A stretch of 64,000 nucleotides of DNA. Source: Curvularia clavata. Its lineage: Eukaryota. How positions within the stretch are numbered: the first letter of the stretch is position 1; each line of letters opens with the position of its first letter. The notes under the pieces were generated by a model. It saw only the letters and a list, made by a program, of their open reading frames with translations. It ran no database searches and was not told the origin of the DNA. Made by a program: the position numbers and the translations under genes. The stretch is taken from positions 3,844,001 to 3,908,000 of the forward strand of contig CP089275.1 in the NCBI GenBank assembly GCA_023920165.1, in the 5' to 3' direction. Below are positions 1 to 64,000 of the stretch, piece by piece.

Positions 1-3000
1 AAGCCACCCTGCGCGTGCTTCAACGCTCGCCCCAGGGATGGGAGATTGCAAATGCCCTGCTCAAGAGCGACGACGAGCAAGTCCGCTTCTTTGGCGCCCT
101 CACCCTGACTGTTAAGCTCAATGCCGACTCAGCGGAACTGAGCGAAGAAGAATCAGAGCAACTATTATCAACCCTTATTCACCACCTCGTTTCGCGGCCT
201 ACTTCCTCGATTGCAACTCGCAAGATCAGTTCAACCTTGGCCCAATACTTTACCAAGCCCATCTCCGTATGGACCCAGTGCATCAGAAGCCTCGCTGCTT
301 CTTTTGCTGCCCAGCGACCAGTCTTAGATGATGCCCTGGACGAGCACCCTTCAACATGGGACCTCTTACCACAGTTCTCTGACGATCAGCTTGTCGTCAT
401 GCTCGACTTTGCCATGAGTCTAGCAGATGAATCCAAGAAACCCTCCAATTCTCCAGACCGGAAACCTCACGAGCGCATGGCAGCAAACGTCGAGAGCGTT
501 GAGGTTCTCCTTCATGTATCTTTCGGTCGCGGCATCAAATGGTTGTCAATATCCATTGATGACCCAAACTATGCTCAGTCTGTACAGCAAGGAGAGAAGA
601 TTTGCATAGCAGCTCTGAAATGTTTCACAGGGTGGATCTTCTATGCTCAGTCAGAGTTCAAAGACAGCCCAGAGAAACTCCAGCATCTCCGCTCCGTCAA
701 CGAACTTGCTCTGACCTGCCTCGAGTATCATGTTGATGATGCTATGGAGCTCGTGGCTGAGATTCTGGAGAACTACCCTACATTCTTCGAGAAGAAGCAC
801 CAAGAGATGCTGTGGTCGGCCATTTCTGGCCCATGGGGTCTGGAAATACTGAAAAACTCGGATGCTGAGACTGTCTCGCTTGCAAGAATCATTGTGGCGT
901 ACGGGCAGATCCTGCTTGAGTCCAAGGCCATCTACACCCAGCCGGATAATGTGCACTATCAACAAGTCATGTCTTTTCTGCATGATCTTCTCAAATACCC
1001 AGAGCCGGTAGGCGCAGAGGATGAGGTTGCTCCCGTAGTGCTTGACTTTTGGAGTAGTTATGTCAGCGCCATTGCTGAAGAAACATTCCTACATGCCTCA
1101 GGGGAGCAGGTACCAGTATGGATGGACACTGCCAAAGCCAACGTCCTCCAAGCGGTATCCGAGCTTGTTCAGAAAATCATCTATCCATCAGCTGATGTTA
1201 CTGATTCCTGGGATTCAGACGCTAGGAAGACGTTCAAGGTGTTCCGTGTTGATGTCCGCGATATCATCATGGACGCATATGATCCCTTACGAGACATACT
1301 GACTGACCAGTTCGTCGACTTCGCACTACACGGTTTGGGCGCTGGCAAATGGTTGGATCTTGAGACTGGGCTATTTGGTCTCATCGCCATTGCCGACGCA
1401 TTGCACGAGGGTTCGGACGACCGCCTGCTCAAACTGTTCGAACAACCACTGTTCTCAGCAATATCCAACAGCCCAGATGTACCTGCAATAACACGGAGGA
1501 CAGCTGTCGAGCTTGTCGCTGCTCTGAATCACTTCTTCCTTCGAAACCCAAGTTTTCTGCCTCAGGTTCTCCCGTTCCTGCTGACTGCTCTGGCTCAACC
1601 AGCAATTGCACACGGTGCTGCCAAATCATTTGCTTCACTTTGCTCTGAATGTCGCAAGTCATTGACAGGAGAGCTAGCCTCGTTTTTTCAAATGTACGAG
1701 CAGTTCATCACGTACGCAACAGCTGAAGAATTCACCAAGAGCATGGTTCTGAAAGGCATCGCTGCCATAGTTCAAGCCCAGGATTCGGAAGAAAAGCAAT
1801 TGGAAGGCGTACGACAGCTCTTCCAGTACATCACGCGAGACGCTATGCAAGCTATAAATATCACCAAAGAGGGGGGCGATGCAGAGCAAGGCCAAGTACT
1901 TGCACTAACAACACTAAAGTGCTTGGCGAATGTTGGAAAGGCTATGCAGGCTTCAGACGAGGAAGTAGTTGACCTTGCATCTGGCAAGGAGCCTTCCACG
2001 TTCTGGTTACAAGGCCCGGGGAAGGAAATTCAAAACCAAATCATCAATCTCGTCAATTACATGACGCAGGTGTTTTCTGGTAACGATGAGATCATTGAAG
2101 CTGCATGCAGTGTCCTGCGCACCGGATTCAAGGAGACGGTATCAGGACCTTTTGTTCTGCCGCTGTCTGCAGCAATTGATTTCATCACCAAGACGACTGT
2201 GCAAACCCCGAGGCTACCATTTGTCCTGGAAACCGCATGCTGCTGGATCTCGTCACACAAGCATGAACAGCCTGAAGGCTTTCAAGAACAAGCCCAGCGT
2301 TTGCTCCGGCACAACCTGAGCATTATGCAAGCCCTGCAGCACCCGAGGAATGATCCGGAAATAGCGGTTGGCTGTATCGAGCTCATCCAGAACTTCATCA
2401 ACGCCGACCCACGCATCATGACGCAAGAGTCCCCAGAGAACCTGTCAGGAATGTTCGGCTTCACGGTCGAATCAATCAAGTCTCCTGAGGTATTGCCGAA
2501 GCGTGCAGCTGCCAAGCTGTGGAAAGATATCTTCGAACTCGCAGGCAACCCACACAGTCCCCATTATGTTACAAGCCAAGAGATCGTAGCCCACTTCGGG
2601 CCTTCAGTCTGCTTTGCACTCATCGCAAACGTCTGTGGAGAGGTAGATTTTACCAGCCTGGAACATATTGTCGCTCCTCTTCGTGCTTTGCTCCGAGCCG
2701 ACAAGAACGCAAGAGCTTATATCTCAAACTCGTTGGCAGAACAGCCACTTCTGCAACGCTTCCAACAGGACCAGGGTGTTCAAGACATGGTACGAAAGCT
2801 GATCGAGAGCATGTCTAGGTATGTTTGGTCCATGTCCGTGATTCGTATATTCGAAAGCTAACATATGTACAGGAACGCAAAGAACAGCGTAGCTTTCAAG
2901 GACACAGTGAAGGGCTTCTGGCAGAGTTGCAAACAGCTGCAAATGCAACTTCAGCCGCAGACGATGAATCCAGCACACCGTTTCGCTCATGGGTTTCCCT

Positions 3001-3002
3001 AG
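1..3002 (+). CDS. Importin-beta family karyopherin (importin-13/Kap122-like HEAT-repeat protein), 5'-truncated by the window
   Basis: Long helical ORF beginning with LQRSPQGWEIANALL..VRFFGALTL, typical of an importin N-terminus. Intron 2819-2872 (GTATGT..GCTAAC..TACAG) extends the frame to TAG at 3002. Confidence 0.85.
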
Positions 3003-3041
3003 TCGTCTGCATAAGGAGCAACTTGCCAACGAACACCAATC

Positions 3042-3688
3042 CTAGAATTCAGCAAACGCAGCCATGGCGAACGTCAGGCCAAAAGACAACTTGAAGGCAA
3101 CATTGTCCTGCACCAGCGACCGGACATTCATCGACTTTAACCTACGCTGGAGGAACGAGTACGGTATGACGTGGATACCTCGCGACTCAATAAACTAGAA
3201 TATGTGTCAATTTTATGTCTCGTGTTTGGAGTATAAGTATGCGAGAGGAGCAACAAAAAACTGCATAGTCGACGAAGATATCCCAGGATGTAAGGGCTTT
3301 ACAATCATGCACCATACATAGCTGGAAAGAGCCTCAATAATTGAGATGTCGAACTCACCTGTAAAGCGAAGATGCCCAATCCAATCAATATAGCCAATGG
3401 CTTACTGAACACACTGATCCCCAACCCTCCAATGACACCGAGAATGCTTCCCATACTGATTTGTCGGATTGCTCTAGGGTTTACCGCACCTGATTGGGTA
3501 ACGACAGGAGTTTTTGCTTGATTGGTGTAATTGTTCTTCAAATCACTCGTGATCTTGGTGAGGGGATCCGGCCCATCGCAACGTATGCGCTGCATGTTCC
3601 GAAATTGATATGCAAGCAGAGGTGTCGAGAGAATGAGTGGCGTGCTGAGCACCAGGCCTCGTCTGAGACCAGGTAGAAGGAATGACAT
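3042..3688 (-). CDS. FUN14-family mitochondrial outer-membrane protein
   Basis: MSFLLPGLRR.. then RQISMGSILGVIGGLGISVFSKPLAILIGLGIFALQ. Intron 3195-3358 (GTGAGT..TTCTAG). Exon 2 reads FIESRGIHVIP..NVAFKLSFGLTFAMAAFAEF*. Confidence 0.75.
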
Positions 3689-4161
3689 GTTTAATTGCTT
3701 GCGGGAGGACCTGGAGTCACGGGAGAGCTGTTGCTGCTGGAGGTAGATAGAGAGCTGTTCTTCGAGGCTTCGATCGGTTGTCGTGATGCGGGCAGAAGAG
3801 CGAATGAGGCGAGTCGGCAGGAGAATGCACGGAGCCGGGATGTGTACAGGGTATCGCGTCCTTGCAAGACCACTCAATCCCAGAGATGTTCGGTGCATGG
3901 ATGTCTGTGTCGAAGCAGAATGCTGACAGTTGGGGAAGCTGACTTCCGAGATAATGATGTCATTGGTTCACATTGCGGCATCCGGCCGGACCGCTTTGGG
4001 GCTAGCGAGGACCCTGACTTCGCGGGCCTCAAACGTAAACGTCGCGTCTTTCAATACCATGTTGGACGTGTCGAAACTCTAGGCATTGACTGGCGCTCGC
4101 CATGATAATTTTCGCTCCTTAAAACCTCTCAATTGACTAATAAACAGGCAATCACGTTACA

Positions 4162-7100
4162 ATGGCGCCTCGAACAATTCTTCTGATGGTCGCAAACCTA
4201 CTGATCCCGGTCGCGATACTGGTTTTCGCGACTGGTTTCTTTCCGTACAAACCCTTTATGCCTGGTCTGGCCCAGTATGAAGACCTTGGATTCTCTGAGA
4301 TACTCGGCAAGGACTGGCACAAGCCACCTACCCCGCCGTTCGACAAGGTTGTCTTCATGGTTGTCGACGCGCTCAGAAGCGACTTCGTATACGGGGAGGA
4401 TAGCGGCATGGCCTTTGTCCAGAGGTACGACAGCCTTCAGAGAACTATGCCCAATAATCGCATCGCAGCTAAAGCCTCTCTAGTCTAATTCGTGACGGAA
4501 CCGCGTTGCCATTCACAGCCCACGCAACTTCTCCTACAATCACTATGCCACGTGTAAAAGCCATTACTACCGGCTCCATCCCCTCCTTCGTAGACGTAAT
4601 CCTAAACTTTGCCGAATCAGACACCACGTCGACCCTTGCGACGCAGGACACATGGCTCGCGCAGATCAAAGCAAAGGACTATGAAAATGGCAAAGGGAAG
4701 CTAGTCATGTACGGCGATGATACCTGGTTAAAGCTCTTCCCGGGTGTCTTTGAGCGCGCAGACGGAACGAGCAGCTTCTTTGTCTCGGTCAGTCATAAGC
4801 GCCCTGTCGTATATAGGAATAATAGAATGTTGATTTCAAGTGCAGGATTTCACGGAGGTTGACAACAACGTGACAAGACATGTTCCGAATGAGTTGCTGA
4901 ACAGTGACTGGAATGCAATGATTATGCATTATCTGGGATTAGATCACATTGGCCATAAGGCTGGTCCTAAGAGGTGAAGACTGCATTCAGGTTGAAAATA
5001 CACAGTGCTAATGGTTCTATAGCCCCAATATGGTTCCAAAGCAGACTGAAATGGATGGAATCGTTCGCGACATCTACTCTGCTATGGAAAACGAGGATCA
5101 CCTCTCAAACACACTGTTCGTTCTTTGCGGCGACCACGGTATGAACGACGGCGGTAACCATGGAGGCTCCTCCCCGGGCGAGACATCGCCAGCACTCGTT
5201 TTTATGAGCCCCAAGCTCACCAAAATCACCAAAACGGTGGCCAGGCAGAGCCCAGTGAAGCCAAAGACGGAAGGCGAATTTGACTTCTACCGCATGGTTG
5301 AGCAGAGCGATATTGCCCCAACGCTGGCTGGCTTGCTGGGATTTCCGGTTCCTCAGAATAACCTCGGTGTCTTTCTTGAGGATTTCCTTCCTTTCTGGGA
5401 TACACGTAAGTAGGAGTGCCAGCTGACCAATAAGCATAGCTGACGAAATACAGCTTTGGATCGCATCCAACTTCTCTACCGCAACGCAAAGCAAATGAAG
5501 AAGATTGTTGCGGCCAAGTACAGTAATTTGAAGTTTGAAGAATCGCTCGTGAAATCAGATGAAGCGCCTGAATGTGCACAAGGATATGTAGGTTCTGCGG
5601 TGTGGTGCTTCACGAAGGACTTGCTGCTGACATGCGTAGGCAAACGATGGCCAGAAGCTGGCTTGTCTTTGGCGAGCAGTCATTACTTCGTTGACTGATG
5701 GAAAGGGCGACGTTACAGACTTCTATAAAGTAGGTTTGCGTTGCTGGCTGCGCCGAGCTTATACTGGAAGACTCACACTAACGGCCTTAGTTCATGCACA
5801 TGGCTCAGGAGACGATGTCCAGCACAGCTTCCAACTACAACCTTCCACGTCTCTTCACGGGTACAGGTCTGGCCCTGCTCATCTGTGCTTTGTCCTTCTT
5901 CACTCTCCCTTCTTTCCGGCCCGTCACATCAGCTGGAATCTACTTCAGCCTTTCTGTCGCCTTATATGCCGTCCTCATGTTCGCGTCGTCGTATGTCGAA
6001 GAGGAGCAAAACTTCTGGTACTGGGCTACCTCAGGTTGGTTCTTCTGCCTCTTCCTGAGCAACATGCGCAAGGAATGGTACAGCAAGTGGATCTTCCACC
6101 CCGCAATCATGGTGCTGGCCATCCACCGTATTATAAGGCGATGGAACCAGACTGGACAAAAGTACGCTGGCGCCGATGATATCGTGAACAGCGGCTTGTT
6201 TCATGGAAGAAATTCTGCTATCCTATGGGTGCTTATCGGCGCCACGTACATAGACGTTACCATTCGGCTAGCGAGACACGTCGCGCGCTCTATCGGAACG
6301 TTTGAGAGCAACGAAAAAGCCCGCAATGTCGAAATTGAGTCGACGGACCAGAACCGCATGTTTGGCACGATGGCCGTGCTACCGCTGTGTGGTACGGCAT
6401 TTGTCTTCAAACTTGCTTTCACAGCAAAGGATGCACCCGAGTTGACCAGCGGTATCAGCACAGATCTGATGGCGAGGATCGAGATGCTGGAACTTGTTGG
6501 CCTTGCACGCATGGTTTTTGGAGGCTTGCTTCTGAGCGGATGCTGGATCACGTTTGGGGAGTGGACACGATCGACTAGGAGAAAGAGGCGCGGAGCTCAG
6601 GGTAACGGCGGTAAGTCCACTTCTAATTGAGGACCTTTTCTCAGAACAACTATTGAAACTAACGGTTATTCTAGATCTAGCAGTAGCCTTCTTCGACCTG
6701 ACCACGCTTTTTCTCCTCACCCAAACAAAAGCCCAGAACATTCCTCTATACTTCCTCTTCCGCCTCCAATACATGTTCCTCTGTAAGTCCTACCGAATCA
6801 CAAGCAGAAATCCCCTGATATTCTCTCCACACCGTCCCGTTCAACTCATCTAACCAGCACCCAGCCTTCATCGACCTGACCCCAACATCTGCAACACTGA
6901 CCACGCTCCTTCTCTCTCAAACCGCCTTTTTCGCCCTCGGAAACTCAAACTCCATTTCCTCAATCGACCTCTCAAACTCGTACAATGGAATCTCAGGCTA
7001 CAACATTGTCGCCGTCGGGATCCTCGTCTTTGCATCGAACTGGGCCGGGCCTATATACTGGTCTCTCGCGGGCCTCTTGCTACTAGGCTCCCATGGACGC

Positions 7101-7433
7101 ATGCAGCGGTTCGTTGATACGTCGGAAATGCATGTTGCAGACTGGGTGGCGAAAGAGCGCGAGTGGCTCAAGGAGCTGGCGAGTAAGGAGGACAAGGCGA
7201 GAGAGACACGCGCAACGGGCAAGGAGTGGGTGGCGCATCTGGCGTTGTTGACGTTCTGGACGGGTGCTATGCTCGCGGCTGTGATGCTGGCGTGTACGGT
7301 GCTGAGACAGCATTTATTTATCTGGACCGTGTTTAGCCCGAAGTATCTTTTTGCTATGGCGTGGGGTGTTGCGTGGCATTTGGGTGTTACGCTGGGCTTG
7401 GGCGGGTGGGTTTGGTGGTTGGGTAGCTGGTGA
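4162..7433 (+). CDS. GPI7: GPI ethanolamine phosphate transferase 2 (PIG-G/Gpi7)
   Basis: Motifs FDKVVFMVVDALRSDF, PTITMPRVKAITTGS, GDDTWLKLFP, HYLGLDHIGH, GDHGM, ASSYVEEEQ and RQHLFIWTVFSPK. Multiple short GT-AG introns join the listed ORF pieces. Confidence 0.92.
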
Positions 7434-7578
7434 GAGCTGCAACAGGGAAGTCATTTGTGCATCGTTTTGCCATTTTGAGGTTGATCTTTTGCTTCGTTTT
7501 AGCTAATGTGTTTCTCAAACCTTGCCCTGTTTGTAAAGCCATGAATGCCGGGCATGCTTGTAGTGATAACCTTATGCT

Positions 7579-8881
7579 TTAATTCTGATCCTCCCACTCG
7601 TCGTCATCGTCTTGATCCATCGTATCTGCCTCATCTTCCTTACTTTCCCCACTTTCGTCCTTCGTATCTGCTTCTGTGTTCTTCTGCCTCTCCTCTTCTT
7701 GATGACGCTTTTCGTCTTCCCTCCACCGTTCCCTGACTCTGTTCAGTGCTGTACCTCTCAAGACTTCTCTTCTCAAGGCTTTGGCTTGGTCAGGGTCATC
7801 GACAGCATTCCAGCGCACTCCATCTTCAACTTCCTCTCTAGGATCATAGCGTGTGAGCTCAAGAAACATTTGCTCGCCACAGTATCTGCATTTGACTACT
7901 TCGCCGGGTGCGATGCCAGGTGGGATAGAACCAGGTATTTGGACGGCTGTTGCTTGTGGGGATCTGTTCTGGCGTTAGTAAAGACACCGGTCACCCCTCT
8001 TTGTTGTTTTCTTAGTTAGATAGAAAAACTTACGGCCTAGATGGTCCCGGAACTCCAACTAATTTGTTTTCGTTAATCCCCTTTATCTTTACCTCAGAGG
8101 TGTCATTCGCAACGCCTCTGTTGTTCAGGCGGCCGCAATACTCGCATCTCCACCTATCCAGCTGCGCTGCTACATCAACCATCTTGTCCTTTCCAGAATC
8201 TTTTTTTGTATACGCCTCGTCGCGCCATGTGTCTGAGACAGGGTTCCGTGGGACGCCTGGGCCGCGTTTTTGGGTTGAAGAGTTTTGGTCATGGGGCTCT
8301 AGTACAGGAGGCGTGGGTGGGCGAGTGCGGTCATGTTGCGGGTCGTGGGAGAGCCGCTCTGGGGAAGCAGAGGTTTGAGCTTGTTGGGCTGGTGATTGGG
8401 GCAATAGGGAAGTAAGTCCAGAGATGGAAGAACGACCTAGTTGTGACGAGATGGACGAGGTGCGGCTTTTTATTGTGGCCCTGTAGGAACAGCTATGTTA
8501 TTAAGAGTTCAATGCGGGTCATTTAAATTCTTGAGGGCAGTTTTGTGTAGAGCCATCAACTTTATTGCTTTCTGAAGGTAGTCGCGCGCTGTTAGGGATA
8601 TGGATGTTAGAGGGAAACGAGACGCACGCATCCTGTTCTACCTCCTCTGAACTTTTCTTGGAGAACGACAACGCCGTTTCTGGTACAGTGCCTGGAGCTG
8701 AGGCGTCTTGACTGGTGCCAGAACCCGCGTTTTCTTGGTCACTACACATGCAAGTTAACACCTCTTCTTTGGTTCATCCTTTGTCAATCATGTTTCTGAA
8801 AGACGCAACAGGTACGAAGTCGTACCCTTGGTTGGTCGACTCAGATGCTGTCTCCCATCCTTCGGATCCTTCTTGACTCAT
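7579..8881 (-). CDS. Hypothetical low-complexity protein with two CxxC knuckles (possible zinc ribbon)
   Basis: Four exons join in frame via introns 8742-8825, 8481-8627 and ~7963-8033. Start MSQEGSEGWETASES; contains WRCEYCGRLN and VKCRYCGEQ; acidic tail. Confidence 0.6.
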
Positions 8882-9773
8882 CGTGAGAGGTGTAATCTAG
8901 CTGACGGTAATAGTGTCTAACAAGGGTACTTATGCGATTGTACGATAGCGATAGCGGGCTCACTGGAGATGGATGATGTTAAGCTGGAGAGGAGAAGTCG
9001 AAGAAGGCCTCCCTATAGAAGGGCCACGATTTCTTTCTGAGGCACCATACCGGTTTCCGAGGACAAGTTACGCCTGCTCACTGTTGGAGTTTAGGAAAGT
9101 GCGTGACAGTGTTTGCGAAGCAGGCTTCGGTGACTGCCACGTGATTCTCCGAAGCAAACCTGGGCGGAGGTGACGAACATCTCGACTTGTTCAAGGGAGG
9201 TATAGAATACGAAGGAAGAAAAAAAGCGAGAGTAAAGATCTAAGTTTGAGGTGGCATTCCATAGCGCTTGCGCGAACGTTCACTTGTCAGTTTTAGAAGA
9301 TTAAACATGCACGTGAGAAATGAGAGGTACCTATAGCGACACTCTTGTCGCAAATGACCTTTTGGTTGGCTGCTTGACCTATCCAAGCTAAGTTTGCAGA
9401 AGCTAGGCATCTATCACAGACGTAAACTATGCCACCGAGGAGAGATATGACTAAGAAGTCACGTTCGATGTAGATGATGAATTCGTGACTCTCAGACATT
9501 GGATATTCCATTAGATAAATACATGCATGTCGATGGCGACATCGGAGGATATCAACCCCTTGAAAACCGGCCCCGTGAAGTGCGCTGAGGGATCATTGCT
9601 TAGCCACATCGTTTATTCCAAAACATATAATCCTCCATGAAGTGACCGACTATGGCTGTGAACTACCTTACCAAGGGTTGTGAATCGAGGAACAGCGCGT
9701 CTAGCGATGAAGTACGTGTCACATATGGTAGCCACCTGTGATAGTAAGCCTGTGTAAGTCTGTTGCTGTGGAA

Positions 9774-10783
9774 TCATTTCCGCTGATTGATTGGCTTGAT
9801 TTGTAAGGCAGCTTGCTCACACTCGCACACATTTTCCCCAAGATATCCATGAAGACATTGCCAGCAGAAGTGGTGGTGACATTTTCCACCTGAGTGACGT
9901 GTTAGTATGGGACTGCAAGTACATCGCTTTGTCTCGCCATTGAACTTACAAGTCATGTGATTGCATCCACCATCCTTCGCTATGTTCACACCGCAGCTTG
10001 GACAAGGTTTTGCTCCCATCTCTTTGATCTTGGCCAGGGATTTCTGTTCCTCGGCCACCTTTTTTTGGTCACAACCACCTTCGCAATGCTCAGTCCATGC
10101 CCAATTACATTTCATACAGATCTTGAAATCGCAGTAAGGGCATTCAACCCACTGCTTGCGGATCTTGTTACCTTTGGAGTCCTCAATGGAAAAGGTTAGA
10201 CCACAGCCGATCGAGATGCAAGACATGTATGACTCGTTGGTAGAGAGCAGATGTTTGGTGATAGCGATGTCGTAGCTACTGTTGGTCAGTACAATGGCTT
10301 TTTGCACCAAGCGGATGCTACTTACGCTTTGAAAGCCGCTTCATCAACGAATTTGCGGAAATTCTTGAAGGCCAAGATATGATTGCACTCGGGAAAGGGA
10401 CAGGGCAGTTTGACATCTTCCAGCTGACGCTGATTGACTTTCGCATTTAGCATGCTCTCGATGCACTTCTTGCAGATCATGTGAAAATGCTCACATGCAT
10501 CCTTAGGTGCATTCGAATGGCTGGGAAAATCCTCCGTACATAGCAGGCACTCTTCCATTTCAGGCTGCGTGTTGCTCTCCGGTTCAGGAGACTTGGGTAC
10601 CATCCTCGACTCAGCCTTGGCTTTCACGACAGCGCCAGTCATGACACGGGCAGTACGCTTGCGTTTAACGCTGCGGGAGGGCTGTGCTTTCTTAGTAGTA
10701 CGGCGTCTTGGCCTCGAACGGGATGATTCAGCATAGTTGATGCGACATTCAGGGTGAACTTGAAGTCGAGTTGAGGGCGCCAT
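9774..10783 (-). CDS. RBR (RING1-IBR-RING2) E3 ubiquitin ligase, Ariadne-like
   Basis: CLLC..CEHFHMICKKC..CPFPEC; CISIGC..CPYCDFKICMKC..H; CPSCGVNIAKDGGCNHMTC|GKCHHHFCWQC. Introns 10276-10325 and 9890-9949. Confidence 0.88.
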
Positions 10784-11914
10784 GGTCGACGTTGAGTACC
10801 TTGGGTTGCGAGTGCCTTGAGTTGTGAGTGCGCTGTACACAAGTCCTATTTGTACTCAGGGACTGGTACTAGCGTAAAATTGGTAAGGGCAGCAGACCAA
10901 GAGCAAGTCACTGAAGCGATTACTAGGCTGTCGAATCAGTAGTGTAAGCAAGGCATAAAGGGAGGAGATCAGTGGATGTGCAGCTGCTCCAAAGTCTACA
11001 CGTGGACAAGTGAAAGGTGAATCGCAAGTCACATCATCATGCCAGATCAAGGCAGTGACTGGAAGTGAGACTGCGCTGTAAGTGTTTTCTTTGTCAAGGA
11101 TCGAACACTTGGTATCATATGACTAAACTGAATATTGGGATTAGGTCTTTGGCATGACTGGACTCTGTTCGTAAAATACATGCCGCAGTAGTGTTGCGAG
11201 TAGAGTCATGTGTCCAGCTAAACTTGTCACCATGGAGAAACAAACATACAGACGACATATTATCAGCTGCAGGGAACCTGTTCAGAGTCGTTCAGAGCCT
11301 GCCCGTCGATACAAATCACCAGAGAGGAGCCACTGCTCAGCAAACTTGTTCGAGGGGTGTGACTGTTCTAGCAAACTGCTGTGAGACCGGTGGACTTACA
11401 AGAACAACTTGACCAATCGCATATCTACATGTCTGAACTCTTGAAACCTCCGGTTAGCAGTAAGCTTTTCTCGGCTTTTCTTAATTCATGTCCTGCAATC
11501 TCATGTCACTAAACACCAGTCTGCTTTAGAGATTTCACCTTTTGACATACTATTCCATGTCGTTTCCTATGGACAATGTTCTCCGATACAAATGCCGTAC
11601 AATGTCAGCTTGAAAGCTTGAAAGCTGCAAACACCACTCCGAGAAAATCTCAAGTGAACAAGAATACAAGTTGGGTCTGGGAGCGTTTGGTACGGAAAGC
11701 ATTTCTTATGAACATTACCGCTAGTACGCGCATCTATCATAAAACAAGAGCCTTCCTAAAAACGACAAATTCTAAAGTAAAGGAATGCCCATACTCCCAA
11801 CCCAATCCAACCTGACATAATCTCAGACACCCAAATAACCATAGTATATGAAACTTCCCATTAAAACCCATTCCCGACCGTTTATCAAAATTCCGTCGTA
11901 ACATACATTTCCTT

Positions 11915-11936
11915 CTACTCTCCACCACCTCCACCT

Positions 11937-11968
<32 letters not shown>

Positions 11969-12271
11969 ATCACCTCCACCTCCGCCATCACCTCCACCTC
12001 CGCCATCACCACCACCACCACAACCGCCTCCGTCTCCTCCGCCTCCACCCATACCACCTCCATACCCACCATATCCTCCTCCTCCATAACCTCTATAGCT
12101 GCTCCCGCCTCCACTTCCCCCATAGTATCCTCCATACGACGGCTTAGGCGCTACATATGTTGGCTGCGTCGTAGTGCCAGTGCCGCCTTGAAAAGGTCGA
12201 TTTGATTTTTTAGACTGCCGCGTTGGAAGCGGATAAGTTTTGTCCTTGGGCTTGGAGAGGCCGCAACCCAT
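11915..12271 (-). CDS. Small Gly-rich protein with N-terminal myristoylation/palmitoylation-type motif
   Basis: 118-aa ORF: MGCGLSKPK, then a basic segment, YGG repeats and a (GGGGGD)n/poly-Gly tail. Good ATG context (AAAAATG) and a TATAAG box on the minus strand near 12480. Confidence 0.6.
11920..12065 (-). repeat. GGY-codon low-complexity repeat with 18-nt units (GGCGGAGGTGGAGGTGAT) encoding poly-Gly
   Basis: Direct reading of CCA/CCG/CCT triplet runs on the + strand. Confidence 0.85.
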
Positions 12272-14040
12272 TTTTGCGTGGGAGCCCGGTGCTCGAGGGC
12301 TTTGATTCGTTTAGAAGTAATACGTTGATGTCTTGAAAGCAAGTATGTCGCTCGTGAGATGGCGTTGAAGTGCGTGCGTGATGTAGATGCCGTAGGTAGA
12401 TAGCAAGACAGTGCTGATGAGAATTAAAAAAAAAAACAAATTGATGTATACCCATCTCTCCCATCTCCCCCAGGCCCTTCTTATACCCTACTCTTTTGCA
12501 CCTGACAAGCCCAAGCCACAGTCGTCTCAGCCAGAAATCTGCCTTACAAACACCACTACATCACACAGCCCATCAGGCCTCCCGCGCGCCCATCACCAAT
12601 CTGCTTTCGGTCACGCTCATCTCACATGGCCACCACACACCCCACCAAGACCGTAGGCGCACCACTCAGTTCAGGCTGCAAATTCCCCGTGTTTACGACT
12701 GTAGTTGCGCGCCTCACTTGGATGTGTTGTCTACTTAGCCTCCCCCGCGTACGATAGGCATCCACGTGCGGTCAGGATGGGAGCCTACGCTCTATAAGGC
12801 AGACAGAACACGGCATTGTTCAAAAGGATGATTTGACGCAGACTTAGCATGCACAAACTGCTTGATTCGACTGTCGAAAAATCTGACAAATAACGATACA
12901 TATTCTTGATCAGCATCAAGGACGATGTTGATAGCGACATGAGTGGTGCCGACCGACCAACCGAGCCAGCCAGGCGGACGCTAGGCACCTACCAAACCAG
13001 CTAATTCGCTAAGATCAAAACATACACTAAGCCATCTCTGCCTCTGTCTCTTTCTAAGAAAGATCAAACATCCGAGGCAGTGCTTCAAGCCACAAGATAC
13101 GACAACGGATAGAAACGGCATCTTGGCGTGACAGAAAACAGAAAGAGGCGTGTGTGTGTTGCTGCAGGAAAGGAAAATAAATACGGGAGCGGCTTCGCGG
13201 TGAACGGATAGGGGATAGTCGGGGCACAGCCTTAACGCGGGACAGCCTTGTGTATTCGCAACTGGAGCCGGTGAGGACGAATAGGCAACGACGGGTACGA
13301 GGAAAGCGAGATATATATCTACTGGAAAGGTATACCAAGAGCCAGGCTGTTTTTTTGCGAAAGGGTTATTAAGCGTCTTCGGACATTTATCAAGATTTTC
13401 ATACAGTAGTTTGTTCATGCTCTTTGCAACTTTGTATGATATTAACTTCCATGACATTTGGGGAAAAGCTCTAGCATATATGCCTCAGCCCATCCAGGCA
13501 ATAGAACAACAAAAGGAAAATACTTGGAAAAAAAAAAGCGTGACGGCATGGAGGAGTTGAAACAACATGCGTGGTCCAAAGTAGTAAATAGGCTTGTAAG
13601 CCCTTCCCTAAAAAGAGGTAAACAACATCTCCTCTGAGCCAACCCCCCACTCTTTCACATAGCCAAACTCCCATCTGCTTGCGCCGCGTTTGTCTGTGGG
13701 AATGTAATTTGCTTTGCTGCTGTTCGTAACCAGAAAAGAAGAAAAAAGAGTAGAAAGGCCCCATGCAATCTATAAATCATGCTGATTCTCTTGAGCAGGC
13801 GACATTAAAAGGAGAAAAGAAAAAGAGACCGAAGGGGCCGTGACGGAGTCACTCTCTGTCGTGTCGCTGGATGGGCTGCAAGTTGATCCAAAAAAAAAAG
13901 GGTTGAATCCAAGAAGGAGGGGAAAAGCCTCGTACTCACACACCCTGACCCTATCCGATATTCATGATACGACTCCACATTTAGGGCTGCACAAGAAGTA
14001 GGAATATTTGTCGAAAATTTGTTCCTCGTCAGCGTCTTCT

Positions 14041-15223
14041 TTATTTTCCGCCTTGCTTCTTTGCCTTGAGCGCAAGGTGCGAGTAGACCCATCCACCGCC
14101 TAGAGCGAGCAATACACCAAACCATTCTCTTCCGCTGAGAATCTTTCCTTCGCTGTACCAGCCTATGCTCAGTATCAAAATGGTCTTGAGATGGCTGACA
14201 ATGTTGAAGGTCAGGGCGCTCGTCCGTCCGATGATCAAGAACTGACTCAAGTTGTACATGGAAGCCATGATACCAGACGCTAACACACTCCAGAGGATGT
14301 CGTTGGGCACGGTTGACAGATCGGGCAGAGTGTCGAAAAACGGAACAAAGGGAATAAGCAGGCAGACGGAGATGGGCGCCTGGTTGAGCAGAAGCTGGGG
14401 TGGAGACACGGCAAAGTCTTCAATCTTCTTGCCAATCCAGATCTGGTACAACGCAGTGCTGCAGAAAGCCAAAGTTGCGATAATAACGCCAAATAGTTGC
14501 GTCTTGGCCGCCTCGTTGATGGTAAAGGAGACTCCAATGCATGTTGCCAGAATGGCAGCCAGCATGTATCGGGTAACGTACTTTCGGAAGAGGACAAAGT
14601 TGATAAGGACGACGGTCGGAGTAGTCATGACCTTGGAGAGCTGGTAGAAACCGATCGAGTTGAAGGTCAAGCTGAGGTTACCGAGAACAACATAGCCGGC
14701 GAAGAAGCCGCAGACAGGCAGCATTTGCCAGATGTTGAGCTTGACGGCCTTGAAAGCGTGGAAAGGTCGGAGAGTCGAAATGAAGAGGACGAGACCGGTC
14801 GCGGTAAAATGCCACATGACAACCATGAGCTGGCATGCTTTGAGCTGCTTATCACTGAACACTCTGCGTGGTTGTTAGCAAGCCAGTCCCCTTCACAGTC
14901 GGCGCTTGTTGTTGCCCATACCGTTTACTCAGGAAGATCAAACCCAATGTTGAGAGCGTGTTCAACCCGATCCAGAAACACGTTATCAGCTTGTCCTTGA
15001 GCGATATGGGTGCGGGCTCGGTGACGGGCTTCTCGAAAGTCGGTAGCTCATCGAGCTCGTGAGATTCGCGCGGGTCAACATTGTCGACGAGACCCTCGAT
15101 CGAGGGGCGTTTCTCCACTGCATGCATGTCAGTCAGCTACTGTTCGGTGTTTTCTCCAATGCTGCGCATAGCCAAGCGATGTGTCGAGGGTGAAGAGGAG
15201 ATTCGCGACTTTGACGTACCCAT
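14041..15223 (-). CDS. SLC35E3-like nucleotide-sugar/triose-phosphate transporter family protein
   Basis: Multi-TM protein with NLSLTFNSIGFYQLSKVMTTP and TSALTFNIVSHLKT. First exon is ATGG followed by GTACGT, spliced to ..GCAG|TGGAG; second intron ~14864-14921. Confidence 0.88.
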
Positions 15224-16813
15224 GATTTTATGGATGTGGATGTGGATGTGGTAGTGGTGGTGTGAATAGCGAGCGACAAGTAGGCAGGCCCTTCTACACT
15301 ATGCCTTCATGCCAATAGGAAAGAGTGTATCGGCGTGAGGAGGCGAGAGATACAACTGGGGCGCGTAGATGGATGCGGTCGTTCCACGGTAGAGGGTGGG
15401 AAGGGGGGTGTGCGTTGCGGCGGTGCAATGGGGCTTCCGGGCCGAATGCAGCAATGGGCGATGGCGGCAGCAACAGAGAGGGCGGCAGTCAGACGGGCGG
15501 CGACAAGGTTCTTGTGGCAGCGCAAGCGGACGAGATGGCCGTTGGTGGTGAGGAGGGCAGAGAGGGAGGCGTAGGGGACGTACACTGCGGAACAAGTAAG
15601 ATGACATCCAAAAGGGATCCTCGTCTTGCCAAGGAAAACATGCTGAAGGGGGCGAACAGGGCTACAGGGCTAGTCGTCCTTGTCAGCCACACAGCCCAAT
15701 CGTCCTAGGCCAATCGCCCTTGGCCTAACCGCACCGTGTCAGCCAAATTCTTTTAGTTTAACATTTAATTTTAGGCCTTGGATACGGTTGCGCTACTGCT
15801 TACGGACATGGACCTGCTATCTAACCCACCATCGCTGCATCGCGGTTCTTTGACTGCCAGTTTCCCCTGAACAGTTTCGACGCCCGTGTTGCTGGCCTGA
15901 GGCAACTGGTGGCACACTGTGTACCGTTTGTGCCGCTGATCAAGCATTGGCAGTTTAGAGACACGATGTGGGCATGCCGTAGCATCCGGATCGGCTGAGC
16001 CCTACCTCGGCCTTTACACTGACCCGCCGTCGCCTCTGTTTCCCCGGGACCCTCGTCTCGGACCCTAGCACCCGCGGTCGCAGCATGACTGAGCACCAGT
16101 CCTTCAACAATGTACCGTAAAACATGTCCACTATTCTCAGTCCTCTCATCGTCATGCGCTCGACAGCTTTGGCTTTGACACAATGACAGCGGCATGTGCG
16201 TTGCTGTTGCTGAGGGGTGATGCTTGCAAGGAGACATCTGCCGCCCGCACCACAAATTGCGCCACACCTCCCATTCCAGTACGAGCGCCACAAGTAGCCG
16301 GTGCGATCGTCACCAACTGGGCCATTCAAGGCTGGTCATGTATCACGTAGGCGCTTGTTTTTTGGTACTCTGCTGCAGCCAGTACCAACATAACCAGCAT
16401 CCCACACGCCAGCCGATCCTCAACATTCCACACATGAGACGAGGTAACCGTCATACATGGATCCAGACCAACGCTCACATATTGAGCCTCGTTGCCATTG
16501 TATCATTGCACGATCATGTGTCACGTGATCATTGGACCTTAACCAGGTAAACATCATGTCTAGATTTTTTTTTTCAAAAAACTCCATCATCTATGCAGCC
16601 AACGAAGCCTTACAAGGCAAAGTGTGCGCTGACTACGACGACCCTAGCGCAAGGAGAAAGTCTCAATAATGTACAAAATGCAGAACCCACCAACCATACA
16701 AAACAAAACCAACATGATGAAAGGCATGCCCCCAATCACTAACGTCAGATATGCGGCCGCTTCGGGCGCCCAATTATAGATATAGGGAAATGTCTTGTGG
16801 TGATACACGAAAT

Positions 16814-19800
16814 TTAAACCTCTCCGTCTGCCACAGCCAGTCGCTGCTTGGCTGTCTTTGCCTTCTTGCTGAGCCCACCCTTCTTGCGCTTGCCGCCGAC
16901 AGGGGCTTCGCTCGAGGCAATAGGCGTTGCTGCACCACTCGCCTTGGCGCTCTCGTCAAAGTGTCCTTCGCCTGTCAAATAGTCAGTACAGCCAGCAATG
17001 GTTGACAAGAAAGAGTCTGCCTCACCTTCATGATACATATCGTCGAGGTTCGTCTCAGCCCTCTGCTTCTTCTTGCCTCGCTTCTTTCCTGGTGGAGCAT
17101 TCTTCTCCTGCTCTGCCAGCTCAGCCTCCTTCTTTTCAATCTCGGCGGCTTGGTCGTCGTCCACAAGCCACATGGCCATGTCCTTGGTCCTGTTCTCCCG
17201 AGAGCGTGTGTTGAAATCAACTCCTGCACCGCCGCCTCCGGAAATGACGACGCGCTGGACCTCTTCCTTTTGCAAGGCACGCTTGCGAATACGCTCCTCG
17301 ATGGTACCACGTGTGATGAGACGGTAGACTGTGACCTGTCGTGTCTGACCAAGACGATGGGCACGGTCCATGGCCTGCGAATCAATCGTGGGGTTCCAGT
17401 CCGAGTCGTAGAAAATGACCGTGTCGGCCGAAGTCAAGTTGATACCGAGACCACCAGCACGAGTAGACAGCAAGAAGACAAATATGGATCGATCACTCTG
17501 GAAATCCGCCACCGTGTCACGACGGTCTTCCAGTTTGGTAGATCCGTCCAGACGGCAGTACTTGTAGTTCCTGTACGTCAGGTATTCTTCCATGAGATCC
17601 ATCATCCTCGTCATCTGGAAGTACAGAAGGACGCGGTGGTCGTTGGCTTTCAGTTCCTTGAGCAGTGCATCTAGACGAGCTAGCTTGCCGGAGTCTGTGA
17701 CGAAGCGTGACATTGAAGGCGCCTCAATGTGAGTGAAGCGGGTGCGCTGGTTGGTTGGAGGTGGAAGCTTGTTGTGAACTGTCAAAGCCGTGCTCTCCGA
17801 CTTGCTCTCTAGCATGGCTTGTTCAGTCAAATCGGAAATGCCATACAGTGCGCTGCGGATCGGAGGATTGAAGAAAATGTTCTGCTTTTCAGCAATGACA
17901 CCTTGGCTGGCACAGTATAGCTCGATCGGAGGTGCGGATGCCTTGGGCTTGGCACAAGGCTCGATCACATTCAGACCAGTCTTTTCAAATGCAGATTGAG
18001 AGATGTTGAAAAGGTTGCGCATGTGGCCCTCGGTGGCGATCTCAGCCAAAGGCACACGATCCTGGCGGTCGACAATGTTGAAAATAGAGTGCTTCGGTTC
18101 CCACTCGCCAGCATCACCATCATAGCAGACATTGAAACGGCCGACCCTATTCGGTTTCTGCTCCGCAATGAGAGCTCGCTGGAACAAATCACTCTTGGCA
18201 ATTTGAGAGGCCTCGCTAGCGGACAAGTCAGAGAAGCGGAGCCAGGAGAACGCGCCAGCTTGTCGAGCCGATGTCTCTATGTTGTCCGGATTCCAAATGT
18301 TCATCAGGTTGTCAAGATAGTGTCCTTTGAATCCGGCCTTCTGGTTGTCCGGCCCTGCAAGATCGAGGCGACCTCCGTCGCGGCCTACGAGGCGCGGCAC
18401 AGAATACTCGATCAGGTTTCGAGTTGAGTAGCCAACCCTTACATTCTGACCTTCTCTGAGGAATGACGCTGTCTCAGCGAAAGAAGCAAAGGACAAGGGC
18501 GACCAGGTTTCTGCTCTTTCGAACAAATCAGGGTGGTTGCAGACCTTCCTGAACTGCATGACCAAGTTCATCAGCGTGGCACTGTCTTGTTCATCTCCAA
18601 CTGCCTTTTCGACCAAGTCCATGATGTTGATCTTGGCGCGTAGGTTGGCGTAGTAGGCGCGCTGGCGGTATGTGAGGTCGCAGTAGACGTCCAACTCAAT
18701 CTTGTCTCCGAGCTCCTTCTGCACATGCTTCTTGACACGCCGCAACATGAATGGCTTCAGGATCATATGCAGACGCCTGAGCTGGTCTTCATTGAGCTTT
18801 GTGTTACTCTGCGCGTGGCTCTCAATGTCCTTGGAGAACCACTCGCTAAACTCGTCGTGAGAATCGAACAAGCTAGGCATGATGAAATGAAGAAGCGCCC
18901 AGAGTTCTTGCATGTTGTTCTGAATAGGGGTGCCCGTCAGCAACAACCGGTTACGCGAGTGGAAACCAAGCAAACTCTTCCATCTAGAACTCTGCGACGA
19001 TTTGATAGCCTGGGCTTCGTCAAGAATCATATACTGCCAGCGCATCTTTTGGAAGTACTGAGCATCCTGGACGACTAATTGGTAAGAGGAGACGACCACG
19101 TGGAAGGGCGAATCGCGAGTGTAGGTAACGTGCTTCCGGTCCCAGAGCTTGCGCAGAATCTTTCGGTCCTTGGCTGTACCCCAGTATGGAATGACGTTGA
19201 GATCTGGAACAAACTTGGCGATTTCCTGCTGCCAGTTGTGCAGCGTTGATGCAGGAGCGATGACAAGGAAGGGACCCCAGATATTGTACCTCTCGGCAAG
19301 ATACGCCATGACGGATATCGACTGAACCGTCTTTCCGAGACCCATTTCGTCGGCCAGAATACCGTTGATACCTTGCTCGTAGAGATTGACAAGCCAGTTC
19401 AGACCCTTCAATTGGTACTCCTTGAGCGTGCAGCTGAGCAGGTTTGGTTGAGGGATCCAATCCTCCTTGTTCTGGAGACCAGATGGATTTTGGAAGTTGA
19501 GCTCTCCATCCTCGTCATCTTCGCCAGACTTGTTGAAAGCTCGGGCACGATCCTGTGCTTCCTGGATAGCGTGTTGAGCATTCGCCATAGCCGCTGCGTT
19601 GAGCGCAGTCTCATCCTCGTTGTCGAAATCGAGATCCTCAAAGTTTGTGACTTTGGCGGCTGGGCCGGTTGGCATATCTCCGACCGCAATACCGGGCTGC
19701 GGTCCTGCTTGCTGGGGTGGTGCTGCTGCGGCAGTATCAGCGTCGTCAGTAGACCTCTCAATCTCATCTGTCCTGGCCTTCTTTCCGATGAAATGGGAGT

Positions 19801-22103
19801 AGAGTTCGGTCTGCGAGATGAGAAAGTTGAGCTTCCGCTTCTGTCGGTTGGCTTCACGGTCAGCTTCAGCCTTCTTTGCGTTCTCCAGCTCTTGACGCTC
19901 AGCATTCTTTCGTGACTCGCGCTCGTCTCGCTCGTTCCTCTTCCAGAACGCGAGCATCTCGCGCATGCCTCGCTTCGCCCTAGCCTGTGTATCCTTCTGG
20001 TTCTTGTTGGTGCGCATCTGCCATCGGCGTGCTTCTTTGGCGGCCAGTTGGGCAGTCTTCCGAAGGTTGGACTGTTTAGTGGATAGAGAGTTCTCTTTGA
20101 TGCGGACGACCTTGGGAACATCTTTCCGGGCCAGGTCTTTGACGATCTGCTGGTAAAGGTTGCGGTACGCAGACGAGTCGTAGGAAGTGAGCACGACGGG
20201 GCCAATGTCTTCGGTGTAGCTGCGGCCTCGTATTGAGTCAAGCCGGGCTTCCTCACGGGGAGCGATCATGGGGAGATCATCGCCACGGTCGAGAGCAGCT
20301 TGGCCGGCAGCTGCGGCATCCTTCTCCGCCTGCTTCTGTTCCTTGCTCTTCTTAAGACGGCCAGTGCCACGGTTGCCCTTGCGCTTCCCGCCAGGAACGT
20401 CGTCGGAAGCCTGGAAAGAACTCATTGTGCCGCCCTCCATGTTGGGGCCATGTGGAGTGACTTCGCGGATGTCCTTGCTAGGAGCATTACCCTGCAGAAG
20501 CTGGGTGGTGGTCTTTGCCTTACGCTCAGCTTTTTGCGCTGCGAGCAAGTGTCGTTCTTTCTCCTCCTCGTTCTCAGCCTGGCCGGCCTTTGCAAGAGCC
20601 TCCGCACGCTTGGCCTCCTCGTTCTGGATAGTCTTTTCCCGTCTCCGCTTGCGTTGCATGTCCTTCTTGCGCTCCTTCTCTTCGGCAATCTCCTGGCTCT
20701 GCACTTGCTGCCACGCATCACCCTCATGCTCGACATTGTATGAGTGCTTGGCGTAGTCGCGGTGCGCAGCTGACACATCCTGGAAGCGGATCAAGGTCGC
20801 TGTCCGCCTTCGCTTGCGCTTGCTGGCCTCTGTGGCGGAGACTTCTAGTATGCGCTTTTGGCTGCGCTGCTTGTATTCTGCCTCTTCACGCGAGTTGACT
20901 GGAAAGTCCATGTCACCCATTTGCGTGGTTTCGATGTGTGCCAGTTGAGCCTCAACCTCGGCCTCGTCTTGTGGATGGATTTCGCGGGTCGCAGCCTGTA
21001 GTGAGGGCTGCACGCTGCCGCCCAGAGGGATGGCATCGTAGGTTGTCCGTGGCGTGTAGCCATTCTCATGGAGAGGCACGTCAGCTGGTGCTGGGGATGC
21101 CATGGCCTCTTGCTTGACGAAGTGCTGGTTGGGCAGAGGTTTCGATGGTCGATATGGATCGGCGTTGACGGGAGCAACCGACTGAGGTTTTGGCGGGGGT
21201 TCGTTATCCGCACCAGAGGACATTATACTGGAGAGTGACATGGGATCGGCACGCGTTGGCGGCGGCGCCTGGTGGTGGGTGAGCAACAATGGCACATGGG
21301 AGCGGGAGACGCGAAAGTCACTTACCTCATCCTTGAAAGACGGCCGTCTATCATAGCTCGGGGGAGGCGGAGGCGGCGGCTGGACAGCACCACCGGGCCG
21401 GTTCATGGATTGATAGACGGATGGGGAGACGGGAGAATGGGACATGGTCTCCATGGCACCGGTGTGCTGGTGTTGAGAATGGGGGCGCTGCAAGGGCGAG
21501 TGATGGGATGGATATGAAGTGGTGATGGGCGAGTGATAGACCTTTTCGTAGGGGCTGTGGGCGGGTCGGGTGTCGTGGTATGCGTGAGGATCCCGAGCCT
21601 GGAGCGTGGACAGGGTTAGCGGTGCCTCTCCTGAAGACGGGGGGAGAGCAAGGTGAAGGGGGCAAGCGGGCGACGACGGGGAGGATGGTGAGGATGAATT
21701 GACGCGATGAAGGGTTGATGGTACGCACCTGTGTGGGATACTGGGGGTCGTAACGCGCCGGGTCTCTGGCTACGCGGCGGTCGCCATTGTCGGAGGTCGG
21801 GTCGTAATATCTGGACGTGTCGCGAGAATAGAGGGCCGTGCTGATGGGCGGCAGCTCGGTCGAGGTGGGCGATGGGGGCGGGCGGTGGTGTTGATGGGGC
21901 TGCAGCGGCAGAGGTGCAGGCGTGTTTGGGGAGTGGTGGTGTTGGTGTTGTTGGTGGTATGGCTGGCCTGCTCGTGTGGGCGACGAGTGGTAAGCTGATG
22001 GCGTAGGTGCGCCTTGGTGCCCTGGCGGCATCCTGTCTCCTCGCGACCGCTCCTCGCCGCCGCCATCATCAACCGACGGGCGCAGGACGGGATCGCGAAA
22101 CAT
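16814..22103 (-). CDS. INO80: INO80 chromatin-remodelling ATPase
   Basis: DBINO region ([19 protein letters not shown]), [16 protein letters not shown] box and split SNF2 helicase ([11 protein letters not shown]). Introns 21599-21728, 21269-21325 and 16972-17025. Start codon uncertain. Confidence 0.96.
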
Positions 22104-23287
22104 GGGACTGGCGCGTTCCGACTCTCTCAATGCGTCTGGGGCGGCTGCTCCATGGACGGGCAGCAGGCAGGGCGGGCGGAGAGGCGCGCTGGAATGGGGG
22201 CGACGAGCTGGCTGGAGATGCGCCTGGTGCTGCGGGAGCCGGTTGCGATGGTCGGCCTGCGACTGGCGATGGATGGGAGCGAGGGGCCAGCAGACGAGGG
22301 CGATGGAGATGGGATGCGAGTTGGACTGGGGGGCGGGTGTGGAGCAGAGCTGTCGAGATCACACACACATAGGCACGAAGGGTTGGCAAGTCAGCTTCTG
22401 TCTAGTGCGGCTGCGGCAGCGCTGTCCCTGGGGCAGCTCCGGGCGTGATGCAGACCCGCGATGAGGTTTGATGGAGCGACCACGACTCGCTGCACACGTC
22501 GCCCTGCCACAGAGGCACCGCTGGCGACGACCAGAGCCCGTCTTGGGCGGTCAGAGATGCTCGTGGCGATGCTGGTCGCCCGTCTTGGGGTCGGCGAGGG
22601 CGCGCCCTCTGCTCCCTCTGCATTCGAGCCCGCTGGTCTCGTCGAGGCATACACACGCCCCCAGATGGTGCATCGACCAATAATTTGCATGCACGCGAGC
22701 GGCGCCGTGCAGCCTGCGGGCCGTCTTGCTCTGCAATTGCCTGCGCCTGTTTTTTTGCCTACATGCTGTCCATGTGCTGATGCCATGGCGATGCTACGGC
22801 CCGGCGCCGTATCCGCCTCGCTCGCTGGCAGACGACGACGTCCTCCTCGACTCTGCCCTCCGCGTGCCAGGTTGAGGCATTGCCAACTTCGGCAAATCAG
22901 CCACCGACGCTTCTCTGCACCACCCTCGCCGCAGACACTGCCCTGGTTCGCTCTCTCCATGGCCTTTTGCCTAGATTCCACTGTCGCGTCCTTACCATTG
23001 CCATCTCGCCATGGCAACTCGACGACGCGCGACAAAGCGCCATGAGCCCAGACGCACTCTAAACGGGGCAGGAGCATTGGGGCCTGCACTCCCTCATTGG
23101 GCGAACCCTGCCAGCGATGGTGACGGAAGGCGCGACCCATGTCGGTGGGTCGAAGCGTAGCCCGGCGTCGCGTGGCCCAAGCGTAGATCACGCTAAAACG
23201 CTCGGCGCATCCATTCTCGAACTTTTTCCAAGGGCGCGTTCAGTTTGTGAGCAGCAACAAAAGTCCCATCAACTTTGTCGCATCGCC

Positions 23288-24436
23288 ATGGCTTCCGTAT
23301 ACAAGACCCTGTCCGGCGCCGAGAAGGAGGAGAAGGATGTCGGCGTCAAGAGAAACAAGCAGCGTGTTCTTATTCTGGTATGCCATTTGCCTGCGCAAAG
23401 AAAAAAAATGATAGAGAAAATCCTTGCTAACAGACGACAGAGTTCAAGAGGTGTCACATTCCGCCACCGGCATTTACTGCAGGATCTCTACTCTTTGATG
23501 TGAGTAGTAGTCAAATCATCCTGCAAAGACACTTTGTTAATATTCCACAGGCCCCATAGCCGAAAAGAGGCCAAACTCGACACCAAGACGAAGCTCTACC
23601 AGCTTAACGAACTAGCAGGTACGAAATCCCGTTAATTTCAAGCTGTCTGATGATGAGAGGGCTCAAAAAATGTGCCTTTCATTCATCCGCAGAGTCTTGA
23701 GTTGAAACTGACCCAGCCAGAACTCTACAACTGCAACAATGTCCTCTTCTTCGAGGCCCGCAAAGGCAAGGATCTCTACTGCTGGATGTCCAAGCCTCCC
23801 AACGGCCCCACGGTTAAGATGCATCTCCAGAACTTGCACACCATGGAAGAGCTCAACTTCATTGGCAACTGCCTCAAGGGATCCCGGCCAATTCTTTCTT
23901 TTGATGCCGCCTTTGACAAGCAGGCCCATCTGCGTGTCATCAAGGAGCTCTTTACCCAAATTTTCGGTGTTCCCAAGACGAGCAGAAAAGTAAAGCCGTT
24001 TGTTGATCACGTCATGGGTTTCACCGTCGCAGACGGCAAGATCTGGGTCCGCGTCTTCCAGATTAGCGAGAGCGAGCCAGGCAAGAAGAAGGCTGCAGAC
24101 GGCGAAGAAATGGATGTTGATGAGCCTGCACCCAAGAAGAAGCACCACAAGGGAGAGCTCGACGTCAGCCTCGTCGAAATCGGCCCTCGCTTCGTCCTTA
24201 CGCCTATTGTTATCCAGGAGTCCAGTTTCGGAGGTCCCATCATCTACGAGAACAAGGAGTTCGTGTCGCCCAACCAGATCCGTTCCGACCTGCGAAAGTC
24301 CAAGGCCGGCAGGTTCAACAAGCGAACCGAGGCGCAGAGGGACACTCTGCTCAAGCACCAGGAGCTGGGTCTGACGTCGCATGGCGGGCGCAAGAAGGAG
24401 AAAGATCCACTCAGCGACAATGTGCTGTTTGCATAA
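23288..24436 (+). CDS. BRX1: Brix-domain ribosome biogenesis protein Brx1
   Basis: MASVYK..KQRVLILSSRGVTFRHRHL, GPTVKMHLQNLHTMEEL, GNCLKGSRPILSFD, LVEIGPRFVL. Introns 23378-23440, 23500-23550 and 23619-23720. Confidence 0.95.
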
Positions 24437-24654
24437 GTCGTGCGCAATCTTGTTTTCGAGGGCAAAAAAAAGCGGCGTTTATGGGATGCATCTTGCTTAG
24501 GATTGGCGTCGATTTGTTGGTATTGGCATATGCCTGCATGTATAGCGATATACCCAATAGCTATCAACTCGTGGGTAGCTCGTCTTGAGCGACCGCTATA
24601 CAAGTCTCTGTTTGTTTCTGTGCTGATCTAGGCTTTCATTACACACAGCTGCAG

Positions 24655-25473
24655 TCATTCCTGTGCAGTCATGCTCTTTTCTAATTCTTCCTTGTACTCA
24701 TCGTTGACACCACTAATCACAGCCTTGCGGACTCCACGCAGTGCTCTGAACGGGTTCAACACCAACTGTGCCTGGGCAATGTTGTTCTCATCTTGCACTC
24801 GGTGCACCCTACCGCTTGGGAACTTGACCCGACTAATGGCTCCATCAATCAAGTGCACCTGCAGTCGGTGCAATTGCGGCACTGCAACCAGCAAGTCCAC
24901 AAGCTCGCGAACTCTCCTATGTATACCAGCCGACAAGCCTCGCCCGCCATAGTTATACTTGATCATGCCCGTATAGTCGTCGACCGACTCGACATTCACA
25001 ACGTAGTTCTTGATACGCAGGAGGTTCCTTTGTGAGAAGTGATCTAGAAATTGATATGTTTGGTTTGGGGTAAGGTTATTCGCAGTCCGCCAGCGATAGC
25101 GAAAATCAACTGCTTTGAAGGTCACATCGATCACAAACGTGTTGTCGCCATAGAGCATGTCTGCCGTCTCTTCGTGCACCTGTCGCGACACGGCGAGCAG
25201 CGTCGTGCTTCCCCGTCGCCATACAATGTCGTTGCCTGTCTCCCGGTCCGTCCGTGGCATCGTCCGCTGCATTCGCCAACCCCCGTCACCGTTTTTCTGC
25301 CGGACGAAGGTCAGATTGTATTCGGGCTTTGGGGGCGAGTCAATGGAGCGCTGGAAACGCACATCGAAGGTTGTGGTATGCGGTAGGACGAGGCTGTAGA
25401 TCAGACGACGGAGCTCGATTGGGAGGTTTAGCAGGGCTGATGGCTGATACGATGCGGCATTTGCGTGCCACAT
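24655..25473 (-). CDS. Fungal protein with an N-terminal F-box-like motif
   Basis: LLNLPIELRRLIYSLVL and LLAVSRQVHEETADMLYGDNTF, motifs common in filamentous-fungal F-box-like proteins. Start uncertain. Confidence 0.72.
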   Translation of the reverse strand: MWHANAASYQPSALLNLPIELRRLIYSLVLPHTTTFDVRFQRSIDSPPKPEYNLTFVRQKNGDGGWRMQRTMPRTDRETGNDIVWRRGSTTLLAVSRQVHEETADMLYGDNTFVIDVTFKAVDFRYRWRTANNLTPNQTYQFLDHFSQRNLLRIKNYVVNVESVDDYTGMIKYNYGGRGLSAGIHRRVRELVDLLVAVPQLHRLQVHLIDGAISRVKFPSGRVHRVQDENNIAQAQLVLNPFRALRGVRKAVISGVNDEYKEELEKSMTAQE

Positions 25474-26115
25474 TGTTTCTTCCACCCGTTTTAGACTCTA
25501 GATTTGTAAAGGTCAGGTAGCGATGTAGTTTGCGACTTTGCGGGCATGCACGCCTCGCAGTGGTTGACGCCATCGGTCCATCCTCCGCCTCCACACCGAT
25601 TGGTCCCCACAACCCAGATTGGCTCCACTTGGCGCTATCTACCAACTTACACAGCTGCACGGCGATGATGACTCCTGACTGCTTCTTCAACCATCAACAT
25701 GTCCATGGCCTCTGAACACGGCTTAGAGCCTGTGGTTGTCTGCACCATGTCTGTAAAAACTCTTGTTACATTTTCTACCTACAGCCCCAACGGAGGGGTC
25801 CAATCCATCTGAATTATCAGTTACGCGTCGGGGCGAAAGCGAAGTAGCTACGCGCCGATTGATCCAGGAATCACACAGCACGATTACAGCTGGACAGTCA
25901 AGACGGAGATTTTGACTTCTAGACCTGAATCTATTAAGACAGTCACGAATCCGTACCACAAAAGAAGCTAGATATATATACCAAAGTGACGATATAGGAG
26001 TGAGTAACACACACAACATTGAAGTCATGCAGTTGGTGGGATGTCATTTCAAGTGCTGACTTTTCAAGTTGCTGGAAATCAAGCACTATCGAATACCGCG
26101 CACTTTAAATCCAAG

Positions 26116-27183
26116 ATGTTATTTGAAGACCTCGCCACGGAGCTCGTGGTGCAGGTATTCTTATCCTGTGGCTCAGTCACCGACGTGACAGCCCTATCAT
26201 CCACCTGCAAGCGCTTCCGCAGCATCTTTTCTTCATCTCAGAAACTTTCCATCCTCGAGAGCGCAGCCGAAACGCAATTTGGACCACTCCACGATCTCAC
26301 CCAACTCCTCACCCACAACGCTAGTCAGCCAGTACACATCATTCGCTCAGTCCCCTTCTCATTCGCCTTGCTCAAACAAATCGTAAACTACGGCCGAGTC
26401 GCAGAAAAATGGTGCGAGATATACCCGTTCAAGAAGTGGAAACACAACTTCGAGAGCCGCCGCCTATTGACAGCCCACGAGCGGTATAATGTACGACGGG
26501 CAATCTACCGCATCTGGCTCTACTCGCGTGCCTTTCACAACCGCGACCATCCGCGCGAGCTCCGCGCTACGCGCCTTGTGCTCTTGAAGCGCGCTGCTCT
26601 CCTACACAACTACAGCACGTGGGAACTCGCCGAGATGGCCGACGTCCACAGCGTGATGCGCGAAGTCGTACAAAGCAACATCTGTCCTTCCAACGGCACC
26701 ATAGCCCGAAAATTCAAGAAGAGACACCCGGGAAACGAGCACCATCTTCTCTTCAACATCCACCTCAACTATCCGCCCACAGCACCCCAAGCTTTCAACC
26801 CTTTTGCCCCAAGCCCCCTCTCTGCCCACTTCAACAACACAAATACCTACACCTCTCGCTACGCTGCGTCAAAGTACTCCCTGCACCCTTCACACGAGGT
26901 AGGCGCGGAGGGCTGGGGCGACGATATCCCCCACTACTACATTGTAGAAGACTATCTCAAGCTTGATCCCGCGCAGATACTGCATCTCAAGGAGAATGCG
27001 CCGCTCAAGGGCATGGTTGAGGCATATGTCAAGAGTTTGTGTCCCGATTACGATTGGTTCTCGAATAATGGCGAGACGTGGATCCAGACATTGGAGTTTG
27101 TGCTAGATGAGCGGGGGGAGGATGTGGGAGAGTTTATGGGCGCCATTGTGGATGGGGAGTTGGGGGTTGCGGTGGAGAGTTAG
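26116..27183 (+). CDS. F-box domain protein
   Basis: MLFEDLATELVVQVFLSC..VTALSSTCKRFRSIF is an F-box-like pattern. Intact ORF with C-ending codon bias. Confidence 0.75.
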   Translation: MLFEDLATELVVQVFLSCGSVTDVTALSSTCKRFRSIFSSSQKLSILESAAETQFGPLHDLTQLLTHNASQPVHIIRSVPFSFALLKQIVNYGRVAEKWCEIYPFKKWKHNFESRRLLTAHERYNVRRAIYRIWLYSRAFHNRDHPRELRATRLVLLKRAALLHNYSTWELAEMADVHSVMREVVQSNICPSNGTIARKFKKRHPGNEHHLLFNIHLNYPPTAPQAFNPFAPSPLSAHFNNTNTYTSRYAASKYSLHPSHEVGAEGWGDDIPHYYIVEDYLKLDPAQILHLKENAPLKGMVEAYVKSLCPDYDWFSNNGETWIQTLEFVLDERGEDVGEFMGAIVDGELGVAVES

Positions 27184-27568
27184 ATGGGGGTGAAGAGACG
27201 GAGTGTTGTGAACGGTTGCTGACGTTGATGTTTCTAGTAAAGGAATATTGTATAGAGTATCAATAAGAGCTTGACTGTCAGTGACTAATCATGTTATCAC
27301 AAGCGATTCCCTCTTCCTTTGGTCCGTGAACGGATCCTGTCTTTCCAATTCCCCTAATCTTCCATCTGCATTTTCAAAAGCCCACCGAGTCCCTCATCAT
27401 CTAAATCTCAATCAGAAACCCCTTCATTCCATTCAAGAACCCTGCAACTAGTCAAATAACCGAAAAGCGCTCACGAAGCTAGCGCCATATCCCCTTCATA
27501 TCCTTGTCGTTCCAAGTACTCTTCCTACTACTAGAGAGAGGAGGAGCCAGAGGCTCTATCTCCAACGC

Positions 27569-30500
27569 TTACGCATCAATAACCCACGTCTCGCCATCCA
27601 ACGTTCTATGCACCCTGCCTTTTTCCTCAAGGACTAAAAGGTGCGCAAGCAGTGTCTCAGTATCTGTGTTCAGCTCTACCGCCATATCGTTGATGTTCTG
27701 CCCAATGTAGGATGTCGGGCGCGAGCGGAGATCGTTTGTGAGGTGGGCAATGATTCTGATGTCGAGGTCGTCGAGGCTGTCTCCTCTTCCTTTCTTCTCA
27801 TTCTTGCCCAAGTTCGAGGAACTGCTGGAAAAAATGCCAGACCTGGGTGCAGAGGGTAAATCTTCTCGCTTGTCACTAACGTTTTGCCGGTTTCGGTCGT
27901 CCTTGGGATCCGAGTACACGTCTGGCATACGTCCTGCTGCTGTAGCTGCTGTGGCTCCTGCTGCTGCAACTCCTGCCGCCACTCCTGGTGCTGCCACCCT
28001 CGGTTTGGCCCTGCTTCCTGCTAACAATCTCCGAATACGGTCTCTTATTCCTCCTCCTGAGAATGGACCCGGGTCTCCCCCTTGTCGATCCGCTTCCCCT
28101 TCTTTGTTCTCCTCTGGGTTTTGGAACTTAGATACACTACGCAAACGCCTGGATTTGAAGAGTGAATTTTCACTGTCCGAGTCTTGAGAGATCCTGGGAA
28201 TGCTGGGCTCAATTGTGGGGAGTACACTTGCTCGGCTATCGAATACACCAGAAGAAGAGCCAGGGCCGAGTGCGGAGGTTGAGCTTTCTGGCTCATCTCT
28301 GACATTGTACCGATTTTGATTGTCCCTTAAATCAGTGTCCGAAACTGACCGCGCTACATCCACTGCTGAGGATGAAGCTATGTCTCCTCGTCGCACAGCC
28401 TCTTGTGTTTCCATGAACTGAAGGTCGCTCTCGCTTATGAATCGTGGCCTTGTTTCCCCATATTCACATGTTTTCTGTCTAGTGTATTAGTACTTATAGA
28501 AAATATTTATAGGTATGACGTCTGTGAGGGTAAAGGACTACTAACTTGTTTCCCCAAAGCCATGCAACGGCCGCAAGGATGCTGGAAGTCACAACGGAGA
28601 TATGCCTTCTTGCAGTTGATACATGCCAAGCCTTTTGTCTTTCTAGCTGGATTAGCTGGCTCAGCTCCTTGGTCACTGTTCGGAAAAGCAGTTTCGCGGC
28701 CTCCGCTGATGACCAGATCAGCCATGCCATTCTCAGCTGGGATCATTCGCAGGGTGCGGCCCTCCATGTCGCCGTTGAACTGCAAGCTGAGTGGGGCGTT
28801 GGCATCAATGCGGAGGCGAATCTCGTTGTTCTTGTTGGTAATGGCGGTGCGATTGCTTCGGCTCCGTTCGCTGCCAGAGGAGCTGGAGTCGGAAGGCAAA
28901 AAAATAGTTCGTGAATACCGGGCGGCGTTGTGAGTAGGGTCGTTCAGTGGCTCACGAGCACCACGTCGAGCACTGATGTACTCTCCAGCTTCGTTTTCGA
29001 TGCGCTTAGTCTTGCGCTCGAGCATGCGCTCCTTGCCTTTGCCATCGCCAGCGTCAGTGGGACGGCGGCGGCGGGCCTGAGATGGAGGAGGCACTGATGC
29101 ATCTGGAAGAAATTGCTCATCAAATTGCATTGCTTTGGAGTAGGTAGGGGTGCCAGGCATGCTGGAGGGAGATCGCCTGGACGGAGGACGGAAAGCGGGC
29201 TTGACAAGCTCACCAGCATTCTTTCGCAGTAGCGGCGGTTTTACCCGCAGCTCATCGTCCTCAATATCGCTGCCGTCCTCCTCTTTTTCATCCCCTTTTT
29301 CATTCTCTTTATCTTTGTCTCTATCCTTCTGTTCTTGAACAGCTTGCGTGATGGCTTGAGCCAAAGCCTGGCACATTGCATCTTCGTCACTTTGTCCACC
29401 GAACCGAATATGCACCGTAGCTTTATCTCCTGGCGGTGAATTATCTCTCTGCACCTCTGAAATTGTCAAATCATAGAAACCTGTTCCGTAGTACCATTTG
29501 GTGTCAGCCTTTATACCAAATGACATCAATGGGAGACTCTCGAGATGGTAGGAATCTCTGGAGAAGGTGAATGAGTCTCTGAATACTCTGATAATGCATA
29601 AGTCTTCACAAATGGGCTGCGGCGTTGTTTGATCGAATTCTGTGACGAAAACTCTGGCAGTTGCCGTAGCCAAGGGCTCTTCCTCTGACATTCTTTGAGA
29701 CGTTTGCTCTAGGAGACTGGATTGAGAACCGCTGGGGCCAGATGTCGGCTTGGATAGCAAGGTCTCTGCTCTCTTGAAAGACTGGCCCTCTAACCGGTTT
29801 GCAGGAGCTCCCTCGGGTGGTGGAAAATATACAGGCAAAAGTCTTCTGTAGATGGACTCATTGTTGGATGAGTAAACGGTGAAGACAATCTTCTCCAGAC
29901 CACCAGGCTCTTTGGATTGTAGAAACCGCCTGATTTCTTCCATGGCAAGTGCTGCACAATCGCGGGGCGGACCCATCCCAATACAGGGAATAGCAACTGA
30001 CTTGGCGTTCAAGTATGTAGCTTTCAACAGGATTTCGCGGTATATGTTGCGCAGTACGGTCTTGGTATCGCTTCGAAATACCCCGGGCGGGATGACATGC
30101 AAGATATGCTTGGCTGGTAAAAGGTACCCTGCAGTTGTTACCACATCACCCATCTTGCACTCACCAATCCTTTCGAGTTTTGATTGCAGTTCCGGACCAC
30201 CTTTCCTGAAGATGGTACGATCCAAAGTTCCCATACCGAGAAAGGACTTGTCGGTAACATTGACGATGACGTCGACCTCCAGCTTTGTAATGTCTTCTTT
30301 TATCAAGCAGACGGTATCATTGAAGCTTGCAGACGGGGGCGCCAGAGTAGATTGTGCTTCGATAGCCCCAAGCTGGTAAAACCGTGCTACAGACGGTATC
30401 TGATGTAGCTTAACTATATCTTGACGATGAGAAACAGGTGATACAGAATCTTTCAGGGATGTCTCATCATCCTGTGGATCGAATATGTCATTAGGCCTAG

Positions 30501-33500
30501 CAAGGGGAATACGCATAGGGCGGCTGCCGCAGTAGACACCTTGCATCTCCACCACAGCCTTCTGTTGGTCTTCCTTGCTGCCGAAGCGGACGAACCCATA
30601 ACCTGGCAGTTTGCTGCTGAGTGGGTCGAATATGATCTTTGCAGACTTAGTAGAGGAATACTTGTCCTTAAAAAGTTGGAAAAGGCTAGATTCGGTTACG
30701 ATAGGATCTAGGTTGTCGATGAAGAGGCTAGATCCCGGGTGATGCTGGTCACGGCTGTCTTGATTGTAAGCACTCATTGCAATGGAGTCATGGAAGAAAG
30801 TCGTGGATAGGACTTGCCTCTCGTCAGCGGGACCGCCGCTAGAAACCGGATCCAGTATAAATGGCTTGTCGCGAACACTTGGCCTATCTGCTTCGCGCAT
30901 GTAACCCTCTAGAGCTAGGGTCGCTTCGATCGTATCCGGGTCAAGCCTCTCTGAGGTCAAGGCCTGATTGAGACTGCCCATAAGAGTCCCACAATAAATC
31001 AGATATTGCCTGAGACTATAGCCGTGCGTCGCAAGCATGTCCTTGTCGGCCTCATTCCGTAATTCCTGATACGTTCTTGCAGTGTGTTCCTTTGCTATCT
31101 GGGCCATTTCTATGATGCGGCCGCATAGATCCAAGAGAACGGAGGATAGTAAGTCGAGGTTGTCCTGGTTTATTGTAAACCCTCCGGACCCATGCGATTT
31201 CTCATGCGCAGAGTCCAGTGCGGCATCGATAAGCCGGAGGATAGTAACATCTTCCTGAGCTACGGAAACATATTTAATGAGCCCACTCCCGAGTACTTTG
31301 ATTGCTTTCTGTACTTGAACCAATGCCTCCAAGATCCGAAAGCGTAGTAGGGCATGATTTGGAGACGACGTCGATAATCTTGCCTTGTCAATATCGCTGT
31401 GCGTCGGCGGAAAGAATACAGGGAAAAAGTCGGTATAAGCCTTTCGGTCTTCTGCTGCCATGGTACAAAAGACTATACGTTCCAGTCGGTTTTCTGAGCG
31501 TGCATCCAAGTAATCGCGGACTGCTTGTAGTACTGTGCGTGCAGCTTGGCGAGGGGGGAAAATGCCACCTCCGGTACCCAAGCAAGGAAATGCGATCGTT
31601 TTGACTCCAAGTTCAGCCGCCATATCCAACGCATTGCGGTAGCAATCTCCAAGAAGGTTGAATTTGATAAGACCATCTTCCCCAACAAACGTCGGTGCAG
31701 CCGCATGAATAACAAATGACGATGGGAGGGCATACCCACGAGTCCATGTGACGTTGCCTGGTTTGAGTCTGCCTCTGGACATCACTTCTTGTAAGAGAAA
31801 TGACCCCCCGGCTTTTATTATGGCATGATGTAATGTGCCCGGGGCTGGTGATTGTGTCAAGGTCAGAGGAGCATTGTTGACAATAGCATCTACCTTTAGT
31901 TTCGTCAAGTTATGGGAACAGAAAGAAATAGTACGGTTATAGACATCATTTGGCGCGTAACTCTGGTCGGTTTGTACCAGTTGCATCGAACGATACAGTG
32001 AGCTCAGTGTTGGGATATCCTTTACCTCAAAGGGTAGTGGTGTGTTCGAGATTTGGGCTAGCTCTGGATGGTATGAGCTGTCAGGGCTGTTCAGTCGCTC
32101 TGCTATTATTTCCAGTGTATTTCGACTCGTGTCGGGGAGGTGCTGTAGGTTCTCTGCGGAAAGTGCATCGCCACCGGGGCCAGCTACATCAACTGACTCG
32201 GTCTGGTCGGGCTGTAGGGTAGCTGGTAAACAATCTTTAGCTGACGTACTCTAAAACATGGTACTACTGTATCTTCATAAACTTACAATCCTGGTTCTCT
32301 GTTTGCTCATCCGCCATGCCTTCAGATACAGAACCCAGAAGAGATCTAGAGCTAGCACTACCAGGGCTTGCGATACCACTTGCTCCATCTGAATCATCTT
32401 CACTGCCATGAGGAAGAGCAAAGGTTGCGATTCGCTCCAGATGATTTGCAATATGGCTTTGCAAGTCATCTAGCTCTTCGGCATCTGCGGATGCATAGCA
32501 TATCGGGCATTTTTCTCGCATATCTACTGCGGTAGCCTCGCCAACTTTGGCAATAGTTTCCAGCTGGCTTTCCGGAAAGCTGTCGAGATGTCTTTGTCGA
32601 AGATGATTTTCCAAGCCAGACTGAGTACTGAATACAGCGTCTGGATGCTCTGGACATCTCCAAACCTTGCGGTGGCTTGCTTCATGCTCAGCCCATTCTC
32701 TGCGGCTGCGAAAGAGTAGGTGCGAGCTCTCACAGTCTTGGTATGTACAACAGTATGGCTGTAAGTCCTGTAGTAAATGTGTTCTCCAGGGTCTTCCTTT
32801 GCTGTATCTTGCGGGGCAAACAACCCAGCAGTATGGGCACTCGAAGTCTTTATCGCCGTTTGCCGTTTTGGGGGGTGGGGGAAGTTCAATACTTTTTCCA
32901 TGTACATCTCTCACCGTTACGGCATAACTTGTTACTGATTTGTTGTCTATTATATCGTCCAAGGGTTGGTGGAGCTGTGTTGCCTCTGTGCCTGAGAGCA
33001 GTGTTTTTCCAGTCTTCTGACTCGGCGCTTCTTTGAGAGTCGTGGCAACGGGCACTGTTGGATTTTTTCCCACACCATCATCATGAACCTGCGCTGCTCC
33101 ATCAACCGGAGCAGCGACCTTGACTTCCTGCACCTCATCTGCCACCTCCGCGGAGCTCAGCTTGTCACGATGTCGTTTCCAGTATTTAAAATGCCGTCGC
33201 CGAAGCGTCACCGCTGCACTCAACCTCTTGATCAAAAAATCATGCTCTTCCTGCACACTATCCCCTACATAGGGCTGACGCAGAAACGACACCAACTCCT
33301 TCACATGCTTGAGATCCTGCTCCGCATACACATCAAAGATATCGATGCCCGTCTCAGGATCTTTCTGCGTGTAAGACGATGCTTTGAGCGACCTTGAGCG
33401 GAGGCCCGGCGTCCTAATGCGCACGCTTAGCTTGTAGAGATTATCGATGATGTCGACGATCTCTCTGAAGCGCATACTCAACTCAGTTCTGGGTTCATCG

Positions 33501-33892
33501 CTGCTGTTGCTGCTGTTTTCGTCGTCCGAGTCTGCACTGAAGAAGCCATCGTCGTCGTCTTCAGTTGGCTCTGGTGGGGTTTGCTCTTCGTATGGAAGAC
33601 GAGCGCCAGATACCACTGCATGTGCTTCATTGACGTTGGTTTCAAGTTCTTGGAGCAGCTTTAGTGTGTTGGTGCTGGAGACTGGTGAATCTCGTAGCCG
33701 GTAGTCGAGTGAGCTGTGGCCTTTTTGGAGAGCACCTAGATTTCCGGCCCAGACGCGAAATCGTCCGATTTCGTCTTCGAGCGCTTCTTTTTCAATGGCA
33801 TGGGTCCACTTGCGATCACCGGTACTGAGCGCAGTGATTAAATTTTGAAATGCCCGCACATTCGAGGCCGTCGCGAGTCGTAGGGATGACAT
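27569..33892 (-). CDS. ~2062-aa mosaic protein: N-terminal helical domain, C2H2 fingers, macro, RRM, macro, PH-like?, Gac1-like segment, Zn2Cys6, RPA32C-like winged helix
   Basis: Introns 32223-32286 (GTAAGT..CCAG) and 28475-28545 (GTTAGT..CTAAT..ACAG) join ORFs 32264..33892, 28507..31986 and 27569..28414 in frame. Exons are 1606+3677+906 = 6189 nt. The second splice supplies the sixth Cys of the Zn2Cys6 motif. Confidence 0.8.
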
Positions 33893-34374
33893 GGCGAGCA
33901 GTTGGCATGTTGGGTATGTGCAAGCGGGGGAAGGAGGGGCCTAGGACTCAGACCGCGAGCGAAGGATGCTCTGCCGATACTTAGTGATTCATGCTTCTGA
34001 GAGTGTATTGTGAAGACTGATATCATGGTGATTTGTAACTTCAGCTGCGGATGCCTAGTCGGGTATAGATTTCGTGATGCTAGGGCTTTTGCAGTTTGGC
34101 GGGGGGGCTGAGCCTGAGCTGAGCCTTGTAGGCAGGCAGCTTTTCGTTCATTTATCTCAGCTACTCACCTCACAAACAGTCTGCAGACATATATGCAACT
34201 CCAATACTCTAGCACATTCAGAATTACTGACTGTGGCAACTAGAGGCGGCGGGCGTGTTTTCACGGGCACCTGCTTCGGGAGCCAGCGCAAGGCCCCCCA
34301 CTCGTTCCTTCCCCTCTGCGCGCCCATGACAAGCGCCACTGTCTCTCTTTGTATATTATGAAGACACACCAAAA

Positions 34375-36308
34375 ATGAGCGGCATAGAGATAGCTGGTCT
34401 TGTTCTTGGCTGTTTGCCGCTGATTATTCAAGGTGCGCATAGGTACAGCCATGGAAGATGCAACACCGACCTGACAGCAGCCTAGCGATCGAGAGCTACA
34501 ATGAAGGCCTTGACCCTATAAAGGGTTTCTTTGGAAGGGACAAGGAGCTGCCCGTATTTATCAGAAAATTAAGAGCCCAGTATGATCATTATGACCAGAC
34601 AATTCAGCTCCTCTTTGGATCCATTACGACAGACGCCGAGTTCGCGTTGATGATGAGCAACCCTGGATCGTCGCAGGACCTTTGGAAAAGCAAAGAGGCG
34701 GCACTTCAGGATAAGCTCCAGAATACGTACAAATCGTATCAGAGGACAATGATGGAGATTGAAAGAATAACTAAGAAGATTGCCAGCAGGCTAGATCTGG
34801 ACCGTGCAACCGAGGTAGGGACGGGATGTGGTTGGCCTGGTCGGGCTATGTTGACGTGAATCATAGGTTACCCGGGATGATCTTGAGGCACTCCTGATCG
34901 CAAACCCCAAAAAGGCCAACGACAAGTTTGAAATCAGGAAGCGCGTCCGATTTGGCATGAACAAGAAAACGATTAAAGCGCTCTTGGAAGAACTGGACGA
35001 GTGCAACAAAAGCCTCGAAAGATTTACTGAGAAGAGCGAAAAGATAGAGACATACCACCGAGCGACCAAGCCTTCGTATGCCTCACGGCTGCAGAAACTA
35101 CAGCGATATGCCAAGACACTACATGAGTCGCTGAGTGTATGCTGGTCATGTTCATGCAAGCTCTCACACCGAACAAGCCTCCAACTAGAGCCTCGAGAGC
35201 ACGTCTTTGCTACGAAAGGGCAGAAGCCAACGCCCATGCCGAAAACAAGCTTTAAGGTTGCTTTTTCGACTGCAGCGTCGGATATGGGCGGTGTATCGTG
35301 GCTCGTGCAGGCTGCAGAGATAAGCGTAGAAGAAGATGATGATGATGACTGTCTCGTTGGCATGAAATCTCTTAGCCCAAAGTAAGTGATTGATATGCAT
35401 GAGCTCCGTTTGGTGGCACAGACATATGCGTACGTGCTAGCGGTGAGTTTGATACTAACAGTGGCAGAATCACCAAAACCGTCAGCTTCGGTACCCTTCC
35501 TCCATATGCTGTGATGAATCCGATAGAGAAGCCTTTTGCTTCGCACCAAGAGGTGAAGGACTTGTGTGCATCGATTCGAGAACTACACAAGAATGCCCCA
35601 AGGATTGGCTTTTTGCTAGACAGTAAAAGCAAGTTGCGTGGCGCTTACTCGATTGATACATCGGAAACACAGGTTCCTAGCATGGAAATGGTATCCCTGG
35701 AGGATCTGCTGAAGCAGCCACCAATCATCAACGGCAGGCGCTCAAAACTGAGCATGAAGGACAGGTATAGTCTGGCTGTGACATTGGCATCTAGTGTCTT
35801 GTACTTGAACTCGACTCCATGGCTGGCTAATGAGTGGACCGCTCGCGATATCCTGTTCCATCAGACGCCGAACACTGCACAACCGATAAACATGCAGCAC
35901 CCATATCTAGCGCCGGCGGCTGTTGGGACAATGAATGGTGCACTGGGACAGTCGCCGCCAGACCACTTCAGAAACACTGTTCTGATTGCTCTTGCGGTGA
36001 CGCTCCTCGAACTCTACTTTGGAGTGACGGCTGAGAAGTATCAACAGCTGGAAGGCGGGGACGACATGGCTGAAATGTCAAAGCAACCGGGGCCGTGGAA
36101 GCTTTGGGCACTGGCACGTAGCTGGACGTTCAACGAGTCTGGAAACCTGTCTGCCGCGTTCCAGAATGCCATCCGGCATTGCATAACAGGGTCCAGCGAC
36201 CCTTGCGCGAGTTTACAAGACGCCGAGTGTCTCCAAGCTGCGGTTGAAAACATTGTTCTACCACTGCAGGAGGAGCTCGACCAGTTTCTGGGGAAGGCAA
36301 CAAAGTAA
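34375..36308 (+). CDS. HeLo/HELL-like N-terminal domain plus pseudokinase-like (DUF7580-type) C-terminal domain protein
   Basis: Starts MSGIEIAGLVLGCLPLIIQ. Introns 34433-34485, 34815-34866 and 35382-35467 join in frame. C-terminal motifs: RYSLAVTLASSVLYLNSTPWL..W..DILF, LIALAVTLLELYFG, FQNAIRHC, ENIVLPLQE. Confidence 0.78.
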
Positions 36309-38265
36309 ATGCAGCGGCGTCGCATAGGTACCGTACCGGTTCGGAACGATAGCCGCTTATTCAACGCACATCACCTCGTATTTGATCCACCCGCCCGCGA
36401 GTGGGATGCGGCTCTGGGGTAAAACGAGGTTCGCTAGTGCGGCAGCGCTTGAACGTCATGATTGAGGAGGGGGTTAGGATTATTGGTCAAAGTAGTTCAG
36501 CCGTGATGATGGCGACGCGAATAAGGTGCCATGGCAACAAGGGCATCTGATGGCAATGTGACAAGTTTGGTGGGATTAATTGGTGGGATAGGCCCACAGG
36601 ATGGCTTGCTTGCTTGTTAGCATGGTTGACTGGGCACGGCAGATACAAGCTCTCGTGCCTGCCACTATGGGTAGTACAGAGGCTTGGCTGGTCGCCTGCC
36701 TTGTGTGGGTTGAAGGCATATGGTTCGGAGGCGGGCGACAAGACGGGTTTGGTGGTGAGGGAGCAGGCACCTGGTGGGTGGGGCATAAGCATGTGGAGAC
36801 GATTGGTGCTGGGTGCGGAGCTGGTGGGGGGTCCGTTATCTATCTGACATTATCCACAAAGTCGACATGGTTGCTCACTGCACGATGCGCATGTCTGGCA
36901 AGCCCGGAGGATGACATGGCCGGCGGGTTTGGACGACGTCATGGTCCGTGGAGGAAAAAAGAGAATTGGGCTGGCCGCATATCGGACAAAGATTGCAGTT
37001 ATTAGCTGGGCCCCTATTGGAATTTTTCAGTGGGAACCAGAAATGTAGCGCACAGCCAGTGCTCGCCATGCATGATATGGGAGATGGATGGAGATGGGTG
37101 GGTGTTTCCAGAGTGATTAGCCTGCTTATGCTGGGCAATCATGTGCAACATGGCGGCAGGCGTACAAAACCCAGGCTTGTAAGACGGGGGTTTGGGCGTG
37201 GCAGTGAGGGCCAGTCATTGGTGCCGAGGGAGCGGGATAGTTTGGACTTTGCAGCAGAGTTGGGTTGTTGCCATGGCGCAGTGAAAATGTCCGAAGAGCA
37301 GCGCGAGTGGGCATCGAGTGTGGGTGGCAGATGGCGCGTCTTGCTGTCGACTGTCTACACCGCCTGGAGCAGCAACCAGAGCAGACGCAGAAGCAGAAGC
37401 AGAGACGGGCAAGGTGGGACAAGGAGCTAGACGATTAGAGTAGCGAGTGGCTTCGGCAAAGGCTCTCGTTGGCGCGCGCGCGACAGGCGGCCGACATTGC
37501 TGAAACAAGGCCTGCGGTTGGACGAAGGACGCGGAGAAGGGAGGCAAATGGCCACGCTGAGGGCGGCGAGCAGCGACGTGATTGCGCACTTTTCTCCGAG
37601 GGGGCGTGGCCGCGGCGAGACTTGGTGCACTATTAATGGAAAGCAAGCACAAGACGTCGTCGGCCCAATTTCCAACGTCGGTCGGCGGCTTGGTTGCAGC
37701 AGAGACGAAGGGACATGGAAAGAAGATAGCCCTGCCGTGGTAGTATGCAGCGGGTAGAGAGGCACGCCAACCACGGCCACAGACACACCACCACTACCCA
37801 CGCACAACACCGCGTCAACGACACGGCCCCGCCACCACCACAACAAATAATACATGTACATGTACACACGCCTTTGCCCTCATCGACGCACCCTCAGGCT
37901 CCCCACGCCCCCTTTGTCGCCCTCCGCCTTGACGCTGTTGCGGCTAGTGGGTTTGAGGCGGCGGCCAGAATTGCGCACTCAACGCTCGCCAGTCTATCCA
38001 GGGCCACCCCGGTCGGGCCAGGCTTGGCGCATCGGCACCCCTTAACGTCACCTCTGGATCCGTTTTCTCGACTCCCAATTCAAGCTCCTGCCAACCCTTA
38101 CCCTGTTGCTCTCTTCTCACACGACACTCGTTCACCCTCGGGACGCCCGCTCGACAGCCCGCCAGCGCAGAGCGCACCACCACGCTCCTTTGCTGCCTCG
38201 CTCTCGCCCGCCCTCTTGCCCACACCCTCTCCACATCACTTCGCACACGTACCTATACACCCACC

Positions 38266-39931
38266 ATGGCGCAGCAGTACGCCCGCCCCTCCCCGCCGCC
38301 CGCTCCTGCGGCTCCTCCCGCGCGCACATGGCTAACTCGTCTCCAGAATCACGTCGTCCTTGAAGGACTTCTGGCACACAATGACTTCGTATGACCGACA
38401 TGCCTCGCACGACTCTCCCTATCGGACCGGCCGTCACATCCCCATCCCACAGAGCCGCCACGCCGCCCTCACCTCCATCGCCACCAGCGGCGCAGAGTCC
38501 CGCACCGACCTCAACTCGCCCTACCAGCACGACGAGCTGGCCACCAGCAATGGCTTCATCGGCTCTCCCAAGGGCCCAATGTCCCCCAGCTCCCCCTACT
38601 CGCCCGGCATGCGTGGCTCCCTCAGTCGCCAAGCCACACTCGACTCGGATGCCTTCGACAAGGCTGCCAATGGCCAGATCCCGATGCAGGACTTCAACGA
38701 GGGCCTGCCTCCCCCTCCCCCAGTTACCCACTCATGGAAGCGCATTGATCGCTGGGTCGAGGACAACTACCAAGAGCTGTTTGACAACTTGTGCGAGGGC
38801 TGCACATCCAACGATGTCAACGAACTAGAGCACGAGCTGGATGCCACGCTCCCCATGGATGTCCGCGAGTCGCTGCAGGTCCACGATGGTCAAGAGCGTG
38901 GCGGTCTCCCCACCGGTGTCCTCTTCGGCCTCATGTTGCTCGACTGCGAGGAAATCGTCATGGAGTGGAAGAACTGGCGCAAGGTCGCCGAGGAGTACCT
39001 GACCACAAAGGTCGACTATTCATCCCCGCAGATTCCAGTCAAGGCCTTCGCCGGCTCCTCTACCACGCCTCCAGTTGCCCAAGTGCAGAGCACCGGCAAT
39101 CCGCTGTGGCGACAAGACCTGCTCGCCCGCCAGGACTCGCAACCGCCAAACGCCGTACAAAAGGCCTACTCCCACCCGGCCTGGATTCCTCTTGCTCGCG
39201 ACTGGGGGGGTAACTACCTGGCCGTCGATCTTGCACCCGGTCCGAATGGCACATGGGGACAGATCATCATCTACGGCCGTGACTACGATTGCAAATACGT
39301 CGTCGCACGCTCCTGGGGCGCGCTTCTTGCCATGGTTGCTGACGACTTTGCTTCCAAGGACGTGCACATGGACGAAGAAACTGGCGAGCTGAAGCTCTTG
39401 ATCTTCAAGCGCCAGAACGTCGAGCCGCCTTACCTAGAGGTCCTCCGCTGGCGATGCGACCAGAAGCACGGTCGCCGACCTCCCAAGAGACGCCCAGTCA
39501 GCGGTCTGCGCGTCAATCCAAACGCCCCGGGAATGGTTGTTCCTAGTAGCACTGCGAGCAGCCCTTACCACAGCCCGGTGATTGCACCAGAAGACCGCGG
39601 CCGCAGTCCTCACAGGCTGTCAAAACCGCCAAAAGGCGTCAGCCCACGTGGTAAGCTCTCGAGCCCCTTGGCACGTGTCGCTGAGGAAAACCCACAACCG
39701 GTCCGTGTAAACACAAACCTCGATTCCAAGGCTGCTGCCCCAACCGAAAACCTCATCTCCATGGACACCCCGAGACCAAGCGACGAGCTCTCTCAACCAC
39801 GCAACAGCTTAGGTAGCGACAAGGAGAACAAGGAGAGCAAAGAGAGCAAGGACACAAAGAGGACTTCTTCATCGCTGAAGAGCCCTACTGCTGCCGCTGA
39901 GCCAGAAGGCCTAAAGACTGTCGAGATATAG
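38266..39931 (+). CDS. SMI1: Smi1/Knr4 glucan synthesis regulatory protein
   Basis: SMI1_KNR4 motifs LPMDVRESLQVHDGQE, HPAWIPLARDWGGN, VDLAPGPNGTWGQII. An 11-nt first exon (ATGGCGCAGCA) is followed by intron 38277-38346. Confidence 0.93.
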
Positions 39932-40167
39932 CCATCTCGCAGCAATTGCTTCTCTTCAAACCATACTCACCGTTGACGATCTACTATTAGAAGGAACCCG
40001 CTGGATACCTGGCAGTCGAAATAAACATGATAGGAGTGCAGGCGTAGGATGGAGTACAAAATCATCACAACATTGAGTTTGTGGTGGTGTTTGCTTGGCA
40101 ACATTGACAGCATTTTCTCCTTCTCCCAAGGCAAATGGGGCGTTTTTTTCAACAATGCAAATCTACT

Positions 40168-40202
40168 TCTTTTTTCTTCTCTTCTCTTCTCTTCTCTTCT
40201 TC
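40168..40202 (+). repeat. (CTCTT)n microsatellite in the probable SMI1 3' UTR
   Basis: ttctcttctcttctcttctcttctt read directly. Confidence 0.8.
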
Positions 40203-41420
40203 CTGTTCTTCTCCTTCTTCCAGCACACAAACACGGCCCGCACCCCCACGTTTTTAGTGGGTGATTATTTTCCGCAACCTCAATCACCTTTTCACCTGCT
40301 CGCACAATGGCTTACGGTTACCCAATGCACGCACACACAAAACTCAAGAGCCGTAATCAGCAGAAAAGAAAAGATGCCGTTAATCTTTATCCCCCCCAGA
40401 GCACATCCTACAAGCTGCTACTTTTAGGTGTACTTTGGGTCTTCTCATACACCACACCTTTGTAACAACAGCTTTTTGTTTTTACTTATTCTTCTTCTTC
40501 TTTTTCTGCAGCTCATAGCGTTGCCTTGCTTACACTTACTTGTCCACGTTAGCGCCTACCAAAAATTTATATTCATTTTTCTTCACTTCCTCTGCTTCTA
40601 GCCTTGCGGCTTTTCTTTCTTATTGCACGAAAGCCGGGATCGATCGATCGATCTCTTGGTTTGGTAAGTGTGGCTTGTTTTAGGCACATTTTCCCAGAGA
40701 CTAATTAGGGGTAATGACGCATTCGTGTGTTGGCGGTGGTGACGAGTTAGACATATGTATGGAGAGAGGGAAGTGACTTTTTTTTAACACTCTCTTTGGC
40801 TACAAGGGCATTACCGCTATCATCCCAAAGTATACGTCAAAGAGGGGGAAAGATAGAGGAAGCTTTGATAGCTGGTTCTCTTCTCGCCTTTCCCTTCCTT
40901 ACTTGGGCGCCTATGTCTGTGTCTGTCTATGTATAGTGTAGGGGATTCAGGTGTAGTAAACAGAGAAAGAAGGCATCTTGGGACGGGCTTAATAATGTTG
41001 GACGAAACATGCATGGAAGATATTCGTTTGTCAAACATCGCACGTGTGTCGTTTTGATCCATCGGAAGTGATCCTATCGCCTGTATTCTGGGCAATTGAA
41101 CAATACGGAGATGTTGCGTGCTACTCTATCAAGCTTTCGAATGCCTGTCCAAGCAATCGATCGACGCCTTGACATCATTCAACGACTAAGCTTTTTATCA
41201 TCTCCTTGTTTTTTTTTCTTGGGGGAAAAGTAAACAACAATCCACCAGCCGAATCTAGACGAAAGAAACAAGGGATACAACGGTACTTATCTAAGCTGTA
41301 AGACACAGAAAGGGGTATATGTAGAATTCTATATACACGTCCCAAATCAACAAAACCTTCCCAGATGCTGAGAGAAAGGGTCCTATAATCATACAAAGTC
41401 ATATACATCACTAATCCCTT

Positions 41421-43558
41421 TTACAACCCTTGCACATCCACTCCCTGCGTCGCGCCCTTATACTTCTCCTTCCTCGCCTCAATCTCTTCCTTCATCCTCG
41501 CTTGCCGCTCCTCTCTGCCCACCCCTTTAACAAACTGCAGCAATCTCAGCGCCCCCGTCGGCGTCACGCCCTCGACACGTCTCGCCATGCCCACGCTCTC
41601 TGGCCTCGCTGCCTCAAGCGCCCGCTTCTCTTCGAAACTCAGCCCGAAAATGGAGTCGTAGTCGAGGTCGAGGGGAAGCTGCAGCTTCTCGTCTTTAAGC
41701 CAGCGCGCTTGCGAGGCAGTTTGGTATGCCACATAAGGGGCGTATGTGGCTTCTATGTGAACGCGGTCGCGAATGCGCTGTGGGAAGGAGTTGATCTCAG
41801 GAAGTAAGCTAGCGAGACTGGCGGGAGTGGTGTTGGGGAGGCGGAGAAGATCGTATGCGGAGCGCTTGGTACTGTCGTTCCGGACAGAAAAGCCGTGCTT
41901 AACCCAGTCTGTCCAGCCCATGGTTTTGGATTGCAGGACGCTGGTCAAGGCGGATATCTGGTCTGCTTCGTCTTGGAAGGCTTGCCAGCGTACGTCGCTG
42001 ATTACACCGCTGGCGCGGCCCATGGCTGTAAGACGCGAGTCGGCGTTGTCGGCGCGTGCAGACATGCGGTATTCAGAGCGGGAGGTAAACATGCGGTAGG
42101 GTTCTGATACGCCTTTTGTGATGAGGTCGTCAATCATGATGCCGATGTATCCATCTGCTCTCGTCAAGACCATGGCTTCTTTGCCCAAGCTCTTCAGTCC
42201 GGCGTTGATACCCGCAATCACACCCTGACCCGCTGCCTCTTCGTATCCTGTTGTTCCGTTGATTTGGCCGGCTAAGAAGAGACCAGAGATGTTCTTCGTC
42301 TCGAGGGTGGAGCGTAAATTCCGTGGGTCGACATAGTCGTATTCAACGCCATATCCGGGTTGGAGCATAGTTACATTCTCAAGGCCCTTGATCGTCTTGA
42401 GCATAGTGTTTTGGACATCCGCAGGTACAGTACACGATATACCGTTCGGATATATTATGTCGGTATCGAACCCCTCTGGCTCCAGCCAAACAATATGCGA
42501 CGACTTATCAGCAAAGCGTATAACCTTTGATTCCAATGAGGGACAGTATCGTGGACCTTTTACGGTTTCCCGAATATGTATCGACTTGTCGAGATTCTTT
42601 CGTATTACGTCGTGCGTCGCTTCGTTTGTTCGTGTCTCGTGATTCAGTAGCTGATTTTCCACCTGCACACGCTCATTCAAGTAGCTGAACGGCATTGGCG
42701 GGTTGTCCCCCTCTTGTGCTTCCAGAACCTTGTAGTTGATTGTTTTGCCATCCAGCCGTGGTGGTGTCCCCGTCTTTAGCCTTCCCAGTGTGAAGCCGGC
42801 ATCCCGCAAGCTCTTACTGAGTCCTAGTGTGGCAGCCTCACCCATGCGTCCAGAAGGATATGCCTCGAGCCCGATATGTATCTCTCCGCCAAGGAATGTG
42901 CCCGTGGTGATTACCACATTGCCTGTTGGTATGATCTCACCACTCTCCAGCCTTACACCAGTGATCTTGCCGTATGTTCCCTTGGAGCCCTCTTCTTGCG
43001 TCCGATCGACGATGATATCTGCCACACTCCCCTCCACAACACTCAAGCCCTTGTATGTCAACATCTCTTCCTTCATGTATCTTTTGTAAAGTGCCCGGTC
43101 AATCTGGGCTCGCGGTCCCCAAACGGCGGGCCCCTTTTTCCGATTCAGAACTCTGAATTGCACACCAGCTTTGTCCACAATTCGACCAACAACACCGTCC
43201 AGGGCATCTATCTCACGGATCATGGTGCCTTTGCCGATACCACCAAAAGAAGGGTTGCATGAGCACACCCCGAGGTTTTCGATCGAGGGTGTAACAAGGG
43301 CTGTTCGTGCACCAGCGCGCGCTGCTGCTGCAGAGGCTTCGCAGCCTGCATGACCACCTCCAATGACTATGACATCGTATGGCCTGCAGGATGGTCAGAG
43401 GTGAGCGACTAGCGGGGTAGTGGGAATGTAGTGGCATACCGTTCAGTGCTGGAGACTGTCGCAAATGTTCGGTGGCTTCGATTGAAGCGCTTCGCTGACC
43501 GAACACGTGGCGCATGACCCCATAGTTGACGTGCTGGTAGGGGCACAATTCTTTGCAT
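41421..43558 (-). CDS. MTO1: Mitochondrial tRNA U34 modification enzyme (GidA/MnmG family)
   Basis: [72 protein letters not shown]. Arg-rich presequence; intron 43384-43439. Confidence 0.96.
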
Positions 43559-44842
43559 GTTGGAAAGTTGTGTTGTTGGAGTCTAGTTGCGCCACAAAAA
43601 AGTTGAGGCGGCCTTCTCGGAGGTCTTCGTTCGCCGCATTTTGTGTCTGTGCTCAGGGCTCTCCGTGTACTTCGAACATGGTTGTGATAAAAGTATCCTT
43701 ACCCCAACACCACAACTCTAATAAAATGCATTTTCCAGCTCTTCAAGATATGAGTCAAACTGAAATAGATCTACGTACTGAAGAAGTTTATCATATAATC
43801 TTTCTCCTCTATTACTCATCTGCAAATCCTATCTTCACACCTACAGCCCTGCACAACCTAAGAATGAAGAGTTAGTTATAGGACTTGTCTCTACTTTCCC
43901 TTACTTCTAAACGAGATTAAGCCTCTATAGTTTGTATGCAAAGTTGCATTTTCCGTGGCTCATGGCCCTGGCTGTGGATCTTGAACAAGGCAGCCCGGCC
44001 AATCCCCTTCCACACGACACTCATACCATTGTAGTAATTTTCACTGTGAATTGGTCGTTCACGCTGACCAGTATGGCCATGATTTGTGCCTTCATCTTCA
44101 ACTATGAGAGCGCTGCACTTGCACCCACATCTAGTAATCTCACTCAAACCTGCAGGCATGGCACGACTCTACTTCCGTACAAAGATCCATCTTTTTAGGC
44201 GATATAGACTTCGAGAGCTTGTTGGACAAGTACGCAATTCTGTCTCTTTGTATATTGAAATCATTGCAATAAAACTAGACTCGACAATTGTTTTAAAACT
44301 TGATTTTGGATCCTAGAGACACGAGGCAAATACGAATATGTTGAAGTTTATTTCAATGATCTACTATATACAGTGATCAGAACTTGGATGTAGGTTAGGC
44401 GATTTGGATGCAGCTTTTCCCCAACCATTTCGGTACATTGAGAGTCTGGCTGCCGCCGTGCTCGTTCAAATGGATCAACACTCATCAGATAGCTTGGAAA
44501 AGGCACAAAAAGAGCTTTCATCTGTATTCGTCAAGCCAGAAAACGAAAACTAGTGCATTGCGAGGAAAAGGTATCATTCAGAAAGTATCATGGCCAGCCG
44601 CTACGAGAGTAGAGATAATACAATAGAAACATTGAGACAGTATTCATACACGCTGGTATCATAGACCAACAACATCCTGCAAGATGTCCGCATTGCAGTT
44701 TGCAAATACAATTCCCATTTTCACAATTCGTCATTACACGTGCGCTCCCTGTTACTACACTATACACTTCTAGTCATCTCCACGATCTGGGCGTGCAGCA
44801 CAAAGTGACAGCGATTCCAAAGGGAATGGAAGATAGGTACGT

Positions 44843-45359
44843 TTACCCGGAAGCTTCCTGAATGAGACCCTCATCATTGGTGTCAGGCTCGTCGCTGCGA
44901 GCGCGCTGTAGGACGTCAAAGTTACCTAGAGCAGTTGTTAGCAATGCGCCCCCACCTCAGCATTGACTATGGCCGGATCAACGTACGGGCAACCAAGCTC
45001 AAGTTGCTCTTCTTGTTTCCTTCGCTGTCAAGGTATGTCTCCATGCGCGCATCTGCGTCGACATAAAGCAGCGAACCCTTTGGAACATTCATCAAGAAGT
45101 CCTTCTGCGCGCCCTGGACAAAGCTAGCAATCCTGAACCAGCTCGTTTTTTTGTCCTCGCCCTTGCCGTAGCTTGTGCCAACCACGTAGCGCACCAATGT
45201 CCTGTCGCCGGAAATGGTAACCTCCTCTGGCGCAACACCCAGGCGGCCAACCACTGTCATGCGGGCAATCTGCGAGGGGCGGGTCGACGAGAAGCTGCGT
45301 GTGAAAGCGGTGGTAGCGGGTTGCGCGCGCACTGCGGCACGGAAGGTGGAGGTCAACAT
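44843..45359 (-). CDS. RIM1: Mitochondrial single-stranded DNA-binding protein
   Basis: Presequence MLTSTFRAAVR..RSFSST, then SSB OB-fold motifs (ARMTVVGRLG, TSWFRIASF, KGSLLYVDAD). Intron 44926-44986. Confidence 0.88.
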
Positions 45360-45678
45360 TTTCGCCAGTGATGCACTTGTTGGGTTCAAAGAGAATTTCT
45401 GGGCTGGTCGGTCAGGCGGCAGCGAATTTGATGTCAGTGATTGTTCGGATGCAAGAGAGTGGGGTTGTTTGCTGACGAGGGGCGCGACGTGTACGCGGTT
45501 GTGCGACAAAGATAGGCTTTGCTGTTTTGGGCTTGGGCGATAAATGGGTATTATGGGACACTACCCCAAGCGTATGCAAGGTCACCATATCAAAACTGGT
45601 CGCCGATTGGCCTTGATTTGTACGCGTATCCTTTACATGGCTAATCCCAGCCGCGTAACTGGCACCATACTGCTTTCA

Positions 45679-47376
45679 TTACCGCTTGACCCTCTTGCTA
45701 TCTCTCTCCTCTTCGCTATCGTAGTCTTTGTAGATTCCCACCGGCTGTGTTTTCTCCCATGCACCTGTAAAGATAGCCTTCTCGCCCTCTTTCGGCGCAT
45801 ACTTGAGCAACGCTTCTCTGGGATCCTCATCTCTCATATCACTGCCAACAATGTTCTCCATGACGTACTTTTGATCAGGAGTAGACTTGGCAAAAGGTGT
45901 GGTAGCAGGGATATGCGGCCTTCTGGGGTCTCTGCTCTTGCCAGATGCTGTGAGACCAATGGTAGGATGGCGGGCCGAGAAGGACGCCGGATTTCCAGAC
46001 GGATCATGGGCCTCGCCTGCCATACCCAGCGGGTCCATGTCCACTGTGAGGGATGGGTCGTCATCAACATGTCGCTTCTTAGGTTTTTTACTCAGAATAG
46101 TAAGAGCGCCGGCATTGGAGAGCTTGGGGTTGAAGAGGATGGTTGTCTGGCCATTACCAGAGCCAGTGAGGATCTGATTGAGCTTTGGATGCCAGTTTAC
46201 CGTGATAAGAGGGGAACCTGGCGTTACAGGCGTCACAAGCTCCGGCCGGAGTGTCGCTGGGTTCAGGATGTGCAAATGGCCTGTTCCGGAGCCTGTAATT
46301 ATGCTTTGCATGTTCGGAGCGAATTGGATGTTCGATGTAGGGAACTGTGATGAGGTGGACGGGTGCGTGGTTGTGTTCAGAGGAGTCTTGAACTTCCTCG
46401 TATCCCATAGTTTGATCGTGTCGTCGCCGCCTCTTGTAACAACCAATCTCCCGTCTGGGCTGATATCAATTCCGCTTGTCCAAGTGTCTTTTGCATGTGC
46501 GTCTTTGATTTCAGCTGTAGGACGATGATATGGTCCTTCACCACTCCACATGACCAGACTTCCGTCTAGGGCTGCGGAGACCAACATACTGCTCCCTCCC
46601 TCAGCTGCTGCACCCCAGGCAATGGCTGTCATTCTCGTCATACCCGCGCTGCCAGCAGCTCTTGATTTGTATACAATGACCTCCTCCTGCTTCATCCTCT
46701 TGTTGACATCCCATATCCGTACTGTGCTATCTGTGCCAGCCGTAACAAAACGATCGCGATTTGTCGGGTGCCATGCTCCGCTTGTGACCTCTGCTGTGTG
46801 TCCCTTTGTGTTGTGCTTGTCTCTCAGATACATGTCACCCTTGACAAACTCGGATATGAGATCTCCATCCCTGCTGAAAAGCCTCGGCTGCGATGTCGCA
46901 GTTATGCAAAGGTACTGTCCCCCAGAGTGTGGTCCGAATAATACCTGGTGTATCGAATGCGATTCGGCCGTCTGCGAGGGCTTGGTAGCGAATGGATCAA
47001 CCGTCTTGAACGCGCGAATCGTGCTCGGAGTAAGCGCACTCAGGTCGTGCAGCTTGAGCATACAGTCGTTACTGCCAGTCACCAGCCGCGTACCAGACGG
47101 ATCGAGGGCAGTTGTCGTCACCGCGCGATCATGCGTTTTGATGATTAATTCGTGTGACACCGGATACTCGTCCTCCTCGTCGCTCATGTCGCTGTCGTCA
47201 TCGGAATCTTTCTCATCGTCGGATCCATCCTCTTTCTTCGTTTGCTTGCTCTCATCAACAACTTTCCGGCGTGCGCGTTCAATCTGAGCTTCGATGTCTA
47301 CAGAACCATCTTTTTTCCCAAACTGACTTGGCATGTACTGCTTGAGAGCCTCGTTTTCTTCCGCGGAAAAATCCAT
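45679..47376 (-). CDS. WD40-repeat protein, WDR70/Gad1-like
   Basis: MPSQFGK, EFVKGDMYLRD..TKGH, RGGDDTIKLWD and DPREALLKYA. Likely start MDFSAEE at 47376. Confidence 0.88.
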   Translation of the reverse strand: MDFSAEENEALKQYMPSQFGKKDGSVDIEAQIERARRKVVDESKQTKKEDGSDDEKDSDDDSDMSDEEDEYPVSHELIIKTHDRAVTTTALDPSGTRLVTGSNDCMLKLHDLSALTPSTIRAFKTVDPFATKPSQTAESHSIHQVLFGPHSGGQYLCITATSQPRLFSRDGDLISEFVKGDMYLRDKHNTKGHTAEVTSGAWHPTNRDRFVTAGTDSTVRIWDVNKRMKQEEVIVYKSRAAGSAGMTRMTAIAWGAAAEGGSSMLVSAALDGSLVMWSGEGPYHRPTAEIKDAHAKDTWTSGIDISPDGRLVVTRGGDDTIKLWDTRKFKTPLNTTTHPSTSSQFPTSNIQFAPNMQSIITGSGTGHLHILNPATLRPELVTPVTPGSPLITVNWHPKLNQILTGSGNGQTTILFNPKLSNAGALTILSKKPKKRHVDDDPSLTVDMDPLGMAGEAHDPSGNPASFSARHPTIGLTASGKSRDPRRPHIPATTPFAKSTPDQKYVMENIVGSDMRDEDPREALLKYAPKEGEKAIFTGAWEKTQPVGIYKDYDSEEERDSKRVKR

Positions 47377-47906
47377 TATTGCGCCGTATGCATAGTAAGC
47401 AGAAGGAGGGTTGCTGTCATGAGCTGAGAGAAAGTTCAGGATAGCGTCTGCAGGATGACGCGCCGCGCTAGTGCCTACGCAATGTCTGAGCGATTGTGGG
47501 ACCACCGCATTTGGAAACATACCTTATGCAGCTATGGACTTTGCGCTAAACTTTCATATGGCATTTAGGGAATGCCAAAAGTGATTTTGGATTCCATGTT
47601 GTGCTATTGCGCAATTGGACAGGATGCATGACTGTCGACGTAGGAGCCGCCTAGAAATCTGACTGCAGGAGACGGCCCCGATTCAGTACGTCATGCAGAA
47701 CTACTGACTTACGATATGCGGAGTTTAGTCAGTATCTAGACAAGTTCAAGGAATCCTCTGGATACCATTGCTACTCAGTGGCGTTCTAAGAGCATAGCCT
47801 TGGAGCGCCTTGGGGGAACTACTGATATAAATCTATCGCCTTCCCTTCCTATTCACTACCAGCTCTACTTGAAACAGCATATTTATATCTGCATACTGTG
47901 TTCAAC

Positions 47907-48676
47907 ATGACTCGTACACTCATTGTCTTCGGAGCCGGTCCTGGCATTGGCAACAATATTGCTGCCGAATTTGCTTCCAAAGGCATCGACCATGTCGTCC
48001 TCCTCTCTCGCAACACGCAGCGACTACAGAACGAAGACGCTCCCTTCGTCTCGAAACGCAATGCTTCCGCCAAAGTCGACACATTGCGAATTGATCTTTC
48101 CGATCTTGCCTCCATTCCCAGTGTGCTCAAGGAGCTCGACGGCATGACCCAAGGCGAGGACGTCGAAGTTGTCTTCTTCAACGCCGCACGTATCAAACCA
48201 AGTGAAGTACTAGGCGTCAGTGTTGAGGAGATCGAAGAAGACTTCAAGGTACCGCTAGTTTCCTATATCGTTGATCATACATACAGCATCAACGACAACA
48301 TACTGACTATCGACTCTCATACCAGACAACCAATCTATCTCTATACATAATCGCGCAGCACTATATTCCCAAGCTCCAGACCCTCGCCAAGTCCAAAAGC
48401 TCTGCGAAACCCGCTCTTCTCGTCACAAACAGTCATCTGCCTTGGGACCCCATTCCAGTACTACTTTCGTTGAGTCTTGTTAAGGCATCCCAAAAGAACA
48501 TGGTTGAAAGTTTCCAACGTGCCTTCGGCGACAGTGGTGTTCACATTGGATTGATCCATGTCGAGGGCACTGTGACACCTGAGAACAAGGTGTTGAATCC
48601 CGAGACCATTGCTCAGAGAACAGTGGCATTCTGGGAGAGCGGAAAGGGCGCATGTATCAATCTCAGGGAGGAGTGA
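47907..48676 (+). CDS. Short-chain dehydrogenase/reductase (atypical)
   Basis: Rossmann motif GAGPGIG and VVFFNAA; intron 48249-48325; TATA-like GATATAAAT near 47825. Confidence 0.85.
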
Positions 48677-51497
48677 CGTATCATTGATCATGAAAGGAGA
48701 CATAGGCTATTTAGTGATGCTCAAAAGCAGGAGCAGGAAGAGAACGTTCGTTATATGATAGTTTCAAGAAGATCATCTTGACAGTACCACATATCAGCCT
48801 GTTGTACCGTGCTAGTATATGGTGTGTTGCGGTGTTACATAACTAATCCAATCGCGTCGACGCACATGTGAATCATATCATACTATCAACAGAGAGGTTT
48901 CTATGTATAAGCTTCATCCTCGCATCTTCAGTGCGGATTGGTCAGCAGAGGATCCTTGAGGGAAGTAGATAGCCATTCGATTTATCCTACGCCTACGGTC
49001 GTATGCATCGCCCAGAGATACTTACCCTAACATACATACGTTCGAGTAAGAACGTAGCACTATCACAAACAACCTGGTCAAGTAGGCAGTTCAGAGCTCG
49101 CTGTCGTACCCTCAGTCTATACACTCTCCTATCGCTTCTCTGTCTCTTGGTCCAGTCGCCGATGTTACCTCAGTTACTTTGGAAAAGCAATCCACGTAAT
49201 TTGAGTATGACAAGTCATTTATCTTTTTCTCTTGAAATTCAAACTCTAAAGTCTTTTCATCGCGTAGACAAGAAAGCGACAGCACGTACACATGACCCAA
49301 CGAACAAACAAACCACCAACCACACACGAACGTAAAATTAGCAAGGAGAGAAGAAGAAACACAAGAAGAATACACTAACCCTACCTTTGCACATCACGAT
49401 CGCGATCCCATCGAGCATCACCATCGCGATCGAAATCTCAATCACGATCTCCCAGGGCAAACAAATGCTTATATGCCCCTACTCCATGGTACCAGACCTT
49501 TCTTCTTTCTGCTTCCCCTCTTTATCCCCCGTATTTCCTTATCCCCCTCATTCCTTTTCCCGCCTCGCGCCCAAACTCCCGTCCGTTATCTCAGGCCACC
49601 TACCGGCCAGACCAGGCGCCTCCCCCTCGCAGCTCTCCAAGGACGACCCTGGCCCCCGCCTTACTAAACCGAGCTCGCCAGTGCGCGCGAGCGCCCCCAC
49701 CCAAATATACCTGAAACACCTTCGTATGCAACGCGCTCAAACCCGATAACCCGCGCAAGATTGAATGAGAACCCAACGATCTAGCTAGCTCATCCAGCCC
49801 CACAACAACGCCCTAATCTCATGTAATGTAAGATAAGCAAGCGCGCAGACTCTAGGTGAGCAAAGCAAAAAAAGGTGAACCGCAAAGATGCTGTAAAAGC
49901 AAGCTCGGTAATGGGAAATTGGAACATGAGCCGAAGAAGAAATGAAGGCGATGTGAAAAGGAAGCCCTCACACTTCCGTCAGTGGCTTCATCACACAGAC
50001 CCAAAATGTACAATGCAAGTTCAGCCACCACGCACCATCTTCACTCCTCTGCCCAGGATTTCCTCCATTCCCCAGGCGACCAGCCCAAAAACGTCGTGCG
50101 CGCCCGCCACCCAGCCACCACCAAGATGCATGCCAACGGTAGGATAGTCAGGTACCAACCCGAAAAAGCAAAAGGGTACGGTACATGGGGACATAAGAGT
50201 AACGGCAGTTTCTGAAACACAGATGCACGGAGCCCACTTGGGAAGCTATGGTAAGTACCCAGCTAACCGACAGATGCGACCGACCATGCACCGCCCACGT
50301 GTTGGTTGGAGCAAGCGGGGTACGGTGCGAGATCCGAAGGAGGTGGATGGGGAGGGGGGCAAAAGAAGGTACGGGACGGCAGTTTGATGCGGCGAAAACG
50401 TACACGGAGAAGGTTTGTGCGGGATAAGTGTTTTTTTTTTGGCCCGAACGCGTGGCTAGCCGTGCCGTCTTGCAAACTTTGGGCGGGAAGAATGAGATTC
50501 GGAGGGAAACATCTAGATAGAGATTGATAGGTAGGTACGCGGATAGTGAGATAAGCTACCCCCGGCAAGCTGAGTAGATGAAAGCGGGTGGGAAATGAGA
50601 TTGAAGAAAAAAGAGAATGCGGAGCGCTGCGGCGGAGACAACAAGTCGGCGATATCAGAGACGCAGAGTCAGAAAGAGAGCAAGGACAAGAGGTGATTTC
50701 CCCTCCGTCAAAGGCCGATGGGAAATTGTTCAAGGGCCCGATGAGATTACCATCATCAAACGGCAAGCCAATAGACGTACACTCAAAGACACGAGGACAA
50801 CAGGTCGAGGCATTTCTGAATTTTTTTTATGCATTTGCGATGATAGAGTAATTCCAAGTATTAATACACCACAAGGCCAGAAGGCCAGCGGGAAAGAAAA
50901 GGCACGAGCGTCAGCGCAGGTTGTTACATCTTTCCTCCTTTGATTGGCAGTCAAAATGGTGTGTGTATATGTCTCCAAACAACTAAGGCCCCCGACACCC
51001 ATAACTTTTGTGAGCAAGACTATGCCGCCAAACAGCTAGGATATATCCAACGAGAACAAATGAGCGCTCTGGCGGTGGCGCGACGACAACGCAGGAAGAA
51101 GAGTGAAATGAAGAAAAAAAGAAACAACAGCGTAAAACGATGAGACGAAAAAAACAGCAAGGGTACTCATGTTCGTAGTGTCATCACCAAGCCTCGAGAG
51201 CCAATTTTCGGTGATTGCACCGTCCATTAGTTCCGAAGTGGAAGAGAAATAGAAAAAAAAAAAAGAAGAATGAACAAGGTGGGATGCGATGCAATGCAGC
51301 AAGCACTATGCCCGAAACAAGACACAGATCGGTCTAGGAGATTAAAACACAAAGTGGAAAGGGAAGAATAAAACAACAAACAAGAAACAAAAAGAGGTAT
51401 CCTTCTAGATGGCTGCGCCTGGACTACGCCGAGATGCTCATTTCACATGTGTGACGTCGTGACGGTTGGGTTGGTGATGGGCAAGAACGGTTTGCAC

Positions 51498-53861
51498 TCA
51501 GTAGTGGCTGCCCGCCATCAAGCCATGCTGTGGCGGCGCCATGGACATTCCTAGTGATGGGCCAGGAATGTCGTTGATAGAGTGGGAGAGACCCGAGAGG
51601 TAATCGTTGCCAGATTCAGGCGACAAATCATCCTCAAGCGACTGAAGGTGGTCTTCTTCGCCTTCGAGGTCTTCTTCTTGGTAATCGCTCAGCGGCTCGC
51701 CGTCAGCGCGGGGCTCGTGGGTGCGACGATGTCTAGTGGAGCAGGTTAGCATGTGGCTTTTTTTGTGTGGATAGCTGACGAGCCAAGGGGAGGCATACTG
51801 GGCAAGGTTGTCTGAGCGCGAGAAGGCCTTGTTGCACAACGGGCACACATATGGTCGTTCTTGTGTGTGGGTACGCACGTGTCTAAGCGCCGGTGTCAGC
51901 GTCTATGCAGAACAACAAAAATAAAGTGGAGCAGGGCTTGATGCGGTGAAACACAGGTGAGGGAGATTGCGGGCGCTTACCTCTTGAGGTGTTCTAATCT
52001 CTTGAACAGACGACCACATGTGGGAATTGGGCAGGAATGAGACTTCTGAGGGTAGGGGCCAATCTCCATCATAGTGGCACTTCGTGCGCGCCTAAAGATG
52101 GGACCGGCTGTACCAGCGGTACGAGCAATGGCGCTGTGCTGCAGAGGGCTCTCGAACAGCTCGCCGTTGACGAGGTTGTTGAGGTCGTCCTGCTGCAGGG
52201 GAGCGGATTGGGGCTCGGGGTCCTCCTCGACAGTGTTGAGAGGGGTTCCTTGGCGGGACATGTCGAAGGCAGGCTTGGACTCTGGCATTTGAGGAGCAGA
52301 GTAGCTTGCACCGTTTGTGCTGTTGGGAGAATTGTGTGTGCTCTCGTCAACCTCAGCCAAAGGAACAACAGAGCTCGACATGGACCTCCTCAAGTCACTG
52401 GGGCGGTGGACCTGGTGGGCACCGGCACCGGAAGCAGTGACGGCGGCAGCAATGCCTGCAGACAGAGAAGAACGCCTTCTTCGCTGCTTGTAGGTAGGCG
52501 AGCCCTCGATGACCGAGTAGACGTTACCAGGAGCAAAAGGCCGCGAAACACCTGGGTAGCCAGGACCCATGAGGTTGGATGGGGGGATGTTCATCAGCGG
52601 GTTGAAGGTGGTAGGAGCAGGAAGATCTGGGATGGCACTGTAGAGGCCAGTGTCCTCGTTTGCAATGTAGGCAGGCTCAGCACCAAGGCCAATCTGGTGT
52701 TGAGGAGGTGTCAAGGGCTCAAAGGACATGCCGCGAGTGCTGTAGTCCTCGTAATGAGAAGAGACAAAAGAAGGTGCAGGCGAGTACTCCATGTAGGCAG
52801 GCATGGAGCTGTGGCGCTGGTGAATCTGAGACAAAGGAATACCGTTGCGGTCGTACTGGAAGGACTGGCTCATCTCACGCTGCTCCCTGCTCTTGACAAT
52901 GGTGTTTGGCATGGAAGGAGCCATGGACATTTGCTGGTGGTAGTGAGCCATGGGGTCTTCGGTGTGCATTGGTTGCTGCATGGCGGGCATGGACTGCTGC
53001 ACGGGGACCATGGTTGGTGGGGGCATCGAGTCCATGCTTCGCATGTCGGGCGATGTGGTGGGGTACGACGGCTGCACGTTGTTGTTGAAGGACGAAGAGT
53101 TTGTTTGTTGCGCCTTTGTGAGCTGCTCGAAGAGCGACTGGGATGAATCGAATTCAAAGGAAAGAGCAGGCTCGCTGACGGCCATGGTGGTGGCCTCCTG
53201 GCCCATCTTCTCACGCTTCAAGTCGCGCTCGAGGGCATCGAGGAAGAGCCTGTCGTGGGGCACACTGTACCAGTAAAAGACTTTTTGCTTCTTCTGTGTG
53301 CGGATGCAGTTGTTCTTGTAGAGAAAGTCAAGGAAAGCGCTCTTTGGCTCTTCGAGCGAAGCATCTGTGCCGGACTTGAGGTTGCGCAAGTCTGAGAAGA
53401 TACCCTCTTCGAACTTCTTGGAGTTCTTGACGGGACGGCCAAAAGCCTGGAATCTGAATGACAGGCATCGTACAATGTCTGTGCCTGAGATATGAAAGAG
53501 GTTGTTCCTGGGCTGGGTTAGACAAGAGTGGCTGGTGTTGTTGTGGTGATGAAGGGGACTTACCAGAGAACGCAAGAGACGTACTCGCCGGTGGGGAGCA
53601 GGAAGCGGCGGATGTACTGGTCTGGTTGCCAATCTACGGGTGCAGAGATGAGAAAGTACTTGACTGTAAGGCAAGTGTGTCAGCGAGTGTTTGGGGGCCA
53701 AGCGGGAGGGGAGAGGACATACGGTTGTCAACCTGCTGCAGGGCGACGACACTGTCTGGCGGCAGGCTCTGCTGGGCGTCTTGATCGAGCAGGAAAGTCT
53801 CGGGTGCGACGGAGCGTGCCTGAGGGGGCGGCATCTGGGCGTGGTGGGCGGATGGATACAT
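51498..53861 (-). CDS. STE12: Ste12-like transcription factor (STE homeodomain plus two C2H2 fingers)
   Basis: LKYFLISAPVDW, KKFEEGIFSDLRNLK, CIRTQKKQKVFYWYSVPHDRLFLDALERDLKRE, CPIPTCGRLFKRLEHLKRH, CPLCNKAFSRSDNLAQH. Introns 53664-53722, 53508-53563, 51883-51980 and 51733-51798. Confidence 0.96.
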
Positions 53862-54559
53862 GGTGCGCTGCAACACGATCCTCTTGTGCAATAATGGTGT
53901 TTGGGAGTGGGAACGTCAGACGCGCTGGGCCCGAGGATGGTTGGGCGGGGGAGAGATGCAACGCAAACAGGGAGGAAAGGGTCGTCGAGGACCTGCCAGG
54001 ATCGAAAACGAAAGAGTGTCAGGTTATGTTTAAAAGGAGTAGGATAATCAAACGCGCGGTGGTGCCGTCGATAATAAAAACGTGAGGAACCTGCCTCAGA
54101 TAGCAGTCTCTGTCTTGACCACGAAGGTACGGCTTTGGGAGGGGGATGCGAAACGCAAATCTGAGGGGGCAGCGGCAGCTTTAGGTGTCGGAGGGCGAGT
54201 GAAACAGGAGCCTAGTCGTCTCACATTGATCTATTTCCGCACGCCAGCCAGCGGCATGGCCTGTGCGCATAGCGCGGCCAATTGGGGCTCCGAGGGCCCC
54301 GCCAGCGCCCCGGTCGCCCGCAGGGATCATGGCGACTCGTGGGACGGCCGTCGTGCATGCGTTGGCCACGGCGCCCGAGGGCTGGCTAACGAGCTTGGCC
54401 TGGCCCGCCGCTCGTGTGCTGTGCGTTGTGGGTGGGCGGCCGGGCCTGTGTGTAGTAGTCGTGGTCGTGGTGAAGGGTGCGATCGAGTCTGTCCTGCCTG
54501 CCTGCCCCGGTAGGAGCGAGTGCAAACGGGCGGCCATGCATCTGGAAGGTGCGTCTGGT

Positions 54560-54720
54560 CTTGCTTGCTTGCTTGCTTGCTGCTGCCACTTGCGTGGGTC
54601 GCTCTTCCCTTGTCCGCAGCGCCCCGACTGCCCTCGCTCCTGCCCGGCCTGCCTCGCTCCTGCCTGCCCTGCCTGCTTGCTTGCTTGCGCCCGCTCGCTC
54701 CTTCCTGCTGCTGCTACTAC
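54560..54720. repeat. (GCTT)n/(GCCT)n tetranucleotide microsatellite cluster upstream of STE12
   Basis: ttgcttgcttgcttgcttgc and gcctgcttgcttgcttgc read directly. Confidence 0.7.
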
Positions 54721-57700
54721 ATACACCTCATGTTGGTCCGTCGGCCAACGCCGCCTTCTGGGCCTAGCTCGCTCCCTCTCGTCGATTTGGCTCCGTCTCC
54801 AGACAAACCTTACTGCAGTTGCGTCAGTCGACCTCGTTGATCTCGCCGCCTTCGTCATGTACCCATCCGTTCACGGCCAGGCCACACGTGGACGCCCTGC
54901 AAAACCTTGCTCAGCTCGCTATACAAGTAGAGTTCGGCCACACACCGTCCCATGGTATCCACAGCCACAGCCTATCTTGTCTTGCCCACCTGCGACATTT
55001 TCTTCTTGCCGCTGCTTGCCCACCGTCACATGAACACGTTGCCGCCCCTGCCCACTGCATCTCCATAGCACGCACATACTACATACTTCTGCTGCTCCTA
55101 CTACTACATGCCTCTGCTACTGCACAAGACATACTACTCGACTAGCCCTTTGATCTTCGTCTACCAAACACGCGCCCTCCTGCCCTCCTCCCCCTCCCCC
55201 ATCCTCCCCCATCATCTCATCCACCACAAGGTCTGCGCTATTGCTGCAGGTACATCACGCCCTGCACGCTACTGCTACAGCCTGCACGCTGCACCGTCTT
55301 TCAAATCCTTAGTCTGTGCGTCGCAGCACCACGCTACCCAGCCTCGCCGCTCGCTGCTCACCACCATCGCCTCCTCCACTCTCTGAGCGACAGACCGACT
55401 GAGGTGCGTCTAGATGCAGGAACCACCACAACCAACCCTGCCCGCGAGGTTTGATCTTCATCTGAAACAAGGCCCTAAGCCCGCCTCGCGGGAGCGCCCA
55501 TGGCCTCTTGCAAATCCCCTTCACATTGCTCTCTACCACTACCTGCCTGCCTGCCTACATACACTCAGCTTCAGCCAACTCACTCTCACCCAATTGCTGG
55601 CCTGTCGCCGTTCATCCAGCGTCTCCTCAACCATACAATCACAGCACTGCGAGCCTATACACAGACTTGCTTCTGCTCGGCGTCACGCTTCGCCCGCCCG
55701 CCCGCCAGTCAAGTGTGGGAGCGGTTTCAGATTTTCTTTTTGGCTAGCCGACAGCACCCGACCGCCTCGCCCATTGGTCGGGGAACTCATCGCTTGCCTC
55801 GGCCATACTCCCCTCCTGCGCGCAAGCGCTGCCCGCTTCTGGACAACATGGATCCCCGTTGCTCCAGCATTCATGCGTTGGAGTAGACCCTGATGTCACT
55901 GGCACTGTCTTCCTAATCTGACGCCAGCCCACCTCTTGCTTACCACCCAAACAGTGGAGAAAGCTGCTACTGCTACTCAGCTCGACTGCCCACCCGCACC
56001 TGGGCACATCCACGCACACGCGCACTCATTACCAATTACTTACTGGGGTCCTAATAACTCTACGCCACTCAATCTTCCATCCGCTCCCAGACTCGCCCCG
56101 ACCACCAGTCCATGCTCGCTGACCGCTCTCTCCTTTCGCCTTCTTCTCATCCTCCTATATCTACATGGCCTGCACCTATATCGCACACGCACCCCCATTA
56201 ATTCTTGACCTTGGGTAGTAAAAACATGGGGCCCGTTTCCGCAAACGCTTGCGCCCGCCAGTGGAACTAGCAGTGCCGTTGCCGAAAACAATTTCCCGCC
56301 CTGCCATCCTCTTTTCACTAGTCATGATACAATTTTGCTCGGAGCAAACAGCCATTTCGGTTCGCGTGAGATTGTACCTGCGTTAGTGGTCCTAGAAGTC
56401 GCATTTCTGAAACCTATTGGCCCTTAGGCCGACTGCCGAAACGGGTGACGACGTGCCGGTCAAAAGTGGACTGCCCGGCTTCGCTAACACGTCCGTCTTC
56501 GAATATGACATGATAACAATGTCTGCCCTTGGCCTTAATGTTTGTCCTTATAGCTCGTCAGCCACTTAGACGCACGTGGGTCCAACGTGTTCCCCACCGA
56601 TATATCGATCAAGTCCAACGTGCCATGATTCAAGCTACAGATTATCGCCTTGCAGAAGGGCAACGCAAGCCTAGAGCAAGCCCACATCCGTATTCGGCCA
56701 GACGTTAGGGCTTCGCCAACCGTCGTTTTTGGCGACTTGGTTCATCACCCCCAAAGCAGTCGATGAGCCTGGCAACTCTAGCCGTTGCCAGCCACAATCA
56801 ATACTTCTATACCCCCTTTTCGGCCGCGTTTGGCTTGTCAACGTGGGCAACCCCATGCGGCCCCAAGCAGTTCGGACGGGTAAATGCGACAAACTGTCCC
56901 CATCACCGCTGATCTGTCCCTGCCACCAGTTTACGGCAGGCATGACGAGCGATGCCACTATCCATACCCAGCCCCGGTGCCTGCAAAGACCCTGCAGCCG
57001 AGCTTGCCTCGTTTGCGCGTCTGCTGTTTCCGTGGCCGTTGATCAGCCATGCGTGTATCAGATATTGGGCGTCTGTATCAGCAGACTGCTGCCAGTTTCA
57101 TGTCCACTCGTCACTTGCACAGAGGGTCCATCGCCACAACGTAATCATCCTATGTCGGGATGATCACACTACGCGACGGGTGGATCTGGAGATCAGTCAG
57201 TCTTCGGTCATTTCGCCGCTAGTCCAATGTAGAACACAGCATAGCAGTATGCTTCCATCGCGATCTTGGTTGACAATGTCCGCCGTCTGCATCTCAGGTG
57301 TTGCACAGGACTCCCTTCTCCCCTTTTGTACATTGAACAAACTCCTTCTGGAACGCTTCTATTCCTGCACAACTGCTAAGTTTGACTTTACTAGTCGCAA
57401 TTGCGCCATCTTTACCGACAATATCATGCTGGTGACTATTAGAGTTCCCTAGCGGAGACAGTGGTCGACTAACGAAGCGAAGTCACCAGCTTGTCCTTAG
57501 TGTCCTCTTCATGCGGAATACATGACACATGGAAGATCCAAACCTAATTCCATGCCAAGCCACTGCCACCATTTGTAGAAGCGGCCCGCGTAAAAAAAGA
57601 GATAGCGTGTCAGTGCATTGTGTACTCGCGATTCCGCTTGCGGATCCTCAGCTTACCAGCTGACCGGAAGTGCGCCTGTTTCAGGTGCAATCGGCGACAA

Positions 57701-59081
57701 AGGTAAACCAGCAGGCAACTTCCTGCTTCTGAATACGGCCGCTAGTGGATCTCGGTTGAGACGCTCTCCCTGGACAGGTCAACAGGGCTGCCCATTCCGC
57801 GGAAACCCATCATGGCAGATTCCAAATACGGCCATCACAATTATCTGCACTTGAATCGGTAGTGCATAGCATTGCTCGGTGCAACCCGCGTACATCAGTA
57901 GATCCGGTTCTCGCGACACTTGCAGCCACATCGCGTGAATCGCGGTTATGCTATGGGAGATCCGTCGACGACTCAAGCTTTGTCAACCCTTTCAACTCAG
58001 GGGCAATGAGGACTAGTTGGCAGATGGCCCCACGGTGGAGCTTTACAATAGGCAAATGCAAATGAGGAATCGAACGATCCGCCGGTCACCACCGCTGAAC
58101 GGTCATTGTCGGGGAAACCATGGAGCAGCAGAGCCGAGTAGTTGAAGCGAGCAGGCGCACGAAACTTCCGAAGGGCGTCGGCAGTGGCAAATGCACAAAG
58201 GTGAGTTGGTGAGCCATGTAATTGAGTCTGATGGATACATGTCAAAAACACCAAGACTTGTATATAGGGGTCCGGGTTTGTCCCAGTCGAGCGTCCCAAC
58301 GGGTCGAAGAGTCCCTAAGGAGCCGTCTCCGATGGAAGGCGTTGTTCCCTACTCCCCAGGTTGGGTTTATCCTCGGGCACGTACTATCCCACGTACAAGG
58401 CCTTGGAGATGTGGCTATCGTCGTGTGCATAATCTTGGCCGCAGTGCGGCCGTAGTCTGACTGGGTGCCCCAGTCAATATAACTGTATACTAATCCCCGG
58501 TCTGGCTAACTATTCCCACCGGTGGCAAGCCGATTAAATGAGCATCACAAGTCGCCATTATACATACTGGGTGTACAAGTAAGTTTTTTTTTTGTCCAAG
58601 GGGTAGGGAAGTGAAGCGGTGTGTTCTAGATGGACCGATTCAAGGTTGTTATGAGCCGGTATATTGGTCATTTCCTGAGTTTTGAACGCCGTCTGCGTTT
58701 CTCCTCTAGCACGTGAAATTGTGCTGTAATCCGATGGTGCTTTCGAATACACTTTAATGAGATCTTATCCAGTGTTGATAGTTTGCAGAGCTAAAATGCA
58801 GCAGCAAACGTTGAATTATTTAGTTCAAGTCTCTAGAATGTAAACTTGTCATCTTGCTTTGTCCGAGGCTGTAGTACAGTATTTCCTTATCGGCTACTTG
58901 GCATAGAGAGGGGTTCTGCAAAAGATATCGCCTTTGATCCCTTGTGCAGAGCATGCAGATGCAGTTCGTCGTCAGGGAGCCCTTCCTGCAGGTGGGCCAC
59001 TAGCGCATCTTGGCAAAGCTGCCCACAGCAGCGAACGCAAGCCTCGCTGAGCTCTGCTCGGAACGACCACAAAGCACGCGA

Positions 59082-60585
59082 ATGGCCGCCGCATCCATGG
59101 TCCCTCTATTCACCGCGAGGGCCGTTTCGCCTTCCCATATCCCTGCAGTTCTTCCGCGCACGTCAATTGGCCTTCGAGGTATTTGGCCGCGAACGTCTGG
59201 CCGGCTGCCTTTGTATCCGGCGGCCTCACGTGCTTCTGGGACCTGGACAAGCAATGACGTAAAAAAATACCATCGTCCGACATTTGCAAAATCCCTGGCT
59301 TACAGGCCATGCGGTGATGGATATGCGGGTTTGTTCAGTACATCAGCTATACGGAGAGTGAAAATTGAGGATGAGACGAAGGAACAGGCTTCGAGAAATA
59401 ATACAGAGGTACGTAGCACTCTGTTGATTGACGAACTACTCTAAACATCGAGTATTGAATTTAAATCCAGTCAGCACAGTCAACACCCATGTTGTTTCTC
59501 TTGATTCAATTCAATATTCTGTTCAAAATTTTACAAACTGTATTGTGTAGAGATTGTCTACCTTCGTAATTCCATGCTTTTGCGTTTGTTCAAGACTCAT
59601 TCTCCTGTTAAATCCTCCATCTCAAAAGCAAATCATACAACCTGTAGGAACATACCATTCTAACAAAAACCAGCAACACGCTCCTCCAACCTCAACACCC
59701 GCCAAACTTGCCACAACCATCAAATCCACCCTGAAACTGGACAGACCTCGTCATGAACAAATTTACAACCTCCCCAACATGCTCACCTTCTCCCGGCTGA
59801 TAGCGACGCCTGCAGTCGGCTATCTCATCATCCACGACCACCATCTCTATGCTTTCTCCCTCTTCGCATACGCCGCCATTTCCGATCTCCTCGACGGCTG
59901 GATCGCTCGTCGGTGGAACCTCCAAACCGTCGTCGGCAGCGTAGTCGACCCCATGGCCGACAAATTCCTCATGACGACACTAGTAACCTGTCTCGCCGTC
60001 AACGGCAGCCTACCCATTCCCTTGGCAGCCCTGATTCTCGGCCGAGATGTCAGCCTCGCTATTTCCGCCTTATACTACCGCTACGCCAGTCTGCCCGCGC
60101 CCAAGACCATGGCGCGGTACTGGGACTTCAGCCTGCCCAGCGCAGAAGTGCACCCCACCACCATCTCCAAGTTCAATACTTTTCTCCAGCTAAGTTTGCT
60201 CGGAACCTTGCTTTGTACAAACTTGCTGCACGACCCTTCGGCCACCACCTCCGCGGCGGGCGGCCTGCTCCTGTCGATCCAGGATGCGCTCGGTGGCGAG
60301 CAAGGTGTCAAGACACTCATACAAGGCATGTCTGCCGTTGTCGCTACGACTACCATATACAGCGGCCTCGAGTACACGTGGTCCAAGAAGGCTGTCGTCA
60401 TCCTGGGTGGAGATGAGGCCCTAAAGAGGAAGCAAGGGTTCCGCGGCAGGATGATCATGGCCGCGGGCTTTGGCTCCTTCATTGCTGTTGCCGTATATTT
60501 TTGGTTTAATCGACGGGCTGAGGAGGAGCTTAAGGAGAAGGCGAATAGAAAGCTGAAGGTTAAGAGCGAGGAAAGAAAAGTGTAA
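59082..60585 (+). CDS. CRD1: Cardiolipin synthase (CDP-alcohol phosphatidyltransferase)
   Basis: IYNLPNMLTFSR, SDLLDGWIARR..GSVVDPMADK, PTTISKFNTFLQ. Exon 1 (59082-59408, presequence-like) joins via intron 59409-59673 (GTACGT..CTAAC..CAG). Confidence 0.92.
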
Positions 60586-61719
60586 AAGATGGGGGGGTTG
60601 TCGTCATCGTGTGTTGCCTTTTGAAAAGTCCTCTCTCTTGTCTTTTTGTATATTTAGAAACTGCAATTCTCGAGGGGAGTGCGCAGGTAGCGGCAGTAGT
60701 CCTTGGCTACAAGGCTAAAGATGAAGAAAATGAATAATCTCGAAGAAAAATTAACGAATCACCACGTGCTTAAAAACTACTTCTGTACATCACTTTCACT
60801 AGGATCCCCTCTTTTCCTTTTCCTCTGCTTTCTCTCTATCCCAAACAACTCCTACACCCACCTGCTCACCTACTCATCTCCCCTACTACACTAGTTCCCT
60901 TCTTCATCTCGATCCACACTTGCTTTCCCAGCCAAAAAAACCGTTTACCCGCTCCATCCACACTCGCTACGCACACACATCCATACCCACGGACGGACGG
61001 ACGGACTGTCGGTCGGGACACGGACGCGGACAGACCACCACCACACCCTCTTCGTATTTCTTTTCCGCGGGGCAACCACTTCCCCGTCCCTCCCACACGC
61101 ATTGTCTCTTTCCTCTTTTAGTACTCGGCTTGATCGGTACACGTGGCTAGTCTCTATTTTCTTTTCTTTCCCTTTACTTTTGGTTGTGGGGACTGGAGTA
61201 GTATATCATCCACACCCATTCACCCACACATATAAAAATATACGTCTCTGTCAGTACTGAGGTTTTTACAACGTTCATTCTTCGTCAATATTAGGGTAAA
61301 TGTAGTGTTATCTTACGTTTTCTGCGCGTATGGCTTTTTGAGGTGCACTGGTGGCATAAGTTAGTAGGCTAGAGGAGAAGGGAAAGTGAATATGGATGGG
61401 CGTCATCTGTCGTATTTTGATGCTGAACGGTGAGGTCAATCAAAAGCACGGGATGACTGGTGAATTTTTTTTTAAAGCACAAGCGAACATATATCTTAGG
61501 TACCCCAACTCTTCGTATGGGTTCTCGTTCCTCTCTTTACAAACAAAAAAGAATGCGAAAATAAAATAGAGATCATAACAGGTGAAAATCATTCTCACCA
61601 TACAGCAGCTTGGATACATAACTCGACTAATAACGGAGTGAACATGATATAAATATAAATAATACACTATATCTACAAGTCTTGATGATAAATTTTGGTT
61701 GCTTCTCTTCTCCTAATCC

Positions 61720-64000
61720 CTACACCTTTCCTCCCTTCTGCCTCTCCCACGTAGCTACCGCCTTCTCAAATAACTCCTTACACGGGACGCGAGAACCCAG
61801 CCTAGCACAGAGCAAAAACGCACCACTCAGCTTGCGATGCAGACTATACGTTTCCTCTGGTGGCGGCGCGAGCCTCTCCTTGACCATGACGGGGATCAAA
61901 CCACGCACACGATCAGTGATGGTCTGGTCTCTGAAGTCGTAGACTGCAGGACCGCTGGTACTAAAGGGCTCGGCAAGCGTGAGTACGCTTTGAATATGAG
62001 CGTCGAGCATGGCAGGACTCTCGTCGCCAGTTAGATAACCCAGTTCGAGGGAGAGATCGCGGATCGAATCTCGGTCTCCCTTGGAAGCCGCAATCAAGAC
62101 CTTGATATAAGGTTCAACAAACTTATCAGGATAATCTCTGCTGGCACCAAAGTCGAGAAGTTCAATTTTCTGCGCCTTGGGGTTGTACAGGAAGTTGGTC
62201 CAGTTGGGGTCCGTCTGCATGAACTTGAATTCCACAATTTCGCGCAGACAGAGACGGAGGATCTGGGTGCCGATCCAATCGCGTTGGTCTTGGGTGAGAG
62301 TCTTAAGCTTTGTAACACCCACGCCTTGCATGAATTCGGCTGTGAGAACTGTAGGACCACTGGCTTCGGTGAAGACCTTGGGAACAGTAAAGACTTCTGT
62401 GTCGTCTTGGAGAAGTTCGCGGAAGCGAGTTTGGCATTCCGCCTCGCGCGTGTAGTCGCATTCCCAACCCAGCTCGGTGCGTGCGTTGGCAATGGTTTTA
62501 TCCAGGTAGAGACCTTTGGGTAGGAGACGAGATGCTGTAAGGAGGATGGAGAGGTTGCTGAGGTCAGAGTCGATGGAGTTGGCAACGCCAGGATATTGTA
62601 CCTTGACAGCCACCGTTTGCCCGGTGGACTTCAGTACAGCTTTATGTACCTGGCCAATTGACGCTGCTGCGATTGGAACGTCTTCAAATGACTCAAAGAG
62701 GTCGCGCCAGTTCTCACCAAGGTTACTGCTCAAGACCTTGTTTCTTTGCGAGGCTGGCATGTAGTCGGCACTATCCTGGACTCTCTGAAGAACGTCATGG
62801 ATTGCAGGTGGAAGCATTTTGATGTCTTGAAAACTGATCATCTGCCCAAGCTTAAGAGCAGCACCTCGCATGCGTGACAGCTTCGCTACTAGAATCTCTA
62901 GATTTCGCTCGCTCAGCATGAGGGAGCCAGTGGTAGATGCAGCGCTACCAGTTGCGCGCCGAAGACCCTCTCCAACAGCCCCAAGAGCCATGCTTGTACC
63001 GAGCCCGGCATACTGCCAAATGCGACCGAACCGTGAAGAAGGGACTCTTGATTCTCGTAAAGCATAGGGTGCCTTCTCCTGCTTCGCTATCTCACCTGGT
63101 GACTACGGTACAACTGTCAGCAAATCAGCATGCTTCAAGTCAATAGAGGGGATTGGCATACCTCAGATATAGCTGCGTTTGCCTGGGCATCCTGAGCAAG
63201 TTGAGACGCAAGTTTCTCCATTTCATTTGAGGAAATGGCTGGCTGTGCTACTCGAGACGACTCTGTTTGCGAAGATGATGGAGTCGACTTCTGCGTTGAG
63301 GCCAAAGGTCGATCATCAAGTGGATGTCTGCCCGCAGGTCGATCGTCTAGAGGATGTCTCTTCACGGGTCGGTCATCAAGTGGATGTCTGCCGCTACTTT
63401 TACGCTCAGCATACTCCTTGCGAGAGAAGGGATCGCTTCCCAGCATCCTCGCAACACGCTTCGAATGGAACACATCGGTATTTATGCCCTCTGGTATCCC
63501 ATCCTCGACCTGCCCAGACGAACTGGTCTTTTGAAACTTGTCGGACTGTGCAGAATCACCCCTCGGCTGCCCCGGAAGCGGTATAGTAGTCTCTGTGGAC
63601 TCCACCGGCTGGAAGCCTTCGTCTCCGTGCCTTGTATGCTCACCGTGATCCTGTGCTAGAGGATCCTTGGGAGCCTCATGTACCGGCCTTTCATTGAATA
63701 CGTCTTTTCCCTTCTCCTCCTGCTCCAGTGTCAACCCATTGCTCGGTATGGTGCCATCTGGCAATGGCGCCCTAGGTGAATCCTTCTGATCTATTTCCAA
63801 TTCCTCTGTAGGCGGTGGCGTATCGGCAGTGTTTTGCTCTGAGCGGTCATAATGGTGGTCCTGCTCTACACCTTCTTTTACATGTCCTGTTGGAGCATGT
63901 TCCTTCCAGACTGTTTCCCTTCTTGGAATATCCTTCGAGTGAGATTTCTGTGATTGCCATGCTTGCTGTGTCCATTGTGCACCTGTTGCTTGGTCTGCTG
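61720..64000 (-). CDS. COQ8: ABC1/UbiB atypical kinase Coq8 (5' end lies beyond the window)
   Basis: ESRVPSSRFGR, RMRGAALKLGQ, AAASIGQVH, VAVKVQYPGV, MQTDPNWTNF, LLDFGA, PPPEETYSLHRKLSG. Intron 63103-63161. Confidence 0.95.
63304..63393 (-). repeat. Three ~30-nt tandem repeats encoding xRHPLDDRPx in the Coq8 N-terminal extension
   Basis: GRHPLDDRPV-KRHPLDDRPA-GRHPLDDRPL; the DNA units are near-identical. Confidence 0.85.

Follow-up and report, generated by a model that had tools for sequence, protein, structure and literature searches.

The 64,000-nucleotide stretch of DNA analysed here (the window), a 99.9% match to Curvularia clavata, contains a divergent pair of genes that we read, with a probability of roughly 0.55, as a member of a widespread two-gene module of filamentous ascomycetes, here with Macro cargo, in which the minus-strand gene (gene B) senses or regulates and the plus-strand gene (gene A) executes. 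We found no description of this two-gene module in the published literature, and its recurrence in dozens of distantly related fungi, often together with domains of classic immune receptors, points to a putative fungal cell-death or defence system that is apparently undescribed. An initial annotation of the window had already proposed a sensor and executor pair. This interpretation is partly supported: conserved pairing, the expected folds and a passing complex model back it well on the computational side, with cell-death, decoy and immune roles as putative attributes, but the allorecognition it included looks unlikely for this lineage and its independence of NLRs is limited to this locus.

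Gene models and domain architecture

As the initial annotation had described, the genes run divergently from ATGs 482 bp apart, at 33892 (minus strand) and 34375 (plus strand), and are embedded among genes of housekeeping type (INO80, Brix, SMI1/KNR4 and MnmG/MTO1). Splicing was read from RNA-like contigs of close relatives in runs X1, X3, X20 and X9, where the label RNA is a guess, although the skipping of introns speaks for it. Gene A has exons at 34375-34432, 34486-34814, 34867-35381 and 35468-36308; its three GT..AG introns (53, 52 and 86 nt) are all absent from X1, X3 and X20 contigs, and X9 contigs skip introns 2 and 3 only. Its orthologues are of ~580 aa among 80 matches. The exons of gene B (33892-32287, 32222-30818, 30754-28546 and 28474-27569) are spanned by 6.6-kb contigs over 34036-27231, one in X1 and another in X3. 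Its first intron (32223-32286, 64 nt) contains a stop at 32264, so that splicing brings the C2H2 ORF in frame with the Macro ORF, and the second skipped intron is a GC..AG intron of 63 nt (30755-30817). The third (28475-28545, 71 nt) was read from the sequence and matches the public C. clavata model P0084; its excision completes a six-cysteine Zn2Cys6 motif, and the spliced coding sequence is open, terminating at 27569. On the 5' side the minus-gene contig of X1 extends to 34036, and a plus-strand contig ends at 34188, marked by an adapter-like loose end in X20, which tentatively places the 5' ends of the two genes ~150 bp apart. Both genes are present in RNA-like contigs, so that unchallenged expression of the two is probable.

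Table 1. Coordinates of the gene pair and its predicted domains in the window
Feature	Position	Strand	Basis or remark
Gene A, 580 aa, four exons	34375..36308	+	Introns skipped in contigs; spliced frame open
HeLo-like hydrophobic helix and helical bundle, residues 1-200	34375..35079 (including introns)	+	Orthologue model; weak HeLo matches
DUF7580 kinase-like fold, residues ~200-580	35080..36305 (including intron)	+	PF24476, Foldseek, VIA
Divergent promoter region, 482 bp	33893..34374		Between both ATGs
Gene B, 2041 aa, four exons	27569..33892	-	Spanning contigs; two introns skipped; open frame
Four-helix bundle, residues 1-165, with RFRVWAGNLGA..SLDYRLR	33398..33892	-	Model; predicted partner-docking domain
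C2H2-type cluster (zf-C2H2_AcuF, PF26082), residues 340-495	32408..32875	-	Orthologue annotation; confident fold
First Macro, best Pfam stretch	31534..31833	-	PF01661
RRM	30514..30726	-	RRM_1, 1.9e-13
Second Macro region	29317..30459	-	PF01661 stretch 2; aligns with Bipolaris P0082 residues 1012-1406
Copied cargo segment	28688..29122	-	C-terminal part of an unrelated ~800-aa gene family
Zn2Cys6 binuclear cluster, split by a 71-nt intron	28460..28626	-	Zn_clus, 6.9e-5
C-terminal winged-helix-like domain	27578..27790	-	Aligns with P0082 residues 1448-1521

Gene A opens with a hydrophobic helix (MSGIEIAGLVLGCLPLII) in which M1, S2, G3, E5, G8, L11 and P15 are kept in at least 90% of members. A model of the orthologue P0001 (pLDDT 78.9) has its first helices at residues 3-27 and 37-64, continues helical to residue 221 and then forms a mixed alpha/beta domain, in agreement with the hydrophobic helix and kinase-like C-terminal part that the initial annotation had seen in this gene. 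The HeLo signals are weak but colinear: PF14479 matches 16 of 52 family members below threshold (best E 0.014, 13-14 bits against 23.2), the four inspected aligning protein residues 97-195 with profile positions 93-190 of 205, and in Atlas 8 of 30 matches are HeLo, including a cluster at 0.94 that has 176 features in common. VIA aligns helical proteins to residues 1-192 within Z 8-11, a range that the tool warns can reflect a common arrangement of helical proteins. The last exon matches Pfam DUF7580 (PF24476; 6.9e-22, 78.9 bits, cut-off 27), a match found in all 52 aligned relatives, and among the Foldseek matches listed for this fold there are kinases throughout. TKL-type kinases and pseudokinases align to residues 210-578 in VIA (Z 7.4-8.6), including BIK1 (Z 8.6), the IRAK3 pseudokinase (Z 8.3) and RIPK1 (Z 8.1). 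No beta3 Lys, HRD or DFG is found among the columns that at least 90% of members keep, and D428 is the sole residue kept at that level in the loop region; the kinase fold is presumed from its sequence to be a pseudokinase. In its modelled architecture gene A is MLKL-like, a HeLo-like bundle preceding a kinase fold whose catalytic motifs are not conserved.

The N-terminal model of gene B comprises a bundle, a disordered linker and a zinc-finger cluster. Gene B's own four-helix bundle, the predicted docking surface, had been missed in the initial annotation. The RFxxWAGNxGA motif is invariant in it, as are G43, W48, N51 and G53, and among the top VIA matches it aligns with the Rx CC domain (Z 11.2, 106 of 107 residues, rmsd 3.0), MLKL (Z 8.4) and NRG1.1 CC-R (Z 8.0), values of 8-11 which, the tool warns, can reflect an arrangement common to helical proteins. 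The Cys and His columns of the C2H2 cluster are invariant and residues 340-495 fold confidently; assignment to PF26082 comes via orthologues (the local Pfam copy is without that model), the domain being precomputed on P0081-P0083 (78-80% identical) and on most other orthologues among the matches listed.

The long string of foreign-looking domains noted in the initial annotation resolves into two Macro stretches of ADP-ribose-binding type (PF01661; 1.4e-40, 138.3 bits, cut-off 22), an RRM, a copied fragment and a Zn2Cys6 cluster. The RRM, whose nearest solved relatives are Pab1 (1.5e-24) and Nam8 (1.8e-18), lies in a stretch inserted here but absent from the Bipolaris orthologue P0082, whose residues 1004-1012 bridge 30862-30459. 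The copied segment has 115 matches, the best to residues 587-734 of P0321 (792 aa, 65% identity), which sits at a separate locus in Pyrenophora teres; in all four runs, other, higher-depth contigs match only this segment at a level of at least 90%, their two flanks ending loosely. Zn_clus is also matched by P0084 (9.6e-5), and the winged-helix region is common to orthologues, the Bipolaris versions matching RPA_C or HTH_69 weakly.

Pairing across fungi and the predicted complex

Linkage of the two families, counted from loci with the N-terminal module of gene B to a neighbouring DUF7580 gene, is conserved: the two are head-to-head in 54 of 57 testable metagenome loci (25-71% identity), a testable locus having at least 1 kb of sequence upstream of the module gene. 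Pairing holds in 14 of the 16 loci at 20-30% identity and in 41/43 clusters after de-replication, with a median gap of ~400 bp among paired loci. As a control for specificity, DUF7580 matched 59 loci within the 175 kb of upstream zones and three ORF pieces in the other 590 kb. Of the 40 loci with long flanks, 37 have a full-length partner and 38 a partner that keeps the hydrophobic N-terminus of HeLo-like type. No partner gene lies within 9.9 kb at one locus (L065), and in another (L078) a DUF7580-like domain is fused behind the module. Head-to-head pairing is thus a trait of the family that goes beyond local synteny. Distances within the two families correlate at r = 0.96 and 0.89, values that shared phylogeny alone could explain since the metagenome loci carry no taxonomy.

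The initial annotation had raised the question of variable C-terminal cargo, and the cargo does differ between species and families. Macro, HET+NACHT+WD40, HET+NB-ARC+TPR (TPR_10/12), ankyrin, kinase and SesA domains occur behind the module among relatives, in a table built from plain chains of ORFs, some of which may extend into an adjacent gene. HET, NACHT, NB-ARC, WD40, TPR and ankyrin cargo is the fungal nonself-recognition repertoire. The proposed independence of NLRs stands for this locus, where neither gene A nor gene B has a Pfam match to NACHT or NB-ARC, but not for the family, as the relatives L026 (NB-ARC 3e-12, with TPR) and L030 (NACHT 1.2e-13, with WD40) are true NLRs.

A complex of gene A with the gene B bundle, modelled as a single-sequence prediction with a Bipolaris partner and a Curvularia bundle, scored 0.64 (runs 0.65, 0.64 and 0.64) against 0.00 for the best of three controls. 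The score mark was reached in benchmarks by 51/78 solved complexes and 2/108 mismatched pairs, and for eukaryotes by 39/65 solved and 2/126 unrelated pairs. The runs have at least 70% of contacts in common, with a partner pLDDT of at least 72. The gene B bundle is predicted to clasp the C-lobe of the gene A pseudokinase and helix 2 of the HeLo-like bundle through residues 36-51, 71-82, 101-107 and 134-160, an interface that takes in the conserved RFxxWAGN motif on one side and the C-lobe of the pseudokinase on the other and is more conserved than the remaining residues (0.80 vs 0.66, p = 2e-4; 0.73 vs 0.59, p = 1e-3). Linkage, folds and an interaction model were the three computational grounds on which the initial annotation could have been refuted; when checked, the linkage was conserved, a helical bundle and a kinase-like domain were predicted and the complex was modelled above its controls.

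Proposed mechanism and competing explanations

In the mechanism we propose, gene B would be the sensing or regulating subunit and gene A a membrane-targeting executor, which docking on gene B would restrain or recruit. The trigger in this lineage, for example an ADP-ribose-type signal, may be sensed by the Macro and nucleic-acid-binding domains, and the module would parallel RIPK3-MLKL or the amyloid-coupled fungal NLR/HeLo pairs, with protein docking as its means of coupling. More tentatively, and somewhat against the odds, filamentous fungi might possess a second, amyloid-independent route from sensor to necroptosis-type executor in which an N-terminal four-helix dock plus C2H2 binds the pseudokinase of a dedicated MLKL-like protein whose gene stands head-to-head with that of the sensor. 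If so, sensors on this dock route would include NLRs, HET/repeat proteins and non-NLRs such as the Macro giant, the route would be a fungal equivalent of RIPK3-MLKL, and in the Macro lineage, which is fixed across Dothideomycetes, signals derived from ADP-ribose or NAD would lead to membrane permeabilisation, an alternative trigger being attacks on the captured RNA- or DNA-binding domains of its sensor.

It is very unlikely that the two genes are mere neighbours in a syntenic block, with a common promoter and no physical or functional coupling. Within Pleosporales the pair has consecutive positional tags in 9 of the 10 species with comparable tags, a synteny that is unremarkable since the housekeeping neighbour KNR4 is equally syntenic (consecutive tags in A. 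panax, A. infectoria and B. maydis), but the head-to-head pairings reaching down to 25% identity, the clean DUF7580 control, the fused form, the score of the complex model over its controls and the conserved motifs that carry its interface all argue for coupling. Another explanation, which we consider rather unlikely, is a conserved complex with a housekeeping or regulatory task, for instance in the metabolism of ADP-ribose, RNA or chromatin, with the bundle and dead kinase as scaffolds and no death or immune output in the Macro lineage. It accords with a pair that is single-copy, kept across an order, little diverged from a close relative, expressed according to intron-skipping contigs and located inside a housekeeping syntenic block, and with Macro, RRM, Zn2Cys6 and winged-helix domains being typical of nucleic-acid and ADP-ribose biology. 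Such a complex is harder to reconcile with paralogous pairs bearing HET, NACHT, NB-ARC, WD40, ankyrin and SesA cargo, with the hydrophobic N-terminus retained by the partner, with cargo reshaped between close relatives and with a passage of a study of the N. crassa pangenome that places PF26082 among the most copy-number-variable families, alongside HET (PMC13412767).

Reshaped cargo also speaks for a het-like allorecognition or selfish killer/guard locus, the specificity of which would lie in the variable C-terminal part of gene B. Relative to close relatives, the cargo half is 3-12% diverged vs 0.7% in the N-terminal part, 449 nt are swapped for 296 unalignable letters, and an adjoining stretch of 157 nt shows a rearrangement that includes a duplication of 59 nt; HET domains in relatives likewise favour this explanation. 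Against it, every Pleosporales species matched has one orthologue, with smoothly decaying identity and without signs that the pair has expanded or varies in presence and absence, and divergence from a close relative is 0.7% both at the docking end (32287-34036, the N-terminal part of gene B and its 5' flank) and over the last exon of gene A and adjoining DNA (35468-37500). For a pair that is kept throughout an order in single copy and is so little diverged over the latter stretch, the allorecognition role put forward in the initial annotation looks unlikely in this particular lineage, and a killer or allorecognition locus is improbable overall.

Comparison with known systems

MLKL, the executor of necroptosis, consists of a four-helix bundle and a pseudokinase. 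Gene A as the putative executor of the module resembles animal MLKL and the plant MLKLs in its domain order, in which a helical bundle opening with a membrane-type helix precedes a kinase fold, whereas at the sequence level no similarity to solved structures was detected. The regulator of MLKL is a RIPK3-type kinase, whereas gene A is predicted to be regulated by a docking bundle that is not a kinase and comes from the neighbouring gene; killing by gene A is putative, by analogy. According to a review, certain fungal HELL domains are joined to kinase or pseudokinase domains in a manner 'reminiscent of MLKL' (PMC12881547).

Plant paired NLRs (RGA4/RGA5 and RRS1/RPS4) share the head-to-head arrangement and the gathering of foreign domains by one partner, which in gene B are the RRM, the gene fragment copy and Zn2Cys6, and the docking bundle of gene B is structurally similar to CC domains such as that of Rx. 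Unlike the plant pairs, neither protein of this locus has NB-ARC or LRR, and the executor is MLKL-like here and an NLR there; a decoy role of gene B is putative, by analogy. We rejected a plant-type paired NLR with integrated decoy: head-to-head orientation and copied fragments are present, but neither protein is an NLR and the resemblance is functional only. Proteins with zf-C2H2_AcuF (PF26082) have the same domain as the gene B orthologues, and C2H2 zinc fingers are noted in Sordariales NLRs; in the passages concerned, these reports describe neither an N-terminal bundle nor a paired DUF7580 gene, unlike the module.

The NWD2/HET-S, FNT1/HELLF and PNT1/HELLP clusters consist, like the module with its HeLo-like gene A, of adjacent genes for a variable sensor and a HeLo-type protein, and some gene B relatives (L026, L030) are true NLRs as in these amyloid-coupled pairs. 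Many module sensors, gene B included, differ from amyloid-coupled NLR sensors in being without a NOD domain, and hhalign profile-profile comparison found no motif common to the gene A and gene B families (probability 0.1). The amyloid pairs couple by a short motif common to the N-terminus of the sensor and the C-terminus of the executor, whereas coupling in the module is predicted, from the modelled complex, to occur via a folded bundle on a pseudokinase.

Gene structures of the divergent pair

The initial annotation had described two divergently transcribed genes whose start codons lie 482 bp apart among housekeeping genes, a description that is correct in every point, with INO80, Brix, SMI1/KNR4 and MnmG as neighbours. 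We aligned contigs of four public sequencing runs (X1, X3, X9 and X20) to positions 26500-37500 of the window, those of X9 covering only parts of this interval. Contigs of three of the four runs (X1, X3 and X20) derive from relatives diverged by ~1-3% and skip introns, and therefore behave as RNA of close relatives. They indicate three introns in the plus-strand gene (hereafter the partner), and single contigs of X1 and X3 each span the minus-strand gene (the large gene) from ~34036 to 27231. Skipping of the first large-gene intron fuses a 542-aa C2H2 ORF in frame with a 1159-aa Macro ORF, and a second, GC..AG intron is kept as coding sequence in the public protein model. The third was read from the sequence as a putative intron, the removal of which completes a six-cysteine Zn2Cys6 motif in agreement with the public model. 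Both spliced coding sequences are open. Contig ends hint that the two transcript 5' ends may lie only ~150 bp apart.

Features of the gene pair and its surroundings (window coordinates)
Feature	Coordinates	Strand	Details
Partner gene	34375-36308	+	580 aa
Partner introns	34433-34485, 34815-34866, 35382-35467	+	All GT..AG; skipped in contigs
Large gene	27569-33892	-	2041 aa
Large-gene intron	32223-32286	-	Skipped in contigs; removes stop at 32264
Large-gene intron	30755-30817	-	GC..AG, donor GCAAGT, 63 nt, in frame and stop-free; skipped in X1, X3 and X20
Putative large-gene intron	28475-28545	-	GTTAGT..CAG
Region mis-spliced in public model P0084	32408-32907	-	~110 C2H2-cluster residues become an out-of-frame stretch
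Hypervariable tract	28330-28546		Just past the Zn2Cys6 exon
Stretch present twice in relatives' transcripts	28330-28388		59 nt
Stretch replaced in relatives' transcripts	28388-28546		157 nt
Segments matched by other contigs	28688-29122; 28547-28626		At least 90% match
N-terminal part of large gene and 5' flank	32287-34036		0.7% divergence
Last partner exon and DNA beyond	35468-37500		0.7% divergence
DUF7730/2EXR protein (fungal-specific)	within 24655-27183	-	Flanks large-gene 3' end
F-box-like protein (fungal-specific)	within 24655-27183	+	Flanks large-gene 3' end
Regions of higher GC	20001-24000, 36001-40000, 52001-56000		0.57-0.61 vs ~0.50 in the rest of the window

Over residues 495-1720, the large protein shares 99.9% identity with the public C. 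clavata model P0084 ('MACRO domain containing protein', 2021 aa), which through mis-splicing of its C2H2 cluster is left without the PF26082 (zf-C2H2_AcuF) domain. No protein identical to the partner, whose last exon is matched by Pfam family DUF7580, was found among database proteins of at least 490 aa, and its gene may be missing from the annotation of the public C. clavata genome or be truncated there in the gene model. Eighty database proteins match the partner, nearly all of ~580 aa and roughly one per Pleosporales species, with identity decaying smoothly from 77% in Bipolaris to ~43% in the Botryosphaeriales and a few distant members in other classes.

Linkage of the pair across genomes and metagenomes

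Within the Pleosporales, the pair carries consecutive locus tags in nine of the ten species in which both tags come from one annotation, the exception being Didymella heteroderae (tags 31 apart). SMI1/KNR4, examined as a control, also proved to be a neighbour, and its tag is consecutive in Alternaria panax, A. infectoria and Bipolaris maydis. Since KNR4 is equally adjacent, order-level synteny alone proves nothing, and consecutive tags were discounted as evidence of coupling. In Alternaria dauci, the tags of the Macro gene (P0086) and KNR4 (P0214) directly follow one another (008641 and 008642), leaving none for a DUF7580 gene, which in this species is either unannotated or lost.

Because synteny was uninformative, we scanned metagenome contigs with the N-terminal module of the large protein (a four-helix bundle plus C2H2 cluster), which returned 79 loci at 25-71% identity, and searched six-frame ORFs of these loci with an HMM of the DUF7580 family. 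Linkage between the two families, a check suggested in the initial annotation, proved to be conserved: a DUF7580 gene lies directly upstream on the opposite strand in 54 of the 57 loci having at least 1 kb before the estimated start, with a median gap of ~400 bp, and in 41 of 43 clusters after de-replication at 90% nucleotide identity. The association extends across the range of module identity, with a partner in 14/16 loci at 20-30%, 19/19 at 30-40%, 5/6 at 40-50%, 7/7 at 50-60% and 9/9 at 60-75%. Two of the three misses (L038 and L039) represent locus L043 from its opposite side, where a second, shorter module-like gene sits tail-on behind the same DUF7580 gene, and L065 is the only one of the 57 loci without any DUF7580 partner. 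The HMM is specific, matching 59 loci in 175 kb of upstream zones versus three ORF pieces in the remaining 590 kb, one of which belongs to the same partner gene and another to a fusion. Among 40 loci whose upstream flank exceeds 3 kb, 37 have a full-length partner including the HeLo-like part. Between partner and module, pairwise distances are correlated (r = 0.96 for 16 loci and r = 0.89 for 27 loci, with none of 2000 permutations reaching the observed value), a correlation that shared phylogeny alone could produce.

Additional DUF7580-like sequences were also noted. L043, L038, L039 and L078 form one overlapping metagenome region with a three-gene cluster, in which a DUF7580-like pseudokinase domain is fused to the end of the head-to-head module gene. 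In L045, the DUF7580 profile (positions 394-542) has another, weak kinase-like match at 4601-5980 on the minus strand, ~2 kb beyond the regular partner.

Domain architecture and predicted complex

The Bipolaris partner orthologue (P0001), modelled with 52 relatives (pLDDT 78.9), is helical over residues 3-221, followed by an alpha/beta domain. Among the Foldseek matches listed for this model all are protein kinases (E ~1e-3), and by VIA structure comparison residues 210-578 align with TKL-type kinases and pseudokinases, including BIK1 (Z 8.6), the IRAK3 pseudokinase (Z 8.3) and RIPK1 (Z 8.1). No beta3 lysine, HRD or DFG is present among the columns with at least 90% conservation, from which we infer that the partner is a pseudokinase. 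Sub-threshold HeLo matches were obtained for the N-terminal 200 residues of 16 of the 52 members, and the four that were inspected are all colinear with the profile; in the Atlas protein-language search a HeLo cluster ranked second (0.94, 176 shared features), HeLo accounting for 8 of 30 hits. N-terminal VIA rows comprise the Sw-5b SD (Z 10.2), the Rx CC (Z 8.6) and other helical proteins, with MLKL and HET-s absent among the 50 rows listed for the partner model. The HeLo-kinase architecture as such is already known in outline.

In the large gene, Pfam identified two Macro stretches, an RRM and a Zn_clus domain, and precomputed annotations place PF26082 together with Macro on most listed orthologues. 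A model of its first 535 residues, built with 42 relatives (pLDDT 70), has a helical domain at residues 1-253 that a disordered linker joins to a zinc-finger cluster at 340-495, with residues 1-165 predicted to form a four-helix bundle. The best structural matches of this bundle include the Rx CC (Z 11.2, 106 of 107 residues, rmsd 3.0), Sw-5b SD (Z 10.5), MLKL (Z 8.4, chain residues 2-117), MLA13 CC (Z 8.3), AtMLKL3 (Z 8.3) and NRG1.1 CC-R (Z 8.0). Helical bundles often reach Z values of this size, and no HeLo, HELL, SesA or Goodbye domain was detected by Pfam (E up to 1) in the bundles of 23 sequences (the window piece and 22 relatives); we therefore regard the resemblance as a lead and not as membership. 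The Atlas search with the bundle returned unnamed ascomycete clusters only (0.89-0.90). The partner bundle and that of the large protein are not detectably related, as hhalign found nothing between the two families. The motif RFxxWAGNLGA..SLDYRLR noted in the initial annotation sits inside the bundle, and its family-invariant residues are G43, W48, N51, G53, D63, R65, L66 and R67.

A predicted complex of full-length P0001 and residues 1-260 of the window's large protein scored 0.64 (runs 0.65, 0.64 and 0.64) versus 0.00 for the best of three controls. This mark is attained by 51 of 78 solved complexes versus 2 of 108 mismatched pairs and, on eukaryotes, by 39 of 65 solved pairs versus 2 of 126 unrelated pairs. 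The runs have at least 70% of contacts in common, with partner pLDDT of at least 72. A profile search of PDB sequences with the DUF7580 family gave no match at E up to 10, and with no similar solved complex by sequence for the partner family, the predictor is unlikely to have reproduced a known complex. The predicted interface comprises bundle residues 36-51 (containing the conserved motif, here RFRVWAGN), 71-82, 101-107 and 134-160, and partner residues 21-57 (helix 2 of its HeLo-like bundle), 157-165, 396-398, 525-533 (SAAF segment) and 570-576 (C-terminal E..FLG). In both families the interface is more conserved than the rest (0.80 vs 0.66, p = 2e-4; 0.73 vs 0.59, p = 1e-3). The complex model, a check suggested in the initial annotation, supports, but does not show, binding of the module bundle to the partner.

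Cargo variability and interpretation

Cargo behind the module differs between loci, a question that the initial annotation had also raised. The Pfam search covered 38 loci with 67 plus-strand ORFs lying behind the module, as crude ORF chains that may enter a neighbouring gene. Macro domains were found in seven loci, in some with PH_24, HSF or a MarR-like winged helix, and ankyrin repeats in four, once with SH3. Other cargo comprised CBM_21, HET+NB-ARC+TPR_10/12 (L026), HET+NACHT+WD40 (L030, with module, HET and NACHT within a single 1529-aa ORF), WD40 (L028 and L065), Pkinase+HET (L047), SesA+ULD_2 (L052), ULD_2 (L034), TPR_10 (L046), a fused DUF7580-like domain (L078) and a Zn_ribbon_19 match (L063); 12 of the 38 loci had no recognisable Pfam cargo. 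Database proteins have the same spread (kinase, TPR, SesA and SAM). Such combinations of domains form the repertoire of fungal NLR and HET genes. In a Neurospora crassa pangenome study, zf-C2H2_AcuF is among the most copy-number-overdispersed families together with HET and ankyrin (PMC13412767).

Relative to its Bipolaris orthologue (1542 aa), the Curvularia large gene has two insertions. One lies between the Macro domains and holds the RRM, whose closest solved relatives are Pab1 and Nam8. The other, ~1.4 kb ahead of the C-terminal winged helix, contains the Zn2Cys6 domain and a 145-residue segment resembling the C-terminal part of an unrelated ~800-aa family (115 matches, the best with 65% identity to residues 587-734 of 792 and encoded at a different locus in Pyrenophora teres), in which Pfam found no domain. 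Each of the four runs also contains contigs of higher depth that match only one or other of two short segments here (Table) and have unrelated flanks, a pattern expected if other genes had recently been copied in part. In the relatives' orthologous transcripts, 296 unalignable letters stand in place of 449 nt of the window, and the adjoining tract is rearranged. None of the four runs confirms the window's own cargo junctions (28388-29122). Divergence is 3-12% in the cargo half versus 0.7% in the N-terminal part. Extras on other orthologues in precomputed Pfam lists are PH_24, PF26118, HSF, PAH, Myb and TPR, many of the listed winged-helix families probably being one and the same C-terminal domain.

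We conclude that the locus is one instance of a two-gene module combining an MLKL-like protein with a protein that has an N-terminal bundle and variable C-terminus, the bundle probably docking, as modelled, on the partner's pseudokinase and HeLo-like domain. By analogy with RIPK3-MLKL and amyloid-coupled NLR/HeLo pairs, the most likely mechanism is that a sensor subunit, the large protein with its C-terminus as putative variable sensor or cargo, would control a membrane-targeting executor. A serious rival for the Macro lineage is a domesticated, non-lethal regulatory role, consistent with a pair that is single-copy, conserved, expressed and located in a housekeeping block. No description of the pairing, the docking domain or a Macro-type sensor was found in the main texts of the searchable literature, which does not mention 'DUF7580', PF24476 or acuF-like, does not mention 'macro domain' together with HeLo and fungal, has PF26082 in a single paper and gives only unrelated papers for acuF/aculin; the accessible part of Wojciechowski 2022 mentions neither C2H2 nor pseudokinase.

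Most knowledge of regulated cell death in fungi comes from amyloid-coupled NLR/HeLo pairs and gasdermin/protease pairs. The sensor-executor reading offers a concrete, testable coupling by which fungal HeLo-kinase proteins may be activated: a conserved docking bundle occurs on highly varied sensors, textbook NLR architectures among them, and is predicted to engage an MLKL-like protein at its pseudokinase through named interface residues that can be mutated. If true, it would define a function for DUF7580 and zf-C2H2_AcuF, both unexplained Pfam families, suggest that Macro-domain ADP-ribose sensing serves as an input throughout a class of plant-associated fungi, and extend to fungi the logic of MLKL, in which a regulator binds the pseudokinase and controls the killing bundle.

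Follow-up and report, generated by a model that had tools for sequence, protein, structure and literature searches.

Most inferences of exon shuffling concern old events whose traces have blurred, and to our knowledge fungi offer few clear young cases. Several described systems resemble, in part, the fungal locus reported here. As at this locus, the "tinkering loci" of Drosophila affinis are exon-shuffling hotspots, small regions that gain fragments of multiple genes from across the genome and yield composite-frame transcripts (bioRxiv 10.1101/2025.10.28.685065), and plant NLRs with integrated domains combine a conserved scaffold with lineage-specific foreign pieces, the extras differing among members (PMC5067614). 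Plant Helitron (PMC3288121) and CACTA (PMC1947982) elements likewise hold adjoining pieces from multiple donors, captured as DNA copies with introns, and microhomology-mediated end joining in filamentous fungi likewise leaves short templated insertions at a break (PMC9779921, PMC9684475), which a 7-nt overlap at one junction of our locus recalls.

The gene considered here lies in the window, a 64,000-nucleotide stretch of Curvularia clavata DNA (contig CP089275.1) to which all coordinates refer. The ORFs at 33892..27569 on the minus strand form a single transcribed gene, interrupted by three introns, and we think it fairly likely that four of its segments (blocks C, E, F, and G) were copied, in frame, out of four unrelated genes into a conserved macro-domain gene in the Curvularia lineage. 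Neither this family nor such a mosaic in fungi was found described in the open-access literature.

Gene structure and transcript contigs

The locus comprises three minus-strand stop-to-stop ORFs (32264..33940, 28507..32250, and 27569..28486). An earlier note, made from the sequence alone, had joined these into a single gene for a protein of about 2062 residues with ten modules by means of two introns, 32223-32286 and 28475-28545. Removal of both does restore an open frame of 2062 codons with a single terminal stop, contigs from relatives span the whole gene, and all ten modules were found in the order given. Only the length needs qualification: the relatives' contigs lack one more intron, a GC-AG intron that is in frame (30755-30817), and, because of this, the mature protein probably has 2041 residues rather than 2062. 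The resulting structure is as follows.

32287..33892, minus strand: exon 1, with the ATG at 33892, the helical N-terminal domain, and the C2H2 cluster (about 32425-32845)
32223..32286, minus strand: intron 1, GTAAGT..CAG, 64 nt, phase 1
30818..32222, minus strand: exon 2a, with a linker, macro-1 (about 31408-32025), a helical region, and the start of the RRM block
30755..30817, minus strand: intron 2, GCAAGT..ACAG, 63 nt, phase 2, in frame, stop-free
28546..30754, minus strand: exon 2b, with the RRM, macro-2, the putative PH/EVH1-like domain, blocks E and F, and the first five Zn2Cys6 cysteines
28475..28545, minus strand: intron 3, GTTAGT..CTAAT..ACAG, 71 nt, phase 0
27569..28474, minus strand: exon 3, with the sixth cysteine, a low-complexity region, the winged helix (about 27578-27775), and the stop codon (27569-27571)

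The contigs derive from runs X1, X3, and X14 (three studies), whose type, given as "RNA?", is a guess, and which represent relatives diverged by ~1-3% rather than the window's own strain. We take the runs to be RNA-like because the depth of the gene contig relative to that of the donor contigs (differing 4.5-fold to 55-fold) changes from run to run, as it would for RNA. In contigs from all three runs 32223-32286 is skipped exactly and 30755-30817 is absent, and the intron 1 junction is also crossed by alignments to orthologues. Transcripts that end between the ORFs would, according to the earlier note, have spoken against a single gene; in the relatives, 27400-34036 is covered in one contig of 6615 letters and in another of 6548. 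The relatives' gene contig carries blocks C, E, and G, spliced, and agrees with the window up to 28546, after which it diverges from the window sequence. In X1, X3, and X14 the segment corresponding to block F (28667-29115) is replaced by 296 other letters. The length differences between relative and window in two variable stretches, 153 and 159 letters, are both multiples of three. Block F as arranged in the window is spanned by none of the runs, and X15 has no cover over 28072-28967.

The public model of this gene, P0001 ("MACRO domain containing protein [Curvularia clavata]", 2021 aa), has identical introns 1 and 3. Its two further introns, which destroy the C2H2 cluster, are unsupported, because the relatives' contigs run through exon 1 without any joint. 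The model is thus due for correction, as it includes two spurious introns and leaves out one real GC-AG intron (30755-30817).

A Pleosporales macro-domain scaffold

The description of the protein in the earlier note as a patchwork of unrelated genes holds for four foreign modules but overstates the case, as six of the ten (the N-terminal helical domain, C2H2 cluster, macro-1, macro-2, an "unknown globular" domain that is probably PH/EVH1-like, and the winged helix) are native to an old Pleosporales family. Among 94 relatives, family alignments cover macro-1 and macro-2 in all 94, the N-terminal part (aa 1-500) in 57, and the winged helix (aa 2000-2060) in 63, and members such as P0004 of Bipolaris zeicola and P0022 of Cucurbitaria berberidis have the same domain order as the scaffold of the window protein. 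The window protein is alone in the family in having the RRM, the CBM21 peptide, the F piece, and this Zn2Cys6 cluster: blocks C, E, F, and G had no match in the 94 relatives, except for one macro alignment running on into the RRM.

Residues 1-525 of P0004 align with the helical domain and C2H2 cluster (the latter described as acuF-like) at 78% identity by tblastn. Overall, identity with Bipolaris is 78-82% for the N-terminal part, and the host domains are 43-62% identical to their Bipolaris orthologues. The family is fast-evolving, as its macro regions share only 43-55% identity with those of Bipolaris. Two of the domains within exon 2b were placed as follows.

About 29821-30423, minus strand: macro-2, by Pfam Macro and a MACROD1 match
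About 29314-29685, minus strand: putative PH/EVH1-like domain, by a profile of the family's PH_24 region

Pfam Macro matched (1.7e-40) in two stretches, macro-1 and macro-2, separated by a helical spacer. Both macro domains most resemble human MACROD1, the best solved match for each (101.6 bits for macro-1, 2x47_A, and 102.6 bits for macro-2), with PARP14 second. In the alignments, PGTLH (macro-1) and GMGTLD (macro-2) stand in place of the MACROD1 loop GGGVD, and changes also occur in the second glycine loop. We take these loops to be catalytic positions, and the sequence suggests that the macro domains may bind without hydrolysis. The putative PH/EVH1-like domain (aa 1382-1505) was matched by a profile built from the PH_24 regions of ten relatives (17 bits, E 2.4e-7 for a single target), Pfam itself being silent there. 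The winged helix gave a weak HTH_69 match in the window protein (E 0.057), and its orthologues have RPA_C and HTH_69. Exons 1 and 3 had no Pfam match at E <= 0.01 and weak ones at E <= 1, with a model set that lacked PF26082 and PF26118; PF26082 is a model listed in the database for the relatives.

Five of the 31 other family members scanned carry foreign Pfam domains of their own (AMPK1_CBM plus PFU, TPR, MIT, RING, and Zn_clus). The odd domains of these members may be fused gene models.

The four foreign blocks

Each of the pieces matches another gene family in the donors' own frame and orientation. Their positions, and that of a repeat within block G, are given below.

30490..30870, minus strand: putatively captured block C (aa 987-1113), which has the last part of RRM1, the intron, and RRM2 from a Nam8/Ngr1-type protein with three RRMs
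29116..29277, minus strand: putatively captured block E (aa 1518-1572, 55 aa), peptide of a CBM21 (Gac1-type) PP1 regulatory subunit
28663..29122, minus strand: putatively captured block F (aa 1573-1722, 150 aa), residues about 613-765 of a conserved hypothetical protein of ~800-830 aa
28448..28626, minus strand: putatively captured block G (Zn2Cys6, aa 1735-1770), with intron 3 within
28449..28556, minus strand: 12-nt direct repeat without mismatches, its copies (28545-28556 and 28449-28460) enclosing intron 3 and 14 nt of exon 3

Block C was matched by Pfam RRM_1 (2.1e-13) and by Nam8 RRM2 (5zwn_V, 63 bits for the domain). Identity is 46-53% to representatives of the donor family, the flank ahead of the RRM included, and 51-55% to all 80 donor loci. 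These donors came from full HMMER and PDB searches; a word-indexed protein search with the RRM block gave 295 candidates, none of them significant. Bipolaris orthologues are without the block, passing straight from residue 1004 to 1012 across the site. The 63-nt intron 2 matches, in both codon and phase (2), an intron of 49-66 nt in the donor family at 16 of 16 genomic loci examined, which shows that genomic DNA was copied rather than mRNA. A retrocopy origin for block C (RNA-mediated, with no introns and a poly(A) trace) is ruled out by this retained donor intron. After about 50% divergence the RRM still has RNP2 (LFIDNL) and RNP1 (GYGFVRF), and of 36 donor-invariant columns 27 are retained and nine changed.

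Block E shares 80-83% identity with the CBM21 proteins among the matches listed, at their residues about 192-247, and 29116-29274 was matched by a relative's contig of 2639 letters with 18 differences. Seven of the 50 columns that are invariant in 88 donors are changed, and the PP1-docking motif KAVHF has become KAMQF (V to M). At the E/F junction the two donor matches, as delimited by local alignment ends, overlap by 7 nt (29116-29122).

Block F is 79-81% identical to P0096-P0098, and no protein of the same species (Curvularia clavata) occurs among the F-family matches and cluster members listed. In a protein atlas the best cluster for P0097 is "putative SUZ domain-containing protein" (0.92), a lead only. 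Identity of the block with the PF26118 domain, which is listed for many relatives, was rejected, as the F-family profile has P0001 as its sole match among 95 family proteins. The predicted fold of the block has a mean pLDDT of 63, with only the last ~45 residues, a small beta sheet, confident; the best-conserved beta element shows one change in about 45 residues. Ten close donors share 112 invariant columns, 14 of which are changed in block F, and a relative's 4092-letter contig matches 28688-29122 with 31 differences in 435 positions. Relative to the codons of this donor transcript, 13 changes are non-synonymous and eight synonymous (22 of the 31 differences being listed).

This divergence, with 31 of 435 positions changed, mostly non-synonymously, and 14 of 112 invariant columns lost, bears on the suspicion that an error of assembly or annotation produced block F, or even the mosaic as a whole, because a chimera with the strain's own donor should resemble an ordinary conserved orthologue. 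Block F is also in frame, its length differs from that of the relatives' block by 153 nt, and blocks C, E, and G are present in the relatives' gene contig. Even though F in its present context is known from the window's assembly alone, and the public model already has two unsupported introns, we regard an artefact as most improbable.

Block G is a Zn2Cys6 cluster by Pfam Zn_clus (2.3e-4; 21.6 bits, the cut-off being 21). Intron 3 falls between its fifth and sixth cysteines, and splicing gives C-x2-C-x6-C-x5-C-x2-C-x8-C with all six cysteines kept. A second contig from a relative matches 28547-28626 with four differences listed and breaks at the end of the window's exon; beyond the break it reads Q-E-T-C where the spliced window sequence has Q-K-T-C. 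The position of the break suggests that the intron of the Zn2Cys6 donor was carried along as well. The 12-nt direct repeat at intron 3 is possibly junction microhomology.

Probable capture, upkeep of the frame, and known systems

The high identity of blocks E (80-83%) and F (79-81%) to their donor families, against 43-62% for the host domains, leads us to regard the captured pieces as young copies of well-conserved genes. Block C would have been inserted between the macro-1 module and macro-2, and E, F, and G next to one another, after the PH-like domain and ahead of the winged helix, such that the receiving sites would be two inter-domain linkers and every piece would have entered in sense and in its donor's frame. 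A possible but tentative mechanism is that the linker DNA broke and that, in the course of microhomology-mediated repair or template switching, the pieces were taken in as templated "filler". Microhomology is documented at one junction only (E/F).

Delivery of the fragments by a transposon carrying host gene pieces (Pack-MULE, CACTA, or Helitron type) would agree with the adjoining of E, F, and G from three donors, as in plant elements that capture stepwise (PMC3288121, PMC1947982), but is very unlikely. A repeat search over 28300-29400 and 30400-30950 found no transposon ends (terminal repeats, target-site duplication, or Helitron ends) bracketing the blocks, and no inverted repeat or duplication beyond chance-level short pairs and the 12-nt repeat inside block G. 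The neighbourhood consists of housekeeping genes (INO80, GidA/MTO1, Ste12, SMI1, and ABC1), the gene region is single-copy within the window, which also holds no donor copies, and every piece is exonic, in sense orientation, and in frame.

The proposal in the earlier note that pieces of under ~400 bp could escape RIP finds no support, as the F block measures 449 bp and a RIP signature is lacking. Three of 12 RIP-direction transitions (T or A in the window where the donor has C or G) are in a CpA/TpG context, and the GC content of the blocks is 0.50-0.58 compared to 0.48-0.52 for the host, with no AT enrichment.

It had also been argued that a maintained frame implies selection, which stands for the host ORF but not for the pieces, since donor-invariant columns have been lost in E, F, and C (7/50, 14/112, and 9/36, respectively). 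Because the copies have lost such residues, it is probably selection on the C-terminal domain of the host that accounts for the open frame. The pieces would persist mostly as tolerated passengers, kept in frame because any shift or stop within them would cost the protein its downstream winged helix as well. As a counterpoint, the RNP motifs and 27 of 36 invariant positions of the RRM, and the six cysteines of block G, are kept, which could mean selection on the pieces.

An alternative to passengers is that the pieces are functional gains under their own selection, through which an ADP-ribose-reading scaffold would have come to bind RNA, dock PP1, and bind DNA, the pieces possibly serving as integrated "bait" domains. 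Four whole modules in their native frame, rather than arbitrary fragments, would fit such gains, as would RNP2 and RNP1 persisting at about 50% divergence, the six cysteines, the single change in about 45 residues of F's best-conserved beta element, a frame intact in both lineages, and the other foreign domains of five of 31 family members, unless these are fused gene models. However, block E has lost the docking valine (KAVHF to KAMQF) along with seven of 50 columns invariant in 88 donors, non-synonymous changes exceed synonymous ones in F (13 to 8), the nearest relatives have other sequence in place of F, and the downstream winged helix alone accounts for upkeep of the ORF. We therefore judge functional gain to be unlikely, though less so than transposon delivery, and favor passengers in a host frame that is itself under selection. 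An extension by analogy with NLR integrated decoys, namely that the family's linkers are recurrent landing sites whose integrated pieces act as baits or sensors coupled to ADP-ribose reading, would be a long shot. The family would then be a fungal counterpart of exon-shuffling hotspots, and its pieces would be RNA-binding, PP1-docking, and DNA-binding here, and glycogen-binding, PFU, MIT, TPR, and RING in other species.

Set against the known systems, the locus differs from the Drosophila affinis loci in that the pieces sit in linker DNA inside a single conserved and expressed fungal gene rather than in a separate gene-birth region, and in that they number only four, with no evident rearrangement network. 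Its likeness to plant NLRs is one of pattern only: the window protein has no known immune role and no LRR, and no exon had a Pfam match to NB-ARC or NACHT even at E up to 1. Unlike plant Helitron and CACTA captures, the gene is without element ends and its pieces are in frame inside a host exon. Compared with fungal end joining, repair here is inferred from one junction, with no break event observed. Alongside these systems the window gene would represent a rare and clear instance of exon shuffling in a fungus, with four nameable donors, readable junctions, and a donor intron that is still spliced. As one block varies between near relatives, the process should be datable and traceable across sequenced Curvularia genomes, ten complete ones having been announced as a set (PMC13688269), and the case separates two things that are often merged, the selection that holds a host frame and the drift of the pieces captured within it.

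A single spliced gene

The minus strand carries three long stop-to-stop ORFs arranged head to tail, which the earlier note had read as one spliced gene encoding a protein of ~2062 aa. The ORFs and the introns now assigned to the gene are as follows:

32264..33940, minus strand: ORF 1
28507..32250, minus strand: ORF 2
27569..28486, minus strand: ORF 3
32286..32223, minus strand: intron 1, between ORFs 1 and 2 (GTAAGT...CAG, phase 1)
30755-30817, minus strand: intron 2, 63 nt, in frame (GCAAGT..ACAG on the gene strand)
28545..28475, minus strand: intron 3, between ORFs 2 and 3 (GTTAGT...CTAAT...ACAG, phase 0)

Excision of introns 1 and 3 restores the frame, leaving 2062 codons with a single terminal stop. 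Intron 3 interrupts the Zn2Cys6 motif past Cys 5, and splicing restores Cys 6 at canonical spacing. Assembled contigs from sequencing runs X1, X3, X14, and X15, all from relatives of the window's strain, were aligned to the window; eight runs from one such organism share about half of the sampled words with it, which fits about 2% divergence. A single contig spans the gene in X1 (6615 letters, 27400-34036) and in X3 (6548 letters, 27400-34019). Intron 1 (GT..AG) is skipped exactly in X1, X3, and X14, which represent three studies, bearing out the single-gene reading. Intron 2 is skipped in the same three, so that the predicted length holds for two introns excised and the protein is probably 2041 aa with the third removed. 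The relatives' gene contig follows the window as far as the final base of the exon (28546) and diverges beyond it. None of the runs is recorded as RNA, and the run type was a guess. Contig depth differs between gene and donor contigs 4.5-fold in X1 and 55-fold in X3, as RNA would give, and we take the contigs to be spliced transcripts.

The public C. clavata model, P0001 (2021 aa, "MACRO domain containing protein [Curvularia clavata]"), shares introns 1 and 3 and adds two more, which shift the frame over the C2H2 cluster. At 32524-32910 in exon 1, these two predicted introns swap the cluster for 81 other-frame residues. Orthologues match this stretch in continuous frame, and the relatives' contigs cover exon 1, this stretch included, without a joint, leaving the extra introns unsupported.

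Four foreign pieces and their donors

The protein had been described as a patchwork built from gene fragments, a description that is half right: it fails for the scaffold, which belongs to a family with 94 relatives, and holds for four pieces absent from those relatives and matching other gene families:

30870..30490, minus strand: block C, aa 987-1113, RRM of the three-RRM protein type
29277..29116, minus strand: block E, aa 1518-1572, CBM21 (Gac1-type) PP1-regulator peptide
29122..28663, minus strand: block F, aa 1573-1722, piece of ~800-830 aa hypothetical proteins
28626..28448, minus strand: block G, Zn2Cys6 cluster

At a cut-off of E <= 0.01, the four blocks gave no match among the 94 relatives; the sole overlap, in P0036, is a macro alignment extending into the RRM. 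As judged from these alignments, the protein is a conserved multi-domain protein that has acquired four foreign pieces in two of its linkers. No donor copies were found within the window.

Bipolaris orthologues run from residue 1004 to 1012 over the site of block C. Its RRM (Pfam, 2.1e-13) has yeast Nam8 RRM2 as best single-domain match among solved structures (63 bits), and a full HMMER search gave three-RRM proteins 46-53% identical to it, including the pre-RRM stretch in which intron 2 sits. In a metagenome scan for the RRM-donor family, both flanking motifs were present at 78 of 80 loci, spaced 36-39 nt apart in 59 and 85-102 nt in 19. All 16 long-spacing loci inspected (the other three being duplicates by length) have an intron of 49-66 nt after base 2 of the codon that intron 2 splits in the window (GT-AG; GC-AG in one). 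This shared codon and phase indicates that block C was copied as genomic DNA, its intron still being excised in the relatives' contigs. The donor-family locus L079 has a GC donor (GCACGC) at the homologous intron, about 1813-1871, so the captured copy is not alone in its GC-AG splicing here. The identity of block C to the 80 loci is uniform, at 51-55%, which makes the block either older than E and F or quicker to evolve.

Block E shares 80-83% identity with residues about 192-247 of the listed CBM21 PP1-regulator proteins, and a 2639-letter contig from a relative matches it with 18 differences. Block F shares 79-81% identity with residues about 613-765 of the hypothetical proteins, from Exserohilum and Bipolaris; over 28688-29122, 31 differences separate it from a matching 4092-letter contig of a relative. 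Its predicted fold is confident only for the last ~45 residues, a small beta sheet. Both blocks are closer to donors in other genera than the host domains are to their orthologues there; they are therefore young copies and not ancestral parts lost elsewhere. For block G, a further contig matches 28547-28626 with at least four differences and breaks off where the exon ends, beyond which it translates as Q-E-T-C (Q-K-T-C in the spliced window), suggesting that the donor has an intron at the position of intron 3. In P0137, a metagenome protein of 1259 aa, residues 275-473 share 87-94% identity with F-donor family members from Alternaria; the ~780 residues that follow bear PF26118 (precomputed), a family otherwise assigned to many proteins of the macro family. 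P0137 may be a further chimera or else a fused model.

Constraint, junctions, and proposed mode of insertion

Where donors are at least 95% invariant, the RRM departs from them at 9 of 36 columns, block E at 7 of 50 (88 donors), and block F at 14 of 112 (10 close donors) or 2 of 47 (36 donors). The changes in E include V to M and H to Q in KAVHF, which we take to be the PP1-docking RVxF motif. Of the 31 differences between block F and the relative's donor transcript, the 22 listed affect 21 codons, non-synonymously in 13 and synonymously in 8. No RIP pattern was found in the blocks, and the suggestion that they might have escaped RIP was not upheld.

Blocks C, E, and G are present in the relatives' gene contig. 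Block F was seen at this locus only in the window's assembly; the relatives carry 296 other letters for 28667-29115 (449 nt), as well as 245 letters for the first 86 exonic nt of exon 3. The length differences, 153 and 159, are both multiples of three, and the frame is therefore kept in both lineages. The E-donor and F-donor matches overlap by 7 nt (29116-29122). Intron 3, together with the initial 14 nt of exon 3, is flanked by the two copies of a perfect 12-nt direct repeat (28545-28556 and 28449-28460, 96 nt apart); we estimate that ~0.04 such pairs are expected per 1.1 kb, and the repeat may be junction microhomology of the Zn2Cys6 capture.

Copying at the DNA level, short blocks (about 160-450 nt), the multi-donor array, and the 7-nt overlap lead us to favor templated insertion, whereby breaks in the linkers would have been mended by microhomology-mediated repair or template switching with donor DNA inserted. 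Only frame-preserving insertions would have survived, the needed C-terminal domain lying downstream, and all four pieces in sense orientation and native frame is what such survival would give. No transposon ends were found at the blocks.

The window is a housekeeping region. GC content rises to 0.57-0.61 in three stretches (20001-24000, 36001-40000, 52001-56000), the background being about 0.50, and the GC skew there is strong and alternates in sign (up to +0.26 and -0.21). The stretches fall within or next to the ORFs of INO80, SMI1/KNR4, and Ste12, and low-complexity coding sequence is the probable explanation. Upstream of the macro-domain gene is a divergent neighbor, whose three ORF pieces probably splice together:

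34443-36308, plus strand: DUF7580 (7.6e-22) in the last of the three pieces

The host scaffold and its family

A protein search with exon 2 gave 143 matches, and among the 120 listed we counted the 94 relatives (P0002-P0095), all of one family, from Bipolaris, Alternaria, Pyrenophora, Stemphylium, Didymella, Ascochyta, Plenodomus, and others. Macro-1 and macro-2 each align in all 94, the helical spacer in 93, the C-terminal winged helix in 63, and the N-terminal part in 57, many sequences being partial; the alignment of P0004, from Bipolaris zeicola, bridges the exon 1/2 junction. These alignments point to an old, conserved multi-domain scaffold. The region previously called an unknown globular domain (aa 1382-1505) weakly matches the profile of the family's PH_24/EVH1-like region (17 bits).

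Other foreign Pfam domains occur in variable regions of five of the 31 members scanned (P0060, P0066, P0056, P0086, P0076): AMPK1_CBM (7.5e-20) with PFU, TPR_10/12, MIT, zf-RING_2, and a C-terminal Zn_clus unrelated to the window's Zn2Cys6. This hints at recurrent capture, although these may be fused gene models. The N-terminal part is 78-82% identical to that of Bipolaris, whereas the macro region reaches only 43-55%, indicating that the family evolves fast. The best match of both macro domains is human MACROD1, from which they differ in having altered glycine-rich loops.
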